From contig CALIJJ010000019.1 of the NCBI GenBank assembly GCA_938017515.1, forward strand, positions 1,415-65,414: DNA of 64,000 bases, written 5' to 3'. Below, piece by piece: positions 1 through 64,000 of the stretch (positions within the stretch are counted from its first letter, which is position 1; every line of letters begins with the position of its first letter). The translations under genes and the position numbers were made by a program. The notes under the pieces are model-generated. The model made no database searches. It was given only the letters and a program-made list of their open reading frames with translations, and was not told the DNA's origin. The stretch is from an uncultured Pseudanabaenaceae cyanobacterium (lineage in GTDB: Bacteria > Cyanobacteriota > Cyanobacteriia > PCC-9006 > JAAUQQ01).

Positions 1-479
1 TCATCAAAAATTGCCGTGGGACGATCTGGCCAAAACACAATCACCGACTTTTCCTCGGAGTCAATCAGCCATCCCATCAAACAACCATGCTGGAGGCAAT
101 GCAGGATATTGCGCGTGACCTTGGTCTGACTCTGCCCTGGCGACAGCACCTCCACCGTCCAATCCGGTGCCACCTCAAACTGGTTGGCAATTTCTCCATT
201 CTCGTCACGGACAATGCGAGACCAGACAAACACTGCTGCGTCAGGAACTGTCGATCGCCCGTCGAACGTGCAGCGCAGTTAAGTGAAGGCTCGCGCCACT
301 TGGCTTGGCTTGAGCCTAACGTTTGCATTCGCAGCAAATTCGCCCTGAATAACGCTGTGCTTGCCTTGGGGCATGGGGTTCCGAATGATCTGCCCCTCAA
401 CGTATGCACTGGTAGGCTTCGTTTCTGGTTGCTCCAGAAATTCCTCCAGCTTCGAATATTTTGGGGATGCTTGAACCAT
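1..479 (-). pseudogene. Uma2 (DUF820) family endonuclease, apparently frameshifted and running off the window edge
   Basis: Minus-strand ORF 279..479 has the typical Uma2 N-terminus (EEFLEQPETKPTSAYVEGQIIRNPMPQGKHS). A different minus frame over 1..120 encodes the typical Uma2 C-terminus (GWLIDSEEKSVIVFWPDRP). The two parts are out of frame, and a TAA stop lies at 279..281. Confidence 0.5.
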
Positions 480-590
480 TGAAGCTCTCTAGCTCAGCCA
501 GTTGATCTAGCCCTATTCTAGGATTTTGTGAAAAGTCAACACCCTGCCTGTGATGTCGCGAAATCAATGGCAATGGGGCTGAAGCACTAG

Positions 591-1232
591 GTGATGGCCA
601 TTTTTCCCAGTGCCCTGCTTATGCGATCGCCCAAACTCCCCCGCTTCATCCGCTTAGCCCTGATCAGCATGGCCACAGCGATCGCCTGTTCCGTCACCAT
701 CCATTGGCTTGCCCTACACTTTGGCTGGGACGCCCTACCGCTGCTCTATCAAATTCCCATGGGGCTGGGGCTGCTCACCCTCTTCTTTATGCTGCCCCTG
801 TTAGCCGGGGCGTTGGTGGGTCTCGGCGTGCTTTGGGTCCATCCTCGCCATAAAGGCAAGCCACTCCCCCACGCTATTGGGGCCATCCTCGGATTTTATG
901 GGTTCCTTCTGTGCCACATGGTTGCTTCAGCCACGACGTCTCTGATCATTACCGAACGTGAAATGGACCGGGTTGAGGCATTTAGCGATCGCCTCATTTC
1001 TGAACTCGAAGATTACAAGACTCAATATGGTGACTACCCTGAGACCCTGGATGGGTTTAAGTCACCCAGCGCACGACCTTACTTTCTGCGTGATCAGCCG
1101 TGGTTCTACACCAAGAATACTTCCGGCGAGCCAGGGTATAACCTGAGCTACTCCAATCCTTGGAACTTGTCCTTCGATCACTACAGCTACGATTCCACCC
1201 AGAGGGAGTGGGTCACGGAAGGGTTTGACTAG
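591..1232 (+). CDS. hypothetical membrane protein with a soluble C-terminal domain
   Basis: 213 aa ORF. The N-terminal half has several hydrophobic helices and the C-terminal half is hydrophilic. No family recognised. Confidence 0.45.
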   Translation: MMAIFPSALLMRSPKLPRFIRLALISMATAIACSVTIHWLALHFGWDALPLLYQIPMGLGLLTLFFMLPLLAGALVGLGVLWVHPRHKGKPLPHAIGAILGFYGFLLCHMVASATTSLIITEREMDRVEAFSDRLISELEDYKTQYGDYPETLDGFKSPSARPYFLRDQPWFYTKNTSGEPGYNLSYSNPWNLSFDHYSYDSTQREWVTEGFD

Positions 1233-2071
1233 GCAGACGAGCGCTGGGTCAAAATGCCGTGTTGAGGGCTAAACAAAATCGCCAGGGTAAAGAAAGCTGC
1301 GGTGACGAGGGCGATCGCCGGACCCGACGGCAAATTGAACCAGGCACTCAAATACATGCCGCTAATGCTCGAAACAATGCCAATTGCTGCCCCCAACACC
1401 ATCACCTGATTCAACCGATTCACCAGCAGATACGCCGTCGCCCCCGGCGTAATCAGCAGCGCCAGCACCAGCACCACACCCACGGCCTTGAGGCTCGCCA
1501 CCACCGTCAACGCAATCAGCGACATCAGACCAAAATTGAGCGCATCCACGGGCAATCCCGCAACCCTGGCCCCCTCCGGATCAAACGTATAAAACAGCAG
1601 CTCTTTGTACAGCAACCAGACGATCGCAATCACCAGCAGCGCAATAATGGCTGTATCGCGTACATCGGTTGCAGTTACACCAAGAATATTGCCAAACAGA
1701 AAGTGGTTGAGGTCGATTTTATTGTCCTTTTGGATCACCGTAATCAGCGTGACGCCCAGGGCAAAGAACGTTGAGAGCACAATGCCCATGGCAGCGTCCT
1801 CCTTGATGGGCGATCGCGTCCGAATCCAGGTAATCAGCGTGGTCCCCAACATGCCGCTGATAAAGGCCCCAATGAAGAGGTTGATATTGAGGGAGTAGGC
1901 GATCGCCAACCCCGGTAAGACAGAATGACTAATGGCATCCCCCAACAGCGCCAGCCGTTGCACCAGCAAGTAGCTACCCACCACCGAGCAAATCAGCCCG
2001 ACCAGCACCGCAACAATTAAGGCCCGCTGCATAAACCCATACTGCAACGGTTCAATAAATAATTCAAACAC
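1229..2071 (-). CDS. metal (Mn2+/Zn2+) ABC transporter permease, MntB/ZnuB/TroC-like
   Basis: 280 aa polytopic membrane protein with the typical ABC-3 permease sequence pattern (LLGDAISHSVLPGLA, LITPGATAYLL). Lies directly downstream of an ABC ATPase on the same strand. Confidence 0.8.
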   Translation of the reverse strand: MFELFIEPLQYGFMQRALIVAVLVGLICSVVGSYLLVQRLALLGDAISHSVLPGLAIAYSLNINLFIGAFISGMLGTTLITWIRTRSPIKEDAAMGIVLSTFFALGVTLITVIQKDNKIDLNHFLFGNILGVTATDVRDTAIIALLVIAIVWLLYKELLFYTFDPEGARVAGLPVDALNFGLMSLIALTVVASLKAVGVVLVLALLITPGATAYLLVNRLNQVMVLGAAIGIVSSISGMYLSAWFNLPSGPAIALVTAAFFTLAILFSPQHGILTQRSSA

Positions 2072-2102
2072 CCTTTGCCCTCAACACATCAATCTCGGTC
2101 GG

Positions 2103-2207
2103 GACGCGCATCCCGCCCCCAATGGCGGTTTTTGCCACCAACCCACAAAACTGGTAGAGGCGCGTATCCCGCGCCCAATGCAGAATTTTTGTCACAAACC
2201 CACAAAA
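2103..2207. repeat. two imperfect direct repeats of about 48 nt inside the ATPase-permease intergenic spacer
   Basis: The units gacgcgcatcccgcccccaatggcggtttttgccaccaacccacaaaa and ggcgcgtatcccgcgcccaatgcagaatttttgtcacaaacccacaaaaa are adjacent. A third partial cacaaaaccacc follows at about 2262..2280. Confidence 0.6.
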
Positions 2208-2244
2208 ACCGAAGGGTTGGGAATGCCAACCCCTACCGCATGAC

Positions 2245-3021
2245 CTATGCCACCTCCGGCAAGAAATTCACAAAACCACCATAGGCCCGCTGCATCGGCT
2301 CATCCCGCAGCACCCGCTTGCGAGCACCGCTGGCAATCAAATTCTTGTTGAGCAAAATCAGATCGTCAAAATTCTGAATCGCGGCACCCAGGTCGTGGTG
2401 AACCACAAGCACGATCTTCCCCTCGTCCGCCAGCTCGTGCATGATGTTGAACAAAATCGCTTCCGTCCGCTTATCCACCCCCGTAAACGGCTCATCCAAA
2501 AACAGCACATCCGCTTCCTGAGCCAGCGCCCGCGCCAGGAAAACCCGCTGCTGTTGACCACCGGACAGCCGACCAATGGGGCGATTGGCAAACTCCTCCA
2601 TCTCAACTCGGCCTAGGGCTTCCTTCGCCTTGGCCCGACTATTGGCAGAAAAACGCTTGAACCAGCCCGTCTTTTGTACCCGGCCCATCATCACCACATC
2701 CCAGGCCGTCGCTGGATAGCTCCAGTCAATTTGAGCGCGTTGGGGCAGGTAGGCCAGGCGATTGCGCTGCGCCAGCAACGAGTCATCCCCCCAGCTCACC
2801 GAGCCATCCCCCGGCACGAGCCCCAGCATCGCCTTCATCATCGTGCTCTTGCCCGCACCGTTGGGACCAATAATCCCCGTCAGCTTGCCGGGCCGTACCG
2901 ACACCGTCACATCCTCCAGTGCCCACACATCCCGATAGCGCACGCTGAGGTGATTGGCCTGGAGCCGAGGCAGGCGATCGCCAGATACTTCCTGAAGGGT
3001 GCGAATTGAGTGGGCACTCAT
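2245..3021 (-). CDS. metal ABC transporter ATP-binding protein, MntA/ZnuC-like
   Basis: Walker A GPNGAGKST, signature LSGGQQQRV and Walker B VLFLDEP. Sits upstream of the ABC-3 permease. Confidence 0.8.
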   Translation of the reverse strand: MSAHSIRTLQEVSGDRLPRLQANHLSVRYRDVWALEDVTVSVRPGKLTGIIGPNGAGKSTMMKAMLGLVPGDGSVSWGDDSLLAQRNRLAYLPQRAQIDWSYPATAWDVVMMGRVQKTGWFKRFSANSRAKAKEALGRVEMEEFANRPIGRLSGGQQQRVFLARALAQEADVLFLDEPFTGVDKRTEAILFNIMHELADEGKIVLVVHHDLGAAIQNFDDLILLNKNLIASGARKRVLRDEPMQRAYGGFVNFLPEVA

Positions 3022-3346
3022 GGATGTTGAAAAATGAAATGATTATGAAACCAGTATAAAACAGGAAAATGAAAGAAATATGAAAAGTGTCTGAATGTTT
3101 CAGAGGGCGATTCAGGGCATCCAGGAAGTGGAAGGGCAGAATCTATGCGCTCTTGCCGACGGAAAATAAATCACTCTTGAGAGCGAATTTCCGGATTGGC
3201 TACCCGCTGTAGCCGTTTATATATGGGAGATTGGAGACCAAGGCGCAATCATAACCATGCAGTGCATCTTGTCGAGAAAGTGGGAACGCTAGACCTAGAT
3301 ACCGAACAAGATTCTGGGTCACATCTCCATCTGCTCACATCATTTT

Positions 3347-4558
3347 TTGAAGGTCTGTATGCAGACATCGAGTCGAACAAAAATTGCCGTACTCTACCCT
3401 GCGTTTCTGGGCGGTGGAGCTGAGGCCGTCGGCCTCTGGATTTTGGAGGCCCTCAAGGACCAGTACGAGGTGACCCTGTTCACCGTGGCGGGCGTGGACT
3501 TCGATCGCCTCAATGCGATGTACGGCACCCATCTCAGCGACGAAACAATTAAAACGGAGTCGCTGTTCTCTGGCAAACGTGCTGCGTTTGTCAATTCCTG
3601 CATTGCCAACAACTGGCATATCAGGATGGTGTTGTTCCACACGCTAATCCGTCGTCTCAAGGCCCAGCGCCACGATTTTGCCACCTGTGTCTCGGCCTAC
3701 AACGCCGTGGACTTTGGTGATAAGGGCATTAACTACATCCACTGGATTAATGTTCTCGACAGCAGCAAGTTCTACAATCTGCTCTCCGATACCAAGCCCG
3801 AGCGGGTCAAGAACTACTGCAACCTGGCCAACTCCAAGATGGTGGCCGAGCGTATTGAAGGGGCCTATAAGACCACGCCGGATGTGCTGTATCCCCCAGT
3901 TGTCATCGATGTGCAGGATGTTCCCTGGGACGAGAAGGAATATGCCTTTATTTGCAGCGGTCGTCTGACGCTGCCCAAGGAACCCCACAAGGTGATTGAA
4001 ATTCTGGGACGGGTGCGCGATCGCGGCCACAAGATCAAACTCCACATGACCGCAGGCGGCGGCGGTGTCTACGCCTGGAAGTACCGCAACCGCATTCGCG
4101 AGATGGTGGCTGAGCGGTCCGACTGGATTACGCTCCACGAGAATCTCAGCTACGCCGACTACACCGATGTGTTGTCCAAGTGTCAGTTCGGGATTCATTA
4201 CAAGACGGAGCCCTTTGGCATCTCCATCGCCGAGATGATTAAAGCCGGCGCTGTTCCCTTTGTACGCAGCTTTGGTGGCCAGGTGGAAATCGTGGGCGAG
4301 GACAACAAGGAGTTGTTCTTCTACGACCCTGACGAAGCCGTCGAAAAGATTTGCTTCGTTCTGGAAAACGAGCCCCTGCAAGTGCAGATGCGTGAGGCGA
4401 TGGTCGCCCAGAAGACCTTGTTCTCCACCGAGCGGTTCATGAACGAGTTCCAGCAGGTTGTTGCCGAGCATCTCGATCCAAGCTTATCCAGCAAGGATTC
4501 AGAGGAAAGTGCTGAAGCATCCCCAGCCTCCGAGCCGTCTGTACCCGTTGGCGTTTAG
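3347..4558 (+). CDS. glycosyltransferase family 4 (GT-B, group 1)
   Basis: 403 aa. N-terminus KIAVLYPAFLGGGAEAV plus a C-terminal GT1-like domain. Acidic Ser/Pro-rich tail. Confidence 0.65.
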   Translation: MKVCMQTSSRTKIAVLYPAFLGGGAEAVGLWILEALKDQYEVTLFTVAGVDFDRLNAMYGTHLSDETIKTESLFSGKRAAFVNSCIANNWHIRMVLFHTLIRRLKAQRHDFATCVSAYNAVDFGDKGINYIHWINVLDSSKFYNLLSDTKPERVKNYCNLANSKMVAERIEGAYKTTPDVLYPPVVIDVQDVPWDEKEYAFICSGRLTLPKEPHKVIEILGRVRDRGHKIKLHMTAGGGGVYAWKYRNRIREMVAERSDWITLHENLSYADYTDVLSKCQFGIHYKTEPFGISIAEMIKAGAVPFVRSFGGQVEIVGEDNKELFFYDPDEAVEKICFVLENEPLQVQMREAMVAQKTLFSTERFMNEFQQVVAEHLDPSLSSKDSEESAEASPASEPSVPVGV

Positions 4559-4639
4559 CACCTTGGCCTTGGTCGCGCTCTAAAGTTCCCCGGCCAAACG
4601 TTCCCTGTCTAACTTTATCCATCTAATCCCAGCTCTTCC

Positions 4640-5578
4640 ATGAAGCTCTTCTTTTACCGCCGTAGCGACGACAAGCCCAACTACGGTGACGAACTCAACC
4701 TCTGGCTCTGGGATCAAATCATTCCCGATATTCTGGACGAAGATGAGTCCACTGCATTCTTCGGCATCGGTACCCTGTTGAACAACCTGGTGAAAGAGCG
4801 GGCTCCGAACGCCAAGCAAATTGTCGCCCTTGGAACCGGGGCAGGCTACAACAAAGGCATGCCCGACATTGACGAAACCTGGAAGATCTACTGTCTACGG
4901 GGTCCTATCTCTGCCCTGAAGCTGGGCGTTGATCCCAAGCTTGCCATTACCGATGGCGCTGCGCTGCTCAGTCGTCTCTACAAGCCCACCGGCGTCAAGC
5001 GCTATAAGTTCTCCTACATTCCTCACTTCACCCAGTCGATCATCGCAAACGATGATTGGCAGGAAATCTGTGACGAGTTGGGCATTCACTACATTGATGC
5101 TCGCCGCCCGATCCACGAAATCATCAAGGAAATTGGGGAAACCGAGGTACTGCTGGCCGAAGCCATGCACGGCGCTATCACCGCAGACACCCTGCGCACC
5201 CCTTGGATTCCGGTCCTGACCAGCCAGTGGCTCCTACCCTCCAAGTGGCTTGACTGGACCATGTCCCTCAACATGGAATTCCAACCCCATCCTGTGACGG
5301 GCTTAGATCCCATTGAAGAGCGTTACTTGCTGAAGAACCTACGCGGCATCAAGGGCAGCCGTACGCTGGTGAAGAAAGCCGCCGCGCGCTGGATTAAAAA
5401 GAAGCAAGCCAAGATGAAGATGGAGAGCATCATGAAATATGGTGTGCCTCAGCTCAGCGACGACACCCTGTTTGAAAGCAAGGTGTGCCAGCTCGAAGAA
5501 AAGGTTGAGGAATTCAAAAAAGACGTGGCATCCGGCATGTTCGCCAGTAAGGACAAGGAAACTGCAATGACGGTCTAA
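4640..5578 (+). CDS. polysaccharide pyruvyl transferase, ExoV-like
   Basis: 312 aa. N-terminal motif KPNYGDELNLWLW matches the NFGDxLNxWLW motif of ExoV/pyruvyl transferase family proteins. Confidence 0.55.
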   Translation: MKLFFYRRSDDKPNYGDELNLWLWDQIIPDILDEDESTAFFGIGTLLNNLVKERAPNAKQIVALGTGAGYNKGMPDIDETWKIYCLRGPISALKLGVDPKLAITDGAALLSRLYKPTGVKRYKFSYIPHFTQSIIANDDWQEICDELGIHYIDARRPIHEIIKEIGETEVLLAEAMHGAITADTLRTPWIPVLTSQWLLPSKWLDWTMSLNMEFQPHPVTGLDPIEERYLLKNLRGIKGSRTLVKKAAARWIKKKQAKMKMESIMKYGVPQLSDDTLFESKVCQLEEKVEEFKKDVASGMFASKDKETAMTV

Positions 5579-5839
5579 ACGCCTGTCAACAGCACAGTGC
5601 TGGAGGGATAGACTTCATTCCTCCGATGCAGTGGCTAGGATTCCAATCAGACAGGATGGGGCATTCAGGAGAGTGCCCCATCCTGCATTGAATCGCAGTT
5701 TTGATTAGCTGTTGAGACTGACTGTGCTGTTGAAACCGACTGTGATGTTGAGACCGACCTGTGCCGCTGAACCCTGAGTTGCTGCTGATACCCGCTTGGA
5801 CAAACGCGGTTTGTCTTTACCCAATCGTTTTTTACTCCC

Positions 5840-6784
5840 ATGAAACTGATTCTGTTGCTGTTGGGCCTTGGCCTGTTGCTATCGTTGCTGGCTGAACTGG
5901 TTTTGCGTGTGGCCTTTGGTTTTGGCAATCCGCCGCTGTACCAGGGTGACGATCGTATTGGCTACCTGCTCCAGCCCAATCAACAGGTCAAGCGTTTCGG
6001 CAATCGGATTCACATCAATCAGTATCATCAGCGCACGGAGGCGATCGCCCCCACCCCTGCCGAAGGCACTCGCCGCGTTTTTATCATTGGGGATTCCATT
6101 GTCAACGGTAATTGGTGGACGGATCAAGCCGATGTCCTGTCAGAGGTTGTGAAGGGTCTGCTCAACCAAGCCAACCCCCAGGTCTCCCACGAGGTACTGA
6201 ACGCCTCCGCCAACTCCTGGGGACCGCGCAATGAGCTGGCCTATTTAGAGCGATTTGGGATGTTCGGGGCGGAGACGTTGGTATTGGTGATTAACACCGA
6301 TGATTTATTTGCAGTGGAGCCCACAGCCGTGCCCGTGGGACGCGATCGCAATTATCCCAACCGTCGCCCCGCCTCCGCCCTCAGCGAAATCTTTAGCCGC
6401 TATCTCCGTCGCTCAAAGCCCGACCCTGTGCTGGAAGCCTCCCGGCAGGAAGAGGGCGATCGCGTCCAGCGCAACTTAGAGGCCATTGCCAAGATTCAGG
6501 CAATGGCCCAAGCCAACGATACCCGCTTCCTCATGGTCATGACGCCCCTGAAGCGAGAGCTAGAGGTGAATGGTGGCCCGCTTGACTACGAAATTCAGGA
6601 ACGTCAGCGTCTGGCAGACTTTGTTCAAACTCAGCTCATCCCCTTTGTCGATGTGTTGCCGATTCTGAACCAAGAAATTGCCACAAAAAATGTCCCGGCA
6701 GAAGGACTCTACCGGGACCATATTCATCTGAGTGTTTTAGGGAACGAGATTCTGAGCCGTAGGATTGCAGACAAGTTACTGTGA
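5840..6784 (+). CDS. SGNH/GDSL hydrolase family protein with an N-terminal membrane anchor or signal
   Basis: 314 aa. Hydrophobic N-terminus and a GDSL block VFIIGDSIVNGNWW. Its context suggests a polysaccharide O-acyl esterase or transferase role. Confidence 0.6.
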   Translation: MKLILLLLGLGLLLSLLAELVLRVAFGFGNPPLYQGDDRIGYLLQPNQQVKRFGNRIHINQYHQRTEAIAPTPAEGTRRVFIIGDSIVNGNWWTDQADVLSEVVKGLLNQANPQVSHEVLNASANSWGPRNELAYLERFGMFGAETLVLVINTDDLFAVEPTAVPVGRDRNYPNRRPASALSEIFSRYLRRSKPDPVLEASRQEEGDRVQRNLEAIAKIQAMAQANDTRFLMVMTPLKRELEVNGGPLDYEIQERQRLADFVQTQLIPFVDVLPILNQEIATKNVPAEGLYRDHIHLSVLGNEILSRRIADKLL

Positions 6785-6830
6785 TTGGCTTGCTGCTGCG
6801 GGGCTCGTGCCCTGGCTTGTCGGAACGACC

Positions 6831-7967
6831 TTAGTTGGCGGCGATCGCTGCCAGCTCCACCTCTTCCAGGGCATGGGCCGGTCCTGCAGGAGGTTCCTGG
6901 GATGCCTCCGCATGGTGCCATTGGGTCCCATCCAGCGCCATCTGCTCAATGGAGCTGGCCAAGCGTAGGGCCTTGAGTCCCTGTTCACCGCCCACAGAAG
7001 GCTGGTTGCCCCCCCGGACACAGCCCACAAAATGTTCCAGCTCCGCATTGAGCGGCTCAATGTTGCTGGTGTAAACCCTCTCCACCAGACCGTCCTGGCG
7101 ATAGAGAACCTGACCATAGTTGGTCGAGTAATTGGCTGTAACCTGGCGGTGAATCAAGATTTCGTTATTGAGGAAATCTGCCTCCGTTAGGGAATTACGG
7201 CAGTGGGCCGAGATGCGGCGAATTTTACGATGGGTAACCTTGCTCGCCGTCAGGGTAGCCACGATACCGTTGGTGAAACCAATGGTGGCCGTGACATAGT
7301 CCAGCAGTCCTGAATCAGAGGCGCGGCTACCGCTGGCCGTCAGTCGGGACACCGGGGACTTGGCCAGCTCCAACATCAAATCGATGTCGTGGATCATCAG
7401 GTCGAGCACCACGGACACATCATTGGCGCGGTCCGCATGGGGGCTCATGCGATGGGCTTCCAGAGCCAGAATCTCTTCTGTCTGCAGGACCTTGCTTAGT
7501 TCTTGGAAAGCCGGATTAAACCGCTCAATGTGGCCCACCTGCAAAATACAGTGGTGCTGAGCAGCGGTGTTCACCAGCATTTCAGCCTCATGAATCGTTG
7601 AGGCAATGGGCTTCTCAATCAAAACATGGATGCCCGCTTTGAGGCAGGTCATACCGACTTGGTAGTGGAAGCGCGTCGGGACGGCAATACAAACGGCGTC
7701 TACGTGGGGCAGGAGGTCTAGGTAATCCTCAAAGAAACGAACCCCATATTTTGCGGCGGTGTCTAACCCCCGCTCGATGGAGACATCGGAAACTCCAACC
7801 AGCTCTACGTCCTTGAGGAGGCTCAACACCCGAGCGTGGTGCTGGCCCATGTTGCCAATGCCGATGACACCGATCTTCACCGGTGAGACGGGCTCACTCT
7901 TGCGGCTATGTAACTGCGTTGAAAAATCTGCTTGTCTCGGGGACATGCGCTCTTTACTCCGATTCAC
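6831..7967 (-). CDS. Gfo/Idh/MocA family NAD(P)-dependent oxidoreductase, possibly a sugar-nucleotide dehydrogenase
   Basis: Rossmann motif KIGVIGIGNMGQHHA, the EKP motif LIEKPIA and the HIERFNPA block. Acidic or Ala-rich C-terminal tail. Confidence 0.7.
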   Translation of the reverse strand: MNRSKERMSPRQADFSTQLHSRKSEPVSPVKIGVIGIGNMGQHHARVLSLLKDVELVGVSDVSIERGLDTAAKYGVRFFEDYLDLLPHVDAVCIAVPTRFHYQVGMTCLKAGIHVLIEKPIASTIHEAEMLVNTAAQHHCILQVGHIERFNPAFQELSKVLQTEEILALEAHRMSPHADRANDVSVVLDLMIHDIDLMLELAKSPVSRLTASGSRASDSGLLDYVTATIGFTNGIVATLTASKVTHRKIRRISAHCRNSLTEADFLNNEILIHRQVTANYSTNYGQVLYRQDGLVERVYTSNIEPLNAELEHFVGCVRGGNQPSVGGEQGLKALRLASSIEQMALDGTQWHHAEASQEPPAGPAHALEEVELAAIAAN

Positions 7968-8189
7968 TCCTCAACCACGGTCGGAACGAGAGAAAACCTC
8001 CTTCAACACTCGGGCCTGCCCACCAGCAAGTCCGAACATTAGCCCGGACGAAATCATCCAGATACTAACACGGTGTCTCTATTTGTGAAGAATTCCAACG
8101 CTTTCAGTCCCTCGTTCTCGACCTCAAAAATTGCATCTGCATTTCATCGAGATGCCACTGTTCGCTTCGCTTATGATGCTGCTGCTGTC

Positions 8190-9515
8190 TTAGGATGATT
8201 TTCGACGGACTTCTAGGAGATTGAGCCGTCGCTCTTCGCTGGAAATGACTTGGATTTCCAAGTCTCCGTAGGTGGCAATCTGTCCTTCTTCTGGGACTTG
8301 CTGCAGCAGATGAATTAAAAATCCTCCTAGCGTCGTATAGTCCTCGGACAGAGGGAATGAGAGTCCCAATTGCTCGTTGACATCCTCTAGATTGACCTGG
8401 GCCTGGATCTGATAGGTGGATGGGTCCAACTGTCTGATCTCTGCATCGGGTTGATGACCGAGTGGTTCTGGAACATTGAGGAGTTCGTTTACCACATCTG
8501 CCATGGTGATGAGGCCAGAGGTTCCCCCATATTCATCTACTACGATGACAGCCTCTTCCTGATTCTGTCGCATTAGATTGCGCAGTTCTGGAAGTGGCAT
8601 GTGCTCTGGAACAAACTGTATGGGATACATCCAGGGGCGCAGCGAGGTATCCATCTTTATATTTCCCTGAAGTAAAGCCTCTCCTAACGCCTTGAGTTGG
8701 ATGGACCCGATGATGTTGTCGATGGACTCTTCCACGATGGGGTAGCAGCGATGGCCATGGTGCTGGATGGCGGTTAGGAATGTCTGTAGGGTGAGCGTGG
8801 CGGGCAAGGTTTCCATGTCTGGCCGGGGAACCATGATGTCGCTGGCTGTGAGGCTCGAAAATTCAAGCACATTGGAGAGCAGCTGGCGTTCGTCGGCTTG
8901 GAGCCCTGAGGCACTGTGGGTTGTGATGATCAGCTGGAGTTCTTTGGTTGTCAGTCGGGCGGGCTCGATCTCGGTGCCATAGCGGATACCGCCCAGTCTC
9001 AGAAAGATGCGTGTGGATTGGTTGAGCAGGAAGACGAGGGGTTTGAAAAAACGGGCAATGCTCCAACTGAAGGGGCCGAGCGATCGCGCCATTTGCTCGG
9101 GATACATCAGTGCCAGCGCCTTGGGACAAAGTTCTCCCAGTACGATTTGTAGATAGGCGACCAGAAAAAAGGCAATGGGGACTGCGATGAGATGAATCAA
9201 CTCTGCCCGCATGCCGGACTCCAAAGGCAGTTGCCCCAGGGCATGGGAGATGCTGACGCCAATCGTACTTTCCCCAATCCATCCCAGGGCAAGACTAGAG
9301 AGGGTAATGCCGATTTGGGTCGCGGAGAGAAGGCGTTCCATGCTGCGCTGAAGCCGCTGGACTGTGCGGGCGCTGGCGTCCCCTTCTTGGACGAGCTGGT
9401 TGATCCTGGATTGCCGAACGGAGAGTACAGAAAACTCTGCGGCGACAAAGAAGGCATTCAGCAAAATTAGGGCCATGACCGCAGCGAATCGCTCTGCGGT
9501 TTCCACCAAGCTCAT
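8190..9515 (-). CDS. HlyC/CorC family transporter (DUF21/CNNM transmembrane domain, CBS pair, CorC_HlyC domain)
   Basis: 441 aa. The N-terminal transmembrane region carries the AAEFSVLSVR motif. CBS-like repeats and a C-terminal transporter-associated domain follow. Confidence 0.75.
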   Translation of the reverse strand: MSLVETAERFAAVMALILLNAFFVAAEFSVLSVRQSRINQLVQEGDASARTVQRLQRSMERLLSATQIGITLSSLALGWIGESTIGVSISHALGQLPLESGMRAELIHLIAVPIAFFLVAYLQIVLGELCPKALALMYPEQMARSLGPFSWSIARFFKPLVFLLNQSTRIFLRLGGIRYGTEIEPARLTTKELQLIITTHSASGLQADERQLLSNVLEFSSLTASDIMVPRPDMETLPATLTLQTFLTAIQHHGHRCYPIVEESIDNIIGSIQLKALGEALLQGNIKMDTSLRPWMYPIQFVPEHMPLPELRNLMRQNQEEAVIVVDEYGGTSGLITMADVVNELLNVPEPLGHQPDAEIRQLDPSTYQIQAQVNLEDVNEQLGLSFPLSEDYTTLGGFLIHLLQQVPEEGQIATYGDLEIQVISSEERRLNLLEVRRKSS

Positions 9516-9620
9516 CGTTTCATCTTAGGTATGCTGATCTCGAGCACTGTCGAGATCCGTTTCATCATCAAGGCTGGTTTAACATCAAGGCTGGTTCAAC
9601 GGGGGGAGCCGATTGCTATC

Positions 9621-10343
9621 CTATTCCGTCTTGAGTACGGGGATGCCGTCCAACTGCAGCTGGATTTTCTGGTCGGGGTAGTCCGTCAGGGACACCGATA
9701 GAGAATCGACACCCTCCACGAGGGCCTTGGGAATACGAATGGTGCCAGAGAACGTGTCGCTGAGGGGCTGAAGTTCGCCGGGGAGATCTTCGGCTGTGGC
9801 GCTGAGGGCGCGATCGCGATTATCCGCGACATCCAGAAAGCTGTATAGAAAGCGGACAGGCTTGGTTCCTTCGTTACGCAAGTTGATGTCCAGCACAAAG
9901 GAGCCTTTTTCCGGTCTTGCCCCCGTGACTTCCATCAGGACGCCGCCATCTTTACTGACAATCGGAAAGCCCACCTGCTTCGAGCGGCTATCCTTCTCGT
10001 CATCCTTGTTGCCCTCGCTGGCTGTGGGGACGGGAATGGCAGGAGCGGGGGTTGCCTTTCCCTTGCTGGCTAAGCGCTCCTTCACCCGTTTCAGGACTTC
10101 TGCCTCTGACAGAAACGCGACTTCCTGTCCGGCTTCCACGTTGTCCTCTTCATCACTGCTGCTGGCGGTGCGGCTGCTCAGGCCAAAGTCGGGTTGGGTG
10201 ACCCCCTTCAGGGCCTCGCGACCCAGGGTCGCTCCCAAGGTCATGCCGACAATCCCGGCCACAATCATCAGGAACAACATTGCCAAGGTATAGACCAGAG
10301 ATGCGCGCAGGCGCATGGGGTTGGCGGATGCTTTTGCAGACAT
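9621..10343 (-). CDS. hypothetical membrane-anchored protein
   Basis: 240 aa. One N-terminal transmembrane helix, an acidic or Ser-rich linker and a C-terminal globular region. No family recognised. Confidence 0.45.
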   Translation of the reverse strand: MSAKASANPMRLRASLVYTLAMLFLMIVAGIVGMTLGATLGREALKGVTQPDFGLSSRTASSSDEEDNVEAGQEVAFLSEAEVLKRVKERLASKGKATPAPAIPVPTASEGNKDDEKDSRSKQVGFPIVSKDGGVLMEVTGARPEKGSFVLDINLRNEGTKPVRFLYSFLDVADNRDRALSATAEDLPGELQPLSDTFSGTIRIPKALVEGVDSLSVSLTDYPDQKIQLQLDGIPVLKTE

Positions 10344-10673
10344 CTGAGCTTCTTCCTTCTTCGTTGGGATGCGGGGAAAATAGGGGCGTTTGGGAGGTGG
10401 TTGCGGTCGCAGAGAAGACTCGCTTTGGCCTAGCTTATCTCATCTGAGGAAAGGCGATGCGTCTGGCAGAATCTGTGGGGATGTGGGGGGAGACCCGTGA
10501 GGAGAAGAAGCCCCCCAGGGGGCTGTCAGGCTATTGGCTCCAATGCCGGAGATCAGTAAGCTAATATAGAGGAGTAAGACTGAGTACCCGTAACTCTGAT
10601 GAATCCTTGATCGGCTAGCGTATCTGTTTGCGATCGCAGTCAAGCTTTTCAGAGGGGACAGTTCTTACGATGA

Positions 10674-10746
10674 CCAGGGTTGGCCGAGCGGTTTAGGCAG
10701 CGAACTCATAATTCGCCTCAGACAGGTTCAACTCCTGTACCCTGGA
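10674..10746 (+). tRNA. tRNA with anticodon CAU (elongator Met or lysidine-modified Ile2). Not an initiator: pair 1:72 is C:G and there is no triple G-C in the anticodon stem
   Basis: Cloverleaf read by hand. Acceptor stem ccagggt/accctgg (7 bp). Anticodon stem gcgaa/ttcgc with loop ctCATaa. T-arm acagg-ttcaact-cctgt. Total 73 nt with no encoded CCA, followed by a T-rich tract. Confidence 0.75.
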
Positions 10747-10925
10747 TTTCTATTTTTGTTGCATGAAGGCTTGCTGGGAGCCTGTCGCTCTGTCTGGTTG
10801 TCGTTTTTACGCCAGAGTCTTTGCGCCGGAGTTTTGCGCCGAATTCAGTTGCCCCATGATAAAGGAGAGGCTATCCGAGGCACCGTCGCCTCGAATAGCC
10901 TCTCTCCCCAAGGGGGCAGCCTGCT

Positions 10926-11372
10926 CTAGCGAATGGGAGAGCCAAAAACAAACTCGGTGCCGGTTCCCTGGTTGCTGTAGAGAGATGGCTCAACGAGCAA
11001 CGAGGTCTCAAAGGGGTTGGGCAGGTCGATCACGCGGATGGTCGGGTCGCTGGCAAATTGCTCCTGCTTGATGCGATTAACAACGGCATTGAAACGTTTG
11101 CCATCACGCTCAACATTGATTTCAGCATAGTTACCGCGGCGGAAAATGTTGCGACCTGTGCCAAAGGATTCGCGGATGCGGCGTACAGCTGTCTGATTGC
11201 CGTAGAAATCGCGCGAATCATTAAAGAACGCATCGGTGAGTGCGTCACGGGGGGCCGTGGTGTTAGGAATTTCCTGGGCTGATGCCACGGAAGGAGCCAG
11301 GGTCGCTCCTGCGGCAATGGTAAGCCCCACGATCAAGGATCTAATGTCTGCCTTCATGGGCCAACTCCTCAA
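10926..11372 (-). CDS. secreted hypothetical protein (signal peptide)
   Basis: 148 aa. N-terminal signal-like sequence LIVGLTIAAGATLAPSVASA followed by QE. The start could be the internal MKAD. Confidence 0.5.
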   Translation of the reverse strand: MRSWPMKADIRSLIVGLTIAAGATLAPSVASAQEIPNTTAPRDALTDAFFNDSRDFYGNQTAVRRIRESFGTGRNIFRRGNYAEINVERDGKRFNAVVNRIKQEQFASDPTIRVIDLPNPFETSLLVEPSLYSNQGTGTEFVFGSPIR

Positions 11373-11515
11373 GGTGATAATGAATTAAGGTCTCTGGCGA
11401 CAGGCACCCCGGGCATTCACCACTCAGGCAAGTCATCGCCCTGGGCTTCACCCGTTAGATGGGCCTGTTTTGGTATTCTTCCCGAAAGAATAAGCAATAC
11501 GGTAGCACTGAAAGC

Positions 11516-12127
11516 ATGACACGCAACCCTGAATCCACTCAGTGGTTAACCGAAGACCTCAAATCCCTGCGACAGCGACTGTTAGACCTACTTTGTGAGC
11601 TGGCCTATCGAGAGGGAGATTTTGTTTTGTCTTCGGGCCAACGCAGTACCTATTACATCAATGGTAAGCAGGTCACACTCCATCCCCAGGGGGCGGTGGC
11701 AGTGGGTCGGCTGTTGTTGGCGATGGTGGCTGAGGATGTGACGGCGATCGCGGGCCTCACCCTGGGGGCTGATCCAATGGTCACTGCCGTTAGTGTGGTG
11801 GGGGTTTACGAAGGCCGCACCCTGGCGCCCCTGATCATCCGCAAAGAAGCCAAAGGCCATGGCACCCAGGCCTATATCGAGGGCCTAACCCTGCCGGAGA
11901 AAAGTAAGGTGGTGGTGCTAGAAGATGTTGTCACGACGGGCCAATCGGCCTTGAAGGCGGTGGAGCGGCTTAGAGCGGCGGGCTACACCGTGGATGAAGT
12001 CATTTCCTTGGTCGATCGCCAGCAGGGGGGGGCTGAACTCTATGCCCAGCAAGGGCTTAAATTTCAGGCGCTTTTTGACATTGGTGACCTGCGCGATCGC
12101 TGGCGGGAACTGAATGCAGCCTCCTAA
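11516..12127 (+). CDS. pyrE: orotate phosphoribosyltransferase
   Basis: PRTase motif VVVLEDVVTTGQS and overall PyrE-like sequence. Start moved to the internal ATG at 11516, which gives about 203 aa. The ORF track starts at 11459. Confidence 0.8.
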   Translation: MTRNPESTQWLTEDLKSLRQRLLDLLCELAYREGDFVLSSGQRSTYYINGKQVTLHPQGAVAVGRLLLAMVAEDVTAIAGLTLGADPMVTAVSVVGVYEGRTLAPLIIRKEAKGHGTQAYIEGLTLPEKSKVVVLEDVVTTGQSALKAVERLRAAGYTVDEVISLVDRQQGGAELYAQQGLKFQALFDIGDLRDRWRELNAAS

Positions 12128-12741
12128 ATCTCCTGGCTTAGCTTTAGAACTGGCTTAGATTGAGAACAATGATTGCGACCAAACCTCCATCTCAGTTCCA
12201 CCTGAATCCGATGCAGGTTTGGTCATACGAGTCGCAATGTCGCCCATGTATTGGGCCAATCAGCTAGGTTGGAATGTCACCTAGATAGGGGAAATAAGGG
12301 CCAATGCTTCTCTCAAAGGACGATGTTTGATCGTAAAGAGTTCTGGAAGCCGCAGACTTAAAACTAAGTGAAAATACTTGATTAAAAGTCTTAAATAGGA
12401 CATTAGAGTAGTCGTCCTGGATTGACTTTGAAGCTGCCGTGAAGATTTGGTCATTGTTGCGCAGCCGATCATGATTTGTCCGACTTGGCAGGGGTTTGAG
12501 CCTCTTGGAGCTGAATTGATTCAATGCCAGTATCAATGGGGAATTGTCCTGAGTCTCTGGGCAATTCCCTGTAGTAAGAAGATGAGGGTTGCTTCAAGTC
12601 TCACCGCTACTCGTGATTCACGCATCAAAGTCAAGTTCTGAGTTCAGGCTTAGATTGAAGACATCAGCTTGATGCAGTGAATTCAACGCATCCGTTCCGT
12701 CCCAAGAAGCCGTTCTTCCCAGATGGGAGTGCACAAACGCC

Positions 12742-15330
12742 ATGGTCCAGGAGTTTCATCTATCCGTCACCCCCATCAGCGATGACGAAAACCGCTACTA
12801 CGTTCGAGTTGAACGGGTCGAGCAGGGCGTTCCCCTGGCTGAAGAGCAGGTTGTTTGGCCAGTGGAAGATTGGCTGGCTCAAGCTCGGCAAGTTTTTACT
12901 GATCCCCTATCCGAATTTTTTCAGAGTAGTCCGGAAGATCCCTACGAGGTGATTCCCGTAGACCCCCTCTCATCGGCTTCAGGGTCTCCTTCGGAACCCG
13001 CGCTGATTGCTCTCGGGCAGACGATGTATAACGCGCTGTTCCAGGGCACTGTGCGTGATAGCTGGGTGACCGCCCAAGGCGTCGCTCAAAACCGCCAGGA
13101 GCGGCTGCGGTTGCGGTTGGGCCTGAAGGGTGAGCGGTTGATGCGACTTCCCTGGGAAGTGCTCCATGCGGGCAACCGGCCCATTGCTGCAGCCACTGAC
13201 GTGGTCTTCTCTCGCTATCAGGGAAAGCTGAACACACTTTCCGCAGCGGGGGCCAGGTTTGCGGCCCAGCCATCGCTGCCGTCGTCTCTACACATCCTGA
13301 TGGTGTTGGCTGCACCGACTGACCAGGCCAACTTGGAGCTCAAGCGGGAGGCTTTGCAGCTCAAGGAAGAGCTTCAGCGTCATCGCAGCAGCGACAGTCA
13401 GGGGGCCTTGCCTGAGATTCAGCTCACGTTGCTGGAGCATCCCGGTCGAGAAGAATTGACTCAGATGCTGGAGCAGGCTCCCTATCAGGTCTTTCACTTT
13501 GCTGGCCACAGCAGTCCTGGGCCTTCCGGGGGGCGTTTGCACCTTGTCAACTCCCGCAATGGCTTGACGGAAAGCCTGAATGGAGATGACTTGGCCGGTT
13601 TGCTTGCCAATAACGGCATTCAGCTGGCGGTGCTGAATTCTTGCCTCGGTACCCAGGCATCCACCAGCAATGAGTTTGACCTTCAGGGGGAGCGAACGCT
13701 AGCGGAGGCACTGATCCGGCGTGGTATCCCTGGCGTTTTGGCGATGGCTGAGCGGATTCCGGATCAGGTTGCCCTGACATTGAGTCGGTTGTTCTATCGC
13801 AATCTCAAGTTTGGTCAACCCTTGGATTTGAGTCTGTGCCGGGCTCGTCAGGGCTTGATTTCGGCCTATGGTTCCAATCAGCTCTACTGGGCGTTGCCGA
13901 TTCTGTATCTCCACAGCGATTTTGGTGGGCGCTTGGTGCGTCCGACGCCGGGGTGGCAGGAGACGGGGCCGTTTCAGGAGGAGCCCCTGTTGGCTGGGAT
14001 GGATGCAGGAAATTATCGCGGTGGCGGGGCGGCGATCGCCATACCCACCGAGGAACTCGAGGATCCGTTTGCCATCCCAGGTGATGAACCACCGCTCTTT
14101 GACCCGCAAGACCCCCAGATGACCCACGCTGTGACGCGTCTGGAGCAAGATTTCATGGGAGAGGGCCTGGGTACCTCGCGTCCCTTGGTCGATCCGCTGG
14201 TCTTAGGAGGAGATGATGGCGCTGGAGGAGAAGGCGATGTTGGAAGAGCGGTGGCCTCTGGCGCGGCGGTGGCGGGTGGTGCTGCGATCGCCTCAAATGT
14301 CTCTGCCAACAGCTCGTCCCCTAGCCCCAGCGTTGCTAATGATTCAGCGGCTGTTCATTCCCAACAGCCTGCTGATCCTTCAGGGGGAGCATCCGCTGAT
14401 GGGCAGCTTCCCGCAGACCAGGCCAGCCCTGGCCGGATGGCTTGGCCGGCTGCACCGTCCCAGAAGCAAGCGGCATGGTTGATCGCTGGTGCCACGGGCT
14501 TTCTACTTTTGGCGGCGGGGATTTGGGGCATTGCCCAGAAGAACCGAGACCCTGTTCGCTCATTGGGGAGGGGCTCGCCGACAGAACTGACCAATCAGAC
14601 CACCGATGAGCTTCTCAATGAAGCTTTTATTGGTGTCGGGAACCAAGATCTAAACCAGTCCAATCAGGCCCTAGAAGCACTACTGGAGGAGGGGGCGTTA
14701 GGCAAGGCCACCAATGTGGTGGGTGGTTTTAGTCAATCCTTACTTGACCAGGCCTCTCCTGAAGATCGCCAGGAAGCGCAATTCTTGCGGGGACGTCTCA
14801 ATTGGCAGCAATTTGCTGGGGCGCAGGTCGCATTATTGGAGCCGACCTCTACCGATGCGGGAATTGCTCCTGATGGGGTGGATCCCCGAGAGTCGGAAGC
14901 TTACCTGTCTGATGCTCATTTGCAATGGCTAACTCTATTGGAAGAGTCCCCCGAAAATCTTCGCTATCGCAATGCCTATGCCCTATCGCTTTGGGCGAAG
15001 GGTCAAAAGAGTGACCTGCTGAAAGCTCGGGAGCTACTGCGGGAAAATCTTGAGCTGTTTTCGAAGCAATCTGCAACGAAAGACGAACAGCTAGAGACCT
15101 ATGCCAATTTGGCTTTGGTGGCGATGAAGTTGGCGAAGGCAGGTACGCCAGGAGAAAATACGGAACTCTGGGACGAGGCTGCAAATTTCTATCGGACTGT
15201 TATGGATGCTGATGCTCGGTCCTACAACCCAAAGATGCTCAATGGAAATTTTGAACGGTTTTGGATGTGGACGCCGCTAATGATCGAGGACTGGCAGGAG
15301 CTGAGTGGTGTTGTTGCGGGCGATCGCTAG
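12742..15330 (+). CDS. CHAT domain-containing protein with a central transmembrane helix and a TPR-like C-terminal region
   Basis: 862 aa. Caspase-like CHAT His and Cys blocks (VFHFAGHSS and LAVLNSCLG). Hydrophobic segment AAWLIAGATGFLLLAAGIWGIAQ. Helical repeat-like C-terminus. Confidence 0.7.
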   Translation: MVQEFHLSVTPISDDENRYYVRVERVEQGVPLAEEQVVWPVEDWLAQARQVFTDPLSEFFQSSPEDPYEVIPVDPLSSASGSPSEPALIALGQTMYNALFQGTVRDSWVTAQGVAQNRQERLRLRLGLKGERLMRLPWEVLHAGNRPIAAATDVVFSRYQGKLNTLSAAGARFAAQPSLPSSLHILMVLAAPTDQANLELKREALQLKEELQRHRSSDSQGALPEIQLTLLEHPGREELTQMLEQAPYQVFHFAGHSSPGPSGGRLHLVNSRNGLTESLNGDDLAGLLANNGIQLAVLNSCLGTQASTSNEFDLQGERTLAEALIRRGIPGVLAMAERIPDQVALTLSRLFYRNLKFGQPLDLSLCRARQGLISAYGSNQLYWALPILYLHSDFGGRLVRPTPGWQETGPFQEEPLLAGMDAGNYRGGGAAIAIPTEELEDPFAIPGDEPPLFDPQDPQMTHAVTRLEQDFMGEGLGTSRPLVDPLVLGGDDGAGGEGDVGRAVASGAAVAGGAAIASNVSANSSSPSPSVANDSAAVHSQQPADPSGGASADGQLPADQASPGRMAWPAAPSQKQAAWLIAGATGFLLLAAGIWGIAQKNRDPVRSLGRGSPTELTNQTTDELLNEAFIGVGNQDLNQSNQALEALLEEGALGKATNVVGGFSQSLLDQASPEDRQEAQFLRGRLNWQQFAGAQVALLEPTSTDAGIAPDGVDPRESEAYLSDAHLQWLTLLEESPENLRYRNAYALSLWAKGQKSDLLKARELLRENLELFSKQSATKDEQLETYANLALVAMKLAKAGTPGENTELWDEAANFYRTVMDADARSYNPKMLNGNFERFWMWTPLMIEDWQELSGVVAGDR

Positions 15331-15518
15331 GCCAAAATCGAAGAAAGCTAGGGCATTAGACGTCTGCCTCTTTCCTCGGTGGGGCCAAAGCTCCAGCGGA
15401 GCCTCGCCTCTAGTCTCCAGCCTGCCGATTCCGACAGCGGAATTGCTTCAGGATAGACAGGCTGGCCAGGGAACCCACCACCGTTCAGCCAAAGTATTTG
15501 CATTCACAGCATTTGCAT

Positions 15519-16493
15519 TTACAGAAGAGAGCCAATGGGTGCCTGCTGGCGCATATCTAGGTCGTTGAGCCATGCAGGGGCTGACGCTTGGGCTGGGGAT
15601 GCGGAATGGGGGGCGGGATTTGCAGGACGAACCACCGAGTTGGCTAAGGCTGGAATGACCGTTGTGCCAGAGTTTGGGTGAGGCTTCGTGCGTCGCCCTG
15701 GTTGGACCTGGGGGGTGACTCGGCCCACATGGGCGGTCATCACAACACCCTTGGGGGACTTTGCTCCAACTGCTTTCAAGCTGCCAAAGGGCGAGACAAC
15801 AGATGGCACCGCTGTTTTGTTGATGGCACTCATTGGGACTGCCCGTTTTGGACGCAGCTGGGATAAGTTCTGTTGGGAACCGAGACGAGGAGAGGACGGT
15901 ATGCTGGCTGGCTTGACGCTGAGAGGATGGGTCGATACCGCACTTTTATCGAGGCGTTCTCCCAAGGGTTTGCGTCGCTGTGGCCAAATCGGTAAATTTG
16001 GGGCGACCCGTGCTGTTGCGGTCAAGACCCCTCCCGCAGCCAAGGTTAACAGCAACAATCGAACGCCCTTTTCATGGGTTTGTTGAAGGAGCTGGGGTTG
16101 GAATTCAGCTGGGGAAACGATGGTTAAAGCGGTTGAGGCTTGGGAGGGGGTTGGTGTCGAAACGACCTCAATTCTGAGCGGTTTGCTGAGCTCTAGTAAA
16201 GCGTCTCCCATGGTCGAGATGCTTTTCTTTTGAATCGCTCCCGGTTTGAGTAGTGAGACTGGCGTGAGCTTCTGGCCTAGGTTGGGATTGGTCAACAGGC
16301 TAAAGGCGGCACCAGATACCAGACAAATCCCAGTGACCATACTCCCCATTAAAACCAGCTCAATACGATGACGACGGAGTTTATCGATGCTGGTGTTGAT
16401 GCTGCGATCAATGCCACTTCTATCAATGCCAAAAGACAAGAAATGGAGAGGAGGTAGAGCTGCACGCATAAGTTCCACTTTGACGCAAGTCAT
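15519..16493 (-). CDS. hypothetical Pro/Ser-rich membrane-associated protein
   Basis: 324 aa ORF with one hydrophobic helix (MVTGICLVSGAAFSLL) and a low-complexity Pro-rich tail. The start is uncertain. Confidence 0.35.
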   Translation of the reverse strand: MTCVKVELMRAALPPLHFLSFGIDRSGIDRSINTSIDKLRRHRIELVLMGSMVTGICLVSGAAFSLLTNPNLGQKLTPVSLLKPGAIQKKSISTMGDALLELSKPLRIEVVSTPTPSQASTALTIVSPAEFQPQLLQQTHEKGVRLLLLTLAAGGVLTATARVAPNLPIWPQRRKPLGERLDKSAVSTHPLSVKPASIPSSPRLGSQQNLSQLRPKRAVPMSAINKTAVPSVVSPFGSLKAVGAKSPKGVVMTAHVGRVTPQVQPGRRTKPHPNSGTTVIPALANSVVRPANPAPHSASPAQASAPAWLNDLDMRQQAPIGSLL

Positions 16494-16645
16494 AGATCGT
16501 TGGCATAAACGATATCACCTCATTGCGGATATGGGCAGGAATTTTTTGAGGGGTCGGAGCAAGGCTAAATCCCGTGATTTTTGAGAAAAATCATTGCAAA
16601 AGTTGGCTAAAAGCAGACGCAAGTATGCTAGTTTTATATAGCTAT

Positions 16646-16716
<71 letters not shown>

Positions 16717-16780
16717 TACAACTTTCTTGAAATCAATTGCGAGTCTTGGGTCGCCAGAGCACTGTGTCTACTGGTTTGCC

Positions 16781-17494
16781 CTAGTTGATATTTCGCTGTC
16801 CGAACGCCGTGGCGAGGTCGGGGCGGCCCGCTTCAATCAATGCCTTATCGCGTATGCGGCAGGAATCACAGGTACCGCAGGGCTCACTCTCGCCTTGGTA
16901 ACAAGACCAGGTTTCTGCGATCGGGACACCCAAGGCAAGGGCACGACATACGATGTCTTGTTTGGAATCGTGGATTAGTGGTGCAACCAACAGTGGCGTT
17001 CTCCCCTCAATACCTGCTTTGGAGGAGAGTGCTGCGAGGCTCTGATAGGCCGCTAGGTATTCCGGTCGGCAGTCGGGATAACCTGAGTAATCGACTGCAT
17101 TGATGCCAAGATAAATAGCGGCTGCCTGCTGGGATTCTGCAAGGGATAAGGCAAGGGCAATGAATACCGTGTTCCTACCGGGTACATAGGTGGAAGGAAT
17201 CACATCCGGTTCAACTCCGCCACTGGGAACGGGGCTGTTGAGATCCGTCAGGGAAGATCCTCCCCACTGATCCAAATTGACATCCACGACAAAATGAGCA
17301 CGAATTCCCAAATGCTCTGCGATCGCCTTTGCGGCCCTAAGCTCCCGAACATGCCGCTGGCCATAGCGAACCGAAAGGCCAATCACCTCGTAGCCATCCT
17401 GGCTGGCCTGTGCAGCTGCCGTCGCAGAGTCCAATCCCCCCGACAGTAGAACAACAGCCTTCTGGGGAGATTTCTCTGAATTACTTACTTTCAT
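16781..17494 (-). CDS. queC: 7-cyano-7-deazaguanine synthase
   Basis: Motif [11 protein letters not shown] plus the C-terminal Zn-binding CxxC cluster (CGTCDSC). Start placed at the internal ATG that gives MKVSNSEK...AVVLLSGG. The ORF track extends to a TTG at 17533. Confidence 0.8.
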
Positions 17495-17565
17495 CTGAGT
17501 CTGCTCAGACGTGTCTGAGTTTTGCCGTGCCAAGTCAGACTACACTGATTTTGTAGGTGTTGTGC

Positions 17566-18216
17566 CTAATGAATCCCGATGTACTTGTGGGTTTGCAAAC
17601 TCATTCGCCACGTCGGATTGCTCAAAATATATTGATAGACAAGACGACTGCTTTTTGGGGTGTCCCACTCTGGCTGTAAACGTTTAGATACGCGTTCAGG
17701 CACTTTGGCTGCCTGCTCCTCGGCCCAATCCAAGTCTGTCTCGTCAGCCACGACAACTTTTAGCTCGTGAGCATGCTGGTAAACGCTGGGGTGGGGTGGC
17801 TTGGTTCGTTTTGGCGATAGGGTGACCCAGTCATAGGTGCCACTCATGGGATAAGCGCCGGACGTTTCCAGGTGAACATCCAGACCCTGACTCCGTAGTG
17901 CCGAAGTGAGGGGCGCAAGGTCATGCATGAGGGGCTCTCCGCCTGTGATGACGATGATCCGCGCCCTTGACGCCATGGCTTCTGCCGCCAGCTCAGTGAT
18001 GGAACGCTGAGCATGGCGAGAGGCACTCCAAGATTCCTTCGTGTCGCACCATGGGCAACCCACATTGCATCCCGCCAGGCGGATGAAAAAGGCATTACAT
18101 CCAGACCATTGGCCTTCACCTTGAATGGAATGGAAGGTCTCAACCACAGGAAGGGAGGTGGGTTGCGATGTCTCAGCAACCATAGATTTCTCTTGTCCTA
18201 ATCGTACAATCACCAT
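17566..18216 (-). CDS. queE: 7-carboxy-7-deazaguanine synthase (radical SAM)
   Basis: FHSIQGEG and a CxxxCxxC-like cluster (LAGCNVGCPWCDTKESW). Adjacent to queC and co-oriented with it. The true start may be the internal MVAET. Confidence 0.75.
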   Translation of the reverse strand: MVIVRLGQEKSMVAETSQPTSLPVVETFHSIQGEGQWSGCNAFFIRLAGCNVGCPWCDTKESWSASRHAQRSITELAAEAMASRARIIVITGGEPLMHDLAPLTSALRSQGLDVHLETSGAYPMSGTYDWVTLSPKRTKPPHPSVYQHAHELKVVVADETDLDWAEEQAAKVPERVSKRLQPEWDTPKSSRLVYQYILSNPTWRMSLQTHKYIGIH

Positions 18217-19142
18217 TCCTGATCAAGGTGCCCTGAGTAAACATTAATCGACTTGCCCAATACTAAAGCTCAACCTAGCCCCAGCTCACAAAGCTCAAGG
18301 TGAGCTCAAAGTGAAGTGAGTACCGGAACGGACAAGCTGCCTGGCCAATGAAGGCACGATTTCGGTAGCGATCTGCTCACCTCAACCGAGTCTAAAGATG
18401 CTGTACCGAACCCACGCTGTTCCCAATGAGAGAAACCAAATGGCTTGATAAGTTCGGGACGCAAACGTCGCAAGGCTCGACTCAATAGAACCCTACTGTA
18501 TTGAGAACTAGATAGACTGAATCACTTGGGGGTAAGTGATTCCCTTTGGGGAGAAGCAACTCAACTAAAAGTCATTGCTTCAGGCTTTCTATGTACCTAA
18601 TAATCTAGCCTATCATTCCCGAAACTCATAGTAATTCCTGAAGTTTTACTAGGCCTTAATTATTCCGTTGGGATGATGGGTGAAACCCCTCAATATTCTT
18701 CGGGGAATCGGTATATACGGGGCTTTTTGACGATCGATCCTGATGTAATTGATACACTGACTGGCCTGGGGCTTATCTGTTTTCTCGAGTAAAATTTGCT
18801 GCTATTGCAGCGGACTTATTATTGCCTTTTTGGGGGCGCGGAAAGCGACTTGGAAGAGGCTGAAGCCCCTCAGGAATTGCCTTGCTATGATCGCTCAATC
18901 TTATGTGTGAATTGGCTATTCCTCTATTTGTCTGAATTGGAGAAATGTTGATTGGAATAAAGTCTTATGAGTGAGAAAGGCTTGTCGGTGGCGTCAGGTT
19001 TAGAACGCTGAATTTTCTATTCATACTGAGACTGTCGTTGACGAGATGCTGAGGTTTTGGTGCAGCAAATCTGTCCAAGGCTGCCTAAGGCTTGGGGAGA
19101 GGAATATGCTGTCTCGGGCTACGATTTGGAGGGCAGACTCCA

Positions 19143-19961
19143 TCAAAGCTCCATCAAAGCTCCGTCATAGTGGCTAGTATCGTTGAAATAGAGAATTTTC
19201 CAGAGTTCTGTGTTCAGCTGATCTGACGGGTGATCTGGCGAGGGGCCTGGGCTACAACCATCCTGGTTGCGATGATGATTCCAGCGGGGAGCCTGTAGCT
19301 GGAACTCAAATAGCGCTGCTGGGGCTGTGGGAATGCCCCAGGTGCGATCGCTGCCCATGAGGGCCGCAATCAGATGATTCAAGATTCCTGCATGGCTGAT
19401 AATCCAGATGTGAGCAGTGTCTGGATTCTGAAGAATACAGTCTCGAATGAAATGATTGGCCCGGCGATGGATGGTTTGCGGGGACTCTGCTTCAGGAATG
19501 GGGTGCCAGTCTAGCTGAGTCGTGAGCGTCTGGCACAGGGCGGGGTAGCGTGCTTGAGCCTCTGGCCAGGTGAGGCCGGAAAAAATGCCTAGGTCAATTT
19601 CACTCAGTCGATCATCGTATTGGGGCTCCCAGGTCGCGTTGTTTTGCTTGAGGAGGCGGACTGTTTCACGGCTGCGCAGTAAGGGACTGGCGTAAACCTG
19701 GCTTGGAGCTGGTGTTTGGCTGAGGCGTTTGCCTAGGGCAATTACCTGTTGTTGTCCTAGGGGAGAGAGTTCGTGAATGCGGGCCTGGGAATTGCGGCTG
19801 GGGATTGCTGATGGGGTCTGTGTCTGTGCAAGGCTGCTCTGGTGGCGAGACTGCTCCGCATCCCGTTGTCCCTGCATTCGGCGATCGCGATTGGCCCAGG
19901 TTTCGCCGTGGCGCATGAGCAAGATCCGCATAATTGAAAGGCCTAGCAAAGGCAACAGCAA
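19143..19961 (-). CDS. histidine phosphatase family protein (phosphoglycerate-mutase-like) with a low-complexity insertion
   Basis: The RHGETWAN catalytic motif directly follows the MRILLM start. A Gln/Ser-rich insertion comes before the second half of the fold. Confidence 0.65.
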   Translation of the reverse strand: MLLPLLGLSIMRILLMRHGETWANRDRRMQGQRDAEQSRHQSSLAQTQTPSAIPSRNSQARIHELSPLGQQQVIALGKRLSQTPAPSQVYASPLLRSRETVRLLKQNNATWEPQYDDRLSEIDLGIFSGLTWPEAQARYPALCQTLTTQLDWHPIPEAESPQTIHRRANHFIRDCILQNPDTAHIWIISHAGILNHLIAALMGSDRTWGIPTAPAALFEFQLQAPRWNHHRNQDGCSPGPSPDHPSDQLNTELWKILYFNDTSHYDGALMEL

Positions 19962-19971
19962 GGGGTAGAGA

Positions 19972-21630
19972 TTAGCGGCGATGTGGCTCCGGCTGGAGCG
20001 GCAGAAAGACCGTCACGACCTCCCCCTGTTGGGGACGTTCCTTGATCAGCAATTTGCCGCCAAGGGCCTGGAAAATGTTTTTAGTGACGGCGAGGTTGAG
20101 GCTAAGGCTGCCGGTCGCAGGCTGGAAGGAGAGCAGCTGTCCCAGTGATTTGCTCGGAGATTGGCCCGCGCAGCCGCCATCGGCAATGGTTGCGGTAATG
20201 GGATTCCCGGAACGGTCGTGGGCTTGGAACTGGAGCTTGAGCTGATCGCCGGCCAGCGAAACCTGGAGGCCGAGATTGCTTTGGGCGGGTAATTGGCGAG
20301 TGAAGCGATCGATGAGTCCTGTTAGGGCCTGATCGAGCATCTGTGGATCGCTGACAACGCAGGGCAATTGCTCCGGCAGCGCCACGTTTAGGTGGAGATT
20401 CCGACGCTCTGCCTGATTTTTCCAGCGAGGGAGTCCTTCTTGAATGACCTGATCTAGGGGAATGGCTGCCAGGAAGGATTCTCCCGTCTGGGGCTGGGGA
20501 CCCATCTCTGCAGCTCGAAAAATCAGACTAAAGCGATCGATCTGTTCAGTACATTCGTTGTCGATGATGCCCAGTCGTTTGAGTACGTCTGGGGCAAGGT
20601 CCTTGCGGCGCAGCAACAGGCGGGTCAAGGTACGAATCGTCGCTAGAGGGGTGCGAACTTCATGGGCGATCGCCTTCAATAACGCAACATCCTGGGCCTC
20701 CTCTGCCCATTCATCGGTGATGCTTTTGGGGGAGCTGGGGGAAGGAGGTTGCTCTGTCTTGATCGGCGGAGTATGGGAGCGGTCACGGCTGCGGAGGTTG
20801 GTTTTTGAGGCGGGAGAGGTTTGAGGGGGGTAGGGGACGTGGTGTGTCCCAGCTAAGTCTGCGGCCAGTTCGAGCTGGTTTTGCATCATCTGTTGGGTCA
20901 GTTGCTGGGTCCAGCGGCGGCTGAACTCGCTGATCAGGTGATAGTCCGGTGTTCCGGGGGAAAAAATTTCGAAGAGACGATGCAATTTGGTTGCGTAGCT
21001 GGCGTTGCTGAGGCGAACACGCAGCAGCAGGGCCTGCCAGCACATCTGAATGACCTTCGGATCAAAGGAAAATTGAAAGCAGGGGCGTTCATCCTGGCCC
21101 AGCACCAAAACCACGCCAAAGTCTGGCGTCAGGACTAGACAAAATTGCTCCGCGGCAAGTGGGTCTTTTTCTAGGACGGGAACCGATGTGACGGGGGTTG
21201 CGGTTAAGCCAGGACATTGATTTCCCTGGGGGTTGAGCTGTAGCGAGAGCCCCAAGGGAGCGTTGAGTGTATCCGAGACAAAAATCCAGCTCGCGAGGCG
21301 ATCACTCAGAACTGGATCGCTCACGACAGGCAACGGTCCACAGAGAACCACCCCCTGGCTGGTGTCCGTTTCTGGGGTGTTTGTCGCGTCATTATCGAGG
21401 CGGGCTTTGATGAGATCCTGTACGGCCGTCAGGGCTGCCCGCCATTCAAATTCCGCTTGAACCTGTTGCAGGGCAATGGAGGTCTGGCGTTTCTGTCCTG
21501 GAAAGGGAGCATGAAAATCGCCTGGGTGAGCATCTGGAGAGGAAGAAACATCAGGAACTGCCAGTCCAGACACTTGGTCCGCTGCTCGCCGAAAAATATC
21601 GCTCAATGATGGCAGCAACCAATTGGACAC
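19972..21630 (-). CDS. sensor histidine kinase-like protein (HisKA present, ATPase domain degenerate)
   Basis: 552 aa. H-box AIAHEVRTPLATIRTL. The C-terminal region resembles HATPase_c, but I cannot find clear N, G1 or G2 boxes. Confidence 0.6.
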   Translation of the reverse strand: MSNWLLPSLSDIFRRAADQVSGLAVPDVSSSPDAHPGDFHAPFPGQKRQTSIALQQVQAEFEWRAALTAVQDLIKARLDNDATNTPETDTSQGVVLCGPLPVVSDPVLSDRLASWIFVSDTLNAPLGLSLQLNPQGNQCPGLTATPVTSVPVLEKDPLAAEQFCLVLTPDFGVVLVLGQDERPCFQFSFDPKVIQMCWQALLLRVRLSNASYATKLHRLFEIFSPGTPDYHLISEFSRRWTQQLTQQMMQNQLELAADLAGTHHVPYPPQTSPASKTNLRSRDRSHTPPIKTEQPPSPSSPKSITDEWAEEAQDVALLKAIAHEVRTPLATIRTLTRLLLRRKDLAPDVLKRLGIIDNECTEQIDRFSLIFRAAEMGPQPQTGESFLAAIPLDQVIQEGLPRWKNQAERRNLHLNVALPEQLPCVVSDPQMLDQALTGLIDRFTRQLPAQSNLGLQVSLAGDQLKLQFQAHDRSGNPITATIADGGCAGQSPSKSLGQLLSFQPATGSLSLNLAVTKNIFQALGGKLLIKERPQQGEVVTVFLPLQPEPHRR

Positions 21631-21804
21631 CGCCTTACCCCCTCTTTATTCTGGTTGACAGTCATACCATAGCGGTTTGCTCTGCAATCTTTGGAGGCGA
21701 TCGCCGAATGCTTGAGGTGGTGATAGCCGCTTGCGTACCCCACCGTTGGCAGCCGCTGACGATTGCAGTGGCTCGATCAAAAGGGGACCCACCATCGGAT
21801 CGCC

Positions 21805-23091
21805 CTAGAACTTAAATCGTTGGCGGTGATTGGCCACCGACTCCGCCAGCCCCAGCCCAATGAAGTTAGTCAGCAGGGCGGAACGTCCATAGCTCAACAA
21901 CGGCAGCGGGATACCCGTGACCGGAGAAACACCAATGGTCATGCCGATATTGATGATGGTTTGGAACACAATCATCGACAACACGCCAATGGCGATCAGA
22001 GAGCCAAAATTATCCTTGGCATTTTGGGCAATGATCAGCAGACGCAGACAGATCAGCCAGTAAATCAGCAGGACAAGGATGCCGCCAATAAAGCCCAATT
22101 CCTCACCCACGGCCGAGAAAATAAAGTCCGTGTGCTGTTCTGGAATGAATTCAAGCTGAGTTTGGGAGCCCTGGTTCAATCCCCGGCCCCAGAGTTTGCC
22201 GGAGCCGATGGCAATGCTGGACTGAATCAGGTGATAGCCAGAACCCAAGGGATCTTGGTTGGGGTCGAGAAAGGAGGTGAGGCGAGCCCGCTGGTGCTCC
22301 TTCAAGATATTGGTCCAGGACCATTGACCCATGGTGCCTGCAATGGAGTTGAGCACCACGGCGCCAAAGGCACCAAATCTTGGCCAGGGAAGGCTTTTCC
22401 AGGCAATCACGCCAATGAAAATCAGCCAGATAAACCAGAGCGAGAAGAAGGTGGCCTTTTCTGAGCCGAAGCCATAAATAATCGCTGATGGGAGTGGAGA
22501 CAGCATCAAAATCAGCCAGCCCGGCTTGGCATTGGCCCAGTAGAGCATGCCTAGGGCGATCGCTCCGAAGACAAGTGAGGTACCTAGGTCCGGCTGGATG
22601 AAGACGAGTCCCCAGGGTAGGCCGAGGATGACCAGCGCACGGATCAGAGCGGGAATTGTGGCGGCTTCTTCCGCCCCCAGCACCGCTGCGAGAACAACAA
22701 TGACGCCGATTTTGGCAAATTCGGAGGGCTGAATATTGAAGCCGCCGACGGAAATCCAACTTCGAGCCCCTAAGGCGCTGGTACCGCCGAATTTGACCGC
22801 TAGCAGCGAAACATTGGTGATGATGTAAATGATCCAGGGCCACTGCTGGAGGCGATCGTAGCGAAATCGACTCAACAGCAGAAGCAGTAACAATCCGATG
22901 CCCCCTGTCAACCAGTGTTGCAACCAGCTCACTTCAAAGCCAATCACCTCGGTATGGAGTTGCGTACTGCGAATCAGTAGGCCGCCCAAAAACGTGAGCC
23001 CCAGGGTTGCCCCCAGGAGCCAGCGATCCATGTCTTTCCAGGGGGCGAGGAAAGGTTGGAGGGAAAAGCGACGGAAGGATCGACTGGCCAC
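21805..23091 (-). CDS. SEDS family peptidoglycan polymerase (RodA/FtsW)
   Basis: 428 aa polytopic membrane protein with the conserved SEDS blocks (GAxxWI, DFIF, LGFIG, LLSYGGS-like YGRSALL). Confidence 0.8.
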   Translation of the reverse strand: MASRSFRRFSLQPFLAPWKDMDRWLLGATLGLTFLGGLLIRSTQLHTEVIGFEVSWLQHWLTGGIGLLLLLLLSRFRYDRLQQWPWIIYIITNVSLLAVKFGGTSALGARSWISVGGFNIQPSEFAKIGVIVVLAAVLGAEEAATIPALIRALVILGLPWGLVFIQPDLGTSLVFGAIALGMLYWANAKPGWLILMLSPLPSAIIYGFGSEKATFFSLWFIWLIFIGVIAWKSLPWPRFGAFGAVVLNSIAGTMGQWSWTNILKEHQRARLTSFLDPNQDPLGSGYHLIQSSIAIGSGKLWGRGLNQGSQTQLEFIPEQHTDFIFSAVGEELGFIGGILVLLIYWLICLRLLIIAQNAKDNFGSLIAIGVLSMIVFQTIINIGMTIGVSPVTGIPLPLLSYGRSALLTNFIGLGLAESVANHRQRFKF

Positions 23092-23094
23092 GGC

Positions 23095-24168
23095 TTAACC
23101 TCCTAGGGCGAGAACGGACACACGGGCAGCGGCTTGCTGGGCGATCGCCGTCAACGCTTTTGCTGAGGCGGACTCTGGCTGACCGACCACAATGGGTGTG
23201 CCGCGATCGCCCCCTTCACGCACCGGAATCTCCAAAGGAACACAGCCCAGCAGCGGCAGACCCAATTCCTTGGCGGTGTTTTGCCCACCTTGGGAGCCAA
23301 AGATGTCGTAGGACTTCTCCGGTGCATCCGGCGGTACGAAATAGCTCATATTTTCGGCAATGCCTAGGATCGGCACACCGAGCTGCTGGAACATTTTGAG
23401 GCCACGTCGTGCGTCCAGCAGCGCAACCGTCTGAGGCGTTGTGACGATCACAGCACCAGCCATGGGAACGGCTTGGGCGAGGGTGAGCTGGGCATCACCC
23501 GTTCCCGGCGGCATATCGATGATGAGATAGTCCAGTTCCCCCCAGTTCACTTGGTACAGAAACTTCCGAATAATGCCGTTGAGCATAGGCCCACGCCAGA
23601 TCACCGGCTGATCCGGATCGATCAAAAAGGCCATGGACACCAGCTTGACGCCGTAATTGAAGGCGGGCTCCAAAATTTCACCCTGATCACCCTGCTGTAC
23701 GGAGATCTCTGCCTGGGAGAGCCCCATCATGTTGGGGGTATTGGGCCCGTAGATATCTGCGTCGAGCAGCCCCACCTTTGCTCCGCTCTCAGCCAGGGCT
23801 ACAGCGATGTTGACCGAGACGGTGCTTTTGCCCACGCCGCCCTTGCCACTGCTCACTGCAATGATGTTTTTGATGCCCGGGATATTTTGGCGATCGGGCA
23901 GGCTGGGTTGCTGAGGGGTCTCGGCTGTCACCTCCACTTCCACCGCTGTGACGCCATCCAGCGCCATGACCGCTTTCTTGCAGTCATCCACAATCATTTC
24001 CCGTAGGGGACAAGCCGGGGTTGTCAGGACCAGTGTGAAGCGAACATTGCCGCCCTCCACCTCTACATTCCGAATCATGTTGAGTTCCACGAGGCTGCGG
24101 CGCAGCTCTGGATCCTGAACCGGACGCAGAACATCGAGAATGGCGGTTTTTTCTAAAAGGGCAGGCAT
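23095..24168 (-). CDS. Mrp/NBP35/ApbC family iron-sulfur cluster carrier ATPase
   Basis: N-terminal DUF59-like domain, then the P-loop SGKGGVGKST and the CxxC-type motif region typical of Mrp/ApbC. Confidence 0.85.
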   Translation of the reverse strand: MPALLEKTAILDVLRPVQDPELRRSLVELNMIRNVEVEGGNVRFTLVLTTPACPLREMIVDDCKKAVMALDGVTAVEVEVTAETPQQPSLPDRQNIPGIKNIIAVSSGKGGVGKSTVSVNIAVALAESGAKVGLLDADIYGPNTPNMMGLSQAEISVQQGDQGEILEPAFNYGVKLVSMAFLIDPDQPVIWRGPMLNGIIRKFLYQVNWGELDYLIIDMPPGTGDAQLTLAQAVPMAGAVIVTTPQTVALLDARRGLKMFQQLGVPILGIAENMSYFVPPDAPEKSYDIFGSQGGQNTAKELGLPLLGCVPLEIPVREGGDRGTPIVVGQPESASAKALTAIAQQAAARVSVLALGG

Positions 24169-24469
24169 CAGATTTTCTTATTCCCGGTGGGTGGGGTAAA
24201 CAGCAGTCTCAACGGAGTGACTACGGTGAATTGGGGAGCGTTGAATCAATTTATGTATCTTCACATCTTAGCGGGAGAACCGTCATCCAGGCTGCTGATA
24301 CTCGGGCTACTCAAGACTTCAAAATCTTTTATCGAGAGACTTTGCGCAGATATTGTCCGCTGGGGAGCGAATGTTAAAAATGCGCAATGTTCGTTTTCCT
24401 GGGTCTCCCAAAACTGGTATTCCATTAGTAGAGATAACAAGCTCATATTTATTTAAGAACGGGTACTCC

Positions 24470-25534
24470 ATGACTGCTGCAATTCCTTCGACCCAGGCAG
24501 GTCAGAAAGCCACGGCGACGTCTTTGCCGCCGAAGAGTGAGCTGTCACTGCCGCCTCAGGATTCTCGTGAGCGGGTCAAGGCATTCATGACTGAAATTCA
24601 GGATGAAATTTGCCAAGGATTGGAGGGACTCGACGGTGGTGCTAAATTCCGCCAGGATGCCTGGACGCGTGAGGAGGGCGGTGGCGGTCGTTCCCGTGTT
24701 CTCCAGGACGGTAATGTTTTTGAGAAGGGCGGCGTCAATTTCTCTGAGGTCTGGGGAAAGAATCTTCCCCCGTCGATTCTGAACCAGTGTCCTGAAGCTG
24801 CTGGTCATGACTTTTTTGCCACGGGCACGTCGCTCGTACTGCACCCAGGCAATCCCTTTGTTCCCACAGTTCACATGAACTACCGCTACTTTGAGGCGGG
24901 CCCTGTGTGGTGGTTTGGCGGTGGCATTGATCTGACGCCTTACTACCCCTTTGCTGAGGACGCAGCGCACTTCCACCAGACCTTGAAGGCAGCCTGTGAT
25001 GAGCACCATGCTGACTACTACAAGACATTCAAGCTTTGGTGTGACGAGTACTTCTACCTGAAGCACCGGGATGAGACCCGGGGCGTTGGAGGTATTTTCT
25101 TTGATTATCAGAACGACCAAGGCGTTCTGTGCAAAGGCCCCATGATTGAGAGCAAGGCTGCTGCCCACAGCGATGAGGTGGGTAAGGTCGAACGCTCTTG
25201 GGAAGATGTCTTTGCTTTTGTTCAAAGCTGCGGCAAATCCTTCCTAGATTGCTATATGCCCATTGTGGAGCGCCGTAAGGATACGGAATATAGCGATCGC
25301 GAGCGTGACTTCCAGCTTTACCGCCGGGGCCGCTATGTGGAGTTCAATCTGGTCTATGACCGCGGCACTATCTTTGGGTTACAGACCAATGGTCGCACTG
25401 AGTCGATTTTGATGTCCTTGCCCCCGCTGGTTCGCTGGGAGTACGACTATAAGCCTGAGCCGGGGACACCGGAAGCAGAGCTGTATGAAACATTCCTTAA
25501 GCCCCAGGATTGGGCTAATTGGAAATCTTCCTAA
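24470..25534 (+). CDS. hemF: oxygen-dependent coproporphyrinogen III oxidase
   Basis: HemF blocks ([32 protein letters not shown]). Start moved to the ATG at 24470 (MTAAIPS). The ORF track starts at 24353. Confidence 0.85.
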
Positions 25535-25626
25535 TCTCACCATGCCCGATGTACTCCAGGTCTGATGCGTTGCGTCGGATTGTTGTGGATGTTCTTTGGG
25601 GCGATTCATAGTGTGATGAGTCATCG

Positions 25627-25665
25627 CTTGAGGGGAGCAGCATGCTGCTCCCCTCAAGCTTTTTA
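25627..25665 (+). terminator. rho-independent terminator downstream of hemF
   Basis: Perfect hairpin cttgaggggagcagcatgctgctcccctcaag followed by ttttt. Confidence 0.7.
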
Positions 25666-25717
25666 GTCCTTGTTACAGTGCGGCTACTTCGAGGCCGATC
25701 GATGTTTTAATCGGAGT

Positions 25718-26443
25718 ATGACTCTCAAGGCGATTCTGTTTGATTTCAACGGCGTCATCATCAATGATGAGCCGATTCACGAGCGTCTGTTGGGCGACCT
25801 GCTGATCGGTGAGAATCTGAGGCCTGATCCCCAGGAGTTTGCAGAGCTGTGTTTGGGGCGGAGCGATCGCGCTTGCCTGATGGATATCTTTCAGCGAAGA
25901 GGCCGGTTGCTCAACGAAGCCGACCTCGATCGCTTGCTGGCGACCAAAGCAGATGCCTATGTCCAAGAGCTCTCCAGAATGGACAAGCTGCCAATCTATG
26001 CGGGTCTTGACGATCTCATCTATAAATGCCGGATTGCTGACCTAAAGCTCGCGGTCGTGAGCGGTGCGAGACGAGCGGAAGTGGAGCAGGTGCTAGAGCA
26101 GGCCAATCTGAGTCAGTATTTTTCGCTGTTGGTCACCAGTGATGATGTGGACACCAGCAAACCCGACCCCCAGGGCTATGTGCGGGCGGTGGAGCAACTC
26201 AAGCAGACCTATCCCACTCTGAATCTTCAACCCGAAGATTGTTTGGCCATTGAGGACACCTTTGCTGGCATTGAAGCGGCCAAACGGGCGGGACTGTCTG
26301 TGGTGGGCATTGCCAATACCTATCCGTTTCATATGATCCAACGCCAGGCAAATTGGACCATTGACTATCTCAATGACTTAGAGCTTGAACGGATTCAGCG
26401 GGTCCTGGCGGGTCTCAATGAGATTGGAGAGGATGAAGCCTGA
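25718..26443 (+). CDS. HAD-IA family hydrolase (beta-phosphoglucomutase-like)
   Basis: HAD motif I (AILFDFNGVI) and later HAD motifs (VVSGARR, IEDTFAGIEAAKRAG). Start at MTLKA, which is downstream of the terminator hairpin. Confidence 0.7.
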   Translation: MTLKAILFDFNGVIINDEPIHERLLGDLLIGENLRPDPQEFAELCLGRSDRACLMDIFQRRGRLLNEADLDRLLATKADAYVQELSRMDKLPIYAGLDDLIYKCRIADLKLAVVSGARRAEVEQVLEQANLSQYFSLLVTSDDVDTSKPDPQGYVRAVEQLKQTYPTLNLQPEDCLAIEDTFAGIEAAKRAGLSVVGIANTYPFHMIQRQANWTIDYLNDLELERIQRVLAGLNEIGEDEA

Positions 26444-26496
26444 GGCATCATTACCGGAGCTGACTCATCCATCGTCTGAATAATGTCCCCTTGCCT

Positions 26497-26572
26497 GGAC
26501 GGTTGTTGTCTGGATGGTTGCTGGTTGAATGGTTGCTGACTGGATGGTTGCTGGCTGAATGGTGAGTGGCTC
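26497..26572. repeat. tandem array of about 5 units of roughly 14 nt (tggatggttgctgg-like)
   Basis: ctggatggttgctggttgaatggttgctgactggatggttgctggctgaatggtgagtgg. Lies between the HAD hydrolase gene and galE. Confidence 0.6.
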
Positions 26573-26708
26573 TAGATGGATTTTTGTCAGATTCGGATTG
26601 AAGCGCATCTGTCGGGAATAATTTAGTAGCGCAGGAATATTTAATAACGCGGCATGTCTCGCGATACCTAGAGATCTATTCCACTCAAGTATTCCACTGG
26701 GGGATTTT

Positions 26709-27746
26709 GTGAAACCAACGGTTTTGGTTACGGGCGGAGCAGGCTACATTGGCTCCCATGCGGTTCTATCGCTCAAGCAGCAGGGCTACCAAGTCGTCAT
26801 TCTCGACAATCTTTCGGGTGGCCATAAAGACCTGGTGGAGACGGTTTTGGATGTTGAGTTTGTGGTGGGGGATACGAGCGATCGCCCTCTCCTGGACAAG
26901 CTCTTCCAGACCTATAAGATTGATGCTGTCATGCATTTTGCCGCCTATATCGCTGTGGGCGAGTCGGTGGAGCAACCGGGCAAATATTACGACAACAATG
27001 TGGGCGGTACGCTGACGTTGTTGGAGGCCATGGTGGCCGCAGGGGTCAAAAAGTTGGTCTTTTCCTCGACCTGCGCGATTTATGGTCCGCCGGACGAAGT
27101 TCCGATTCCTGAGAACCATCCCAAGCGCCCCATTAGTCCCTACGCTCGCAGTAAGTGGATGGTGGAGCAAATTTTGGAGGACTTCGACCGTGCCTATGGG
27201 CTCAAGTCCGTCCGCTTCCGCTACTTCAATGCAGCAGGGGCTGACCCTGAAGGACGCCTGGGCGAAGACCACTATCCCGAGACCCATTTGATTCCTCTGA
27301 TTATCCAGGCGGCCCTGGGTCACCGGGACTCGATCTACATTTTTGGTACCGATTACGATACCCCCGATGGCACCTGCATCCGCGACTACATCCACATCCT
27401 CGACATTGCCCAGGCCCATATTCTGGGGCTGGAGTATTTGATGCAGGGCGGTGACAGCGATGCGTTTAATCTTGGCAATGGCCAGGGCTTCTCGGTGCGT
27501 GAGGTGATTGAACTGGCCAAAACGGTCACGGCCCAGGAAATTGAAGTGATTGAGAAGCCGCGCCGGGCTGGCGATCCACCGACGCTAGTGGGCACGGGCG
27601 ATCGCGCCAAGCAAGTCCTTGGCTGGAAACCTGAGTATGCTGATCTTGAGCAAATCCTCGCCCATGCTTGGGCATGGCACCAAAAGCGCCACGGTCGCAA
27701 GAACGCTGATGCAACGCCCGCAGCCTTGGCCAGTAGCGCTAGCTGA
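26709..27746 (+). CDS. galE: UDP-glucose 4-epimerase
   Basis: TGGAGYIGSH Rossmann motif, YxxxK (YARSKW) and overall GalE-like sequence. GTG start. Confidence 0.85.
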   Translation: MKPTVLVTGGAGYIGSHAVLSLKQQGYQVVILDNLSGGHKDLVETVLDVEFVVGDTSDRPLLDKLFQTYKIDAVMHFAAYIAVGESVEQPGKYYDNNVGGTLTLLEAMVAAGVKKLVFSSTCAIYGPPDEVPIPENHPKRPISPYARSKWMVEQILEDFDRAYGLKSVRFRYFNAAGADPEGRLGEDHYPETHLIPLIIQAALGHRDSIYIFGTDYDTPDGTCIRDYIHILDIAQAHILGLEYLMQGGDSDAFNLGNGQGFSVREVIELAKTVTAQEIEVIEKPRRAGDPPTLVGTGDRAKQVLGWKPEYADLEQILAHAWAWHQKRHGRKNADATPAALASSAS

Positions 27747-27792
27747 AACCAAGCCGGTCTTGAGCTAAAAGTCGCGCTCAAAAACTGCGCCC

Positions 27793-27838
27793 AAAAACAA
27801 CGAGCGGTCATGCCAGGGCATGACCGCTCGTTGTTTTT
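27793..27838. terminator. bidirectional rho-independent terminator between galE and the SPFH gene
   Basis: aaaaacaacgagcggtcatgccagggcatgaccgctcgttgttttt. A long perfect stem flanked by an A-run and a T-run. Confidence 0.7.
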
Positions 27839-27893
27839 GGGAGGGAAAAACGCGACGAAGGAAGAACGCGACGGGGGAAGTCCTAATTGCGGC

Positions 27894-28793
27894 CTAATTA
27901 CTGACGGTGTCGCTAATACCACTGCCCGGCAGCGCTCCGGCATCTTCGTGGGCAACCAAGTCGGTCAGCGCTTCCGTCAGCTTGCTGGGATCCATGAAGA
28001 GGATCTTGGCATTGGGACTTTCGCCAATTTTCTGGCTGGCATCCACATAGCGTTGGGCCACCAGGAATTTGACGATGTCCTGGAGGGCTTCCTTCTTCTC
28101 GGCAGCAACGTTGCTGTCCCCTGAAATAATTTTTACCGCTTCCATCAGACCCTGGGCCTCGGCGATCGCCGCCGCCCGGCGGCTCTCTGCATCTTCAATG
28201 GCCGCTTGTTTACGACCCTGGGCTTCAACAATCACCGCTTCCTTGCGTTCCTGGGCAATGCGGAGGTCTTCCATGCTTTGGAGCACATCTTCGTCAAAGT
28301 CCAAATCCTTGACATCGACCCGACGAATACGAACGCCCCACTCATCAGTGACGCTATTGAGGTCGGACAGCAGCGTCGAGCTGATGTCAGAACGAGCCCC
28401 TAACAGCTCATTCATGGTCATCTGACTGATCGCGGTTCTAAGGCTCGTGAGGATGAAGTTCTCGATCGCAGCCTTGATGTCGTCCACTTGATAGTGAACC
28501 TTGTAGAGATTATCAATTTCCCAAAACACAACCGCATCCGCCTTGACCTGCACCATGTCTCGGGTAACAGCATCCTGAGGTGGGACATCGAAGACCTGCT
28601 CGCGGGTTGTGTCAATGATGATGTTGTCAACGACGGGCAAGGTAAAGTTAAGCCCTGGCGAAAGCGTGCGCCGATAGCGACCAAAGCGTTCGACGAGGGC
28701 GGCTTCGCCTTCATTAACAACTTTTACGGAGCCGGCCACATAGGCCGCCACCATGAAAATAGCGGATGCAAGGGGAGCAATGAACGGATCCAT
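27894..28793 (-). CDS. SPFH/band 7 (stomatin-prohibitin-like) family protein
   Basis: N-terminal transmembrane helix, an SPFH core and a charged coiled-coil tail (EAQGRKQAAIEDAESRRAAAIAEAQG). Start placed at the internal MDPFIAPL. The ORF track extends to 29126. Confidence 0.7.
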   Translation of the reverse strand: MDPFIAPLASAIFMVAAYVAGSVKVVNEGEAALVERFGRYRRTLSPGLNFTLPVVDNIIIDTTREQVFDVPPQDAVTRDMVQVKADAVVFWEIDNLYKVHYQVDDIKAAIENFILTSLRTAISQMTMNELLGARSDISSTLLSDLNSVTDEWGVRIRRVDVKDLDFDEDVLQSMEDLRIAQERKEAVIVEAQGRKQAAIEDAESRRAAAIAEAQGLMEAVKIISGDSNVAAEKKEALQDIVKFLVAQRYVDASQKIGESPNAKILFMDPSKLTEALTDLVAHEDAGALPGSGISDTVSN

Positions 28794-29066
28794 GGCCTGT
28801 CTACTCGTGAGGTGTTTGGGGAGTGTTTCGGGCGTTTTCCGGGGGCATTCCTTCGGGAAACAATGGGAGAGGGGATGGAAAAACGCTAGATTCAGCGTTT
28901 GGCACGCATAGTCTAGCCCAACAACCCTAGTTTTGCTCAAGTCTAATCGGGAATTGTCAAATTGCAATAGGGGACAGGCTTGCCCCGACTTATATGGGGA
29001 GACTTGCCCTGGTCGAAAGCCCGTTCCACAATAAGGAGCATTCCGCACTCCCAATCCCAAGCCTCT

Positions 29067-29756
29067 ATGCACCTTCATCCTCCAATCCATCCTCTGGAAG
29101 CGCAGCGTCTGGCCGGAGTCGAACAACAGTTAGGCTCACTACCGGTTTCCCCGGCAGAGTATGAGGTGATTCGGCGGGTGGTGGCGGTCACCGGAGATTT
29201 TGAGTTTAGCCAGTCCTTGCATTTTTCCAGCGATGCCCTGAAATCTGGGGCCGCAGCCCTGGCAGCCCGGAGCACGATTTTGGTTGATATTCCGGCGGTT
29301 CAAGTCGCGGCGATGCCGACCATCCAGGCGAGCTTTGCTAACCCGACCTACTGTTGCCTGGATGCGATCACTCGCCCCCAGCGTACAAAAACGGCCACGG
29401 CTTGGGGCTTAGAAGTGCTCGCTCCCCGTTATCCCAATGCTGTGGTGGTGGTGGGACAGACCCCCAGTACGTTGGTAACGCTGGGAGAGCTGATTCAAAA
29501 CAAAGTCATCTATCCAGCCCTTGTGATTGCGACACCTCCCCATCTGCAGATGGTGGACCACTTGAATGAGACGAACCCAGCCAGCGCTCCAATGGGTCCG
29601 GTGTTGGAGCTGCTTCAGCGGGTCGGGGTGCCCTATGTGGGGGTGTCGGGGCAGAAGGGAAATGCCATGGTGGCGATCGCCATCCTCACCGCATTGATTG
29701 AAATGACCTGGCAAGCCTATGGCCAAGACCCTCGCACTGGCATTATTTCTCGTTAG
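29067..29756 (+). CDS. cobH: precorrin-8X methylmutase (CobH/CbiC)
   Basis: Blocks VVAVTGDFEF, STILVDIPAVQVAAM and VVVGQTPSTLVTL match CobH/CbiC. Start moved to the ATG at 29067. Confidence 0.7.
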   Translation: MHLHPPIHPLEAQRLAGVEQQLGSLPVSPAEYEVIRRVVAVTGDFEFSQSLHFSSDALKSGAAALAARSTILVDIPAVQVAAMPTIQASFANPTYCCLDAITRPQRTKTATAWGLEVLAPRYPNAVVVVGQTPSTLVTLGELIQNKVIYPALVIATPPHLQMVDHLNETNPASAPMGPVLELLQRVGVPYVGVSGQKGNAMVAIAILTALIEMTWQAYGQDPRTGIISR

Positions 29757-29920
29757 CCAAATAGTCTCGCTAGATATCAAGACTATTTGGCTAAGGGGCG
29801 AATCGATGGCCTGTCGCCTGGGGCAAAGCGAAAGTGTATTCACGTATTCTGCCAAGGGCAGCTGTTGGAAGATACGTGGATGCGCCAGGGTTATTTGAAG
29901 ATGCTGTGGGCAATATAAGT

Positions 29921-30053
29921 TCAGCCAAGAGGAAAGCAGACTAGAGAGTTCTGCACAGCGAGCCTAGCTCGCTTGCGAGTCTCTAAGAAGCTAACTGTCC
30001 TTGCAGGTAATTCGCTTAGCTCCGGGGGCTTTAGTGGGCTAGGCGATTTCTTA
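29921..30053 (+). ncRNA. candidate small RNA, copy 1 of a paralogous pair
   Basis: ORF-free region. A TATAAG -10-like hexamer sits just upstream. Conserved 5' block cagccaagaggaaagca. Conserved single-stranded block aagaagctaactgtccttgcaggt. Terminal hairpin tcgcttagc...gctaggcga followed by a T-run. Confidence 0.4.
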
Positions 30054-30158
30054 ATTATCAGGTATGAGTCGCTCCAACTTTACCTGATGGTGATTTAGCT
30101 CCAGTCAGAACCAAGGGTGTTTTCTTGGACTGAGCTAGTCACCACCTCTCAACTCAGC

Positions 30159-30195
30159 AAAAAGGCTGCGACTCAATTGAGTCGCAGCCTTTTTG
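30159..30195. terminator. bidirectional rho-independent terminator
   Basis: aaaaaggctgcgactcaattgagtcgcagccttttt. Perfect 13 bp stem with A and T flanks. Confidence 0.7.
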
Positions 30196-30488
30196 TTTTG
30201 TCTTTGCTGATTGAGATATCTTTGCTGATTGAGATATTCAGGGACTGACGATACTCAAAGTTTTCAATGTCCCCATGCACTTCACGGCTTAGAAGTTACC
30301 GTAAGCCATCAAAAAGGAGGGATCCAGGAAACATCTGTAAAGGATGTATCAAATAACATGGCATAGAAACGGCTGGAAAATTCTCTCGCTCCGATCTTTC
30401 AGTAGATCAACGAATCTTGACAAACAAAGAATTTTCAAGATACGTAGAAGCGCGATGGCTGTACTCCACTGCAATTGACACAATGGTA

Positions 30489-30612
30489 TCAGCCAAGAGG
30501 AAAGCAACTCAGCAGGCCACAGACTTCATGTCTGCGACCTCTCTGAGAAGCTAACTGTCCTTGCAGGTGACTCGCCTGACTCTGGGGGCTTTATAGGGTC
30601 AGGCGATTTTTT
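30489..30612 (+). ncRNA. candidate small RNA, copy 2 of a paralogous pair
   Basis: Same 5' block and same central block as copy 1. Terminal hairpin tcgcctgac...gtcaggcga with compensatory base changes relative to copy 1, followed by tttttt. Confidence 0.4.
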
Positions 30613-30977
30613 CACACAGGCAGTCTCTAATAGAATACAGCTACTCGGCATTAATACGTATCAAATAATCTTTAATTAGAGATATTTTATACAAGATCAG
30701 CTTATCCTTTCAATCAATATTGGATTGCTATCCCTGGTTGTTCTGCTGATTCGCGCTCATTCTTCCTCGATCGAGATAATTTCTCGTTAATTCGAGAGAG
30801 GCTCTAAAGAATGTGTGTTGAAAAATACAAAATGAATTTTTTTCCACTTTTGGAACGGAGTCTCTCATGGGTATGGGAGGCTCCTTTTGGGTTTAAGTTT
30901 GGGTTTAGATTTGGGTTTAGATATTGATGGGGTCTGGGATGTGACTTTGTCTGACCTAGGCTTTTATCCCAGATAGC

Positions 30978-31008
30978 AAAAAGCGGTGGGGAAGCACCAC
31001 CGCTTTTT
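30978..31008 (-). terminator. rho-independent terminator downstream of bamA (bidirectional form)
   Basis: aaaaagcggtggggaagcaccaccgcttttt. Confidence 0.7.
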
Positions 31009-31055
31009 GCTGTCTGGCCAGATATTGTTTGGCCAGATGTTGTTTAGGTGATGTT

Positions 31056-33374
31056 CTAGAAGCGTTCGCCAATGCCGAACTGGAATCGTTGATCGCCGTC
31101 ATCCGATAGGACTGTGTAGTCGGCCCGGATCGGCCCCAGGGGAGAGCGGACGCGGACACCTAGGCCAACGCCGTAGCCGCTGCCGGGCTTCTCGCGGGCT
31201 CCGGCGGGGTTGCCAGGGACGTTGTCGCCAGTGCCAATGTCAGTGCCGAAGTCTGCAAACAGCGCGCCACCCACGAATGAAAAGACGGGGAAGCGATACT
31301 CTGCGGTGGCCTGGAGGAAGCTACGACCACTGCCGACTTCGCCTTCGCTGTAGCCACGAATGGAGTTCGCACCGCCCAAAGAAAAGGCTTCGTAGGGAGG
31401 CAAATCGCCCAAAATGGTTCCGGCTTGAACGTTGAATGCAAGGGTCTGGGGGCATTCCTCTGGACTGGGATTGTCCTTTTTGCAGCCCTCCGTGAACTTG
31501 AGATAGCGCACAGGCAGATACTGGCTGTGATTTGCCCGTAGGCGGTTCATGAAAATACTGCCAGCGCCCACGGGGACACTCTGATCGACGTTGAAGCGGG
31601 TAATGCTGCCCTGGGTCGGTTGAATGCGGCTGTTGCGGCGATCGCGCGCCAGACCCAACTGGAGCAGGACCAAGTCATCCGCATCATCACCGCTGAAGGT
31701 CAGGTCGTTGCCCAGTTCGTCCTGGGGTTCCGAATCACCATCTTGATCGCGAATGTTAACGCGCTGATATTGCAGTCCCAGAGAGCCATTCCACTCGGCG
31801 GGTTCAAAGACGTTCTTTGAGAGCGGGCGGGAGAAGCGAACACCGCCCCCTGTGCGTAGAATGCGAGGAGTGTCTCCGTTGGGCAGATCGACATCGCGAT
31901 CGCCCCCGGAATAAATCAGTGAAACGGAGCGGCGGCGGAAAGCATTGACGGTATAGCCCGTGCGGTAGGGATCGCCCTTAATCCATGGGTCGGTGTAGCC
32001 CACATCGAACAAAAATTCTCGCTGACCCAGGGTGATCTCCGACTTCAGCTTCTGATTGCGTCCCCGGAAATTGTCCTGGCCAAGGCTAATGGAGCCGAAC
32101 AGGCCATTAGACGAGCTGACGCCCCCCGTGGCACCGATGTTGCCTGTGCGTGACTCAATCACGTTGGCCACGACGATGACCTTGCGTGGATCGTCGGGAG
32201 AGGGGTCGAGGGAGAGACGCACGTCTTGGAAGAGGCCCAGGCCAAACACACGCTGCAAATCGCGTTCGGCAGAACCACGATTGAAGACATCCCCTTCCTT
32301 CAGCTGGAATTCTCGGGTGACGACGTAAGGCTTTGTGCGTCCGCGAACGGGTTCTCCGGCTTCGTCAGTGGGATTTCCGTCGGCGTCCAGAAAACGCACT
32401 TCGATGCTGTCCACCAAACCTTCGGCGATTTCCAGCGTGACCTGGCCATCCGAGCTGATCTGGGTGGCATCGACGACCTGGGCTAAGACATAGCCCTCAT
32501 CTTGATACCAGTCATTGATGCGCTTGACGCCGTTTTGCAAATCCTTGAAGTTCAGGATGCTGCCGTATTGGGGGCCAAAAGTATCTGCGATGACTTCATC
32601 GGGAAGGACCTGCGTCCCTTCGGTGACCACGCCTTGGAGCGTCGGATTGGGTTCGACAAGAAAGACAACCCGGACTCCTAGGGGGCTGTCTTCGGGGCGG
32701 AAATTAACGTTGGAGAAATATCCCGTGGCAAAAATCGCGCTGAGGTCGGCCTGGAGCTGAGAACTGGTGGTTGCCTGTCCAGGCTGGGTGCGAATGGCGC
32801 CGTAAACCGCATCTTCCAGCAGCGCTTGTTCTGGGTTTCCATCAATCCCGTCGATTTTGACCTCGGCGACGAGAACTCTGGGTTCATTGGCGTCTTCTGA
32901 AGCGGCTCCGTTGCTGGGGGCTGTGGGAGCCGTTGGAGTGGGAGCCGTTGGATTGGAGGGCGTGACCGGTGGCGTCGCTTGGGCCAGGGTCGTGGGTTGC
33001 TGCTGTCCTGTTGTTTCTGCGGGGGCTTCAGCCTGAATGCTCAGCGTTTCCAACGCTTCGATCACAGTCTGACCGCTTGATTCCGAACGTTCCACGACCG
33101 GCAAGTTTGCATGGGACTCAGAAGCCGTTGATTCAACTCCCAAGTCGGCAATCACGTCGGGATTGGGCTGCTCTCGTTCGGACCGGGTTTCCGATAGATC
33201 AGGCTGAACCTGCTGAACTTGTTCGATACGAATGTCTAGTTCTTGCTCACGTCCCAGCTCCTGGGCGACCGCGGGAGAGGCCCAGCCGGTTGCCGTTGTT
33301 GCTGCGATCGCCGCTAGCAGTGTCGGACAAAAATAGATATTGCGGTTCACTTTGCGATTCACAGTTTTATGCAC
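31056..33374 (-). CDS. bamA: outer membrane protein assembly factor BamA (Omp85 family)
   Basis: 772 aa. Signal peptide, a Pro/Thr-rich linker, POTRA-like repeats and a C-terminal beta-barrel ending in the aromatic residue F (GIGERF). Confidence 0.8.
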   Translation of the reverse strand: MHKTVNRKVNRNIYFCPTLLAAIAATTATGWASPAVAQELGREQELDIRIEQVQQVQPDLSETRSEREQPNPDVIADLGVESTASESHANLPVVERSESSGQTVIEALETLSIQAEAPAETTGQQQPTTLAQATPPVTPSNPTAPTPTAPTAPSNGAASEDANEPRVLVAEVKIDGIDGNPEQALLEDAVYGAIRTQPGQATTSSQLQADLSAIFATGYFSNVNFRPEDSPLGVRVVFLVEPNPTLQGVVTEGTQVLPDEVIADTFGPQYGSILNFKDLQNGVKRINDWYQDEGYVLAQVVDATQISSDGQVTLEIAEGLVDSIEVRFLDADGNPTDEAGEPVRGRTKPYVVTREFQLKEGDVFNRGSAERDLQRVFGLGLFQDVRLSLDPSPDDPRKVIVVANVIESRTGNIGATGGVSSSNGLFGSISLGQDNFRGRNQKLKSEITLGQREFLFDVGYTDPWIKGDPYRTGYTVNAFRRRSVSLIYSGGDRDVDLPNGDTPRILRTGGGVRFSRPLSKNVFEPAEWNGSLGLQYQRVNIRDQDGDSEPQDELGNDLTFSGDDADDLVLLQLGLARDRRNSRIQPTQGSITRFNVDQSVPVGAGSIFMNRLRANHSQYLPVRYLKFTEGCKKDNPSPEECPQTLAFNVQAGTILGDLPPYEAFSLGGANSIRGYSEGEVGSGRSFLQATAEYRFPVFSFVGGALFADFGTDIGTGDNVPGNPAGAREKPGSGYGVGLGVRVRSPLGPIRADYTVLSDDGDQRFQFGIGERF

Positions 33375-33545
33375 GTCTACACACCACAGGACCCAATTCC
33401 TTCAACGTTATCTAGATCAGCCATTGGTTAAGGAACAGCGATCAGTGAAAACACCGGTCAGCAAGATAAAGCCATGACGGCATCTCGATGGCCAAGGAGC
33501 TAGCCTATCAAATCGGGTTTATATTAACCCATCCCCTAAGGGGGG

Positions 33546-34271
33546 TTAACAGTGGGCCAGAACCCGCTCTAAAACACGCTGATAAGCCTCTTCCACCTGG
33601 CCGAGATCCTTGCGAAAGCGATCCTTATCCATCACTCGACGTTCTGGGTCAGATTCACTGTCATCCCACAAGCGGCATGTATCTGGACTAATTTCGTCCG
33701 CCAACAATAACTTGCCTTCTGCATCGACACCGTACTCCAATTTGAAGTCCACGAGGGTAATGCCGCATTCACGGAAGAATTGCCCCAAATGCTGATTGAT
33801 AGAAAGGGATAGTTGCGTTAGCTCCTCCACCTGTTCCGGTGTCGCAGCGGCCAATAATTGAATTCGACCGGGCGTTAGCAATGGATCACCGAGGGCATCG
33901 TCCTTGTAATAGAACTCCACCAGCGGTTTCTCCAGCACGGTTCCCAGAGGTATTCCTGTTTGTTGACAGAGACTACCGGCTGCAATGTTCCTGACAACCA
34001 CCTCTAAGGGGACGATCTTTACAGCGCGCACGAGCATTTCCCGGGGAGAGGGTTGAGCGTGCCAGTGGGTGGCAATGCCTGCTGCTTCTAGCTTTTGGAA
34101 GAGATAGCTGGACATGGTGCAGTTCACTTCTCCCTTGCCCGCAATGTTGCCGCGCTTTTGGGCGTTGAAGGCCGTGGCGTCATCTTTGTAGTAGGCCCGC
34201 AGCACCTGGGCATTATCAGTTGTGTAGATAATTTTGGCTTTGCCTTCGTAAAGAGCTTGGGGGGAGGCCAT
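33546..34271 (-). CDS. purC: phosphoribosylaminoimidazole-succinocarboxamide synthase (SAICAR synthetase)
   Basis: PurC blocks (LYEGKAKIIY, IVPLEVVVRNIAAGS, LVDFKLEYG). Confidence 0.85.
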   Translation of the reverse strand: MASPQALYEGKAKIIYTTDNAQVLRAYYKDDATAFNAQKRGNIAGKGEVNCTMSSYLFQKLEAAGIATHWHAQPSPREMLVRAVKIVPLEVVVRNIAAGSLCQQTGIPLGTVLEKPLVEFYYKDDALGDPLLTPGRIQLLAAATPEQVEELTQLSLSINQHLGQFFRECGITLVDFKLEYGVDAEGKLLLADEISPDTCRLWDDSESDPERRVMDKDRFRKDLGQVEEAYQRVLERVLAHC

Positions 34272-34519
34272 AGGACAAGCACTGAATATTGAGAGTGAAC
34301 CAATTTTATCCGTCTATTGGCGGTCTTTTTGAGACAGCCCGTGGGTCAGAATAATGGCCCCATTGTTAAAAAACGGTTAAAAAACGCGTGAAGCAATGAG
34401 AACAATCCCCTAGGTTAAGACTGGGTTAAGGTAAAGTTAAAGAACGAGTAGGTTAATCTCGACACATCGTTGAGCAATCCATTGAAACCTGTTTAATCAA
34501 AATCATTAGGGGGTGCCCT

Positions 34520-34744
34520 ATGTCATCTGCACGAAATTTCCTTTATCCTCACCGCTCTGCTGCGAGCGCCAATCGTCCCCAGGAGATTGTGTTTGATGCT
34601 AATTTGCAGGAATTTGCCCAGCGCGTGGGTTACATTGCCAGCCTCGAAACCGGTGGAAAGTTGTCCCAGCAGGAGTCCTACCGCGCGATCGAATCCCTCT
34701 GGCGACAGCTTTCCCAAAGTCGTGAGCAGCTAGGGATTGATTGA
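34520..34744 (+). CDS. small hypothetical protein (74 aa)
   Basis: ORF with protein-like composition lying between convergent genes. No family recognised. Confidence 0.35.
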   Translation: MSSARNFLYPHRSAASANRPQEIVFDANLQEFAQRVGYIASLETGGKLSQQESYRAIESLWRQLSQSREQLGID

Positions 34745-34845
34745 GTCAGTCTTTTGATTGAGTCAGTTTTTTGATGCCGATCCGATGGATGCCGATGGTG
34801 TCACGCACGCGCCAGTAGAGTTGCTTCGCGGCTTGTGGTGACTGA

Positions 34846-36555
34846 TTAAGGCTCTTGTTCGAGTTCAGCTTGTTCGATGGCAGAGAGCTGAACTTGGATT
34901 TCATCGACGCGATAGTCGAGTTGTTCGGCGATATGGCGTGCCTGTTGCAGGGAGCGCCGGGCCTCAGGGCTGTTGCCTTGCTGGAGTTGCAACTGTCCCA
35001 TGCGCTCATAGGTCTGTAACAGACCAAATAGGTTGTAGGACAGTTCATCAACTCGACGTAGCACGTTGTAAACCGTCAGGGCATCACCGATTTGGGATTG
35101 TGTCTCGTAGATCGTGGCTAAGCTCACGAGGGATTTGTGGGAGACATCAAACTGCTGCTGAAGCTGGGCCGTGCGGTAGGCCTCTTGGTAGGTTTGAGTT
35201 GCCGCGATTCCTAAACCCGCACGTTCTTGGTTGCGGCCAATGGCAAGCAAAAGGGCAGGGCGTTGGGGGGACAGGGCCGACTCGGGGCTGTTCTGAGACA
35301 GGCTTGGGAGGCTGGTCTCGGGATTGTCTGGGGGGAGGTTGGCACGCTTGAGGAGAACCTGCTGTTGGGCGATCGCTGCTTCCCAATTCCCATTCTGCTC
35401 GTGCAGGTAGACCAACTGTTCCACGAGCTGAGTTTCCGTTTGTGGGTTTTTGCGGGGATGACGGCGTAGGCGTTCAAGCTGGGTTTGGGTGTAGCGTGTG
35501 GCGCTTGGATAGTTGAGGCGTGCCAGGTTGAGCTGGGTGAGCTTGTCGATCAGTTGGGTTTCGGGGTCCGCCCGTTTTAGCTGTTGGTTTTGCTCCAGTA
35601 GCCACTCGTAGCGGGCGATCGCGGGATCAATCGCGCCAACCTGTTCATGGGCAAGGGCTAGCTTTTCCTGGGTACTCAGGGTTTGCTCCCGGGCCGTTTG
35701 ACTTGGGTTGACGGCCTTGGTTTGGACCTCTGCTTCCCCGTCAAGCACCAATAGGCGTTGGGCAATGGCTTGGGATTCAGGGGCCCGTCCCTCTGTCCAA
35801 GCTCGGGCTCCAATTCTGCCTAGAGCAACAATCTCTTCATCGGCCTCACCGTATTGCAGCAGCCGTAGGGCGCGAAACCAAAGTCGATAGGCCTGCGCCG
35901 GTTTGCCCTCACCGTAGGCTGTTTCTGCCTCTTGATCGAGGCGAGCGGCATTGAGACGAATTTTCTGGATGTCACTGGGGGAAAGCTTGCCTTCGGCGGC
36001 TCCAGCGGGCAAGAGTTCGTCCTCTGGGTCTGGCTCAAGGGTATTGGGGGCAGAACGTGCTGAGGCGGTGGCACTGTCTTCGGCGGTCTCTATTTCGGAG
36101 GGCTCTACTTCGGAGGTCTCTATTTCTTGGCGTTCAGGGGCTGGGAACTCAGTGTCCAGAGACTCAATCGTTTCTAAGGCGTCATTTTCTAACGCCTCGA
36201 CCTTGGGTAATTCAACATTGGGGAGCTTGGGGAGCTTGGGGATCGGGAGGTCTGTGGTTGCCTCATTGAGGGGCTCCACTGCAGTCTGGGCAATGCTTGG
36301 AACTGCACCGATCCATCCCATCCCCGTGCCTAAAATGAGTCCCCAGGCCAGTTTGGATCCTAATCGTCCGACAGATCCAGGAGACTGACTTTGCCCGATG
36401 AGTGCAGCCAAATTCTTTAATTTGCCCGCACAGGTCAGGAGATGTAGAGGAAAGCCGGAAGCCATAGATTTGCTGGGTCGCAACGATTGGGAAGCCAAGA
36501 TATTTGAGCAAAGCGTCCAAAGGACTGTGGGATAATAACGCTGATTTAACGGCAC
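34846..36555 (-). CDS. TPR-like repeat protein, probably exported or membrane-anchored
   Basis: A hydrophobic segment (WGLILGTGMGWIGAVPSIAQ) is followed by an acidic repeat region and helical TPR-like repeats. The start codon is uncertain. Confidence 0.5.
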   Translation of the reverse strand: MPLNQRYYPTVLWTLCSNILASQSLRPSKSMASGFPLHLLTCAGKLKNLAALIGQSQSPGSVGRLGSKLAWGLILGTGMGWIGAVPSIAQTAVEPLNEATTDLPIPKLPKLPNVELPKVEALENDALETIESLDTEFPAPERQEIETSEVEPSEIETAEDSATASARSAPNTLEPDPEDELLPAGAAEGKLSPSDIQKIRLNAARLDQEAETAYGEGKPAQAYRLWFRALRLLQYGEADEEIVALGRIGARAWTEGRAPESQAIAQRLLVLDGEAEVQTKAVNPSQTAREQTLSTQEKLALAHEQVGAIDPAIARYEWLLEQNQQLKRADPETQLIDKLTQLNLARLNYPSATRYTQTQLERLRRHPRKNPQTETQLVEQLVYLHEQNGNWEAAIAQQQVLLKRANLPPDNPETSLPSLSQNSPESALSPQRPALLLAIGRNQERAGLGIAATQTYQEAYRTAQLQQQFDVSHKSLVSLATIYETQSQIGDALTVYNVLRRVDELSYNLFGLLQTYERMGQLQLQQGNSPEARRSLQQARHIAEQLDYRVDEIQVQLSAIEQAELEQEP

Positions 36556-36701
36556 TGTCTTTGCTCTAAGTATGCTAGATCGAACCCTCTCAATTCGGGG
36601 CGTCGAGCAACGTTAGCTTGCAGTCTCAAGAAGTCCAAGCCCAAGGGGCCAGGCCAAACAGCCTAATCCGAAAGTAAGCACAGTAGAAGGCAAAACTCAG
36701 C

Positions 36702-38000
36702 GTGAACGTTTTAGTGGTTGGTAGTGGCGGTCGAGAACATGCCCTAACCTGGGCTTTGTTACAGTCGCCCCAAGTGAAACAAGTCTTTTGTGCCCCCGGC
36801 AATGGGGGCACAGCCACCCAGGCACGCTGCACCAATTTGCCGATAGGAGTGTCGGAGTTTGAGGCGATCGCCCAGGCTGTCACCTCCCACAACATTAACT
36901 TAGTCGTTGTCGGCCCTGAAGTTCCCCTCGCCCAGGGCATCACCGATGTGCTTCAGAGCCAAGGCATTGCGGTGTTTGGCCCCAGTCGAGCTGGAGCCCA
37001 GCTCGAAGCCAGCAAGGCCTGGGCCAAGGCCCTGATGTTGGAAGCCAAGGTGCCGACGGCAGCGTCCAAAGTCTTCCAAGATGCAGCGGCAGCCAAGGCC
37101 TATGTCCGTGCCCAGGGAGCGCCCATTGTCATCAAAGCCGATGGATTGGCTGCGGGAAAAGGTGTCACGGTCGCCGCTACTCTGGATGCGGCTGAAGCAG
37201 CCATTGACGATGTTTTCTCCGGCACCTTTGGCGAAGCCGGGAACTTATTGGTGATTGAGGAATGTCTTCAGGGCGCTGAAGCATCGGTACTGGCGTTGAC
37301 CGATGGCAAAACCGTACGTCCCCTCGTTCCAGCCCAGGACCACAAACGTATTGGCGAAGGGGATACGGGGCCAAACACCGGCGGTATGGGAGCCTATGCG
37401 CCTGCTCCGTTGGTTACCCCTGCCCTCATGGAACGCATCCAAGCGGAGGTCCTTGACCCCACACTGAAGGCGCTACAAAACCGTGGCATTGATTATCGCG
37501 GCATTCTCTACGCCGGTTTGATGATTACCCCGGAGGGAGAGCCGAAGGTGATTGAGTTCAACTGTCGCTTTGGTGATCCGGAAACCCAGGTGGTGCTGCC
37601 GCTGCTGGAGACACCTCTGATCGATCTGTTGCTGGCCTGTGTGGAGCAGCGCTTGGATGCGTTGCCCCCCTTGGCCTGGAAGCCCGGTGTTTCGGCTTGC
37701 GTGGTGGCGGCGTCAGGCGGCTATCCCGGTTCCTATGAGAAAGGGGCGGCGATCGCAGGGATTGCCGAAGCCGAGGCCCAGGGCGCCAATGTCTTCCACG
37801 CCGGTACCCAGCAGCAAGGCAATGAACTCAAGACCAGCGGTGGCCGAGTTCTGGCTGTGAATTGTGTGGGCGGTGATTTTGATCGGGCCTTTGCCCAGGC
37901 CTATGCAGCCCTAGAACAGGTGCAGTTCTCAGAAATGTACTATCGTCACGATATCGGCTACCAAGTGCGTACTGCTGCGTCGGCAGCGCCTAATCCTTGA
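36702..38000 (+). CDS. purD: phosphoribosylamine--glycine ligase
   Basis: PurD N-terminus MNVLVVGSGGREHAL and an ATP-grasp core. GTG start. Confidence 0.85.
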   Translation: MNVLVVGSGGREHALTWALLQSPQVKQVFCAPGNGGTATQARCTNLPIGVSEFEAIAQAVTSHNINLVVVGPEVPLAQGITDVLQSQGIAVFGPSRAGAQLEASKAWAKALMLEAKVPTAASKVFQDAAAAKAYVRAQGAPIVIKADGLAAGKGVTVAATLDAAEAAIDDVFSGTFGEAGNLLVIEECLQGAEASVLALTDGKTVRPLVPAQDHKRIGEGDTGPNTGGMGAYAPAPLVTPALMERIQAEVLDPTLKALQNRGIDYRGILYAGLMITPEGEPKVIEFNCRFGDPETQVVLPLLETPLIDLLLACVEQRLDALPPLAWKPGVSACVVAASGGYPGSYEKGAAIAGIAEAEAQGANVFHAGTQQQGNELKTSGGRVLAVNCVGGDFDRAFAQAYAALEQVQFSEMYYRHDIGYQVRTAASAAPNP

Positions 38001-38043
38001 TTGTCTTACCTCTGATCGTCTTCCCCCGCACTGGAGCCCCAGC

Positions 38044-40212
38044 ATGCTAGCTCTTTTTCGACAACTCAAAGCGAGCTTCGATCGCTGGTGGTCCGAATTT
38101 ACATTGCAGACCAAGCTCATGGTGTTGGCGACGCTGGTGGTGTCGCTGATGACCACGGGCCTGACCTTTTGGGCAGTCAACAGCATCCAGCAGGATGCCC
38201 GCATGAATGACACGCGCTTTGGCCGTGATCTGGGCCTATTGCTGGCCAATAATGTTGCGCCGCTTCTCGCTGAGGAAGATCTGTCGGAAGTCGCTAAGTT
38301 TTCCTATCGTTTTTATAACAACACCAGCAGTGTTCGCTACATCATCTATGCGGATGAAGATGGCGAAATTTTTCTGGGGGTGCCCTTCTCTCGACCTGAG
38401 GTGCAAAACTCCCTCACCATCGAACGGCGCATCAAGCTGCCCGATGATTTTCGCAAGAGTGCTGAGTTGCCCATGGTGCGGCAGCATAAGACACCCAATG
38501 GCGAAGTCACGGATGTCTTTGTGCCGCTGATTCATGAAGGGCAATATTTGGGGGTCTTGGCCATTGGCATTAACCCCAATGCCATTGTGGTGACCTCTTC
38601 GCACATCACCCGAGATGTGACGATCGCAGTCTTTATCGCCATTTGGGCCATGGTTATTTTGGGCGCCGTGATCAATGCCCTCACGATTACCCGGCCGATT
38701 AAGGAGCTTTCTGAGGGGGTCAAGAACATTGCCGCGGGCAATTTTCAGCAGCGTATTGATCTGCCCTTTGGCGGAGAACTGGGTGAGCTGATCGGTAGCT
38801 TTAACGAGATGGGCGATCGCCTCGAACGCTACGATGCTCAAAATATTGAAGAACTGACCGCCGAAAAGGCCAAGTTGGAAACCCTCGTCACGACCATTGC
38901 AGATGGGGCTCTCCTGGTGGATGCTAACCTGCAGGTTTTGCTCGCCAATCGCACAGCACGTCGCCTGCTCAACTGGGATGAAGGGGATACTCAGAGCATC
39001 ATCGGCCAAAATCTGTTGCCCAACTTACCGGTTCTGCTCCGCAACGAACTGAATCAGCCCTTACTCGCAATGCTTCAGGAGAGTGCGCTTCAGGAGAGTG
39101 CTCAGGGAGAAGTGGCGCTGGCTGCGGGTCAAAACTCAGCGATGGGAGCCACGGCGGAGAACCCTGTTTCCCAGCAAGTTCACACGCTCGAAGCGTCCCA
39201 AGGGGCCCCTGTCGGGATGATGGAAATGCCGGAAACCTCCGGGTCGCGCGATGGCACGGAATTGCGTCTCACCCTAGAGGAACCGACTCGCCGAACCCTG
39301 AGAATTTTGCTCTCCCAGGTCTCTGACCAAACCTTGGGAACAGTCAAAGGTATTGCCATCACAGTGCAGGATGTCACCCGCGAAGCGGAGCTGAATGAGG
39401 CCAAGAGTCAGTTCATCAGTAATGTCTCCCACGAACTGCGAACGCCTTTATTCAATATCAAGTCGTTTATCGAAACGCTGCATGACTATGGGGATGAACT
39501 CTCTTCAAGCGAACGCCAAGAATTTCTGACCACGGCAAATAACGAGACGGATCGCCTTGCTCGCCTCGTGAACGATGTTCTTGACCTCTCTCGTTTGGAG
39601 TCCAGCCGCAGCTACCATTTTGATGCGGTGGATGTGGAACAGGCGATGGATCAGACCCTGCGCACCTACAGCCTCAATGCCAAAGATAAGGGCATTACGC
39701 TATCCCACGAGGTGGAAGAAGACATCCCGCTCATCTACGGCAACTATGATTTGCTGCTCCAGGTGTTTGCCAATTTGGTGGGCAATGCCTTTAAGTTCAC
39801 CTCTCCTGGCGGGCGAGTGGTGCTGAGAGCCTATCAAATTGCTCCAGATCCCAAGATTGCGAATCACCTCAGCATGCATGCATCCAAGGTCCGGATTGAG
39901 ATTTCCGATACCGGTATCGGCATTGACCCTGAGGATCAAGAGGCCATTTTTGATCGCTTCTTCCGAGTGGAAAACCGCGTCCATACCCTTGAAGGAACCG
40001 GACTGGGGCTTTCGATCGTACGCAACATCATCGATCGCCATCGCAGCAAAATGCACCTGGTCAGTGAAGTTGGGGTGGGGACGACCTTCTGGCTTGATCT
40101 AGACGCCTTCCAAGAGGCGACCCATGCTGAACCAACGCTGGGGCCGTCTGCAGCGACTGAAACCATGGATTCAGCAATGGATTCGGCGAGCCTGGAGCGT
40201 GAGGCGCTCTAA
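38044..40212 (+). CDS. sensor histidine kinase, NblS/Hik33 (DspA)-like (two transmembrane helices, HAMP, PAS, HisKA, HATPase)
   Basis: 722 aa. Two hydrophobic helices flank a periplasmic loop. A HAMP domain follows (ITRPIKELSEGVKNIAAGNF...ELGELIGSFNEMGDRL). H-box SNVSHELRTPL. N, G1 and G2 boxes are present (DTGIGID, GTGLGLSIV). Confidence 0.6.
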   Translation: MLALFRQLKASFDRWWSEFTLQTKLMVLATLVVSLMTTGLTFWAVNSIQQDARMNDTRFGRDLGLLLANNVAPLLAEEDLSEVAKFSYRFYNNTSSVRYIIYADEDGEIFLGVPFSRPEVQNSLTIERRIKLPDDFRKSAELPMVRQHKTPNGEVTDVFVPLIHEGQYLGVLAIGINPNAIVVTSSHITRDVTIAVFIAIWAMVILGAVINALTITRPIKELSEGVKNIAAGNFQQRIDLPFGGELGELIGSFNEMGDRLERYDAQNIEELTAEKAKLETLVTTIADGALLVDANLQVLLANRTARRLLNWDEGDTQSIIGQNLLPNLPVLLRNELNQPLLAMLQESALQESAQGEVALAAGQNSAMGATAENPVSQQVHTLEASQGAPVGMMEMPETSGSRDGTELRLTLEEPTRRTLRILLSQVSDQTLGTVKGIAITVQDVTREAELNEAKSQFISNVSHELRTPLFNIKSFIETLHDYGDELSSSERQEFLTTANNETDRLARLVNDVLDLSRLESSRSYHFDAVDVEQAMDQTLRTYSLNAKDKGITLSHEVEEDIPLIYGNYDLLLQVFANLVGNAFKFTSPGGRVVLRAYQIAPDPKIANHLSMHASKVRIEISDTGIGIDPEDQEAIFDRFFRVENRVHTLEGTGLGLSIVRNIIDRHRSKMHLVSEVGVGTTFWLDLDAFQEATHAEPTLGPSAATETMDSAMDSASLEREAL

Positions 40213-40357
40213 TTAGGAGCAAGTCGCCAGGGTTAATGACTGATGGTCGGAACTAAAAGCGACTGGCGGCAATATTACTCTTCCAAAAGGGGAGAGCCTC
40301 GCCTATAATCAGAAACGCTGTCAAAATATGAACCACTAAGAGGGATCGGGGCAATTA

Positions 40358-40660
40358 ATGGCCAAGAAATCGATGATCGCGCGGGATGAGAAGCGCAAAA
40401 AGATTGTTGACCGTTACGCTGAAAAGCGTGCGGCGCTGAAGGCTGAATTCGAAAACGCCTCCAATCAGCGGGAGAAGCTGGATGCCCACCGCAAGCTCCA
40501 GCAACTGCCCCGTAACAGTTCCCCGACCCGTGTCAGAAACCGTTGCTGGGCCACTGGTCGTCCTCGCGGCTACTACCGTGACTTTGGTCTCTGTCGTAAC
40601 CAGCTGCGTGAGATGGCTCACGCAGGTCTGCTTCCCGGCGTGGTCAAGTCCAGTTGGTAG
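40358..40660 (+). CDS. rpsN: 30S ribosomal protein S14
   Basis: 100 aa. [15 protein letters not shown]...RNRC..TGRPRG...[21 protein letters not shown]. Confidence 0.9.
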
Positions 40661-40727
40661 GCCGTTAGTGCTGAGGCCGATTGGTTCGTGCCTTTAGGGA
40701 CCCGTCTTAACGAGACAAGGGTTAATT

Positions 40728-40765
40728 AAGAAAGGGAAGGTGCAGCATGCATCCTTCCCTTTCTT
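40728..40765. terminator. bidirectional rho-independent terminator between the convergent rpsN and the downstream gene
   Basis: Perfect palindrome aagaaagggaaggtgcagcatgcatccttccctttctt. Confidence 0.7.
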
Positions 40766-40797
40766 AATGGAATGTTTGTCTAAGCTTTCATCACCCA

Positions 40798-41127
40798 CTA
40801 CCAATCGCAGCAGGGCTGAATGCCCATGCGGTCCATGAGTAACTCGCTAACGGCGTTGGCAACGGGGAATTCTCCAAAGAAACTTTCGGAAAAATCGAAG
40901 GATTTCATCTCCATCACAATGGCGATGACGATACCGCCCAGATCATTCTCCCCTTCCATACGTTGGCGGACGTAGACTTTGGCCGCTCGGGTGGCAATCT
41001 CTTGATTGACGGCCTCCGGAATGAACTGATGGTCGAGCCACTGATGAAGCGCTTGCTGGAGCCAAATCTCTTCCTGAAGTAGGTCTTCGGAGGGCGGTAG
41101 GGTGATAGATGGTATGGGGTCAGCCAT
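40798..41127 (-). CDS. hypothetical protein (109 aa)
   Basis: Clean ORF with protein-like composition. No family recognised. It does not have the ClpS core. Confidence 0.5.
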   Translation of the reverse strand: MADPIPSITLPPSEDLLQEEIWLQQALHQWLDHQFIPEAVNQEIATRAAKVYVRQRMEGENDLGGIVIAIVMEMKSFDFSESFFGEFPVANAVSELLMDRMGIQPCCDW

Positions 41128-41369
41128 GGACCAAGCATTCCTTTAGGATTTTATCCATACTAGCTCCTAAGTATCGCTGTCACGGCGTTTCAGCCTTGCC
41201 TCTTAATGTTCTTTGATGCTGGGCGTCCGCTTCTTTGCTGAAGAAGCTGAACGGCACAGAATAGAATGGGAGGGACCGTTGATACGAGGAGACGCTAGAA
41301 GCATTTCCAACATAGGAAACCCGAGTATTCCAAGAGATGTAGTTCTGCGCTGCATAATCATAGGAACTA

Positions 41370-41990
41370 TTGACGGATAAGCATTGGAGACCAGGAACCT
41401 TTGCCGTGATCGAAGCCACCAGTGCTACGCAAATTATTGAAGGCTATGCCCAGGGCTATTTCCTGATGGCGGATGAGGATGAGGGTGGGCTTGGATGGTA
41501 TACCAGTCGCAAGCGCGCCATTATCCCCCTGGATGATCGTTTTCGGCACCCAAAATCCCTACGGCGTGTGCTCAATCAAAAGCGCTTTGACGTCGCCATT
41601 AACCGGGATTTCCCGGCGGTTTTGGAGGGATGTGCGAATCGTGAAACCACTTGGATCTCTGAAGACTTGAAGGAGATCTATCGACTGCTCCACCGCGAAG
41701 GATGGGCCCATAGCTTTGAAACCTGGGAGGGCGATCGCCTGGCGGGGGCAATCCTTGGCATTGTCATTGGCGGTGCTTTTATGGGGGAGTCGATGTTTTT
41801 CAACATCCCCGAGGGCTCGAAGGTTGCCATGGTAGAGCTAGTGAACCGGTTGCGGGCGCAGGATTTTGTGTTGTTTGATGCGCAGATGCAAAATCCCCAT
41901 TTGGAGCGCTTTGGGGCCTATGTGATTGGCGATCGCGAGTATGAGGTGTTGTTGAGAGAGGCGATCGCCCGAGACTGCACCCTTAGATAG
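41370..41990 (+). CDS. aat: leucyl/phenylalanyl-tRNA--protein transferase
   Basis: L/F-transferase blocks (IIEGYAQGYF, WISEDLKEIY, GESMFF). The start codon is uncertain. Confidence 0.7.
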   Translation: MTDKHWRPGTFAVIEATSATQIIEGYAQGYFLMADEDEGGLGWYTSRKRAIIPLDDRFRHPKSLRRVLNQKRFDVAINRDFPAVLEGCANRETTWISEDLKEIYRLLHREGWAHSFETWEGDRLAGAILGIVIGGAFMGESMFFNIPEGSKVAMVELVNRLRAQDFVLFDAQMQNPHLERFGAYVIGDREYEVLLREAIARDCTLR

Positions 41991-42169
41991 GGATTGCACA
42001 CCGAGATAAGGGAGAAGTCGAACATTGAGTACTCTTGGTCTGAACTCCGATATGACTCAATAGAATTCTGATGGGCCTTTCGTCTGTTTGTAGAAACTCT
42101 AAAAGCTATGATTTTTTAGAGCTCTAAAAGCTATGATTGGTACCTCAATATTAAATTCGGTGAGCTCCT

Positions 42170-43039
42170 ATGGAATCTTATATTACCTATAATGTTGGGG
42201 GCTATGATCTGGCATTTCCATCAGATCATATGATGCCGCGATATCAAGAAAAGTGGCGCCGATACGATACAGCACTTGCTTATATCGGGCAGATAGTTTT
42301 TTCCAAATATCCTGGCTCTTCTGCAATTGATATTGGAGCCAATGTTGGCGATAGTGCAGCATTGATTCAGCAATATCAAAAGGTGCCAACCTTGTGCATT
42401 GAAGGTAACCCTGAATTTATTCAATATTTAGAACATAACGCTTCTGTTATTGAAAATATCGAGATTGAAGACTCTTTTCTCGGCAAAGATGGAGAAAAAA
42501 TATCTTTGGAACACATGCGTAGTGAAGGAGGTACTGCTTCCGTGACTAACGCTGTAGAGAAAGATGGATTCTTTGTGTCGTATGCAAAAAGTTTGGAGTC
42601 AATTCTAGACCATAGACCATTCTTCAATAAATCAAAGCTACTGAAAATTGATACTGACGGCTTTGACTTTCTTATTATTCAAGCCTCTCATGAATTTATT
42701 CGAAAGAGCCAGCCAGTAATCTTTTTTGAGTATGATATTACGTTCTCACAATCAGGAATTCTTGAAGCAAAAGAAGCTATAGAGCTGTTGATTCGTGTTG
42801 GATATAAGCGATTTATCTTCTATGATAATTTTGGAAACTATTGCATGAGCTTTAGTGATAGTCAGTTAGAAATTCTAGAAGACCTTAACAGATTCTTGTT
42901 CTCTAATCGATTTTTGAGTGGTACACCTTCTATCTACTACTATGATGTTTGTGCATTCTCGCAGGAGGATGAAGAGCTATTCACTGCTGTTAGAGTGTTA
43001 GAGTCAGAAGCAACTGATCAATGGCTGAAAGCACAATAG
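42170..43039 (+). CDS. FkbM family methyltransferase
   Basis: 289 aa. The IDIGANVGDSA motif is typical of the FkbM methyltransferase domain. Strongly AT-rich coding sequence. Confidence 0.65.
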   Translation: MESYITYNVGGYDLAFPSDHMMPRYQEKWRRYDTALAYIGQIVFSKYPGSSAIDIGANVGDSAALIQQYQKVPTLCIEGNPEFIQYLEHNASVIENIEIEDSFLGKDGEKISLEHMRSEGGTASVTNAVEKDGFFVSYAKSLESILDHRPFFNKSKLLKIDTDGFDFLIIQASHEFIRKSQPVIFFEYDITFSQSGILEAKEAIELLIRVGYKRFIFYDNFGNYCMSFSDSQLEILEDLNRFLFSNRFLSGTPSIYYYDVCAFSQEDEELFTAVRVLESEATDQWLKAQ

Positions 43040-43224
43040 CTCTGCATAATCGTTGGCTATTTCCAGTTTCAGCAAGGCTGTTTGAATAAGGAGGGCATAC
43101 ACCACGTGAGCGAAGGTAGATATCTTTAGCTTAGAAAGATAGTAGAAAATATTTCCTTATTTGCACTCGATTACTGTCCTGAAAACGGTTGTGTCCTCTA
43201 AGATGTGTACGAAAAAAATGTAAT

Positions 43225-44028
43225 CTATGCTCCGTAGCCTGCATCTAAATACTCTTGGACTTCATCTAAAGAATTACAATATTTCCCAATAATCTGATAT
43301 TTTTTTTCATTTGGGGCACGTTCACAAAGGCTCAGATAGGAACGCTCACCAGCCCAGCCATTAAAACAAACTCGAAGATGAAGTGCCGCAGTATCTTCGA
43401 GCAGATCCGGAAGGTTAGAAAAGAAGTTTTGATAGAATTTTAGATAGCGGCTCTCACATAGATAGGCTTTGTTAAATCCCAAGGCTACACAATGAATTTT
43501 CGGGTTTGCACGAAGATAATCAAACATCGCATGGGTGCAGCATGCATGAGGCACGCTAAAAATATCATCTAAGACAATTAAGCCAAAGGGGGCGAGGCAC
43601 CGAAAGGATAGCTCTAAATCTGAATAGACAGCATCATAGCTATGCTCACCATCAATATGAGCATAGCGAACCTGTGGAATATGGTCGCCAAAAAAATGTG
43701 AGTCATTTTTTGCTACAAAACGAGAATCATATTGAAAATAGTTGAGCTTTTTAGGCTCAATCTGTGAGAACTCGATGACCCTAGCACTAACTGCATTAGT
43801 GTCTGCATAGGGATCGATCAACAAGCATCGTTCATCATCATCAAGAGCTGCTGCTAGTAGCGCTGCTGTGTAGCCATATAAGACTCCTATCTCCAGAATA
43901 TCCCCCTGTACTTGATGAAAACACTGATAACCCAGAAGTTGATCAAAAATATGGAGATTCCAATCTCCAAGCAAGGCATTTGGGAATGATTGCTTGAATT
44001 TGCTCGTAAGATTTGTTTCAGTAGACAT
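43225..44028 (-). CDS. class I SAM-dependent methyltransferase (TylF/MycF-like O-methyltransferase fold)
   Basis: 267 aa. EIGVLYGYTAALLA glycine-rich SAM loop and the IDGEHSYDAV block. AT-rich. Confidence 0.55.
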   Translation of the reverse strand: MSTETNLTSKFKQSFPNALLGDWNLHIFDQLLGYQCFHQVQGDILEIGVLYGYTAALLAAALDDDERCLLIDPYADTNAVSARVIEFSQIEPKKLNYFQYDSRFVAKNDSHFFGDHIPQVRYAHIDGEHSYDAVYSDLELSFRCLAPFGLIVLDDIFSVPHACCTHAMFDYLRANPKIHCVALGFNKAYLCESRYLKFYQNFFSNLPDLLEDTAALHLRVCFNGWAGERSYLSLCERAPNEKKYQIIGKYCNSLDEVQEYLDAGYGA

Positions 44029-44085
44029 TTCTGAGGATTTTATAAATGACTTGACGGGATTTTAAGGAAAATATGTCTGAGATAT

Positions 44086-45249
44086 TTAGAGCATATTAAC
44101 TAAAAACTTTTCAACATCCGCTGTCGCTTTTTCTTGGCTAAATCGGGAGCAGGCATTTTCCTGTCCACGCAGAGCGACACTCCTCCATATTTCCTTGTCT
44201 TTGGAAATTGAAGCAAGAACATTAGACAGGTCAATGGGGTCTTCTGGCTCAAAGAAAAAACCATCTTCACCATGAGAGTTGACAATTTCCTTTGCTCCTC
44301 CCGTTCCACTGGTTACGAGTGTTAACCCGGCTGCCATTGCCTCAATTTGGCTTATTCCAAAAGGCTCATCGAAGCGTGAAGGAAATACAAGAATATTGTG
44401 GCTTCTGTAGAGTGCCACTAGCTCTTTTCTTGAAAGGGCACCCACCAGTTTTACTTTTTTACTCAGGCCTTCTGACTCAAGAAATGATTGAATTTCATCT
44501 ACATATCCTGGTACGAATGTCCCTCCAGCAATTGTCGCATTAAATTCAACCTCATTCGAATGGAGTAAGTATAGTGCTTCTATCAAGATGTCAATTCCCT
44601 TGTAGGGAGCAACGAGACTCGCGTAGGCAATATTGAGATGTGCCTGATCAGGTATATTTTTAGAATAAAAATCGTCAACACAAGCACCTGGATAGATTGT
44701 TTTTGCACCAGTCATTGGATATTTAGTGGATGCTAGATTATAGCGAATCCAATCGCTACAGGTGATGTATCTAAATTTTGAGTTCCTTGGGGCTGATTGC
44801 CAGCTATATCCTGGTTGAGCATTCATGACGTAATGAGCCGTCGGAATATTGTGCTCTAATATTTTGTGGAGTAATGATGCATCGAATTGAAGCAGGTCAA
44901 TATTTCCTACTAGACAAACATCTGGATGGAATTGCTCAATTGTCTCTTCAATCGCAGAAAGATTATGAAGATTACTAGATTGAATTGTCTCAGTTTCAAA
45001 TAGTTGTGTTCCTTGCTCAGACCACTTCCCAAATAATTTTAGTTCTCTAGAGATAGGTGGATCTGAGAAATTTTGATCATATGGTGCGTATAAGTAGTCT
45101 GCATCACCACACAAAACCTTAACTTCATGCCCCTCCTTTTGGAGGATGCGCCCAAAGTCGGCCATCGATCGCTCATATCCCCCCAATGATTGAGGAGGAT
45201 ATAAGTTATTAATCAGTAATATTTTTAGCTTAGAATTTTGAGGCATCAT
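44086..45249 (-). CDS. glycosyltransferase family 4 (GT-B)
   Basis: 387 aa. N-terminus KILLINNLYPPQSLGGYER and a C-terminal EX7E-like region (FPSRFDEPFGISQIEAMAAG). AT-rich. Confidence 0.7.
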   Translation of the reverse strand: MMPQNSKLKILLINNLYPPQSLGGYERSMADFGRILQKEGHEVKVLCGDADYLYAPYDQNFSDPPISRELKLFGKWSEQGTQLFETETIQSSNLHNLSAIEETIEQFHPDVCLVGNIDLLQFDASLLHKILEHNIPTAHYVMNAQPGYSWQSAPRNSKFRYITCSDWIRYNLASTKYPMTGAKTIYPGACVDDFYSKNIPDQAHLNIAYASLVAPYKGIDILIEALYLLHSNEVEFNATIAGGTFVPGYVDEIQSFLESEGLSKKVKLVGALSRKELVALYRSHNILVFPSRFDEPFGISQIEAMAAGLTLVTSGTGGAKEIVNSHGEDGFFFEPEDPIDLSNVLASISKDKEIWRSVALRGQENACSRFSQEKATADVEKFLVNML

Positions 45250-45264
45250 GTTAGTCGTTAAAAA

Positions 45265-47460
45265 CTATTTCTTGTCGCAGTAAATTTCCCACATTTTCAG
45301 GAATGCATTTTCCATCTCTTTGGTAAAGGCTAGGCTATTCCAAAGAGGCGCGGAGTGTTTGGAATATTTCAATCTCTGAGATATTTTTCTACGAAGTCCC
45401 CCGTCTGTTCCAAAACTTACTCCCCAATCGACATATTCTGCAAATGACGTAGCGACTCCTTCATGAATGCCTGCATTCCTTAAAAAAGTATAGCCATTAC
45501 GGGACGAAAACTGACGACCCATCTGAGTCACAATGGGAATCTCCATCCACATAGCTTCTAAATTTGTCGTGGCTCCGTTGTAGGGATATGTGTCAAGAAT
45601 CACGTCTGCTATGCTTAAGTTGGCTCGATGGGTGAGCTCTGAATTGTCCCTGTCCAGAAAGCGTAATCTCTCGGGCGACACATTTGATTTTCTGGCAATA
45701 GTCTCGAACAATGACCGTACAGCTCCTCGGTGACCTAATCCTTTTACCAATAGATAACTATTCGGAACTTGCCTAAGTATATCTATCTGTGCCTGAACAA
45801 CATCTGTATTGAGCTTAATGGCATTCTGCATGGTTAGGTAGACGACTGAATCCTCTGGTATACCGAGTTTTTGACGTTTTATGCTAGGAACGCCAACTTC
45901 AAAACCGTCAACCGCAAGGTACACGTCTGATAGTCGCCAAATCTTTTCCTTGTACCAGGCTTCGGCTTCCTCTGGTAGGACGTTTGGATCTGCTATGAAA
46001 TAGTCAATAGTCGGCAATTCAGATGCATCAAAGCCTAGCCAAGTCACCTGTATTGGAGCAGGCTTAAGGCTCAATACGGCACTACTAACATCTAAAGTTA
46101 AACTATCCAAGTCAATAAGAATATCAATTTCGTCTTCGTAAATTTTCTGGGCAATCTCCCTAGAATTCACACCGACTGCATAAAAGCATGAGACATAGGG
46201 GACGAAAAAGCGATTTGCAAAAGTAAGATTGTCACTTTGTGTTATGAAATATGCGTATGTTTCGAAGCGTTCTCGATCATGATTTTGGATTAACCACCTC
46301 GATAACCAGCCGACTGAATGATTGTTGAAACAATGAGATAGATAGCCAATTTTGATTTTACTGTTGCTTCTCCTTTTTTTTTCTACTCTGGCTTTTTGAT
46401 GTTGAAAACGTGTTGATTCTGGGAAAACTTTATCGCAGCAACTTTGAGATAGTTCTCGTTGATATCGTCGGATTAACCTTGGGTTGTCTGATGTATATTG
46501 AAGTATAGATGGAGAATTAAGAAGTAGCCATATTAAGTCGTTGTCTGCTGATTTAGAAGGATTTTTCTTTAGGAAACCATCGAGATTATTCTTGTGCGCA
46601 GAAACTAATTCATCAAGCTTGTCCCATTCTAAGCAGGATTCCTTCGAAAGGCGTAGGCGCAAGTAGCTTCCCAATAAAGATGCTTCCTCTGTCGAAGCTA
46701 GCTGACAGAAATTTTCTACGCGAACGATCGCTTTCTCAAATAAATTCTCATGCTTGTAAAAAGAAACAAGGTTGATCAGAATCTTGTGATTGCCAGGAAG
46801 GGCGTCGTAAAGTTGTTCTGATACGGCAATAGCTAATGGATAGTTAAAATGAAAATGTCCAACTTTGATAATAATGGGCATCAATTCATCAGCTAATAAG
46901 CCATGTTGCTGCCTGCTAAGTCTTGAGGTGAGGGCGCATATGATGCGGCCAAAATCAGTTGCATCGGGCTGTAGCTTTAACACCGCCGAAAATAGCTGAA
47001 CTAATCTAGGAGCATCATCTTCAGTAATATTCTCTTGTTGCAGAGTTCGCTCTATCTTTAGATATAGTTCATCATTAGATTCCGTTAAATCTAGCTCTAA
47101 AGATAGCCTTAGTAAGGCTAAAAGATTATATGGGTTGACTGGTCCAAATTCTCGAATATATTGACGTAAGCTCCAAGCGCGCAAAAAATCTTCTCTCTCC
47201 TCATGTTGATTTGCTGCACGGCTTAGAATGGTGGCGAATACTTGAGATTGAGCCTCTGTCTCTTCCTCTGGAACTTGAGACATGCCCAGTATCCAGATTG
47301 TTTGAGCCTCATCTTCGTTACTTGTTAAAAGGGCTGCTGTGCCAGCATACCAATAGTTTGTGAGGCATTGATCTTCTGCTTCAATTAGTTGCCTATAGAT
47401 AGCAAGGCTGTCTAAATAACGACCTTCATCAAAAGCAGTTTTTGCTAATTCTTGGTTCAT
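45265..47460 (-). CDS. TPR-repeat protein fused to a GT41 (O-GlcNAc-transferase-like) glycosyltransferase domain, paralog B
   Basis: 731 aa. The helical N-terminal half is repeat-like. The C-terminal half carries the blocks IGYLSHCFNNHSVGWL, DILIDLDSLT, LVKGLG and DTYPYNGATTNLEAMWMEIPIVT. AT-rich. Confidence 0.65.
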   Translation of the reverse strand: MNQELAKTAFDEGRYLDSLAIYRQLIEAEDQCLTNYWYAGTAALLTSNEDEAQTIWILGMSQVPEEETEAQSQVFATILSRAANQHEEREDFLRAWSLRQYIREFGPVNPYNLLALLRLSLELDLTESNDELYLKIERTLQQENITEDDAPRLVQLFSAVLKLQPDATDFGRIICALTSRLSRQQHGLLADELMPIIIKVGHFHFNYPLAIAVSEQLYDALPGNHKILINLVSFYKHENLFEKAIVRVENFCQLASTEEASLLGSYLRLRLSKESCLEWDKLDELVSAHKNNLDGFLKKNPSKSADNDLIWLLLNSPSILQYTSDNPRLIRRYQRELSQSCCDKVFPESTRFQHQKARVEKKRRSNSKIKIGYLSHCFNNHSVGWLSRWLIQNHDRERFETYAYFITQSDNLTFANRFFVPYVSCFYAVGVNSREIAQKIYEDEIDILIDLDSLTLDVSSAVLSLKPAPIQVTWLGFDASELPTIDYFIADPNVLPEEAEAWYKEKIWRLSDVYLAVDGFEVGVPSIKRQKLGIPEDSVVYLTMQNAIKLNTDVVQAQIDILRQVPNSYLLVKGLGHRGAVRSLFETIARKSNVSPERLRFLDRDNSELTHRANLSIADVILDTYPYNGATTNLEAMWMEIPIVTQMGRQFSSRNGYTFLRNAGIHEGVATSFAEYVDWGVSFGTDGGLRRKISQRLKYSKHSAPLWNSLAFTKEMENAFLKMWEIYCDKK

Positions 47461-47474
47461 TGCTTTTGTGATTC

Positions 47475-49667
47475 TTATAAAGACTTACTATTACTATGAG
47501 ACTGCCACATCGCGAGATAGGCACTTTCCATGTCTTGTGTAAACTGTCTTGCATTCCACAGCGGAGCAGAACGCTTCGACTGTTTTAATTTCCAGGCAAT
47601 GTCATCTCTTAGTTCTTTATCAAGTCCAAGACGGATTCCCCAATCGACATATTCTTCATTAGACCAAGCAATTCCTTCCTTAACTCCTGCATTCTTCAGC
47701 ATTGTGTAGCTATTTCGAGCCGAAAATTGTTGTCCCACCTTTGTTACAATGGGTCGTTCCATCCAAAGAGCTTCCATTGTTGTAGTTGCTCCATTATAAG
47801 GATAAGTGTCGAGGACAATGTCTGATACAGATAGGTTGCCACGATGAATCTCTGATGATGAATCAATTCCGAGAAAAATAATTTTTTCTCGGGCAATATC
47901 CATATCCTTCGCAATGTCAGTAATGTATTGCTTGAGCATTTCTGTTGCACCCAATCCTTTGATCAGGAAGTAGCTATTGGGTACAGCCTTAATGATTTCT
48001 AATTGAAGCTTTAGCATCTCTGGATTTCGCTTCATCCCATTCTGAGCACTGAAATACAGAATAGAATCTTTTTCTAGGCCGAGACTTTTTCTAGATAACG
48101 TGGGTGGTGCGACCTCAAAACCATCTATTGCGACATAGGTAGACGGGAGGCGAAATATTTTTTCTGAATAGTAGCTGTCAGCATCTTCCGGAAGAACATA
48201 AGGATCAGCAATGTAGTAATCTATGCTTGGAATTCCAGATGCATCCCACCCTAGCCATGTTGCCTGAATTGGTGCGGGCCTAGAGCATAGAACTTCACAG
48301 CTTATGTCAAAGGTAATGCTGTCCAAGTCAATCAAAATGTCAATCTTATCTTGCATTATTTGATTGGAAATTTGGTTGGCACTATCAAGGCCAAATCGAT
48401 GAGCTGTATCTGAGCTTTGCTCATACCAATCTTGGATTGGATCGCTTCGTTCCAAGGCATTAACAAAATAAGTGAAAATTTCGAATTTCTCATGATCGCG
48501 ATTGTTGAATAAGGAACGAGCTAGCCAGCCAACAGAATGTCTTCTGAGACAAGATGATAGATATCCAATCCGCAGTCGATTTGACGGATTAATTTCAATG
48601 CTCTGAGGTGGATTGAAGTGGTCCATCTCCCTTTTGCAAAATGATCCTATTGCGTTAATGTAGTCTCGATTAGACTCTGGAGAATCTTCTAGGTAAGGTA
48701 ATACAAAACCACCTGAAAAAAGCCAAGAAACACTTGCCTTTCTTAGAGCTGAATCGCTATTGTTTAGTAGTTTAGAAAGAAATTGTTTATAATTTTTAGC
48801 TTCTTCCTGTGCCGCATCCCAGGCACTTCCTGATTGAATGTATGTTTTGATTAGTATATAACTGCAAACAACGTTCTCAACTAATGTTTTGGATAGCTCA
48901 CAAGATGACTTAGCTAGGGAAATGGCTGCATCAAAATCTCCAATGGATATTTTGACTGTGATGATGAGCCTTAGAAGATCAAGATGATCAGGCCTATAGG
49001 AGTAACAAAGATCTAGTAGGCGGAGTGCTCTTAGTGGTAGGCGGTGAGCATAATAAATAGTGAGTGAAGCATCGAGGATTGTGTCTAGAAAAAGAGAATC
49101 ACTGGTAAAAATGCGTGCACAAATCTCTGATAGTTCATAGGTGAGATCTAGAAGAGGAAACTGCTGAAGAGATATCTTCAATGTCTCTATTAATGTTTCT
49201 CGGTAGTCCTCCAGCACATTTATTTCAATGCTTTCAGATAGTTCAGATAATGTTTTTGATAATTCTAAAGATTGGTAAAAATCAGCTGTCAATAGATTGA
49301 GTTGATGGGAGAGCCGGAAGGCTTCTAACTTGTTCTGTAAGTCAGACTCATTGAACTGCTGGGCATGACAACGAAGTAACCAAGCATGCTCTAAGGAGTC
49401 TTGTTCTTCTTGGCGTATTGCTTCTTTGTTGAGAAGCCTGAATATATCTAAAGACCATTGTTCAACCTGTTCATCTGAAGCTTCATAGAGTTGAGACATC
49501 CAAGCCAGTTGCGCTGTCTCTTCGTTGCCCTCTAGTAGTTGAGCAATACCGAGCAACCATACGAAGGTGACTTTTCCAGTCTCTTCAAAATTCTCCTGGC
49601 AGAACTCTGCGATTTGAGCATATTCTCCCTGTGCAAACAAGGAGTCGAGTTCTTCTAGGGATGTCAT
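47475..49667 (-). CDS. TPR-repeat protein fused to a GT41 (O-GlcNAc-transferase-like) glycosyltransferase domain, paralog A
   Basis: 730 aa. The C-terminal half is collinear with paralog B (IGYLSSCLRRHSVGWL, DILIDLDSIT, LIKGLG, DTYPYNGATTTMEALWMERPIVT). The N-terminal half is divergent. AT-rich. Confidence 0.65.
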   Translation of the reverse strand: MTSLEELDSLFAQGEYAQIAEFCQENFEETGKVTFVWLLGIAQLLEGNEETAQLAWMSQLYEASDEQVEQWSLDIFRLLNKEAIRQEEQDSLEHAWLLRCHAQQFNESDLQNKLEAFRLSHQLNLLTADFYQSLELSKTLSELSESIEINVLEDYRETLIETLKISLQQFPLLDLTYELSEICARIFTSDSLFLDTILDASLTIYYAHRLPLRALRLLDLCYSYRPDHLDLLRLIITVKISIGDFDAAISLAKSSCELSKTLVENVVCSYILIKTYIQSGSAWDAAQEEAKNYKQFLSKLLNNSDSALRKASVSWLFSGGFVLPYLEDSPESNRDYINAIGSFCKREMDHFNPPQSIEINPSNRLRIGYLSSCLRRHSVGWLARSLFNNRDHEKFEIFTYFVNALERSDPIQDWYEQSSDTAHRFGLDSANQISNQIMQDKIDILIDLDSITFDISCEVLCSRPAPIQATWLGWDASGIPSIDYYIADPYVLPEDADSYYSEKIFRLPSTYVAIDGFEVAPPTLSRKSLGLEKDSILYFSAQNGMKRNPEMLKLQLEIIKAVPNSYFLIKGLGATEMLKQYITDIAKDMDIAREKIIFLGIDSSSEIHRGNLSVSDIVLDTYPYNGATTTMEALWMERPIVTKVGQQFSARNSYTMLKNAGVKEGIAWSNEEYVDWGIRLGLDKELRDDIAWKLKQSKRSAPLWNARQFTQDMESAYLAMWQSHSNSKSL

Positions 49668-49779
49668 GTCATACAGAAGTGCTTCAGCTTTTATATTCTA
49701 TGCAATTTTCATACTGCGAAGGTAAAATTTATTGCTCCTTGTATTTCTGTGTTCATTATGAACTGGCCTAAAATCAGAA

Positions 49780-49813
49780 AACGGCAACCCGATGAATATC
49801 TCAGGTTGCCGTT
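49780..49813 (-). terminator. hairpin terminator downstream of the pilin gene
   Basis: aacggcaacc-cgatgaatatctca-ggttgccgtt. Perfect 10 bp stem. The minus strand continues into a T-rich tract. Confidence 0.55.
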
Positions 49814-49865
49814 TGCCTATTAGGACTGTCGTCTATCAGCAATGCTAGATAGGGGCTGTCAGAGT

Positions 49866-50420
49866 TTAGGTTGCATCGTTCAGGGCCTTGGAGCCATTTG
49901 GGCAGGCCATTACAGTCGTTTGAGCTGCAGCTGCATCGAAACCTGTTGCAACAACCGCAACTGCACCAGTAGCAGCGACGTTTGCTTCGCAGAGAATACC
50001 TGCAGCCGTTGCGTCAACTTCAGTGGACTCTTGATACAGTTGAACTGCACCGCGGTATGCTTTCACAGAAGAGTCTCTGCTTGTAGAGTTGATTTGAGCA
50101 CCGCCAGCGCCTGTCGATTCAATGGTGTAGGTGTAGTACTCAGTTTGAGTCGGTACGCCAATGCCGAGTTCACCAAAGCTAGAACCAAACTGACGATTGT
50201 CTAGGCGATGAGCCTGCTGGGCACGGTTTACAGAACCAGTGTAGGTCTTAGCCTCAGACTGACGCGCCTTTGCTGCTTGGTTGAGGAAAGAAGGCAGGGC
50301 GATGGCAGACAGAATACCGATGATGATGATAACCACCAACAGTTCGATTAGGGTGAAGCCGCCTTCTTCCTTCTTATTGAGAAGGTGGCTCAGAAACTTA
50401 GCTTTAAATTCGTTCTTCAT
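49866..50420 (-). CDS. pilA: type IV major pilin, PilA1-like
   Basis: Prepilin leader MKNEFKAKFLSHLLNKKEEGG then FTLIELLVVIIIIGILSAIALPSF. This is very close to the Synechocystis PilA1 N-terminus. The C-terminal region has two Cys (a D-region disulfide) and is Ser/Thr/Ala-rich. Confidence 0.85.
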   Translation of the reverse strand: MKNEFKAKFLSHLLNKKEEGGFTLIELLVVIIIIGILSAIALPSFLNQAAKARQSEAKTYTGSVNRAQQAHRLDNRQFGSSFGELGIGVPTQTEYYTYTIESTGAGGAQINSTSRDSSVKAYRGAVQLYQESTEVDATAAGILCEANVAATGAVAVVATGFDAAAAQTTVMACPNGSKALNDAT

Positions 50421-50620
50421 TTGGGTTGTCTCTCCTAGAGGGTTGAAACGCGATGTATCATCTAGCTCCTAAATACAACTTACCCACCCCTTTTGGCTTT
50501 CATATCAACCAGCCTCTAGATTTACTTACTTTTGTCAAAGAGTAACGGGGAGGGAGAGGTAAGGCCTCTCAGAACAACCCTTGCAAGGGTAATTGACTAG
50601 ACAGTCTGTTTGGGTGAGCG

Positions 50621-50665
50621 CTACACGATAGATATATGGGAGCTACACAATATATATGTGGGATA
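50621..50665. promoter_or_regulatory. tandem 22-nt direct repeat in the pilA upstream region
   Basis: gctacacgatagatatatggg followed by gctacacaatatatatgtggg, about 200 nt upstream of the pilA start on the minus strand. Confidence 0.35.
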
Positions 50666-50740
50666 CGTCGGAAGACATCTCGGGATATCTCAGAATCCGT
50701 AGCGCCGTCTGCACCCAGAAAACAATAAAACTCCCCTGGT

Positions 50741-50769
50741 CTCTGATAGACCAGGGGAGCTCTGCGATC
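50741..50769 (-). terminator. rho-independent terminator downstream of the 115 aa gene
   Basis: ctcccctggtct-ctgat-agaccaggggag. A T-rich tract follows on the minus strand. Confidence 0.6.
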
Positions 50770-50783
50770 CAGAATGCCTAATT

Positions 50784-51131
50784 TCAGGGGTCTGAATTCT
50801 TCGTATCTGAGTTTCGAGCTTCAGCTTGTTCTTCGGTTGGGTGCAGTAAAGCCTCCAAACGTTCTTTGGACCAAGAGTCAATGGGATAGGAGAAGGCAAC
50901 AATCTCTGATAACCGGATGAGCCAGACGGCGCGTTCGCAGAGGGCACTATCGTCCGTATCATCTACAAATAGACAGAGAATCTCGACGAATTCGGAGTCA
51001 AGGTGGACAGGGACGCCGTAAAAATTGCTGCTGGCGAGGCGGATGCGAACTTCAGTGCCTTGCTGCAATGCTTCCTGAAGTCGTTTCCGCAGTAGGTCCG
51101 AGATGCTAGCAGACTGTTTGGCCTGGGTCAT
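50784..51131 (-). CDS. hypothetical small protein with an Sm-fold-like segment
   Basis: 115 aa. The central segment EVRIRLASSNFYGVPVHLDSEFVEILCLFVDD has the alternating beta pattern of Sm/LSm domains. This is weak inference. Confidence 0.4.
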   Translation of the reverse strand: MTQAKQSASISDLLRKRLQEALQQGTEVRIRLASSNFYGVPVHLDSEFVEILCLFVDDTDDSALCERAVWLIRLSEIVAFSYPIDSWSKERLEALLHPTEEQAEARNSDTKNSDP

Positions 51132-51434
51132 GTGAAGCGTTCTCCTACGGCTTGCAGGTCAGGTTTAGAGCCGCGCTCCAGAACGAATGGTCATGGGAGC
51201 CCTATTTCAGTTTGATGCTTGTGAAATGTAACAACCCACTGATAGTGCTCGGTATTGGCAGCTCTATTCACCCATGTTAGCGATTGATGCTGGCATTGTG
51301 GTTTTCTACGGAGCTACGCAGAGCTCTATTTTGACGATAAAGCCAGGAAATCTCTGATTTCTGTCTTGGGATGGAGTGTTCAATTGATGCTACAGGATGT
51401 AGTATTTAAGGGTAGCTAGAGTTCCATTGGGAGC

Positions 51435-51800
51435 GTGACTGTTCTAATGATTGCCACTGCCAAGATTGCCGCTTCTAAAAAGACGCCCACCACAGAAATG
51501 CAGGTCACCAGTATTCGTCTGGAGACGGATTTGAAGGAGCGCTTGAAGGGGTTGTCGGGCAATCAGGGCTACCAGAGTTTGATTCGCGATATTCTCTGGG
51601 ACTATGTGGAGCGCAATGAGCGGGGGCAGTCGCATCAGTTAGCTGTGACAGACCTACGGGCAACAATCCCCGCGACGGCTCAGCGGGATGAGGTTTGTGC
51701 GATTACGGGGGAGGCGATCGCCCTCCACTCCCCAATGTTCCTTGGATTAACACTCTCGGGGCAATTTGTGCCGATTGGCGTTGACAGCGTTTCTAAGTAG
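51435..51800 (+). CDS. hypothetical protein, possibly an RHH-type DNA-binding protein
   Basis: 121 aa. TSIRLETDLKERLKGL resembles a ribbon-helix-helix N-terminal strand followed by a helix. Weak. Confidence 0.4.
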   Translation: MTVLMIATAKIAASKKTPTTEMQVTSIRLETDLKERLKGLSGNQGYQSLIRDILWDYVERNERGQSHQLAVTDLRATIPATAQRDEVCAITGEAIALHSPMFLGLTLSGQFVPIGVDSVSK

Positions 51801-51811
51801 GTGATGCTGTC

Positions 51812-52312
51812 ATGCTGAACTTCCAGCGATCGGTACTCATCAATGCCCCCATCAAAGCAGTCTGGGCTTTCCACGAACGTCCTGATATCCTCAAAATCCT
51901 AACGCCCCCCTGGCAGCCCGTTCAGGCCCTGCGTCGTGAAGCTGGTGTGGATGGGATGTTGGGTCTTGGGGCAGAGTCGGAGTTTCGGCTGTGGTTAGGA
52001 TTGGTGCCTGTGCCCTGGGTGGCGCGCCATGTCGCCTGTGACCCACCGTTTTTGTTCGCGGATATTCAGGAGCGTGGGCCCATGGAGCATTGGCTGCACC
52101 GCCATCGATTTGAATCTGTGAATTGTGCGAACCAGGTTCAAACGCGGCTGACTGACGATATTGAATATGCTTTGCCCGCTGGAACGCTCACGGAGCCACT
52201 GTTAGAGCAGTGGGTGACGTCAAGGCTGGATGATATGTTTGCCTATCGCCACCGGGTGACCAAGGTTGCCTGTGAGCGCTTGCCTGTGGGGGCTGAGGCG
52301 GTGATGCCTTAG
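51812..52312 (+). CDS. SRPBCC (START/Bet v1-like, polyketide cyclase/dehydrase) family protein
   Basis: 166 aa. N-terminus RSVLINAPIKAVWAFHERPD is typical of the SRPBCC ligand-binding domain family. Confidence 0.55.
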   Translation: MLNFQRSVLINAPIKAVWAFHERPDILKILTPPWQPVQALRREAGVDGMLGLGAESEFRLWLGLVPVPWVARHVACDPPFLFADIQERGPMEHWLHRHRFESVNCANQVQTRLTDDIEYALPAGTLTEPLLEQWVTSRLDDMFAYRHRVTKVACERLPVGAEAVMP

Positions 52313-52361
52313 TCGGTTCCTGTGGAAGCAATGCTTCTGGGAAATTATGCGCGTGGTTCAT

Positions 52362-52416
52362 CTTGAAATACCGCAGCTTGAAATACCGAATCTTGAAATA
52401 CCGCAGCTCGAAATAA
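52362..52416. repeat. about 3.5 tandem copies of a 15-nt unit (cttgaaataccgcag)
   Basis: cttgaaataccgcagcttgaaataccgaatcttgaaataccgcagctcgaaataa. Lies between the convergent SRPBCC gene and ilvD. Confidence 0.6.
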
Positions 52417-52447
52417 TGGGCTGAATCCTTGTGCGGGTTCAGCCCAT
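52416..52447 (-). terminator. strong hairpin, likely the ilvD terminator
   Basis: atgggctgaatcc-ttgtgc-gggttcagcccat, a 13 bp stem. Confidence 0.5.
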
Positions 52448-52558
52448 TGACTTTAGAGATACAGCAATTGCACGAACAACGTGTTCAATTGTCTTCCCTG
52501 ATTCGTCTTCCCTGAGTCGTCTTCCCAATGTTGGTCAAACGACTGTTGTCCGAATGCG

Positions 52559-54250
52559 TTAGCCCAGATTCATGTCGGTTACGGCACCCAGGCTGCTGGA
52601 AGACACCAGCTTGGCGTACTTGGCCAGTGTTCCACGCTTGTAGCGGGGCTCAGGTGCTTTCCAACTGGCGCGGCGTGTCTCCAGTTCCTCATCGGAAACA
52701 TTGAGCTGGAGCAAGCGCTGGGGGGCATCGATGGTGATGGAATCGCCTTCCTGGACCAGGCCAATGGTTCCACCGACCGCAGCTTCTGGAGCCACGTGGC
52801 CAACGACCATTCCGTAGGTGCCACCGGAGAAACGACCGTCGGTAATCAAGCCCACGGAATCACCTAAGCCTGCGCCAATAATGGCTGACGTTGGAGCCAG
52901 CATTTCTCGCATGCCGGGGCCACCCTTGGGACCTTCGTAGCGAATGACGATCACATCGCCTGCCTGAATCTTGCCGTCTAAGATTGCCTTGAGGCATTCC
53001 TCTTCTGCTTCGAAGACGCGAGCGGGGCCGGTGATCACCGGATTCTTGACGCCGGAAATTTTGGCAACCGCGCCTTCGCTGGCTAGGTTGCCCTTAAGGA
53101 TGGCGAGGTGACCCTGCTTGTACATGGGGTTATCCCAGGGACGAATCACATCCTGGTCACTGCGGGGCTCTTCAGAAATATCGGCCAGGTTCTCCGCCAC
53201 GGTTTTGCCGGTGATTGTCATGGCGTCACCGTGGAGCAGACCTTGCTTCAACAGCATTTTCATCACCTGGGGGATGCCGCCTGCTCGATGTAAGTCGGTG
53301 GCAACGTAGCGACCGCTGGGCTTGAGGTCGCAGATAACGGGGACGCGACCACGAATAATCTCAAAGTCGTCGATGGTGAGGGGCACGCCAATGGTGTTGG
53401 CGATCGCCAGCAAGTGCAGCACCGAATTGGTCGAGCCCCCCACGGCCATAATCACCGAAATCGCATTCTCAAAGGCTTCCCTTGTCAAAATTTGCTCGGG
53501 CAGGAGCTGGGCCTTGATGGCTTCCACCAGATACTTCGCCGACTCCACCGTGCTATCGGCTTTCTCTTCGTCCTCTGCTGCCATCGTCGAAGAGTAGGGC
53601 AGGCTCATGCCCATGGCCTCAAAGGCCGAAGACATGGTGTTGGCGGTGAACATGCCGCCGCAGGAGCCCGCACCGGGGCAGGCGTTCTTTTCGATGGCTG
53701 TCAGCGTCTCTTCGTCAATCTTGCCAGCGCTAAACTGACCTACCGCCTCAAAGGAGCTGACGACGGTGAGGTCTTCGCCGTTGTAATGACCGGGCTTGAT
53801 CGTGCCGCCGTAGACAAAGATGGAAGGGATGTTCATGCGGGCGATCGCAATCATCGCGCCGGGCATATTCTTGTCACAGCCACCAATGGCCAAGACTGCA
53901 TCTAAGCTTTGTCCCTGACACACCGTCTCAATCGAATCAGCAATCACATCCCGCGACACCAGGGAGAACTTCATGCCCTCCGTGCCCATGGAGATGCCAT
54001 CGCTAATGGTGATCGTGCCAAAAATTTGAGGCATGGCCCCGGCTTGGCGCAGGCCTACTTCGGCTTTTTCCGCCAGTTTGCCAATGCCCATGTTGCAGGG
54101 CGTAACCGTGCTGAAGCCGTTGGCGAGGCCGACGATGGGCTTACTAAAATCGTTATCGCCAAAGCCCACAGCCCTGAGCATGGCGCGGTTGGGCGATCGC
54201 TGTACGCCCCCTGTAATCGCTTGGCTTCTACGATTATTCTGGTCCGACAT
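52559..54250 (-). CDS. ilvD: dihydroxy-acid dehydratase
   Basis: 563 aa. IlvD/EDD blocks (PCNMGI, CDKNMPG, SGGTYG) and overall collinearity with IlvD. Confidence 0.9.
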
Positions 54251-54291
54251 CGGTCTCTTCCTAAGGTTTCAGTCCAACCCCAATTGTCCCA

Positions 54292-54672
54292 CTAGGATGA
54301 CGCTTGGTGATTTTGAGGTGGTTCTGAATTCGATGGATTGCCCAATGGTGGCGTGTCGTTGAGCTGCTGTCTGGCTTCGTCAATGGCCATGTTGAGCTGG
54401 GCAATCTTGTCTTCTAGGCTGTTGCGTGCCTCTTCAATGCGCTCTTCAGAGGAAAAGGGCGTTGTTGTGGACAGGTCGCGATTCTGGTTGGCTCGAATCC
54501 AGCGCCGACCTTTTCTGCCGTTGCCGTTCGTTGCTGTTTCTTTCTCTGGGTCCTTCCCCTGGCCCGAGCGGGAAACCAAAGTGGCACCCAGGACACCGCC
54601 AAGGATGCCGCCCAGAACAGCGCCCGTAATAAATCCACTCGCGAAATTGTCGCCGTTGCTCATTGCTTTCAC
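54292..54672 (-). CDS. hypothetical protein with an N-terminal glycine-zipper helix and a coiled-coil tail
   Basis: 126 aa. FASGFITGAVLGGILGGVLGATLV followed by a charged helical region. No family assigned. Confidence 0.4.
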   Translation of the reverse strand: MKAMSNGDNFASGFITGAVLGGILGGVLGATLVSRSGQGKDPEKETATNGNGRKGRRWIRANQNRDLSTTTPFSSEERIEEARNSLEDKIAQLNMAIDEARQQLNDTPPLGNPSNSEPPQNHQASS

Positions 54673-54762
54673 CCCTTGGGCAGTTCATCCCTTTGGCACA
54701 GCCTTTCCCAGTCTATTACGGGCCGTCTGACCCCCGCCTATTCTTCGCAGGCTATTTACGTT

Positions 54763-54813
54763 TCTTTGGGTCTAGGTTCTTTGGGCCTAGGTTTTTGGGG
54801 TCTAGGTTTTGTA
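54763..54813. repeat. tandem 13-nt repeat (tttgggtctaggtt), 3 copies
   Basis: tttgggtctaggttctttgggcctaggtttttggggtctaggtttt. Lies between upp and the 126 aa gene. Confidence 0.6.
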
Positions 54814-54866
54814 GACCTCGCATTGCATCCTCTTGGCGTACCCTGGCGCTAGCCTTCCGCTGTTCG

Positions 54867-55517
54867 CTAGGTGCCGAAGCTGCGATCGCCCGCATCTCCA
54901 AGCCCAGGAACGATATAGCCATTTTGGTTCAGCCCCTCATCGATCGTGGCAGTGTAGACCGTCAGCGCGGGGAACTGTTCACTTAGGCTTTGCAAGGCCG
55001 GTGCTGCTGCCACCACAGAGACAACGCGGGTGAGAGACAAATCAGCCCCTCGATTGACCAGCTCATTTAGGGCTGCGGTCAATGTGCCCCCCGTCGCTAG
55101 CATGGTGTCCAAAATCAAAATGTGTGCCTTGGGGTCAAGGCGATCGGGCAACTTATTTAGGTAAAACGAGGGTTGAAGGGTTTCTTCGTTGCGCACGATG
55201 CCCAGGTGATAAATCGAGGCCAGGGGCAGCATGGTTTGAGCGCCATCCAGCAGACCCAAGCCCGCCCGCAAAATCGGCACCATCACCATCGGAACGTTGG
55301 GGTCAATCAGTGTGGCCGGACATTCTGCCAGCGGTGTCTGGACCTGCGTTTCCAGGGTGGGCATCCACTCCCGAATGGCTTCGTAGGTTAGCCAGCGTCC
55401 CAGCTCGGTCATGGCCGTACGAAACAGCGCTGAGGGGGTCCCGACATCTCGCGAGACAGCCAACCAGTGGCGAATCAGAGGATGGGGGGGAACATAAACG
55501 CGCAGTTGCAAGGCCAT
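54867..55517 (-). CDS. upp: uracil phosphoribosyltransferase
   Basis: 216 aa. PRPP-binding block ILILDTMLATGGT and the C-terminal YIVPGLGDAGDR block. Confidence 0.85.
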   Translation of the reverse strand: MALQLRVYVPPHPLIRHWLAVSRDVGTPSALFRTAMTELGRWLTYEAIREWMPTLETQVQTPLAECPATLIDPNVPMVMVPILRAGLGLLDGAQTMLPLASIYHLGIVRNEETLQPSFYLNKLPDRLDPKAHILILDTMLATGGTLTAALNELVNRGADLSLTRVVSVVAAAPALQSLSEQFPALTVYTATIDEGLNQNGYIVPGLGDAGDRSFGT

Positions 55518-55761
55518 AGAAAAGGTGGAGTCTAGCCGTAATCATTCAAAATCCCAATTATCATATAGCGCTCCCTGAGAAACCGAGGCGATAATTTCTA
55601 GAGAGGTCATCAAAGGCGGAGGCAAAAAATAGAACACTCCAACGAGCAATGACAGGGATTGGCGTTCATGGGTATCCGTTCATCGGTATCCAAAGAACGC
55701 GCTAACCTAGGAGATCTAGTCCGAGACGGCTTTTTTTGGTGGGGAGGCCACATCTACGGAT

Positions 55762-55980
55762 ATGAATAGCGAACAATTAGGACGGTACATCCACGAAACC
55801 AATGGCATCAGCAAGCCTTGGCTACTGGTGCAGCTACGTCTCAAAAAGCTTCAGGAACAGCGTGATGAGATGACCCAGGAAGCTTACATGGCGGCCCTCG
55901 AAGATATTCATCAGGATTTGATGAGATTGGGCGAATGGTGGGTTGGTCAAGAGAAGGAGGTGTTTGGTGATGCAGGCTGA
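55762..55980 (+). CDS. small hypothetical protein (72 aa)
   Basis: Protein-like composition. Its 3' end overlaps the start region of the next gene, which suggests coupling. Confidence 0.35.
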   Translation: MNSEQLGRYIHETNGISKPWLLVQLRLKKLQEQRDEMTQEAYMAALEDIHQDLMRLGEWWVGQEKEVFGDAG

Positions 55981-56632
55981 CCGGGGAAATCAAGCGAAAA
56001 CGGTGAATGCCCCAAATATTGCGCCAGGTATTGAGCCAGATATCGCATCCAATCTCGCAAAACCCTCAGTCGGTGAGGACTTGACCACGCCAGTGGTCTT
56101 TCGTATCTCACCGCTCATTCGGTTTACGCTGTTGTCGCTCTATGTCGCTTTGACGTTGCCGTTGCCGTTGCTGGCGGCTTGGACGGAGGCCAGTGTTTCT
56201 CCGATTGTCTTGAGCATTGGGGTGGTTGTGGGGGCGATCGCTCTCTATGCTGCCCTCACTGAGCGCGTGATTGTCACCGAAACCCAGATTGAAGTGACGC
56301 ACCCTGCGTGGGCGAAATGGCTCTGGCGGCGGGGATGGTCCTTGGCTTGGGAAGACATCACCAGCTTGAAGCCCCGCTCTACGGGGCAAGGCGGCATTGT
56401 CTACTACTTCCTCAACCAGGCTGCGGACCGGGCATTTCTTTTGCCCGTGCGTATTGTTGGTTTTGCACGGTTAGTGGCCATTGTGGAAGCCAAGACTGGC
56501 ATCGATACGCGGGATGTGAAACCCCTGGCACAACCTTGGATGTATCTCATTCTGTTGACCTGCACGATGGGTCTGTTTGCCATTGATGCCTGGGTCATGG
56601 TGACGGGTCTGAGCGGAGCGTTTCCTGTCTAG
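55943..56632 (+). CDS. hypothetical integral membrane protein
   Basis: About 220 aa with four predicted hydrophobic helices. The start is probably at MQADRG. Its stop overlaps the start of the ABC-type ATPase. Confidence 0.5.
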   Translation: MVKRRRCLVMQADRGNQAKTVNAPNIAPGIEPDIASNLAKPSVGEDLTTPVVFRISPLIRFTLLSLYVALTLPLPLLAAWTEASVSPIVLSIGVVVGAIALYAALTERVIVTETQIEVTHPAWAKWLWRRGWSLAWEDITSLKPRSTGQGGIVYYFLNQAADRAFLLPVRIVGFARLVAIVEAKTGIDTRDVKPLAQPWMYLILLTCTMGLFAIDAWVMVTGLSGAFPV

Positions 56633-57555
56633 TGGAAGGTTCCGTGGATGACCGGAGGGAGAGTCAGGTGGATGCACGAGCTACGCAGGTGACTCAACTC
56701 CCCTACCTGAGCGTCGAGCAAGTGACGCTGCGGGTCGGGCGGGGGGATAGTGTTCTGCTGAGCCAGCTTTGCCTAACGCTCCATCCCGGTGAACGATGCG
56801 TGGTGGTGGGCCATTCGGGTAGCGGCAAAACGCTGTTGTTTCGCCTGCTCAATGGTTTACTCCCACCTTCCCAAGGTCGTATTGATTGGCAGGGGAAATC
56901 GATTGCTGAGATTCCTGGACCGGAGTTGCGGCGTCAGGTGGCTTGGGTGTCGCGATCGCCGCGACTCTTGGGCATGAACACTGTTAAGGACGCGATCGCC
57001 TATCCTCTGAAACTGCAATCCCTCTCAGATCATGAAATCCAGCAACGTCTCGATCAGGCTTTTCAGGCTTTGACATTGCCGCTTGACTGGCTATCCCAGT
57101 CAGCGTCGGCATTGAGCCTGCTAGAGCAATGGTGGGTTACCCTGGCTCGGGCCTGGGTGATGCAGCCAGGCTTGCTTCTGCTGGAGCGACCGGAGTTCTC
57201 AAACTCATCAGAGCCGCCGGTCAGCAGCGGGGGGGGAGATGATGGCGCGGGGGCTGCTTGGAGAGATGTCTGGGGGGAGGCTGCTCTTGATCGAGCGATC
57301 GCCACGTTCCAAGCCCAGGGAGGCTCCGTGATTGTGGCATGCCGCCACGATGAGCCACTGCTATGCCGTTCGGCCCATCAGACGTTTGTCCTGTCCCAAG
57401 GCCAGTTGCATCCTGTCACCGGAGCAGACCCATCCACAGCGATTGCAACGCTGCTGTCGAAGGAGCAGCCCAGCCATGCAGAGTGGGACGACGAAGATTG
57501 GGGGGATGATCTAGACGAAGCTCGCCCCAATTTGCAGCCATCGGATTTGCATTAA
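56632..57555 (+). CDS. ABC-type ATPase-like protein with degenerate catalytic motifs
   Basis: Walker A GHSGSGKT is intact. The signature-like LSLLEQWWVTLARA and the Walker-B-like LLLLERPEF lack the canonical D-E pair. Long acidic C-terminal extension. Confidence 0.55.
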   Translation: MEGSVDDRRESQVDARATQVTQLPYLSVEQVTLRVGRGDSVLLSQLCLTLHPGERCVVVGHSGSGKTLLFRLLNGLLPPSQGRIDWQGKSIAEIPGPELRRQVAWVSRSPRLLGMNTVKDAIAYPLKLQSLSDHEIQQRLDQAFQALTLPLDWLSQSASALSLLEQWWVTLARAWVMQPGLLLLERPEFSNSSEPPVSSGGGDDGAGAAWRDVWGEAALDRAIATFQAQGGSVIVACRHDEPLLCRSAHQTFVLSQGQLHPVTGADPSTAIATLLSKEQPSHAEWDDEDWGDDLDEARPNLQPSDLH

Positions 57556-58499
57556 TGAGACGGAAATTGAGTCATTGAGGGCACTGATGCGATGGCAGAA
57601 GTCCCTGTCGTTTGCCCGTTTGATGTTGTTTGCCCGTTTGATTCTGTAGAGGCGGGTACAGTATTGGGCGTTGGCAGAGGGGAAGAGGAAGCCTTCGGCG
57701 TCTCACCCCGCTCAACACCATCCAAATGGAAACGGTAACCGACATTGCGAACCGTTTGAATAAGGCTGGGCTGTCGAGGATCCACCTCGAGCTTCTTGCG
57801 CAGCGAAAGAACATGGGTATCGACGGTGCGAGGATTGTCGATGCCGTCGGGCCAAGCCCGTTGAAGAATATCGGCCCGTGAAAGCGCAATCCCACTCGCC
57901 TGAACCAAGACGTAGAGCAGACTAAATTCCTGGGGCGTCAGCTCAATCTGCTGGGCCAGGAGGCGGACACGTCGCTGTATGAGGTCAATTTCGAGATCGC
58001 CGTACTGAAGGGAGGCTGGGGGGCTTGTGGAGCGAGTTCTTCTCACCAATGCCTCGACCCGAGCCAAAAATTCCTGCATGCCGAAGGGTTTGGCCAGGTA
58101 GTCATCGGCACCAGCTCGCAGGCCCTCGACCACATCCGACTCCGCACTCTTGGCCGATAAAATCATCACTAGGGCTGAGCCGTTCTCACAGAGCCACTGA
58201 CAAAGCTCAAGGCTAGAACCATCCGACAGCTCCGAATCAAGGATGACAAGGCTGGGCGATCGCAACCGCATCTGTTCTATCGCCTGTCTTACGCCGGTAG
58301 CCTGGGCCACCCGGTACTCCTCCTGCTGCAGGTGCCAGCTAAGCAGAGAACGTAAGTGGGAATTGTCGGCGATAAGCTGTATTTGCAAGGAAGTCACAGA
58401 GATACGCTCACAGAAAATCCGTCCGTCTCGATTGAATCCTGATGCGAAGCCCTGGCGTGATGCCGCGACTTGTGCCAAATCGTAAAGCAACGTTAACAA
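57552..58499 (-). CDS. OmpR-family response regulator (receiver plus winged-helix) with a low-complexity C-terminal tail
   Basis: Receiver (LVILDSELSDGS, ADDYLAKPF), an OmpR-type winged helix (LTPQEFSLLYVL...VDTHVLSLRKKL...VRNVGYRF) and an SNGQTTSNGQTT tail. Confidence 0.65.
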   Translation of the reverse strand: MLTLLYDLAQVAASRQGFASGFNRDGRIFCERISVTSLQIQLIADNSHLRSLLSWHLQQEEYRVAQATGVRQAIEQMRLRSPSLVILDSELSDGSSLELCQWLCENGSALVMILSAKSAESDVVEGLRAGADDYLAKPFGMQEFLARVEALVRRTRSTSPPASLQYGDLEIDLIQRRVRLLAQQIELTPQEFSLLYVLVQASGIALSRADILQRAWPDGIDNPRTVDTHVLSLRKKLEVDPRQPSLIQTVRNVGYRFHLDGVERGETPKASSSPLPTPNTVPASTESNGQTTSNGQTTGTSAIASVPSMTQFPSH

Positions 58500-58793
58500 A
58501 CACTGGTTGGAAATGATTGTAGCTGCTGCTACTTGTCCTCATCTTCTTCGTGATTGTTAACACCTAGTTCGTGCCCATCGATACCGCCTCACGGCCTAAC
58601 TTGCGATCCAGCTCCTCCTCATCGTTATGGCTGATTCGGTATTCTGGTCAAGCAGGCTGAGCGATTCGCAGTACAATGATTGGGCAGCCCCTAGTGAAAA
58701 GCTTTACTACAGGCGCGACATCAAAACAGATTGATTTTTGTGTAGAGTCGCCCAGTTCCGGCCTTTGAAGAGTACAAAACTTAAGGTTTTGCC

Positions 58794-59054
58794 ATGCTAC
58801 AAAACACCGCTGTGATCCGCCACTACCAGAAATTGACCGATTCCATGGTCGAAATGTGGGAGAGAGGTTATCGTTCTGACGATTTACGTCTTTTCCTTGA
58901 TGGTTACCTCGCCGCTTTGAAAGTTGCGAACACCGTTGAAGCCTTTCAGATTCATCGGCTGGAAGAGGAAACCATGCGCTTCCTCTATGATCCTTCCAAC
59001 TTCGAGTCTCCACAGCCTCAGATGGAGCGTGAGTTGGATCGACGGTACCGTTGA
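58794..59054 (+). CDS. small hypothetical protein (86 aa)
   Basis: Clean ORF with protein-like composition. Confidence 0.4.
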   Translation: MLQNTAVIRHYQKLTDSMVEMWERGYRSDDLRLFLDGYLAALKVANTVEAFQIHRLEEETMRFLYDPSNFESPQPQMERELDRRYR

Positions 59055-59336
59055 TTTCCGAGCATCCTGAGTTTTTGGTGGGCTCGGGTCTGGGGCTCGG
59101 GTCTGATTGAATGAGTCCTGATTGATTGTCGTTTCAGTTAAGCTTTCATCGGTCTCGATAGGTAATAGATAACTGCCAGAATCCCCTTCAGAAAACCGTA
59201 GAAATACGTTTTTCTCCGTCGTTTCCAGAAAGAAACCTCCCAGTAGATTCACTGGGAGGTTTTTCGCTGTTGACTGATCCTTGTGGAAAATAACTAGAGC
59301 CAGACCACGAAGAGCAGGCTGCTAAGATTCAGATCA

Positions 59337-59660
59337 CTAAGACGCCAGGGCAACCTCGACTTTTTGCTGAAGCTCTCCGCTCTGGTAAAGCTCAATCATG
59401 ATGTCTGAACCGCCAATAAATTCGCCGCTGATGTACACCTGGGGAATGGTGGGCCAGCTGGAGTATTCCTTGATTCCCTGGCGAATGTCTTGGTTTTCCA
59501 GAACATCGACGGTTTCAAACGGAACGCCCAGGGAGTTGAGAATCTGAACAACATTATTGGAGAATCCGCATTGGGGCATGAGTTTGTTGCCCTTCATGAA
59601 GACCATGATTTTGTTGTCTTGGACGAGGCTATCGAGTTTGGCTTTGACTTCTGGTGGCAT
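59337..59660 (-). CDS. monothiol glutaredoxin (Grx4 family, CGFS type)
   Basis: 107 aa with the CGFS active site (PQCGFS) and the WPTIPQVYI block. Confidence 0.9.
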   Translation of the reverse strand: MPPEVKAKLDSLVQDNKIMVFMKGNKLMPQCGFSNNVVQILNSLGVPFETVDVLENQDIRQGIKEYSSWPTIPQVYISGEFIGGSDIMIELYQSGELQQKVEVALAS

Positions 59661-59770
59661 GGTGAATTCTCTGATGAAGCGATTTCTAATTGTACGGATT
59701 TCTGGATATCTCTAGTCGATATTCCAGGTGCTTGATTCCAGGTACTTGATTCCAGGCGCTAACTGCGATG

Positions 59771-60025
59771 CTAAGCGTTTGCAGTGGCCCAGGTCCCAGG
59801 GGTGTAAGTTTTGAGCGCCAGGGCGTGAATGGCCTCGCTGGCCATCGCGCTATTAACTGCACCGTAGACGAGCTGATGTTGCTGTACGAGAGATTTTCCC
59901 TCGAAGGCGGTGGAGATGACGGTTACCTGGAGATGGTCGCCGCCGCCGGTTAGGTCTTCCACCTGCACTTGGGCGTCGGGTAGTTTGGCTTGAATCATCG
60001 TTTCGACTTCTTCGGGCCTGACCAT
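59771..60025 (-). CDS. BolA family protein
   Basis: 84 aa. [12 protein letters not shown] and FEG...QQHQLVY are typical BolA blocks. Adjacent to the monothiol glutaredoxin. Confidence 0.8.
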
Positions 60026-60172
60026 GGGTTAGGGGTCCGTCCTATGGACGGCAATGACGAACAAGTTTTTATTGTACGACGTAGGCTTTATCCCGACAGA
60101 GTTCAGGCTGGAACAGGGAAAGAGGAGGGATTGGTCTAATTCGTCTTCTAATTTATTTTCTTCTAACTTTAT

Positions 60173-61444
60173 TTAAGGTGCGTCTTCCAATACTTCCAAT
60201 ACGGCTTTGGGGGGCAGCCGGTCTTTGAACCAAATGATAGGAACTGAAACCTGATCGACCTTGACCCCGGCTTTTTCGAGGTTGAGCCGTTCGGAAACAG
60301 CCAGGATGAGGTCGTCCCGGCCGGATTTGCGCACCTGGGCAAATTTCTTGCGCAGGTATTCGGGCCGCCAGTAGCCGACGATTTCGAGAAGGTGCGATCG
60401 CCCATCGGGATGCACCAGCCGAAAGTCGGGAATCATCACACTCCCCGGAATCGGTACCAAATCCACCTCTCGCTCCAGCCGCCAATCGGTTTTGAGCTTT
60501 TCCCAGCGCTTGACAAAGGCCTCTTCCAGCATGCTGTCGTAGGTTTTGCCGGGGGGATAATGACTGACCAAGCCGCAGTCAGAGTTGAGGGTGAATTGTC
60601 CTTTGCGCAGCTCTTTGGTGTAGAAATCTCGCCGCTGTAGCGTGGCGGTCATGCTCCAGCGGGTGACGTGGAGTAGAGCAGGCAGCAATTTGGCGAGGGA
60701 CAGGCCATAGCGTGTACTGGCTTTGAACAGGCTGGTGGGTCCATCGACGGTGATGGTGAACCCCTGGTCCGCATCGCCTTCAATGTAGGCCATGAGCTGG
60801 AACAATTTCAGATAGCGGAAGAGTAGCTTGTATTCGCCGGGGTCGTTGCGGTGGGCATTGAGGATGACTTGGGTCGCCTGGTAGAAAATGCCCTGGACCT
60901 GGGAGAGGTTGTAGCGGTGGAGTAGGGCATCAGGCGTGGGCGGGTTGTATTCCGTCAGGATGCGATTGCTGGGGAGGTCTGCATAGAGACCGCTACGCAC
61001 CTGCTCAGGTAAAACTTCGCTCGTGGAGGCTGGTGTTTCTGACGCTGAATCTTGAGTGGCAATATCCGCTGAGGCAGACTGGCTGAGTTGGCGGGCGATC
61101 GTCACCAGTGTCTGTTCGGTTTGGATGGGACTGGGCGCAGATTGGGCCGACAGAGCAAACACCTGACGGCGCAGCTCTATCGGGTCCAACGGGCTGACTT
61201 CTTCGAACGTGGAAAACCCCTTACGCAGGAGATGAGCCAAACCGCGTTTGAGCTTGTAATCCGGGCTTTCGCCTTCCAGCTCTGCCAGACGCTCATCCAG
61301 CTCGCCCTGGCGTTTGCCCTGGAATTGAGCAAAACAGTCGATCAAGGATTGAGCGATCGCCCGATGCTCATCGTCAATCTCGATTTGTTTCGGGGCGACG
61401 GTTTCCCCATTCAGCCGGTTGATCAGCAGTTCACTGGGCAGCAT
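60173..61444 (-). CDS. conserved hypothetical protein, possibly DUF790-like (restriction-endonuclease-like fold)
   Basis: 423 aa. The family assignment is from memory of DUF790-type proteins and is uncertain. Confidence 0.4.
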   Translation of the reverse strand: MLPSELLINRLNGETVAPKQIEIDDEHRAIAQSLIDCFAQFQGKRQGELDERLAELEGESPDYKLKRGLAHLLRKGFSTFEEVSPLDPIELRRQVFALSAQSAPSPIQTEQTLVTIARQLSQSASADIATQDSASETPASTSEVLPEQVRSGLYADLPSNRILTEYNPPTPDALLHRYNLSQVQGIFYQATQVILNAHRNDPGEYKLLFRYLKLFQLMAYIEGDADQGFTITVDGPTSLFKASTRYGLSLAKLLPALLHVTRWSMTATLQRRDFYTKELRKGQFTLNSDCGLVSHYPPGKTYDSMLEEAFVKRWEKLKTDWRLEREVDLVPIPGSVMIPDFRLVHPDGRSHLLEIVGYWRPEYLRKKFAQVRKSGRDDLILAVSERLNLEKAGVKVDQVSVPIIWFKDRLPPKAVLEVLEDAP

Positions 61445-61446
61445 GG

Positions 61447-62562
61447 CTAAGCCTGACGCTGCAAGCCCAGTGCGCTGGCCAATCGTTCAATCTCAATGTG
61501 GTCGCTGCTCATTTGGGAAATGCACTGGGCCTTAACCTGCTCATGGAAGCGCACTTCACTAAAGGCTTTCTCGACAATTTCTACGGTACTGAGCGTGTCG
61601 AGGTCCACAGAAATGATGGGGATTTCCATTTCCACGGCCCGTGCCACAATATCCTTGCGAGGCTCAACGCGTCCCGTGAGGATCAGGCATTGGGTGGAGG
61701 TTTCTAGGGCCGCGAGCTGGAGATCCGCGCGATCGCCCCCTGTCACCACCGCCATGTTGTGACCCTTGCGGAAATATTTCAGTGCGGAGTTCACGTTCAT
61801 GGCACCGATGCAGAGACTCTCCACCATCAAATCCTGCCGTTCCGGGGAAGAAATCACCGTGGCATTGAGACGATAAACCAGTTCTGCCACGCTGACGCTG
61901 CGCAGGAGTTCGCTGTGGGGGACGACGCCAAAAACTTGAATACCCTGCTTCTCCAGGGCTGGCTTGATCGTCGATGTGACGGTTTCGAGATGTTGGGTGG
62001 GGACATCATTGAAGACGACACCGAGGACGCGATCGCCCAGTCGCTGCTTGGCACCCAGAATCGAGTCAACGCCCCAGGGCTCACTGAAGCGGCTCACCAA
62101 CAGCACGGATGCATCTAGCGCTTCTGCGGTGTGTCGTAAAGAGAGGCCAAAAAGATAGCCTTCATCCAGGGTTCCAGGTCCTTCAATCAGGACAACATCG
62201 CTGCCCCGGCCATCCTGATACTGGCTCAGGTGTTGGCTGTAGTCCGTTGCGTCTTGCTGGAGCAAGCGCTTCTGAATCGTCTCTTGGTCTAAAAGGAGCA
62301 GGGTGGGATGGAGCTTTTCGCTGGGCAGGTTAAGACTTTTCGCCAGAAAACGCACGTCTTCGTCCATCATCCCTGCGTGTTCGGCGGAAGGGGCATTGCA
62401 GGCAGGGCCCAGGGGGTTGTCTAGGCAGGAGCCGAGGGGTTTGCCGTAGCTGACGCTCTGTCCAATGGACTGAAGCTGGTGCGCGATCGCAAGCACCATT
62501 GCTGACTTGCCGCTGTGGGCTTCAACGGAGCCCACAAGTAAGTGCTTCGCGGTATTTGGCAC
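61447..62562 (-). CDS. phosphotransacetylase N-terminal-domain-like protein (BioD-like P-loop plus DRTGG domain)
   Basis: 371 aa. N-terminus LLVGSVEAHSGKSAMVLAIAHQL is like the BioD-like domain of Pta. A DRTGG-like region (VVTGGDRADLQLAAL) follows. There is no catalytic PTA_PTB domain. Confidence 0.55.
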   Translation of the reverse strand: MPNTAKHLLVGSVEAHSGKSAMVLAIAHQLQSIGQSVSYGKPLGSCLDNPLGPACNAPSAEHAGMMDEDVRFLAKSLNLPSEKLHPTLLLLDQETIQKRLLQQDATDYSQHLSQYQDGRGSDVVLIEGPGTLDEGYLFGLSLRHTAEALDASVLLVSRFSEPWGVDSILGAKQRLGDRVLGVVFNDVPTQHLETVTSTIKPALEKQGIQVFGVVPHSELLRSVSVAELVYRLNATVISSPERQDLMVESLCIGAMNVNSALKYFRKGHNMAVVTGGDRADLQLAALETSTQCLILTGRVEPRKDIVARAVEMEIPIISVDLDTLSTVEIVEKAFSEVRFHEQVKAQCISQMSSDHIEIERLASALGLQRQA

Positions 62563-62766
62563 GTTTTCTATTGACCCCAGAGGAAAGCGGATGCATCCAT
62601 TCTAAGGAGGCTGCGCAGACGACGCAAATCCTTTGTAACGGGCTTTGTAACGGGCTGTCACAAGGTAACAGGACGCCATAAAGCTTAGCTTGTCTAAATG
62701 CGCTTGACGCTCAAGGCCCTTTATTTTTGAAGCTTGGCTTTTGAGTCCTGATTCTAGGCCTCGGGT

Positions 62767-63168
62767 CTAGGCATCTTCATATTGCAGCAGTCGGCGATAG
62801 AAGGATTGGGGAAAGTCTGTGATTTTGAGGCGTTTGTGATTGATCAGCAAATCGATCAGGTACTCAATGAATTCGTGGTTTGCCATTGTTATTTCGTAAT
62901 CCAGCTCGGAGTTTCCGTCGAACTGAATACGACAGCGGGTGATGTCGGAGGGCAGGGCTGAAACAAACCAGCTTGCGACGAAGGGCACGCTGTCGCCTCC
63001 CTCAATGCGTCGCTCACCTTCGACGGACCCCTTCTGGTAAAGGCTGATGGCAAAGGGCAGAACGGAGCGTTTGTTCTGCTGGTTGTAGTAGGGAACGTAG
63101 ACACCGACGGCCTGTTTCGGCGCAGGGGACAGTTGACTAAAGTCCATGTTTTGCTCAGTAGCCTCCAT
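62767..63168 (-). CDS. hypothetical protein (133 aa)
   Basis: Clean ORF. No family recognised. Confidence 0.45.
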   Translation of the reverse strand: MEATEQNMDFSQLSPAPKQAVGVYVPYYNQQNKRSVLPFAISLYQKGSVEGERRIEGGDSVPFVASWFVSALPSDITRCRIQFDGNSELDYEITMANHEFIEYLIDLLINHKRLKITDFPQSFYRRLLQYEDA

Positions 63169-63282
63169 TTGATGTTCGTACCCGTCCAGCAGACATTAGA
63201 GTACCCTTTTGGGGCTGTAATAATGCAGGCGAGGGTGGAATAAAAATCCGCCAGAAAAAATTGGGCAAAATCCAGGTGACCC

Positions 63283-64000
63283 ATGGGCGTAGGACAGTCA
63301 ACGACACAATTTTTCAAGGGTAAAAAAATTGCCGTCACGGGGGCTTCTGGGACATTGGGGCGATCGCTCCTGCATCAGCTCCATGGCCAGGGGGCGGTGC
63401 TGACGGCGCTGACATCGCGATCGCAGTCTATTGAGATTGAGGCGGATGGCGATTCAACTGCGATTGCGACGGTGACCTGGAGAGTCGGTGAAGAATCCGC
63501 TTTGGCGGACCTGTTGACAGAGATCGATATTCTGGTGCTGAACCACGGGGTGAATGTCTATGGCGATCGCACCCCAGCGGCAATCGAAAAATCCTACGAA
63601 GTCAATGCCTTTTCGAGTTGGCGATTGCTAGAACTGTTTCTCACGACGGTGAATGAAGGGAACGCCCAGAAGAAGGAAGTTTGGGTAAATACGTCGGAGG
63701 CGGAGTCGAATCCGGCACTGAGCCCGCTCTATGAGTTGAGCAAGCGAACATTGGGGGATTTGGTGACGCTACGGCGATTGGATGCGCCTTGTCCGATTCG
63801 CAAGATTATTTTGGGTCCGTTCAAGAGTGAGCTGAATCCGGTTGGCATCATGGATGGGATGCAAGTTGCCCGCAAGGTTGTTGCTCAGGCAGCTAAAAAC
63901 CGCCACAACATTATTGTCACGATTAATCCGCTGACCTTTGTGACGTTTCCGCTGAAAGAGCTTTTTGTTTCTGGCTACTTCCAACTCTTTAGTAAGTCGT
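63283..64000 (+). CDS. SDR family NAD(P)-binding oxidoreductase, 3' end beyond the window
   Basis: An open frame from the ATG at 63283 runs to the window edge with no stop. It encodes KIAVTGASGTLGRSL (glycine-rich Rossmann loop) and YELSKR (YxxxK). It is absent from the ORF track because it is open-ended. Confidence 0.6.
   Translation, partial: MGVGQSTTQFFKGKKIAVTGASGTLGRSLLHQLHGQGAVLTALTSRSQSIEIEADGDSTAIATVTWRVGEESALADLLTEIDILVLNHGVNVYGDRTPAAIEKSYEVNAFSSWRLLELFLTTVNEGNAQKKEVWVNTSEAESNPALSPLYELSKRTLGDLVTLRRLDAPCPIRKIILGPFKSELNPVGIMDGMQVARKVVAQAAKNRHNIIVTINPLTFVTFPLKELFVSGYFQLFSKS

Follow-up and report, generated by a model that had tools for sequence, protein, structure and literature searches.

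Two look-alike elements lie in a gap between a cobH/cbiC-like gene and a convergent bamA/Omp85 gene (29757-31055, 1.3 kb) of the window, which is the whole 64-kb stretch of DNA that was analysed, and they raise the question of whether they are genes for small RNAs (sRNAs), parts of a neighbouring transcript or copies of a repeat. The GC content of the gap is 0.37 to 0.50, down from about 0.57. The region had been described as free of open reading frames, and no ORF of 60 amino acids or more was detected in it except for one running into the end of bamA. As judged from sequence, the two elements are very probably sister sRNA genes, each having a separate promoter and terminator hairpin. A probability of roughly 60% was assigned to the full explanation, in which sibling sRNA genes stem from an old tandem duplication, are expressed from promoters of their own and act in trans.

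The two units and their relatives

The features that define the locus are as follows.

Stop codon of the cobH/cbiC-like gene: 29754-29756, plus strand
sRNA candidate A: 29923-30053, plus strand, about 130 nt; covariance-model match of 118 bits, E = 4e-26
Central block of unit A: 29985-30008, plus strand
sRNA candidate B: 30491-30613, plus strand, about 123 nt; covariance-model match of 119.7 bits, E = 2e-26
Central block of unit B: 30545-30568, plus strand
bamA/Omp85: 31056-33374, minus strand, convergent, with its 3′ end facing the gap

Both copies were located within 2 nt of the positions originally claimed (29921..30053 and 30489..30612), and the two blocks on which the claim had rested were present in each, namely, a 5′ block, TCAGCCAAGAGGAAAGCA, and a central block of 23 to 24 nt, (A/G)AGAAGCTAACTGTCCTTGCAGGT. 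The central block occurred twice in 64 kb and was never recovered from 100 dinucleotide shuffles.

Related loci were collected by look-ups of CobH and BamA homologues and by a single search of 185,579 species genomes with an exact pattern. The elements were found in approximately 10 related genomes or metagenome-assembled genomes (MAGs), yielding 18 distinct units, of which 9 were A type and 9 were B type. The carriers were labelled Pseudanabaenaceae or Synechococcales and included one complete chromosome, OY970368.1 (6.1 Mb), in which the exact pattern matched twice in the whole chromosome, both times at this locus. The family has no cultured host and is known from MAGs and metagenome contigs. 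At every locus, the order was band-7, cobH, A and B, facing the end of bamA-purC, and the same strand was used throughout. Identity to the window proteins was 76 to 88% for BamA and 39 to 70% for CobH, with 39 to 45% in the lowest carriers. The spacers between the units could not be aligned between genomes, yet the core blocks of the units were 100% identical. Each genome had two copies, except for one MAG with three or more, and a third copy of the promoter was observed in RU_4_20.

The A-type and B-type units differed in the context of the −10 box, the hairpin loop and the tail. Each type had its own orthologues, indicating that the duplication that gave rise to A and B predates the clade. 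Hairpins had also been exchanged between the types, the A unit of one locus (L006) and the B unit of another (L005) bearing the 3′ hairpin of the opposite type. No ORF was conserved across the units; the indels in the variable hairpin (P4, see below) had lengths that were not multiples of three, and a 36-amino-acid ORF running through the B hairpin of locus L007 ended after 11 codons in the window.

RNA structure and candidate interaction sites

The RNAalifold consensus of the 18 units consisted of a P1-P3 core, a P4 hairpin and then a 3′ hairpin, and the same architecture was obtained for 17 of the 18 units in independent single-sequence minimum-free-energy folds. The elements of this structure are, in order, as follows.

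P1: GCC/GGU, invariant
Internal loop between P1 and P2: AA/GCA
P2: GAGGA/UCCUU, invariant
Internal loop between P2 and P3: A/AACUG
P3: AGC/GCU, invariant
P4: long hairpin, with a different sequence and length in every lineage
3′ hairpin: stem of 12 to 13 bp, which covaries, and loop of 12 to 14 nt
3′ hairpin of unit A: 30012-30046, plus strand; stem tcgcttagc/gctaggcga, loop CCGGGGGCUUUAGUGG
3′ hairpin of unit B: 30572-30606, plus strand; stem tcgcctgac/gtcaggcga, loop UCUGGGGGCUUUAUAGG

The original prediction had pointed to terminator stems that differ between the copies while pairing perfectly in both, and to a variable region that folds into a different small hairpin in each copy; both features were seen in the sequences and folds examined here. 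Covariation was counted on a model-guided alignment of the 18 units, with controls in which the pairing partners were slid by 1 to 3 columns. Standard pairs were present in 98% of cells, compared with 33 to 46% in the slid controls. Compensatory double changes were detected at 10 pairs, namely, 4 out of 4 at the P4 base and 6 out of 13 in the 3′ hairpin, and the observed covariation score was attained by none of 500 shuffles. Selection on structure, as had been proposed from the two stems, is supported by the compensatory pairs, the level of pairing and the agreement among folds; across the units as a whole, purifying selection is evident on sequence as well as on structure. The P1-P3 helices never vary, and covariation is uninformative for them; hence, their pairing rests on thermodynamics alone. 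The fold z-score was −3.1 for unit B and −1.1, which is not significant, for unit A alone.

The central block had been proposed as an unpaired seed for target pairing. This proposal survived for two short segments, AACUG and GCA, which were accessible, but the remainder of the block was predicted to be mostly paired with the 5′ block (through GCU, UCCUU and GGU). An accessibility calculation identified A1, A5-A6, A12, AACUG, GCA and the loop of the 3′ hairpin as both invariant and accessible. The longest such stretch was in this loop, a 10-nt sequence, GGGGGCUUUA, that is invariant in the 18 units. A seed would not usually be paired, yet pairing is predicted for the greater part of the invariant sequence.

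If the units are sibling sRNA genes, the 5′ domain of each RNA would be rod-like, with a base held invariant (P1-P3 plus the two internal loops) and a tip, P4, that evolves freely, and the 3′ part would be a stable hairpin displaying the GGGGGCUUUA loop and forming, in B, a canonical intrinsic terminator. We infer that such RNAs would regulate in trans, most likely by base pairing with mRNAs via the invariant accessible nucleotides. The candidate pairing sites would be the loop of the 3′ hairpin and the AACUG and GCA internal loops beside the anti-Shine-Dalgarno-like UCCUU, and the segments available for target pairing in a base-pairing model would be GGGGGCUUUA or AACUGUCCUUGC. When the three invariant segments were scanned for pairing with 228 candidate start regions, belonging to the 53 window genes, their best energies fell inside the spread obtained with shuffled segments. 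The invariant loop and the internal loops can now seed target prediction on the complete chromosome OY970368.1.

The same structural data bear on the main rival explanation, namely, that the RNAs bind a protein, as sequestering or scaffold molecules, and that this protein reads the P1-P3 core and the shape of the 3′ loop, with titration or delivery rather than mRNA pairing as the outcome. All 18 units have the same P1-P3 sequence on both strands (100% invariance) while the neighbouring helices covary freely, and invariance of the two strands fits sequence-specific recognition of a folded motif; however, a multi-target seed in the 3′ strand together with a matching 5′ strand would alone be sufficient to fix both. 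In Yfr2, purine motifs containing GGA have been considered as possible protein-binding sites (PMC2662882), but only one or two such motifs are present per RNA, unlike in sponges of the CsrB or RsmZ type. The 10-nt loop of the terminator hairpin is invariant, which termination alone would not require, and no target stood out in the scan of the window. A gene for a candidate protein was not, however, found at the locus, where the neighbours are cobH, band-7, bamA and purC. We consider a protein-binding function to be possible but unlikely. It is improbable, in addition, that the RNAs are folded particles in which P1-P3 and the G-rich loop form a surface for a protein or for an sRNA with a UCCU motif, the whole constituting a clade-specific sequestration or ribonucleoprotein module that might be cross-regulated by a convergent minus-strand promoter after B.

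Upstream boxes and 3′ ends

A −10-like hexamer had been noted in front of the 5′ block. This hexamer was conserved and belonged to a set of three boxes that preceded each of the 18 units at fixed spacing, the intervening sequence being variable. Positions in the family are relative to the predicted start.

Box i, family: consensus AGTRAATYMACG, starting at −89/−90; palindrome-like, GT-N6-AC
Box ii, family: consensus AAGATRCGTRGWTGCGCC, −54 to −37, starting at −53/−54
−10 box, family: CAYAAT-like, −12 to −7, starting at −12/−13
Box i of unit A: 29833-29844, plus strand, AGTGTATTCACG
Box ii of unit A: 29869-29886, plus strand, AAGATACGTGGATGCGCC; candidate activator or repressor site
−10-like hexamer of unit A: 29911-29916, plus strand, CAATAT
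Box i of unit B: 30401-30412, plus strand, AGTAGATCAACG
Box ii of unit B: 30437-30454, plus strand, CAAGATACGTAGAAGCGCG region
−10-like hexamer of unit B: 30479-30484, plus strand, CACAAT

This pattern of blocks and spacers looks like the signature of promoters with bound regulators. Alignment of 13 to 18 upstream regions revealed no conserved −35 hexamer, and a simple sigma-70 scan of the window gave no call at the candidate promoter sites of unit A or unit B. Boxes i and ii form partial inverted repeats (…CACG…/…CGTG…), and the promoter profile matched its own region on the opposite strand; no further site for box ii or for the promoter profile was detected in the 64-kb window. Both genes would be driven by their own promoters, each with a CAYAAT −10 box, no conserved −35 and boxes at about −89 and −53, and a single transcription factor binding boxes i and ii would co-regulate the two. 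GntR-type proteins (PlmA) would be a first candidate for the regulator, solely on the resemblance of box i to GT-N6-AC. Transcription would begin at about the A of AGCCAAGAGG, generating an RNA of 123 to 136 nt; the predicted start, at approximately the A of AGCC (29923 and 30491), was placed by the spacing of the boxes. The boxes can be used to find the regulator and give concrete access to regulation in a clade represented solely by MAGs.

Other readings of the boxes were considered. NtcA, HLR1, CGRE1 and LexA-like sites were ruled out by pattern search or by eye, and recognition by an ECF sigma factor, with box i as the −35 and box ii as the −10 element, was ruled out by the spacing of approximately 31 nt. 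The complementarity between boxes i and ii is real and imperfect, as might have been produced by an RNA hairpin of a longer transcript; one-sided changes break the pairing in several genomes. As these changes were one-sided and no compensatory change was seen, boxes i and ii are favoured, though unproven, as DNA sites.

At the other end of the units, a hairpin plus a T-run had been claimed for both copies. The hairpins were present in both and the run in B was TTTTTT, but that in A was interrupted. The relevant features are as follows.

U-tract of unit A: 30047-30052, plus strand, TTTCTT, weak
U-tract of unit B: 30607-30612, plus strand, TTTTTT, canonical
Strong bidirectional intrinsic terminator between A and B: 30156-30197, no strand assigned; 19 pairs, with an A-run before and a T-run after
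AT-rich region after B: 30614-30713, no strand assigned; block-wise conservation, with a TATA(A/C)AA box at its end

The same distinction held across the family. All nine B-type tails had uninterrupted T-runs (TTTTTT in eight and TTTTT in one), and eight of the nine A-type tails were interrupted (TTTCTT, TTCCTT or TTCTTT). The T-rich tail followed the hairpin on the plus strand only. The GC-rich hairpin and U-tract expected of an intrinsic terminator were, therefore, found in the B-type units; in the A-type units, the stem was equal and the tract was interrupted. Due to the weakness of this tract, A is probably read through in part to a downstream terminator. A strong terminator, nonhomologous between genomes and mostly bidirectional, was located approximately 50 to 230 nt after A in every genome. 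The example at 30156-30197 probably ends read-through from A, which would produce a longer isoform of about 275 nt in the window, and possibly also ends any minus-strand transcript crossing B. Beyond B, no consensus RNA structure was found in the AT-rich region at 30614-30713, which may lie outside the sRNA system. A minus-strand promoter-like site was detected at 30713..30684 (TTGAAA-18-TAAAAT; 10 of 12 matches), from which transcription would start near 30677.

The position of A close to cobH raises another possibility, that the units are not independent genes, in which case A would be the structured 3′ untranslated region (UTR) and terminator of cobH, B would be a duplicated terminator or insulator, and conservation would reflect termination and mRNA stabilization only. 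In the window, 77 nt separate the cobH stop codon from box i of unit A; in locus L009 the two overlap, and no canonical terminator stands between cobH and A. Because its promoter abuts the stop codon, A might also arise from the cobH 3′ UTR. B, however, has equal upstream boxes and an equal 5′ domain, yet is preceded by a strong terminator and not by a gene. A terminator-like hairpin is found at the end of both units, but a terminator has no use for the invariant or structured 5′ domain of approximately 90 nt or for an invariant loop. Block conservation with rigid spacing upstream resembles a promoter rather than a UTR, and the promoter was present in a third copy in RU_4_20. This interpretation of the units is very unlikely.

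A cis-regulatory riboswitch or attenuator, with P1-P3 and the internal loops as an aptamer for a ligand or protein and the 3′ hairpin as the expression platform, is extremely unlikely. The helix-flanked invariant internal loops look like an aptamer core, and they are directly followed by a hairpin and U-tract, but no alternative anti-terminator pairing was evident and no Rfam riboswitch matched even at an E value of ≤10. The weak U-tract of A and the second terminator could mean regulated read-through; read-through would lead, however, to no conserved ORF, as A is followed by an unalignable spacer and a terminator and B by AT-rich DNA and the 3′ end of bamA. Since B follows a terminator and neither unit precedes a conserved ORF, the cis-regulatory and the 3′-UTR-only interpretations are both weak.

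Distribution and comparison with known families

A covariance model (R1) built from the unit family matched units A and B only in the 64-kb window and found no unit at the outgroup loci. The nearest outgroups, with BamA proteins that are 70 to 72% identical, had the usual bamA-lpxC arrangement, and in more distant genomes a convergent gene was situated directly after cobH. Scanning of metagenomes with a pattern for the 3′ half gave no matches, and a looser pattern for the 5′ and central blocks gave 46 matches, all due to chance and none with the 3′ blocks. A JGI contig (L016) bears a canonical unit that was absent from the results of the metagenome scan, indicating that the collection scanned evidently did not include the relevant samples. 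No matches were obtained in a scan of 2.9 million viral contigs. Two further matches, one labelled ‘Desulfobacter’ (L008) and one on the minus strand of L013, were inside coding-like sequence and were attributed to chance. Within the genomes and contigs covered by these searches, members of the family occurred only in a single small clade of uncultured cyanobacteria, at one genomic spot.

The original prediction had considered that the elements might turn out to be copies of a dispersed MITE-like repeat, and what was found instead was two copies per genome on one strand and at one locus. A mobile or dispersed repeat (MITE-like or REP-like) or a small-protein gene is highly improbable, for although similar copies lie close together, have exchanged 3′ hairpins and vary in number, they occupy one locus per genome with constant strand and order and with synteny in approximately 10 genomes, have neither terminal inverted repeats nor target-site duplications, are missing from the viral contigs and have no ORF in common.

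With Rfam 15, only two tRNAs in the window passed the gathering threshold. At an E value of ≤10 with permissive filters, no match overlapped unit A or B, and the other matches in the gap were chance matches to generic terminator hairpins. The invariant blocks were absent from the literature searched, which also contained nothing relevant on sibling sRNAs in cyanobacteria. On these comparisons, the putative sRNA family is previously undescribed, of a familiar kind and outside the named families. It is well supported, occurs as a pair and sometimes as a triplet, and stands out by a clearly defined structure and a predicted promoter with three boxes. Nothing is overturned by it, as sibling sRNAs and terminator-ended riboregulators are familiar and the family is narrow; its value is as a clean new entry for catalogues of the Rfam type. 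The sequences GAGGAAAG and ACUGUCC are also present in RNase P RNA, a likeness that was treated as coincidence because no RNase P match was obtained at an E value of ≤10.

The original prediction had not recognized the elements as Yfr1, Yfr2 or PsrR1, and comparison of motifs and loci led to the same result. By analogy, Yfr2 is the known family closest in logic to the units. Like them, it is a multicopy cyanobacterial sRNA family (Yfr2-5 in Prochlorococcus and Yfr2a-c in Synechocystis) in which a purine-rich, GAGGA-containing 5′ stretch and a stem-borne loop, both short and extremely conserved, flank a middle that is variable in sequence and length; it has a conserved promoter element that begins approximately 55 nt before the start site (CGRE1 at −55 to −57, compared with −53/−54 for box ii), and some of its copies directly follow a co-oriented gene (PMC2662882, PMC6191309, PMC6778093). 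The conserved 5′ motif of Yfr2, GUGUGAGGA(G), is single stranded and complementary to the Yfr1 motif (PMC2662882, PMC6778093), and the conserved 12-nt central loop, about GAAACAAGGAAA, tops a long stem that is bulged at −4, in an RNA of approximately 80 nt. Neither the 18 units nor the gap contained the 5′ motif GUGUGAGGAG or the loop GAAAC(A/U)(A/U)GG. GTGTGAGGA or GTGAGGA was found in none of the 18 units and at no site in the intergenic region, and the loop, searched for as GAAAC(A/U)(A/U)GG or AACAAGGAAA, was found in 0 of 18 units. A similar sequence, CAAGAGGAAAG, sits at the 5′ end of the units and is predicted to be paired. No CGRE1 palindrome was detected in the intergenic region with GTTG-N13-CAAC or GTTA-N14-TAAC, patterns taken from the verbal description of CGRE1. 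The units also differ from Yfr2 in length (123 to 136 nt versus about 80 nt), in the predicted pairing of the 5′ purine block, which is single stranded in Yfr2, and in being restricted to one small clade and one locus, whereas Yfr2 is near-universal and nonsyntenic. The Yfr1/Yfr10 motif ACUCCUCACAC was present in none of the 18 units, and the full motif was absent from the window.

The promoter of PsrR1 (SyR1) contains the HLR1 direct repeat of RpaB. No HLR1 pattern was found in the intergenic region or in the window, and a pattern search detected no NtcA box. PsrR1 is encoded in the fabF-hoxH spacer in Synechocystis (PMC2662882), in contrast to the cobH-bamA locus described here. The units are set apart from PsrR1 on the grounds of promoter motif and locus.

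Tandem repetition of sRNA genes in direct orientation is a feature shared with NsiR1. NsiR1 is an RNA of about 60 nt encoded by about a dozen copies upstream of hetF, with a HetR-dependent, heterocyst-specific promoter. Ionescu and colleagues are said to have described, in 2010, a regulated promoter and a terminator for each NsiR1 repeat. The ‘tandem array of direct repeats’ and the dependence on HetR are documented for NsiR1 (PMC9045159, PMC4030482). The present units differ in having two to three copies of about 130 nt, another structure, other promoter boxes and a location in the cobH-bamA spacer, and no sequence similarity was seen. OmrA/OmrB, PrrF1/PrrF2 and AbcR1/AbcR2 are adjacent sibling sRNAs of proteobacteria, each with its own terminator and its own copy of a shared regulator site, which expose single-stranded seeds and depend on Hfq. 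The units resemble these pairs in being adjacent genes of the same orientation and resemble OmrA/OmrB in having conserved ends and a divergent middle; the sequences and hosts are unrelated, however, and the units have conserved blocks that are predicted to pair mutually, along with a conserved loop in the 3′ hairpin. As a separate observation, the GAGGA/UCCUU helix of P2 resembles a Shine-Dalgarno/anti-Shine-Dalgarno duplex or the Yfr2:Yfr1 duplex.

Unit copies and exchange between siblings

The B unit of Synechococcales RU_4_20 was found to differ from that of CRU_2_2 only from the 3′ hairpin onward (L005 4570-4614 versus L012 386-430, the respective loci). A hairpin of the B type, with a CTCTGGGGG loop and a TTTTTT tail, was also present on unit A of the homologous locus in a complete chromosome (L006 6830-6870). 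The 3′ hairpins seem to have been swapped among units, and these two cases suggest gene conversion between the siblings.

RU_4_20 also carries the promoter module a third time (L005 4654-4739), as a box i-like AAATTCTACGGA and box ii GATACGTAGAACTGCC, followed by ...TATATACAGC. As this module meets the contig end exactly at the expected start of a unit, RU_4_20 has at least three units, while the CRU_2_2 locus (L012) has two, though it is near-identical to L005. In the CRU_2_2 MAG, the locus occurs in two versions, each on its own contig (L012 and L014). L014, with a coverage of 0.9, has A and B units whose sequences match those of RM1_1_8 (L009) exactly; the double locus looks more like a contaminated or mixed bin than a single genome with four copies.

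Conserved DNA 3′ of unit B

Conservation across the clade continues block-wise for ~100 nt directly downstream of unit B and then ends.

Post-B conserved region in the window and in relatives
Window 30614-30713: region conserved in the alignment across the clade
L007 1755-1880, minus strand: counterpart
L009 5775-5900: counterpart
L011 808-933: counterpart
L013 3727-3852: counterpart
L064 4083-4208, minus strand: counterpart
L006 7254-7380: counterpart
L012 262-393, minus strand: counterpart

The blocks follow the pattern TTTTTTCAC..TAAT..TAC.A....GATAAAGATTTCTT....TATA(A/C)AA. No consensus RNA structure was found in this region. Its minus strand gives a good promoter-like reading, TTGAAA-18-TAAAAT in the window, with TATACT at this site in the L007 group. 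A putative minus-strand promoter of this kind would produce an antisense RNA running over B toward the A–B terminator, which is bidirectional.

Terminators and repeats in the spacers

A strong terminator separates A from B in every genome (window 30156-30197; L005/L012, L006, L007, L009, L013, and L064). These terminators are usually bidirectional, with an A-run in front and a T-run behind, and their sequences show no relationship from genome to genome.

Other hairpins and repeats in the window
29755-29792: perfect 13-bp inverted repeat, AGCCAAATAGTCT / AGACTATTTGGCT, 12-nt loop
30201-30237: tandem repeat, 18 nt x2, TCTTTGCTGATTGAGATA
30857-30884, plus strand: additional terminator-like hairpin, GGAGTCTCTCATGGGTATGGGAGGCTCC followed by TTTTGGG
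30886-30922: tandem repeat, 12 nt x3, TTTGGGTTTAGA
31011-31045: tandem repeat, 15 nt x2.3, TGTTTGGCCAGATAT

The additional hairpin lies ~245 nt past unit B and ahead of bamA's own terminator, and could be the end of a third, poorly conserved plus-strand transcript. The inverted repeat overlaps the cobH stop codon, has no T-run behind it, and is not kept in relatives, its L005 counterpart being 13-nt tandem repeats (AACCTAGAATGGC-like). The tandem repeats in the window spacers are small and perfect or near-perfect.

Neighboring genes

An IS200/IS605-type element, with a Y1 transposase and an OrfB/TnpB-like gene, was observed in the complete chromosome (L006 3023-4666), inserted between an EVE-domain gene and band-7; it was absent from the equivalent region of the window. 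The cobH/cbiC-like gene (window 28980-29756) and its homologues have evolved much faster than their neighbors within the clade, with identities of 39 to 70% compared to 76 to 88% for BamA, 75 to 83% for PurC, and 65 to 82% for band-7.

Follow-up and report, generated by a model that had tools for sequence, protein, structure and literature searches.

The locus studied here raises the question of what a block of sugar-modifying genes, foreign to its host in composition, does beside a type IV pilin gene, and how it came to lie there. The window, meaning the whole 64-kb stretch of DNA that was analysed, belongs to a 67-kb contig of an uncultured metagenome-assembled genome (MAG), and the system is known here from sequence alone. 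It is likely that the locus is a pilA-linked cassette for cytoplasmic, stepwise O-glycosylation of a type IV pilin, and that it represents an expanded and horizontally replaced pilA-ogt module. This reading is built on gene content, composition, homology, conserved synteny, catalytic residues and fold. Type IV pili serve motility, phototaxis, DNA uptake, flocculation and biofilm control in cyanobacteria, and glycosylation affects their assembly and biofilm formation (PMC9306852, PMC12288463). The pairing of pilA with ogt in cyanobacteria is already established (PMC9306852; PMC12288463), and the core of the reading is not new. Likewise, the link between pilin and OGT, islands for filament glycosylation and the horizontal exchange of such islands are known, and no new principle is involved.

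The cassette (41,991-49,850) contains exactly five genes, encoding an FkbM methyltransferase, a Methyltransf_24 protein, a GT4 glycosyltransferase and two TPR-GT41 proteins, and no mobility genes. Its GC content is 38-43%, compared to ~55% in the flanks. In 1-kb windows, GC is 0.376-0.427 at 42,001-50,000 and 0.50-0.59 nearly everywhere else in the 64 kb. Both borders are sharp when resolved in 200-nt windows, with GC changing from 0.55 to 0.38 between 41,900 and 42,100 on the left and from 0.42 to 0.52 between 49,700 and 49,900 on the right. GC3 is 0.32-0.37 in the five island genes and 0.54-0.69 in 12 flanking genes, with the pilin gene intermediate (0.47). The HIP1 sequence GCGATCGC occurs 63 times in the window, versus 1.35 copies expected from shuffles, and is absent between 41,969 and 51,713. 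This gap measures 9.75 kb, and the next largest 2.9 kb; with the 1.16 copies per kb seen outside it, 11.3 copies would be expected here (Poisson P ~1e-5). The drop in GC and the absence of HIP1, both reported in a preliminary description of the locus, are therefore real features of a region in which neither density is uniform. Somewhat reduced GC is also seen in the pilA-adjacent glycosylation clusters of Nostoc and Mastigocladopsis, where accessory genes lie 5-10 GC points under their flanks, and part of the deficit here could be a property of such genes.

The left flank is of host type. The aat gene (41370-41990, plus strand; PF03588, E = 1.5e-58), encoding leucyl/phenylalanyl-tRNA protein transferase, has a GC3 of 0.61 and three HIP1 sites at 41731-41968, and its product is 87% identical to the counterpart in the MAG CRU_2_2. 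On the left border, the stretch preceding FkbM contains two perfect 17-nt direct repeats, CTCTAAAAGCTATGATT (42097-42138). The cassette thus has the compositional marks of a genomic island, namely deviation from the host and sharp borders, and lacks the signatures of mobility: no tRNA, integrase or transposase was found at its borders, as the preliminary description had stated, and a search for direct repeats flanking the cassette found none. Given the lack of such signatures, homologous recombination between conserved flanks is the alternative route of entry.

The pilin gene (49866-50420, minus strand) encodes a PilA-type, type IVa pilin of 184 aa (N_methyl, E = 2.5e-8; Pilin_GH, E = 5e-24). 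The cleavage motif GG/FTLIELL (GG/FTLIELLVV) occurs once in the window, in this protein, and no other pilin gene is present in the 64 kb. The class III signal peptide, the hydrophobic N-terminal helix (KD(19) = 3.0) and the C-terminal disulphide pair (two Cys in the last 45 residues) of a type IVa pilin are all present. The gene does lie upstream of the minus-strand run on the same strand, as first described; the accompanying label of Ser/Thr-rich applies only moderately, as the globular part is Ala-rich (18% Ala) with 20% Ser+Thr. The protein is 49-54% identical to the pilins that precede GT41 genes in Nostoc, Mastigocladopsis, Leptolyngbya, Microcoleus and CRU_2_2, and this resemblance to pilins preceding ogtA-type genes suggests that it is the major pilin.

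GT41a, the pilin-proximal GT41 gene, starts 199 nt past the pilin stop on the same strand. A strong intrinsic terminator of the pilin gene (49779-49814, minus strand; also inverted repeat I1) sits between pilA and the glycosylation operon, as had been proposed; its stem of 14 bp has 7 GC pairs and runs into a U-tract. In Nostoc, pilA and ogtA depend on different sigma factors (PMC6495340), consistent with a terminator between pilA and GT41a here. The pilin gene would be transcribed alone, ending at its own terminator, and the run GT41a-GT41b-GT4-MT24 would form a four-gene minus-strand operon driven by a separate promoter within the 199-nt spacer. Transcription of FkbM would converge on this operon.

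GT41a (47475-49667, minus strand; 730 aa; PF13844, E = 1e-48) and GT41b (45265-47460, minus strand; 731 aa; PF13844, E = 3e-46) encode protein glycosyltransferases, with PF13844 scores of 158-166 bits against a cut-off of 25. By phmmer, the catalytic domain matches human OGT (1e-46), SPY (2e-41) and bacterial OGTs (1e-41 to 4e-30). GT41a K546 aligns with K842 of human OGT (K445 of Synechococcus elongatus) and GT41a H377 with human H498, and in an alignment of 40 sequences that includes GT41b neither of these two catalytic columns varies. GT41a occupies the positional place of ogt/ogtA and is 42-44% identical to cyanobacterial "OGT, SPINDLY family" proteins of ~736 aa; GT41b is 40-41% identical to the same OgtA-like family. 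The preliminary assignment of both as TPR-GT41 fusions holds firmly for the GT41 part, whereas the TPR part is nearly invisible to Pfam, with no match in GT41a and weak matches in GT41b. Full-length homologues (98-100% of length aligned) do have Pfam TPR matches. An AF2 model of GT41a (pLDDT 86.6) contains 20 helices in residues 1-351 in addition to the GT-B fold, and the best Foldseek matches to this model are SPY and OGT, over the full length (E = 1e-29 to 1e-25; 740-770 columns). The full-length homology and the modeled structure of GT41a show a predicted TPR-like N-terminal solenoid fused to the catalytic domain.

The two GT41 proteins share 36% identity overall, 22% in the N-terminal TPR part and 48% in the C-terminal part. 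Both form long branches, at 36-44% identity to every other member, and enzyme specificity may therefore have shifted. The donor sugar is not readable from the sequence; among the best fold matches are an O-fucosyltransferase (SPY) and also O-GlcNAc transferases. None of the island proteins has a membrane-type hydrophobic segment (maximum KD(19) <=1.8 versus 3.0 in the pilin), and the GT41 enzymes also lack a signal peptide.

The remaining genes encode a second type of glycosyltransferase and two methyltransferases. Gene calls and Pfam agree with the gene content first described and with gaps of 14, 15 and 57 nt in the minus-strand run. The GT4 gene (44086-45249, minus strand; PF00534, E = 1e-28) starts 15 nt past the GT41b stop and encodes a retaining, GT-B type glycosyltransferase predicted to add a further sugar. 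Its homologues are cyanobacterial (48-59% identity), and many are fused to FkbM or Methyltransf_11. Homologues directly follow GT41 in loci L093 and L096, the order in the latter being pilA-GT41-GT4. The FkbM-family SAM methyltransferase (42170-43039, plus strand; PF05050, 31 bits, cut-off 22.7; TIGR01444, 49.7 bits, cut-off 37.7) is a predicted sugar O-methyltransferase. Locus L094 encodes a GT4-FkbM fusion protein whose C-terminal half shares 52% identity with it. The GT4 and FkbM proteins of the window each match one half of this natural fusion, the gene of which adjoins a Pilin_GH gene. The last gene of the run, MT24 (43225-44028, minus strand; PF13578, E = 9e-15), encodes a class I O-methyltransferase (CCoAOMT/TylF-like). 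Its earlier designation as TylF-like is right as to O-methyltransferase and only loose as to TylF, to which the match is weak (E = 0.002, below cut-off); the match to Methyltransf_3 is also weak, and there are distant matches to plant and bacterial O-methyltransferases. Its nearest metagenome relatives (49-52% identity) adjoin TPR-GT41 genes even outside cyanobacteria, the nearest non-cyanobacterial ones being neighbors of TPR-GT41, NeuB and DegT genes. The GT4 genes that follow GT41, the fusion beside a Pilin_GH gene, the recurrence of these families around pilA and the surroundings of the MT24 relatives argue that the accessory genes are probably part of the same system.

Two other types of cluster were considered and do not match the gene content. 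The five island genes, all soluble in their products, include no membrane O-oligosaccharyltransferase, flippase or lipid-carrier initiating transferase, the components of en-bloc pilin O-glycosylation of the PglL/TfpO type. An O-antigen or exopolysaccharide cluster does not fit either, as an initiating phosphoglycosyl transferase, Wzx/Wzy, a polymerase, an ABC exporter and sugar-nucleotide synthesis genes are absent from 41,991-49,850 and the adjacent genes.

Synteny links the GT41 genes to pilins. A Pilin_GH pilin gene lies directly upstream of a full-length GT41 homologue in all five independent loci that have upstream sequence (L002, L003, L004, L096 and L013), from Mastigocladopsis, Leptolyngbya, Nostoc, Microcoleus and CRU_2_2, with the homologue 110-220 nt downstream on the same strand. 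The homologous genes thus adjoin pilins and not unrelated loci. The surroundings of pilA in L003, L004 and L096 again contain FkbM, TylF/Methyltransf_24 and an additional GT41. GT41 members from different orders are 48-62% identical to one another.

The nearest relative, CRU_2_2 (L013), is the one close relative on which the comparison of islands rests. It keeps the locus position aat...GT41-pilA with different genes inside: one GT41 and nuclease- and toxin-type genes lie between aat and pilA, versus five genes in the window. Flanking proteins are 80-87% identical, whereas the single GT41 is 42% and the pilin 54% identical. Homology detected by blastn ends at 41978 and resumes at 50212; DNA identity is 78-84% as far as the aat stop codon and returns to this level in the 5' part of pilA (50212-50486), the only part of this gene to retain DNA homology. 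The variable part of pilA and the cassette have changed together, and the cassette beside pilA is variable, as the preliminary description had supposed. For both GT41 proteins of the window, the CRU_2_2 enzyme is no closer a relative than those of distant orders. The databases contain no donor candidate above 44% identity for GT41 or 59% for GT4.

It is unlikely that the cassette has long been resident and owes its low GC and missing HIP1 sites to a mutational bias of the locus together with weak expression and fast, diversifying evolution. Such an origin would fit the absence of an integrase, tRNA or flanking repeats, the locus position held in common with CRU_2_2 and the lower GC of pilA accessory genes in Nostoc and Mastigocladopsis. 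The GT41 region of CRU_2_2 is itself GC-poor (0.42-0.48) and HIP1-free. However, a GC3 drop of 25-30 points with borders sharp to ~100 nt, the normal HIP1 density of the Leptolyngbya and Microcoleus cassettes, a gene content unlike that of CRU_2_2 and GT41 proteins no closer to this relative than to distant orders all argue against long residence. Horizontal replacement is the preferred explanation. Recombination in two conserved stretches, aat and the 5' part of pilA, would have swapped the cassette and the variable 3' part of pilA that lie between them; the donor may have been a cyanobacterium with ~40% GC and few HIP1 sites. The interpretation first offered, a horizontally acquired O-glycosylation and methylation system beside a pilin, is supported by composition, synteny, the variable cassette and published Ogt genetics (PMC9306852, PMC12288463).

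In cyanobacteria, ogt adjoins pilin genes in 77 of 201 (38%) genomes (PMC9306852; review PMC12288463); PMC9306852 also cites bacteria outside this group in which pilin and modification genes are adjacent. S. elongatus Ogt, with K445 required, is needed for GlcNAc-reactive, full-size PilA and normal piliation (PMC9306852), and PilA accumulation in Nostoc punctiforme depends on ogtA (as cited in PMC9306852; review PMC12288463). These links are genetic, and in the model strains Ogt could influence the pilin by an indirect route. The S. elongatus PCC 7942 protein Synpcc7942_0051, encoded beside pilA 0048/0049, and N. punctiforme OgtA (Npun_F0677) have in common with the window proteins a TPR-like N-terminus fused to GT41, the catalytic Lys and His, the lack of a signal peptide or membrane segment and a gene that adjoins the major pilin gene (PMC9306852, PMC12288463). 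The features of the pilA-Ogt group (GT41 domain, TPR-type superhelix, catalytic Lys/His and pilin adjacency) are all present, and the window proteins are full-length homologues of the ~736-aa Nostoc-type OgtA family. Unlike the Ogt/OgtA systems, the window has two tandem copies (36% mutual identity, 36-44% to all known members), adds GT4 and two methyltransferases, and has a composition foreign to its host.

Alternatively, the GT41 proteins could be cytoplasmic regulators like eukaryotic OGT, with intracellular targets such as pilus-assembly or signalling factors, an indirect effect on pilin and adjacency due to co-regulation. The S. elongatus ogt mutant is indeed pleiotropic: biofilm formation is altered, as are the secretion of the biofilm inhibitor and the way cells respond to this inhibitor (PMC9306852). 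Loss of Nostoc ogtA lowers PilA accumulation (as cited in PMC9306852), and neither a signal peptide nor a membrane segment is present in the enzymes, while the globular domain of the pilin is extracytoplasmic. A purely regulatory role is nonetheless quite unlikely, since the K445-dependent size shift and the GlcNAc-lectin signal were seen on S. elongatus PilA itself (PMC9306852). GT41 also varies faster than would be expected in such a role, at 42% identity between relatives with 80-87% identical flanking proteins; travel with GT4 and two O-methyltransferases would be unexpected, as would the joint change of cassette and variable pilA part. A weakness of the preferred reading is that the globular domain of the pilin ends up extracytoplasmic, and a cytoplasmic enzyme would have to modify it before export, a hypothetical route for pilins.

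A pilus cluster of Microcystis aeruginosa provides a further likeness. In the CT-pilus cluster (MrpC/BH695_0841, OGT BH695_0839, FkbM BH695_0838), a filament-subunit gene likewise adjoins GT41 and FkbM, and the pilin carries ten O-linked monosaccharides of 160 and 174 Da (PMC12397347). By our arithmetic, which is not the reading of those authors, these masses would correspond to mono- and di-O-methyl deoxyhexose. The Microcystis system differs in having a non-type-IV, beta-rich pilin as acceptor and in lacking a second GT41, GT4 and Methyltransf_24 (PMC12397347). It is very unlikely that the target in the window is another secreted or surface protein (CT-pilus-like or S-layer) or a methylated surface polysaccharide or lipopolysaccharide: GT4, FkbM and TylF-like methyltransferases are common in O-antigen/exopolysaccharide clusters, the best NCBIfam matches of the GT4 are EPS-type models (with scores far under cut-offs), the Microcystis OGT and FkbM pair serves a non-type-IV pilus (PMC12397347) and the preliminary description also allowed for another surface protein, but the island lacks the initiation, flippase, polymerase, export and sugar-nucleotide genes noted above, the pilin is the only candidate surface protein gene near it within 64 kb and a pilin directly precedes GT41 in all five comparison loci.

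Likenesses to more distant systems lie in mechanism and in mode of exchange. Flagellin islands with TPR-glycosyltransferases (e.g. Caulobacter FlmG) and the cytoplasmic glycosylation of adhesins by HMW1C (a GT41) or by GtfA/B of serine-rich-repeat adhesins rely on soluble glycosyltransferases, which recognize the subunit while it is still cytoplasmic and assemble the glycan on it sugar by sugar prior to export. Flagellin glycosylation islands are strain-variable and often GC-poor; the locus described here differs in having as acceptor a type IV pilin inserted via Sec/SRP and in lacking nonulosonic-acid synthesis genes. In Pseudomonas aeruginosa pilA with tfpO/pilO cassettes, and in the PglL-type pilin O-glycosylation of Neisseria and Acinetobacter, a lipid-linked glycan is transferred en bloc in the periplasm by a membrane oligosaccharyltransferase. 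The window island, unlike these, encodes no oligosaccharyltransferase, flippase or membrane protein. The P. aeruginosa-type cassettes exchange a variable pilin domain and modification genes as a unit between conserved flanks, giving strain-specific pili, and the window has in common with them a variable pilin domain that sits with modification genes between conserved flanks.

In the pathway proposed for the cassette, the two OGT/SPY-like enzymes would bind the prepilin in the cytoplasm via their strongly diverged TPR-like N-terminal domains and there, no later than its insertion by Sec/SRP, attach the first sugar to Ser/Thr of its C-terminal domain. GT41a and GT41b may act on different sites or use different donor sugars. 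GT4 would then add a second sugar, and Methyltransf_24 and FkbM would O-methylate the sugars, rather than the protein. No flippase, lipid carrier or oligosaccharyltransferase would be involved, and the outcome would be a lineage-specific pilus glycoform. Most likely, the five-gene cassette coats the pilus with methylated sugars. Beyond the literature, the window provides a cassette unlike that of the nearest relative, GT41 copies that are only 36% identical (22% in the TPR part), and GT4 and FkbM proteins that match the halves of a fusion.

The pilA-adjacent Ogt has been treated as a single O-GlcNAc transferase (PMC9306852, PMC12288463). The gene neighborhoods compared here suggest that Ogt may often be the entry point of a larger modular pathway that includes a second GT41, GT4 and FkbM/TylF-type methyltransferases, and that the whole module is replaced, together with the exposed part of the pilin, between close relatives. 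A broader proposal is offered tentatively, as a possibility that is rather less than even. In this view, the pilA locus of cyanobacteria may itself be a "glyco-serotype" cassette that is exchanged horizontally. The unit swapped would comprise the variable half of the pilin at its C-terminus and a cytoplasmic pathway of several enzymes, and would be bounded by the conserved 5' end of pilA and a neighboring housekeeping gene. Two GT41 enzymes that differ in acceptor site or donor sugar (one of them could be a SPY-like O-deoxyhexosyl transferase instead of an O-GlcNAc transferase), GT4 and two O-methyltransferases would yield lineage-specific methylated di- or oligosaccharides on the pilus. If so, the step catalyzed by the cyanobacterial "Ogt" only opens a varied and rapidly evolving glycan code of pilins, with pressure from phages or grazers as the probable driving force. 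The hypotheses that follow are that cyanobacterial pilus glycans are methylated and longer than one sugar, that GT41 paralogues differ in acceptor or donor, and that variation of the pilus surface is under biotic selection. The locus is a compact five-gene set suited to heterologous reconstitution. The enzyme families of the proposed "glyco-serotype" cassette are already visible around pilA in Microcoleus, Nostoc and Leptolyngbya.

The island, a run of five genes between aat and the pilin gene (41,991-49,850), differs in composition from the DNA around it. In 1-kb windows its GC content is 0.38-0.43 (42,001-50,000), versus 0.50-0.59 almost everywhere else in the window. The change is abrupt on both sides; in 200-nt windows, GC falls from 0.55 to 0.38 between 41,900 and 42,100 and rises from 0.42 to 0.52 between 49,700 and 49,900. 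Third-position GC is 0.32-0.37 in the five island genes versus 0.54-0.69 in twelve flanking genes, and the pilin gene lies between the two (0.47). HIP1 (GCGATCGC) occurs 63 times in the window versus 1.35 times expected from shuffles. A scan of the whole window revealed no copy between 41,969 and 51,713, where 11.3 would be expected at the outside density (P ~1e-5); the second-longest HIP1-free gap is 2.9 kb. The low-GC, HIP1-free island of the preliminary description is thus a real and sharp anomaly by windowed GC, third-position GC and HIP1 counts. Housekeeping genes flank the island: purC, purD, a histidine kinase gene and aat lie at one end, ilvD and upp at the other. As had also been claimed, no integrase, transposase or tRNA was found at the borders, nor was any meaningful flanking repeat; apart from one tandem pair of 17 nt at the left border, a search for att-like direct or inverted repeats gave only chance-level short matches. 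The pair consists of perfect direct repeats of CTCTAAAAGCTATGATT (42097-42113 and 42122-42138, 25 nt start to start), placed exactly at the border and 30-70 nt upstream of the start of the FkbM gene, and may have a regulatory role or be the scar of a recombination event. A second GC dip (~29860-31050, ~1.2 kb, GC 0.43) sits between a gene ending at 29,756 and the Omp85 gene. ORFs in this dip do not exceed 52 aa and HIP1 is absent, and an Rfam scan of 29.0-52.5 kb, which covers it, gave no match.

The nearest relative is the MAG 'Synechococcales cyanobacterium CRU_2_2', which shares 87% identity in Aat, 80% in the histidine kinase and 83% in orf109. In a synteny scan anchored on Aat, with one genome for each of 80 species, pilA was found near aat only in CRU_2_2, and the other 79 loci are uninformative on the island. 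DNA homology between the window and CRU_2_2 (78-84%) ends at 41,978, the end of aat, and returns only at 50,212-50,486, which covers the 5' part of pilA and its leader. Hence the exposed pilin segment varies along with the modification genes, with conserved anchors on either side. Such a clear case of a cassette replaced along with the variable half of a pilin was not found in the literature searched. The aat-GT41 interval of CRU_2_2 (L013 2978-6405) contains a PD-(D/E)XK transposase-family gene, two Uma2 nuclease-family genes and a PIN/DUF2281 toxin-antitoxin pair. The locus also carries a methyltransferase fragment, a single GT41 gene, the pilin gene and, upstream of the latter, a gene for a 448-aa methyltransferase. 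The proposed strain variability beside pilA is thereby upheld, as CRU_2_2 holds different genes at the site. The Microcoleus pilA cassette is also flanked by Uma2 genes, and both of these pilA loci seem to collect selfish elements.

Among the comparison loci, the Leptolyngbya and Microcoleus cassettes have normal HIP1 density and near-host GC, and GC is reduced by 5-10 points in those of Nostoc and Mastigocladopsis. The island's drop of 15-18 points combined with a total absence of HIP1 is exceptional. Together with the different content of CRU_2_2, this composition favours replacement by foreign DNA. It is less likely that the cassette is an old resident with a locally biased composition, given its sharp borders and the differing content of CRU_2_2. 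The foreign DNA probably came from a cyanobacterium of about 40% GC, and homologous recombination was probably the route because mobility genes are absent. A search for the donor among 5.8 billion proteins gave no candidate; no protein exceeded the best identities of 44% to either GT41 protein and 59% to the GT4 protein.

The genes, strands and intergenic gaps (14, 15 and 57 nt) were all borne out. On the minus strand, the pilin gene (49866..50420) is followed by the genes of two 730-aa proteins, GT41a (47475..49667) and GT41b (45265..47460), a GT4 glycosyltransferase (44086..45249) and MT24, a 267-aa Methyltransf_24 protein (43225..44028); the FkbM methyltransferase gene (42170..43039) is on the plus strand. 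Both 730-aa proteins have a strong GT41 domain by Pfam search and match human OGT, Arabidopsis SPY and bacterial OGTs, in agreement with the predicted TPR-GT41 identity. K546 and H377 of GT41a correspond in alignment to K842 and H498, the catalytic residues of human OGT, and both positions are conserved without exception across 40 aligned sequences, GT41b among them. The TPRs of both proteins are barely detected by Pfam. In the AlphaFold2 model of GT41a (pLDDT 86.6, pTM 0.85), 20 helices make up the N-terminal part and a GT-B fold comes after them, and the whole model aligns by Foldseek to SPY (E = 3e-29) and to OGTs. Reading the donor sugar from sequence or fold is unsafe, since SPY and OGTs score alike. 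The top Foldseek match, the O-fucosyltransferase SPY, leaves room for a deoxyhexose donor but does not show one. By family assignment, GT4 is a standard GT-B transferase of the retaining type, and the FkbM protein scores above both the Pfam and NCBIfam cut-offs. MT24 is a distant relative of cation-dependent O-methyltransferases; it had been described as TylF-like, and its Methyltransf_24 membership is clear but the likeness to TylF is weak.

The best matches of both GT41 proteins are cyanobacterial proteins of ~736 aa annotated as 'O-GlcNAc transferase, SPINDLY family' (40-44% identity). Five homologue loci include upstream sequence (Mastigocladopsis, Leptolyngbya FACHB-671, a Nostoc, Microcoleus and the MAG CRU_2_2). 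In all five, a Pilin_GH/N_methyl pilin gene precedes the GT41 gene on the same strand, at a distance of 110-220 nt. The pilins of these five loci are 49-54% identical to the window pilin, with that of CRU_2_2 at 54%. OgtA-like members from different orders share 48-62% identity, whereas GT41a, GT41b and the CRU_2_2 GT41 are each 36-46% identical to everything else; the CRU_2_2 protein shares 42% identity with GT41a and 37% with GT41b. A recent tandem duplication of the GT41 genes was rejected, as their mutual identity of 36% is below that of each to distant homologues (40-44%). The two share 22% identity in the TPR part and 48% in the catalytic part, and are therefore not recent duplicates.

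For cyanobacteria, pilin glycosylation by a TPR-GT41 protein encoded beside pilA is already an established idea. An ogt gene adjoins pilin genes in 38% of 201 cyanobacterial genomes, and in S. elongatus, PilA attains its normal size and GlcNAc-lectin reactivity, and piliation is normal, only with Ogt and its catalytic K445; Ogt was judged to be cytoplasmic (PMC9306852). A 2025 review gives pilA-ogt adjacency as a general feature (PMC12288463). On the basis of the published Ogt-PilA work, we propose that the island directs cytoplasmic, stepwise glycosylation of the prepilin. GT41a and GT41b would attach the first sugars to Ser/Thr of the prepilin in the cytoplasm, GT4 would extend the glycan, and the two methyltransferases would O-methylate the sugars. 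Precedents for cytoplasmic glycosylation before Sec export are HMW1C, itself a GT41, and the serine-rich-repeat adhesins. All five island proteins lack membrane-type hydrophobic segments. Genes for a flippase, a lipid-carrier transferase or an oligosaccharyltransferase are absent from the island, which excludes an en-bloc periplasmic route of the PglL/TfpO type for the island genes. The enzyme families, the occurrence of GT4-methyltransferase fusions and the CT pilus of Microcystis suggest that methylation targets the sugar and not the protein. The Microcystis CT-pilus cluster, which includes OGT and FkbM genes, is associated with ten O-linked monosaccharides of 160 and 174 Da, taken by the authors as processed GlcNAc (PMC12397347). 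By our own arithmetic, which is not the authors' reading, these masses equal mono- and di-O-methyl deoxyhexose.

All of the computational tests proposed in the preliminary description support its interpretation of the island as a pilin-modifying system. An indirect action of the GT41 enzymes, as regulators, would agree with the pleiotropy of ogt mutants, yet it is unlikely, as it fits poorly with the extreme variability of GT41 and with the attached sugar-tailoring genes. It is unlikely that the cassette acts on another acceptor, either a different surface protein or a polysaccharide, since export and initiation genes are absent and the linkage to pilin is consistent across loci.

The extension of pilin glycosylation to several enzymes (a second GT41, GT4, FkbM and Methyltransf_24/TylF) was not found in the literature searched, and is widespread around pilA in the comparison loci, where accessory gene types like those of the island recur often beside GT41 homologues. 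The Leptolyngbya locus has an FkbM gene after GT41, and the Nostoc locus encodes a second TPR-GT41, a Glycos_transf_1 protein and a TPR-TylF/Methyltransf_24 protein. Microcoleus has the order pilA-GT41-GT4, with a GT41-GT4 gap of 14 nt, as well as genes for a 1,438-aa FkbM/Methyltransf_24/TylF protein and a second GT41. Homologues of the window GT4 are 48-59% identical to it and, among the matches listed, all cyanobacterial where named. Many are natural fusions, either to FkbM (~670 aa; about 20 of 120 among the matches listed) or to Methyltransf_11 (~568 aa). Evidence of a GT4-FkbM fusion was not found in the literature searched. One such fusion of 668 aa (L094 2916-4922) is 53% identical to the window GT4 in its N-terminal half and 52% identical to the window FkbM in its C-terminal half, and its gene lies just upstream of that of a 335-aa Pilin_GH protein (L094 5145-6152). 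This match of GT4 and FkbM to one fusion beside a Pilin_GH gene ties the opposite-strand FkbM to the same pathway.

The closest metagenome relatives of MT24 (49-52% identical) are on non-cyanobacterial contigs with a GC of 0.68-0.70 (L097 and L099), where they adjoin GT41 homologues. The L097 neighbours, namely genes for a 690-aa TPR-GT41, NeuB, a DegT-aminotransferase, a formyltransferase and a methyltransferase, are typical of flagellin-type protein-glycosylation islands. Searches by tblastn with the window MT24 and FkbM gave no significant match in the Nostoc, Leptolyngbya and Microcoleus loci, although these carry the Pfam families of both. The accessory enzymes are therefore analogous modules and not orthologues, with GT4 and the L094 fusion as exceptions. 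Directly upstream of pilA in Leptolyngbya, Microcoleus and CRU_2_2 is a gene for a class I methyltransferase of 443-448 aa (L003 5818-7155, L096 5573-6904 and L013 10729-12075; 48-51% mutual identity); the 64-kb window contains no such gene. The enzyme could modify the pilin or a glycan, and this genome either lacks it or encodes it elsewhere. Two Microcoleus assemblies (L095 and L096) differ in that pilA and the adjacent GT41 gene are frame-split and uncalled in one, which also has the 1,438-aa protein shortened to 570 aa. The difference reflects either a pseudogenised pilin glycosylation locus or assembly errors.

The pilin has a GG|FTLIELL cleavage/methylation motif, a Pilin_GH domain and a C-terminal Cys pair, and there is no second pilin gene in the 64-kb window. 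The description of its C-terminal domain as Ser/Thr-rich was overstated, as the globular part is rich in Ala and has 20% Ser+Thr. The terminator claimed between the pilin gene and the gene run was found at 49,814-49,779 on the minus strand, with a 14-bp stem and a U-tract. Its presence between pilin and GT41a fits the separate sigma dependence in Nostoc, in which pilA depends on SigF and ogtA on SigJ (PMC6495340).

Directly upstream of the pilin gene is a conserved gene (50784-51131) whose 115-aa product matches no family. A separate, very strong terminator (50727-50763, 16-bp stem) serves this gene, and a sibling sample contains a 120-aa variant of the protein with at least 90% identity. The sequence GGGGTGGGTAAG, at 50480-50500 on the minus strand and ~65 nt upstream of the pilin ATG, lies within the stretch still conserved with CRU_2_2; we take it to resemble the GGGTAA-type -12 element of SigF-dependent cyanobacterial pilA promoters. 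Contigs of sibling assemblies from the same study are identical to the window sequence and show no strain variation in the island. Same-strain contigs among them (L001 and L006; 99.97-100% identical) end from both sides at 50315-50328, inside the conserved N-terminal (5') coding part of the pilin. These breaks may point to a repeat or allele branch in the assembly graph, and to another pilin allele or paralogue in the community that shares this stretch.

Follow-up and report, generated by a model that had tools for sequence, protein, structure and literature searches.

A tandem pair of GT41 glycosyltransferases with TPR-like N-terminal halves beside pilA in a candidate pilin O-glycosylation island of a cyanobacterium

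Two adjacent genes in the window (the whole 64,000-nucleotide stretch of DNA that was analysed) code for proteins of almost equal length, GT41-A (A; 47475..49667, minus strand, 730 residues) and GT41-B (B; 45265..47460, minus strand, 731 residues). A first-pass annotation had described them as tandem paralogues with a helical-repeat N-terminal half and a GT41-like C-terminal half, and had suggested that the pair could serve two targets or two sites since the repeat halves are the divergent part. The description is borne out by alignment, Pfam, AF2 models and Foldseek, and the two ORFs are exactly as it stated; the step from divergence to two targets is where we differ.

BLASTP aligns residues 11–728 of A with residues 10–731 of B at 36% identity (E = 8e-152). 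A global alignment gives 23.7% identity over A 1–355 and 48.0% over A 356–730, and in a MAFFT alignment of the family the N-terminal halves are 22% and the C-terminal halves 48% identical; the divergence is concentrated in the N-terminal half and not spread evenly. The blocks IGYLSxCxxxHSVGWL, DILIDLDS, KGLG, DTYPYNGATT and PIVT, quoted earlier as shared, were all found in both translations. The proteins had been called collinear through their C-terminal halves, which they are, but the N-terminal halves taken alone are also significantly similar (25% identity, E = 1e-15), so the collinearity runs along the whole length. By these alignments, A and B are full-length collinear GT41 paralogues. 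The stop codon of A and the start codon of B are separated by the expected 14 nt (47461..47474, minus strand), which read GAATCACAAAAGCA on the coding strand. No Shine–Dalgarno-like purine run was seen in this spacer by eye, and translational coupling of the pair would be a guess.

Both proteins lie far above the cutoff of 25 bits for Pfam PF13844 (Glyco_transf_41), with 166.5 bits for A and 158.3 bits for B, and their sequences match PDB chains of human OGT (hOGT; E down to 1.4e-46), SPY (1.8e-41), TtOGT (1.3e-41) and XcOGT (4.4e-30). The AF2 models have a pLDDT of 89.5 for A (pTM 0.88) and 85.1 for B. In these models residues 365–730 of A and 369–731 of B form alternating strand–helix lobes, and the C-terminal halves are predicted to adopt the bilobed, Rossmann-like fold of a GT-B catalytic domain. 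The N-terminal halves (residues ∼1–351 in A) are all-helical, with ∼8–9 hairpins across residues 1–350 of each model. With Pfam, A has no TPR match and the one in B, to TPR_19, falls below threshold; the family profile, however, matches consensus-TPR proteins at profile positions 11–65 and 208–265 (E from 1.8e-17 to 1e-3), and the full-length structural alignments of A and B to SPY and OGT take in the TPR region. The modelled N-terminal half appears to be TPR-derived, with a degenerate sequence signature. Among the best 50 Foldseek matches for each protein, all are SPY, OGT, TtOGT or XcOGT (E down to 2e-28). The best whole-length matches, Arabidopsis SPINDLY and human OGT (PDB entries 8DTF, 7Y4I and 3PE3), align with A and B across the TPR solenoid and the GT-B domain and share the phosphate-binding lysine and the Thr-Thr pair, but the sequence identity is only 18–22%, the intervening domain of human OGT is absent from A and B, and hOGT His920 is replaced by Ala (NGATT). 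The HMW1C/NGT-type GT41 enzymes (N-glycosyltransferases that lack TPRs) were rejected as the closest relatives of the pair: no HMW1C/NGT chain occurs among the PDB sequence matches at E ≤ 1e-3, with a single sequence or a profile, or among the best 50 Foldseek matches for A or B.

The hOGT residues Lys842, His558, Thr921/Thr922, Arg904 and Asp925 correspond to Lys546, His377, Thr628/Thr629, Arg609 and Glu632 in A and to Lys549, His381, Thr631/Thr632, Arg612 and Glu635 in B; the hOGT numbering is derived from the offset of a 3PE3-type chain in the alignment and from the hOGT sequence. These catalytic and nucleotide-binding positions are invariant across A, B and 92 homologues; the equivalent of hOGT His498 could not be aligned in A or B. 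The key OGT catalytic and nucleotide-binding residues that can be aligned are kept in the pair, as are all 78 family-invariant columns, and to judge from their sequences both enzymes look catalytically intact. The catalytic half of B is the more divergent, with 34 of 184 conserved C-half columns changed, compared with 25 of 184 in A and a median of 4 (maximum 18) in the 92 other family members. UDP-GlcNAc, GDP-fucose or some other nucleotide sugar may serve as donor; sequence does not discriminate between them.

Upstream of A lies a gene for a pilA-like type IV major pilin (49866..50420, minus strand, 184 residues) with the prepilin motif GFTLIE and Pfam matches to Pilin_GH (5e-24) and N_methyl (2.5e-8). 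The pilin is 48–59% identical to the pilA products encoded ahead of OGT genes in other cyanobacteria, and 29 of the 163 residues of its mature form are Ser or Thr; we presume that it is the acceptor of the sugars transferred by A and B. No further prepilin motif was found within the 64-kb window, which holds this single pilin gene. The gap of 198 nt between the end of pilA (49866) and the start of A (49667) contains a hairpin with a 14-bp stem followed by a T-run (49779..49814, minus strand; found by a terminator scan and an inverted-repeat search), which is likely to be the pilA terminator. A hairpin at this place fits the situation in Nostoc punctiforme, where pilA and ogtA are under different sigma factors (PMC6495340).

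B follows A and is itself followed after 15 nt by a gene for a GT4 (group 1) glycosyltransferase (44086..45249, minus strand; Pfam Glycos_transf_1, 1.3e-28), likely a glycan-extending enzyme, and after a further 57 nt by a gene for a class I SAM methyltransferase (43225..44028, minus strand; Methyltransf_24, TylF-like, 8.9e-15). Co-transcription of this row is plausible because its spacers are only 14, 15 and 57 nt long. Convergent to it is a gene for an FkbM-family methyltransferase (42170..43039, plus strand; Pfam Methyltransf_21, 3e-7; NCBIfam TIGR01444, 49.7 bits against a cutoff of 37.7). The five enzyme genes form a low-GC island (∼42000..49800) with a GC content of ∼0.40, compared with ∼0.54 elsewhere, and a GC3 of 0.32–0.36, compared with 0.61–0.69 in the flanking genes; pilA has a GC content of 0.50 and a GC3 of 0.47. 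Other assemblies contain both island junctions (99.8% for L082, 99.97% for L001), and the block of five genes at 40% GC looks like the product of a single horizontal acquisition. Signal peptides and convincing transmembrane segments are absent from all five enzymes; over 19 residues their hydropathy peaks at 0.8–1.8, with the highest value on a Rossmann motif.

Glycosylation genes also adjoin the filament-subunit gene in the pilin and flagellin glycosylation islands of Proteobacteria (Pseudomonas TfpO/PilO, Neisseria PglL and the Pseudomonas flagellin islands), often as a compositionally atypical, strain-variable block. In the pilin systems among these, however, the transferase is a membrane O-oligosaccharyltransferase working on a lipid-linked glycan in the periplasm. 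Searches with Pfam and by hydropathy found no Wzy_C domain or membrane protein among the island genes described here, and a periplasmic pilin O-oligosaccharyltransferase system was rejected on this ground. Lacking a flippase as well, the island points to a mechanism in which sugars are transferred one at a time in the cytoplasm from nucleotide-sugar donors.

A homologue of the pair has pilA directly upstream on the same strand in ∼72 of 80 cyanobacterial genome loci (∼90%, from many orders), and this order, together with published genetics (PMC9306852), strongly supports the link to the pilin. A is 41–44% and B 40–41% identical to other pilA-adjacent proteins of ∼740 residues (98–100% coverage), and the named homologues are all cyanobacterial except for one labelled Actinomycetota; the host would accordingly seem to be a cyanobacterium with a GC content of ∼54%. 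A neighbour-joining tree separates A and B from other GT41 types and places them inside the pilA-linked clade or at its base. A recent local duplication was rejected as their origin: each is closer to its foreign orthologues than to its neighbour (36%), and the two group as sisters with a bootstrap of only 9–46%. The companion genes recur as well. GT4 orthologues of 47–52% identity lie directly downstream of pilA–OGT in four loci (L003, L025, L028 and L071), FkbM and other methyltransferase genes stand beside pilA–OGT loci, and in L115 a fused double GT41 and an FkbM protein are followed by a homologue that is 51% identical to the Methyltransf_24 enzyme. Downstream of pilA, public contigs repeatedly show GT41 modules in tandem, in threes or fused in pairs.

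In Synechococcus elongatus PCC 7942, Ogt (Synpcc7942_0051), encoded near pilA (0048/0049), is needed for GlcNAc glycosylation of PilA, the K445A variant is inactive, and ogt and pilin genes are adjacent in 77 of 201 genomes (PMC9306852); a 2025 review agrees on the need for Ogt (PMC12288463). The pilin-modifying GT41 of this species is the subject of Suban et al. (2022; PMC9306852), with Sokol and Olszewski (2015) cited therein. In N. punctiforme pilA (Npun_F0676) and ogtA (Npun_F0677) bear consecutive locus tags, with ogtA downstream, and OgtA is required for PilA accumulation and motility (Khayatan et al., 2017, as cited in PMC12288463 and PMC9306852).

We think it fairly probable that the locus is a pilin O-glycosylation island in which A and B act non-redundantly on PilA and the GT4 enzyme and the methyltransferases elaborate the glycan. 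The steps that we infer are as follows. A and B, as soluble enzymes of the OGT/SPINDLY type in which a TPR-like solenoid binds the peptide and a GT-B domain catalyses the reaction, would each take a sugar from its nucleotide donor and place it on Ser or Thr of the one PilA, in the cytoplasm and before export of the pilin globular domain; we assume this timing because that domain ends up outside the cytoplasm and is accessible to a cytoplasmic enzyme only until it is translocated. They would differ in site or in donor sugar and might work in physical association. A further sugar would then be added by the GT4 enzyme, and the two methyltransferases would O-methylate the glycan. In 11 loci two GT41 modules are joined in a single protein of ∼1490 residues, which argues that two such modules serve one pathway; module 2 of these fusions is more distant than B (∼35% C-half identity compared with 48–52%), and the argument therefore reaches B by analogy only. 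As A and B are only 40–44% identical to any other protein, function is here transferred over a long distance.

What the two enzymes divide between them is where the explanations part. The first-pass model, in which the TPR halves specialised after duplication to read different targets or sites and the catalytic halves stayed unchanged, is possible but doubtful. The TPR domain of eukaryotic OGT contributes to the choice of substrate (Iyer and Hart, 2003, as cited in PMC9306852), the N-terminal halves of A and B are 21–24% identical against 48% for the C-terminal halves, and of the 49 N-half columns conserved in the family A departs at 18 and B at 17, the positions being different. The same asymmetry is, however, seen in orthologues: identity to these is 0.25 in the N-terminal and 0.565 in the C-terminal half for A, and 0.24 and 0.52 for B, and across the family, orthologues included, the N-terminal half evolves about twice as fast as the C-terminal half. 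The N-half identity between A and B (0.212) lies on the family trend, slightly above the 0.189 expected from a regression on 983 between-locus pairs (z = +0.57). Two targets do not follow from the divergence because single-copy orthologues beside pilA share the asymmetry; as this is family-wide, whether divergence is even or uneven could not separate specialisation from a background difference in rate. Two targets also sit poorly with the single pilin gene in the window and with the number of GT41 modules, which does not track pilA copy number across loci (Fisher p = 0.35). The catalytic halves have diverged too (the 25 and 34 conserved columns noted above), so specialisation could equally be in the choice of donor.

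An obligate hetero-oligomer, with A and B as diverged subunits working on the same sites and one of them perhaps mainly structural or regulatory, seems unlikely to us. The genes are tightly packed (14 nt), OGT and SPY are dimeric in their PDB structures (one entry is titled 'Human O-GlcNAc transferase Dimer'), and the 11 loci with two GT41 modules in one polypeptide lie downstream of pilA. Module 2 of the fused proteins is, however, of a different and more distant GT41 type. Both A and B also keep every invariant catalytic column, which is unexpected of a purely structural partner.

Less probable still is that the pair carries out regulatory O-glycosylation of various cytoplasmic proteins, in the manner of eukaryotic OGT, and that its place next to pilA is incidental or reflects only co-regulation. 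According to PMC9306852, S. elongatus ogt mutants are affected beyond pili, in the production and sensing of a biofilm inhibitor, so other substrates are possible; Yersinia HmwC, another bacterial GT41 enzyme, acts on multiple proteins (PMC11329713). Against this stand the order of pilA and OGT genes across so many cyanobacterial orders, the GT4 enzyme with its two companion methyltransferases, a set typical of the building of decorated surface glycans rather than of a reversible switch by one sugar, and the finding by Pfam of no O-GlcNAcase-like gene among the annotated island genes. It is very improbable that one of the two is a redundant or decaying duplicate that plays no part of its own, since the many changed columns and lower model confidence of B are set against two intact, full-length ORFs that retain the invariant columns and catalytic lysine, an equal GC3 that implies long co-residence without loss, and tandem copies that are kept in several unrelated lineages.

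The pilin O-glycosylation island that we favour has close counterparts. Like S. elongatus Ogt, A and B combine a TPR-type half with GT41, adjoin a major pilin gene, appear to be cytoplasmic with no secretion signal and have the catalytic lysine (Lys445 there; Lys546 and Lys549 here). S. elongatus, however, has a single ogt, coding for a shorter protein of ∼70 kDa, and a hypothetical gene between ogt and pilA, whereas the low-GC island here brings together two deep-branching paralogues, a GT4 enzyme and two methyltransferases. The Nostoc-type proteins of ∼736 residues that follow pilA (L002, L007, L012 and others) are 40–44% identical to A and B over 98–100% of their length; the link to Synpcc7942_0051 and Npun_F0677 is presumed from such Nostoc-genus loci and from locus tags. 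Each Nostoc locus examined contains a single OgtA-type gene, against two here, and other GT41 types nearby lie on the opposite strand. In Microcystis aeruginosa a GT41 OGT (BH695_0839) and an FkbM methyltransferase (BH695_0838) likewise adjoin a pilus-subunit gene, and Ser/Thr residues of the CT-pilin bear O-linked monosaccharides with masses of 160 and 174 Da (PMC12397347); that subunit is a non-type-IV 'tubular' pilin of a different fold, and its cluster has one OGT and no GT4 enzyme. The locus is thus a two-enzyme version of an already known cyanobacterial arrangement for pilin glycosylation and not a new kind of system.

The genes behind pilA form, in our judgement, a variant of the pilA–ogt arrangement already known for pilin glycosylation in cyanobacteria, one that has two OGTs, is rich in accessory genes and was acquired horizontally. 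The type IV major pilin gene itself lies at 49866-50420 on the minus strand (184 aa; Pfam Pilin_GH 5e-24, N_methyl 2.5e-8). It is followed on the same strand by two Glyco_transf_41 genes, GT41-A (47475-49667; 730 aa, Pfam 166.5 bits) and GT41-B (45265-47460; 731 aa, Pfam 158.3 bits; cutoff 25 for both), by a GT4 (group 1) glycosyltransferase gene (44086-45249; 387 aa, Pfam) and by a gene for a Methyltransf_24 protein (43225-44028; 267 aa, Pfam). An FkbM methyltransferase gene (42170-43039, plus strand; 289 aa, Pfam and NCBIfam TIGR01444) converges on this row; no NCBIfam model matched GT41-A, GT41-B or the Methyltransf_24 protein. The spacers are 14 nt from GT41-A to GT41-B, 15 nt from GT41-B to GT4 and 57 nt from GT4 to the methyltransferase, and a 14-bp hairpin with a T-run (49779-49814) separates pilA from GT41-A. 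The four minus-strand enzyme genes are plausibly co-transcribed, with their promoter lying after the pilA terminator and ahead of GT41-A. No consensus sigma-70 site turned up when the pilA–GT41-A spacer was scanned for promoters, a result that says nothing about cyanobacterial promoters of the group-2/3 sigma type. Nostoc punctiforme pilA and ogtA carry consecutive locus tags (Npun_F0676 and Npun_F0677) and are under different sigma factors (PMC6495340), which fits a terminator between pilA and GT41-A.

Both GT41 ORFs were found and align end to end (GT41-A 11-728 to GT41-B 10-731; 36% identity, E = 8e-152), confirming the adjacent collinear paralogs proposed in the first-pass annotation, and all of the sequence motifs that it quoted occur in both translations. 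The contrast that it drew between a conserved catalytic half and a divergent helical repeat half also stands, with 48% identity in the C-half and 21-24% in the N-half (GT41-A 1-355). The N-halves on their own are still significantly similar (E = 1e-15), and at the DNA level the best-conserved stretch is 71% identical across 222 nt. The label 'TPR' receives no support from Pfam for either protein, but has indirect support from structure models, Foldseek and the family profile. In both AF2 models (pLDDT 89.5 and pTM 0.88 for GT41-A; 85.1 and 0.84 for GT41-B), ∼8-9 helical hairpins occupy corresponding positions and lead into a GT-B domain. Foldseek matched both models over their whole length to Arabidopsis SPINDLY and to the human, Thermobaculum and Xanthomonas OGTs, and the family profile matches consensus TPR proteins at two regions of the N-half.

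Catalytic residues were assigned from a phmmer alignment to human OGT (hOGT) together with a family alignment of 94 sequences; the hOGT numbering is based on the chain offset in the phmmer alignment and on the human sequence. The equivalents in GT41-A and GT41-B, respectively, are K546 and K549 for K842, H377 and H381 for H558, T628/T629 and T631/T632 for T921/T922, R609 and R612 for R904, and E632 and E635 for D925, and all of them are invariant in 92 homologs. The region around hOGT H498 did not align to either protein in phmmer. The counterpart of K842 in Synechococcus elongatus Ogt, K445, is essential (PMC9306852). Judged by these residues, neither protein looks like a pseudo-enzyme. Both have drifted, with GT41-B departing from 34 and GT41-A from 25 of the 184 conserved C-half columns (median 4 and maximum 18 in the others).

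Thousands of cyanobacterial proteins of ∼740 aa, annotated as 'O-linked GlcNAc transferase, SPINDLY family', match GT41-A and GT41-B across 98-100% of their length. In ∼72 of 80 loci from species-representative genomes, the gene directly upstream, in the same orientation, is a pilA homolog. An ogt gene has been reported next to a pilin gene in 77 of 201 cyanobacterial genomes, and in S. elongatus both the GlcNAc modification of PilA and normal piliation require Ogt, the K445A mutant being inactive (PMC9306852); a 2025 review restates the ogt–pilin link and the role of Ogt (PMC12288463).

Overall, the observation in the first-pass annotation is confirmed and its interpretation is only partly supported. 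The unsupported part is the reading of the divergent N-half as a sign of specificity set by the repeats, with the pair serving two targets or sites. As a control we used orthologs that all adjoin pilA, and the same asymmetry is found in them: GT41-A has N- and C-half identities of 0.25 and 0.565 to 80 orthologs and GT41-B of 0.24 and 0.52, and the orthologs among themselves have 0.37 at a C-half identity of 0.65. When N-half identity was fitted as a quadratic function of C-half identity across 983 between-locus pairs, the value predicted for GT41-A and GT41-B was 0.189 and the value observed was 0.212 (z = +0.57), which speaks against an excess of N-half divergence specific to this pair. The median N-half identity was 0.22 in the 103 between-locus pairs with a C-half identity of 0.44-0.53, and other tandem pairs fall on both sides of the fit (z of -1.2 to +1.9). 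The asymmetry is therefore the normal rate difference of the family and is uninformative on sub-functionalisation of the pair. The idea of two OGTs for two pilins was also rejected, as there is one prepilin motif in the 64-kb window and, across loci, GT41 module number shows no association with pilA copy number (Fisher p = 0.35 in a small, non-independent sample). The catalytic halves, too, have both moved away from the family consensus, so the two enzymes could as plausibly differ in donor sugar as in acceptor site.

The tandem pair is not very special. In the genome sample a second OgtA-type copy follows the first in Laspinema (L044), in Planktothrix (L062), where it is split, and probably also in L050. 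A second sample, of 69 metagenome loci seeded with the pilin, has GT41 after pilA in ∼24 loci: ∼8 single, 6 tandem (L088, L109, L116, L119, L120 and L125) and 10 fused double-module (L092, L094, L096, L101, L102, L115, L118, L123, L128 and L151); a further fused gene is found in the genome set (L017:402-4859). L120 has three tandem OgtA-type genes (757, 654 and 739 aa; 10684-17190) after a single pilA, and their C-halves are mutually 65-71% identical. The fused proteins (∼1,470-1,504 aa), encoded directly downstream of pilA, consist of two complete TPR-GT41 modules, the first OgtA-like and the second of a more distant GT41 type with a C-half ∼35% identical to those of GT41-A and GT41-B. A neighbour-joining tree indicates that pilA-linked GT41 genes were probably duplicated several times independently. 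GT41-A and GT41-B appear in it as long basal branches that group as sisters with bootstrap values of 46% for the full-length sequences, 18% for the C-half and 9% for the N-half. A recent duplication in place is unsupported by these values, and each paralog resembles orthologs from elsewhere more closely than it does the other member of the pair. Since both are long-branched, they would fit an old duplication as well as sister genes that evolved at an accelerated rate.

The accessory genes also recur. GT4 orthologs (47-52% identity) directly follow the pilA–OGT pair in L003, L025, L028 and L071, and the one in L028 is fused to a methyltransferase. FkbM methyltransferases converge on the row in L044, L088, L094, L119, L123 and others. 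In L115 the fused double GT41 is followed by homologs of both methyltransferases (51-52% identity): a 732-aa protein (5151-7349) that joins a nucleotide-diphospho-sugar transferase domain (PF03407) to an FkbM methyltransferase domain, and then a Methyltransf_24 homolog. An FkbM methyltransferase of ∼330 aa lies within 6 kb downstream of the pilA–OGT pair in L026, L027, L033, L035, L038, L051, L065, L073 and others (hmmsearch E < 1e-130); counting any FkbM match (E ≤ 1e-5), one is present in 21 of 80 single-OGT, three of seven tandem and five of six fused loci, which are phylogenetically non-independent. On the other side of pilA, a conserved class I SAM methyltransferase of ∼440 aa is encoded directly upstream on the same strand in L003 (7598-8926), L044 (7765-9090), L062 (7866-9197) and L071 (7907-9223), and is confirmed by Pfam in L003 and L044. 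The window has no such gene; pilA is preceded instead by a 115-aa ORF (50784-51131) with no Pfam or NCBIfam match, after which comes a very strong 16-bp hairpin terminator (50727-50763). The Microcystis CT-pilin carries O-linked monosaccharides of 160 and 174 Da, and its cluster, like the one here, combines an OGT with FkbM (PMC12397347). By our arithmetic, these masses would fit a mono- and a dimethyl deoxyhexose, among other possibilities.

The five enzyme genes lie in a low-GC island (∼42000-49800) with ∼40% GC in a window averaging ∼54%, and the change is sharp. All five have a GC3 of 0.32-0.36, against 0.61-0.69 for the housekeeping genes that flank the island (aat, purD, ilvD and a histidine kinase); pilA is intermediate (0.47). 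This uniform composition suggests that the five genes arrived together or have moved as a unit for a long time. The contig is unlikely to be a chimera, as both junctions recur in other assemblies (99.8% and 99.97% identity), which may come from the same or related samples. Two contigs from other assemblies of essentially the same strain, L082 (ending at 42375, 200 nt into the FkbM gene) and L001 (46927-50328, breaking inside GT41-B), end within the island; lower coverage there, or variation of the island among strains, may account for such breaks. A mobile element as the source found no support: there is no tRNA at the borders, no transposase or integrase domain in the five genes (Pfam) and no terminal repeat (repeat scan). 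The only repeat at the left edge is an exact 17-nt direct repeat, CTCTAAAAGCTATGATT (42097-42113 and 42122-42138, copies 25 nt apart), in the aat–FkbM spacer exactly at the GC drop; it could be an insertion-junction remnant or a regulatory site. We looked for an empty site and for close relatives of the host and found neither, L082 being the sole related contig, and the metagenome scan seeded with pilA gave no pilin beyond ∼60-70% identity. The best relatives of GT41-A and GT41-B among 5.8 billion clustered proteins are at most 44% identical, and the donor lineage is therefore unsampled.

None of the enzyme proteins has a signal peptide and they are soluble; mature PilA has 29 Ser/Thr among 163 residues. 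GT41-A and GT41-B would be cytoplasmic protein O-glycosyltransferases acting on Ser/Thr of the single PilA, which would be modified before its globular domain is translocated. Neither would be redundant, the two differing in site or in donor sugar, and they may form a physical complex; the fused homologs support this by analogy only, because their second module is of a more distant type. The GT4 enzyme would extend the sugar and the two methyltransferases would O-methylate it. Unlike periplasmic PilO/PglL-type pilin glycosylation in Proteobacteria, the island has no membrane transferase, flippase or lipid-carrier enzyme. More tentatively, and with the odds in our view against it, the slot downstream of pilA might be a hypervariable 'pilus glycan' locus that moves by horizontal exchange and resembles the islands for O-antigen or flagellin glycosylation, with GT41 modules duplicated, triplicated or fused alongside GT4 and methyltransferase genes. 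On this view, non-redundant GT41-A and GT41-B, possibly as a heterodimer or with different donors, would act in the cytoplasm with GT4 and both methyltransferases to give a single pilin a methylated coat of several sugars, the cassette having come from an unsampled low-GC cyanobacterial lineage. The literature that we searched contains no description of such a variable slot with duplicated or fused GT41.

By itself this locus opens no new question and is of moderate to low interest, comparable arrangements being common in public data; it offers one usable example, in which a compact operon with two intact paralogs accompanies a single pilin. Glycosylation of cyanobacterial pilins by a cytoplasmic OGT-type enzyme is accepted and mechanistically thin. 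Loci in which GT41 modules are doubled, tripled or fused and sugar-tailoring enzymes are present suggest a pilus glycan that goes beyond the single-GlcNAc picture, being more complex and more variable between lineages, and such variation could affect recognition by phages and grazers, biofilm behaviour and motility.
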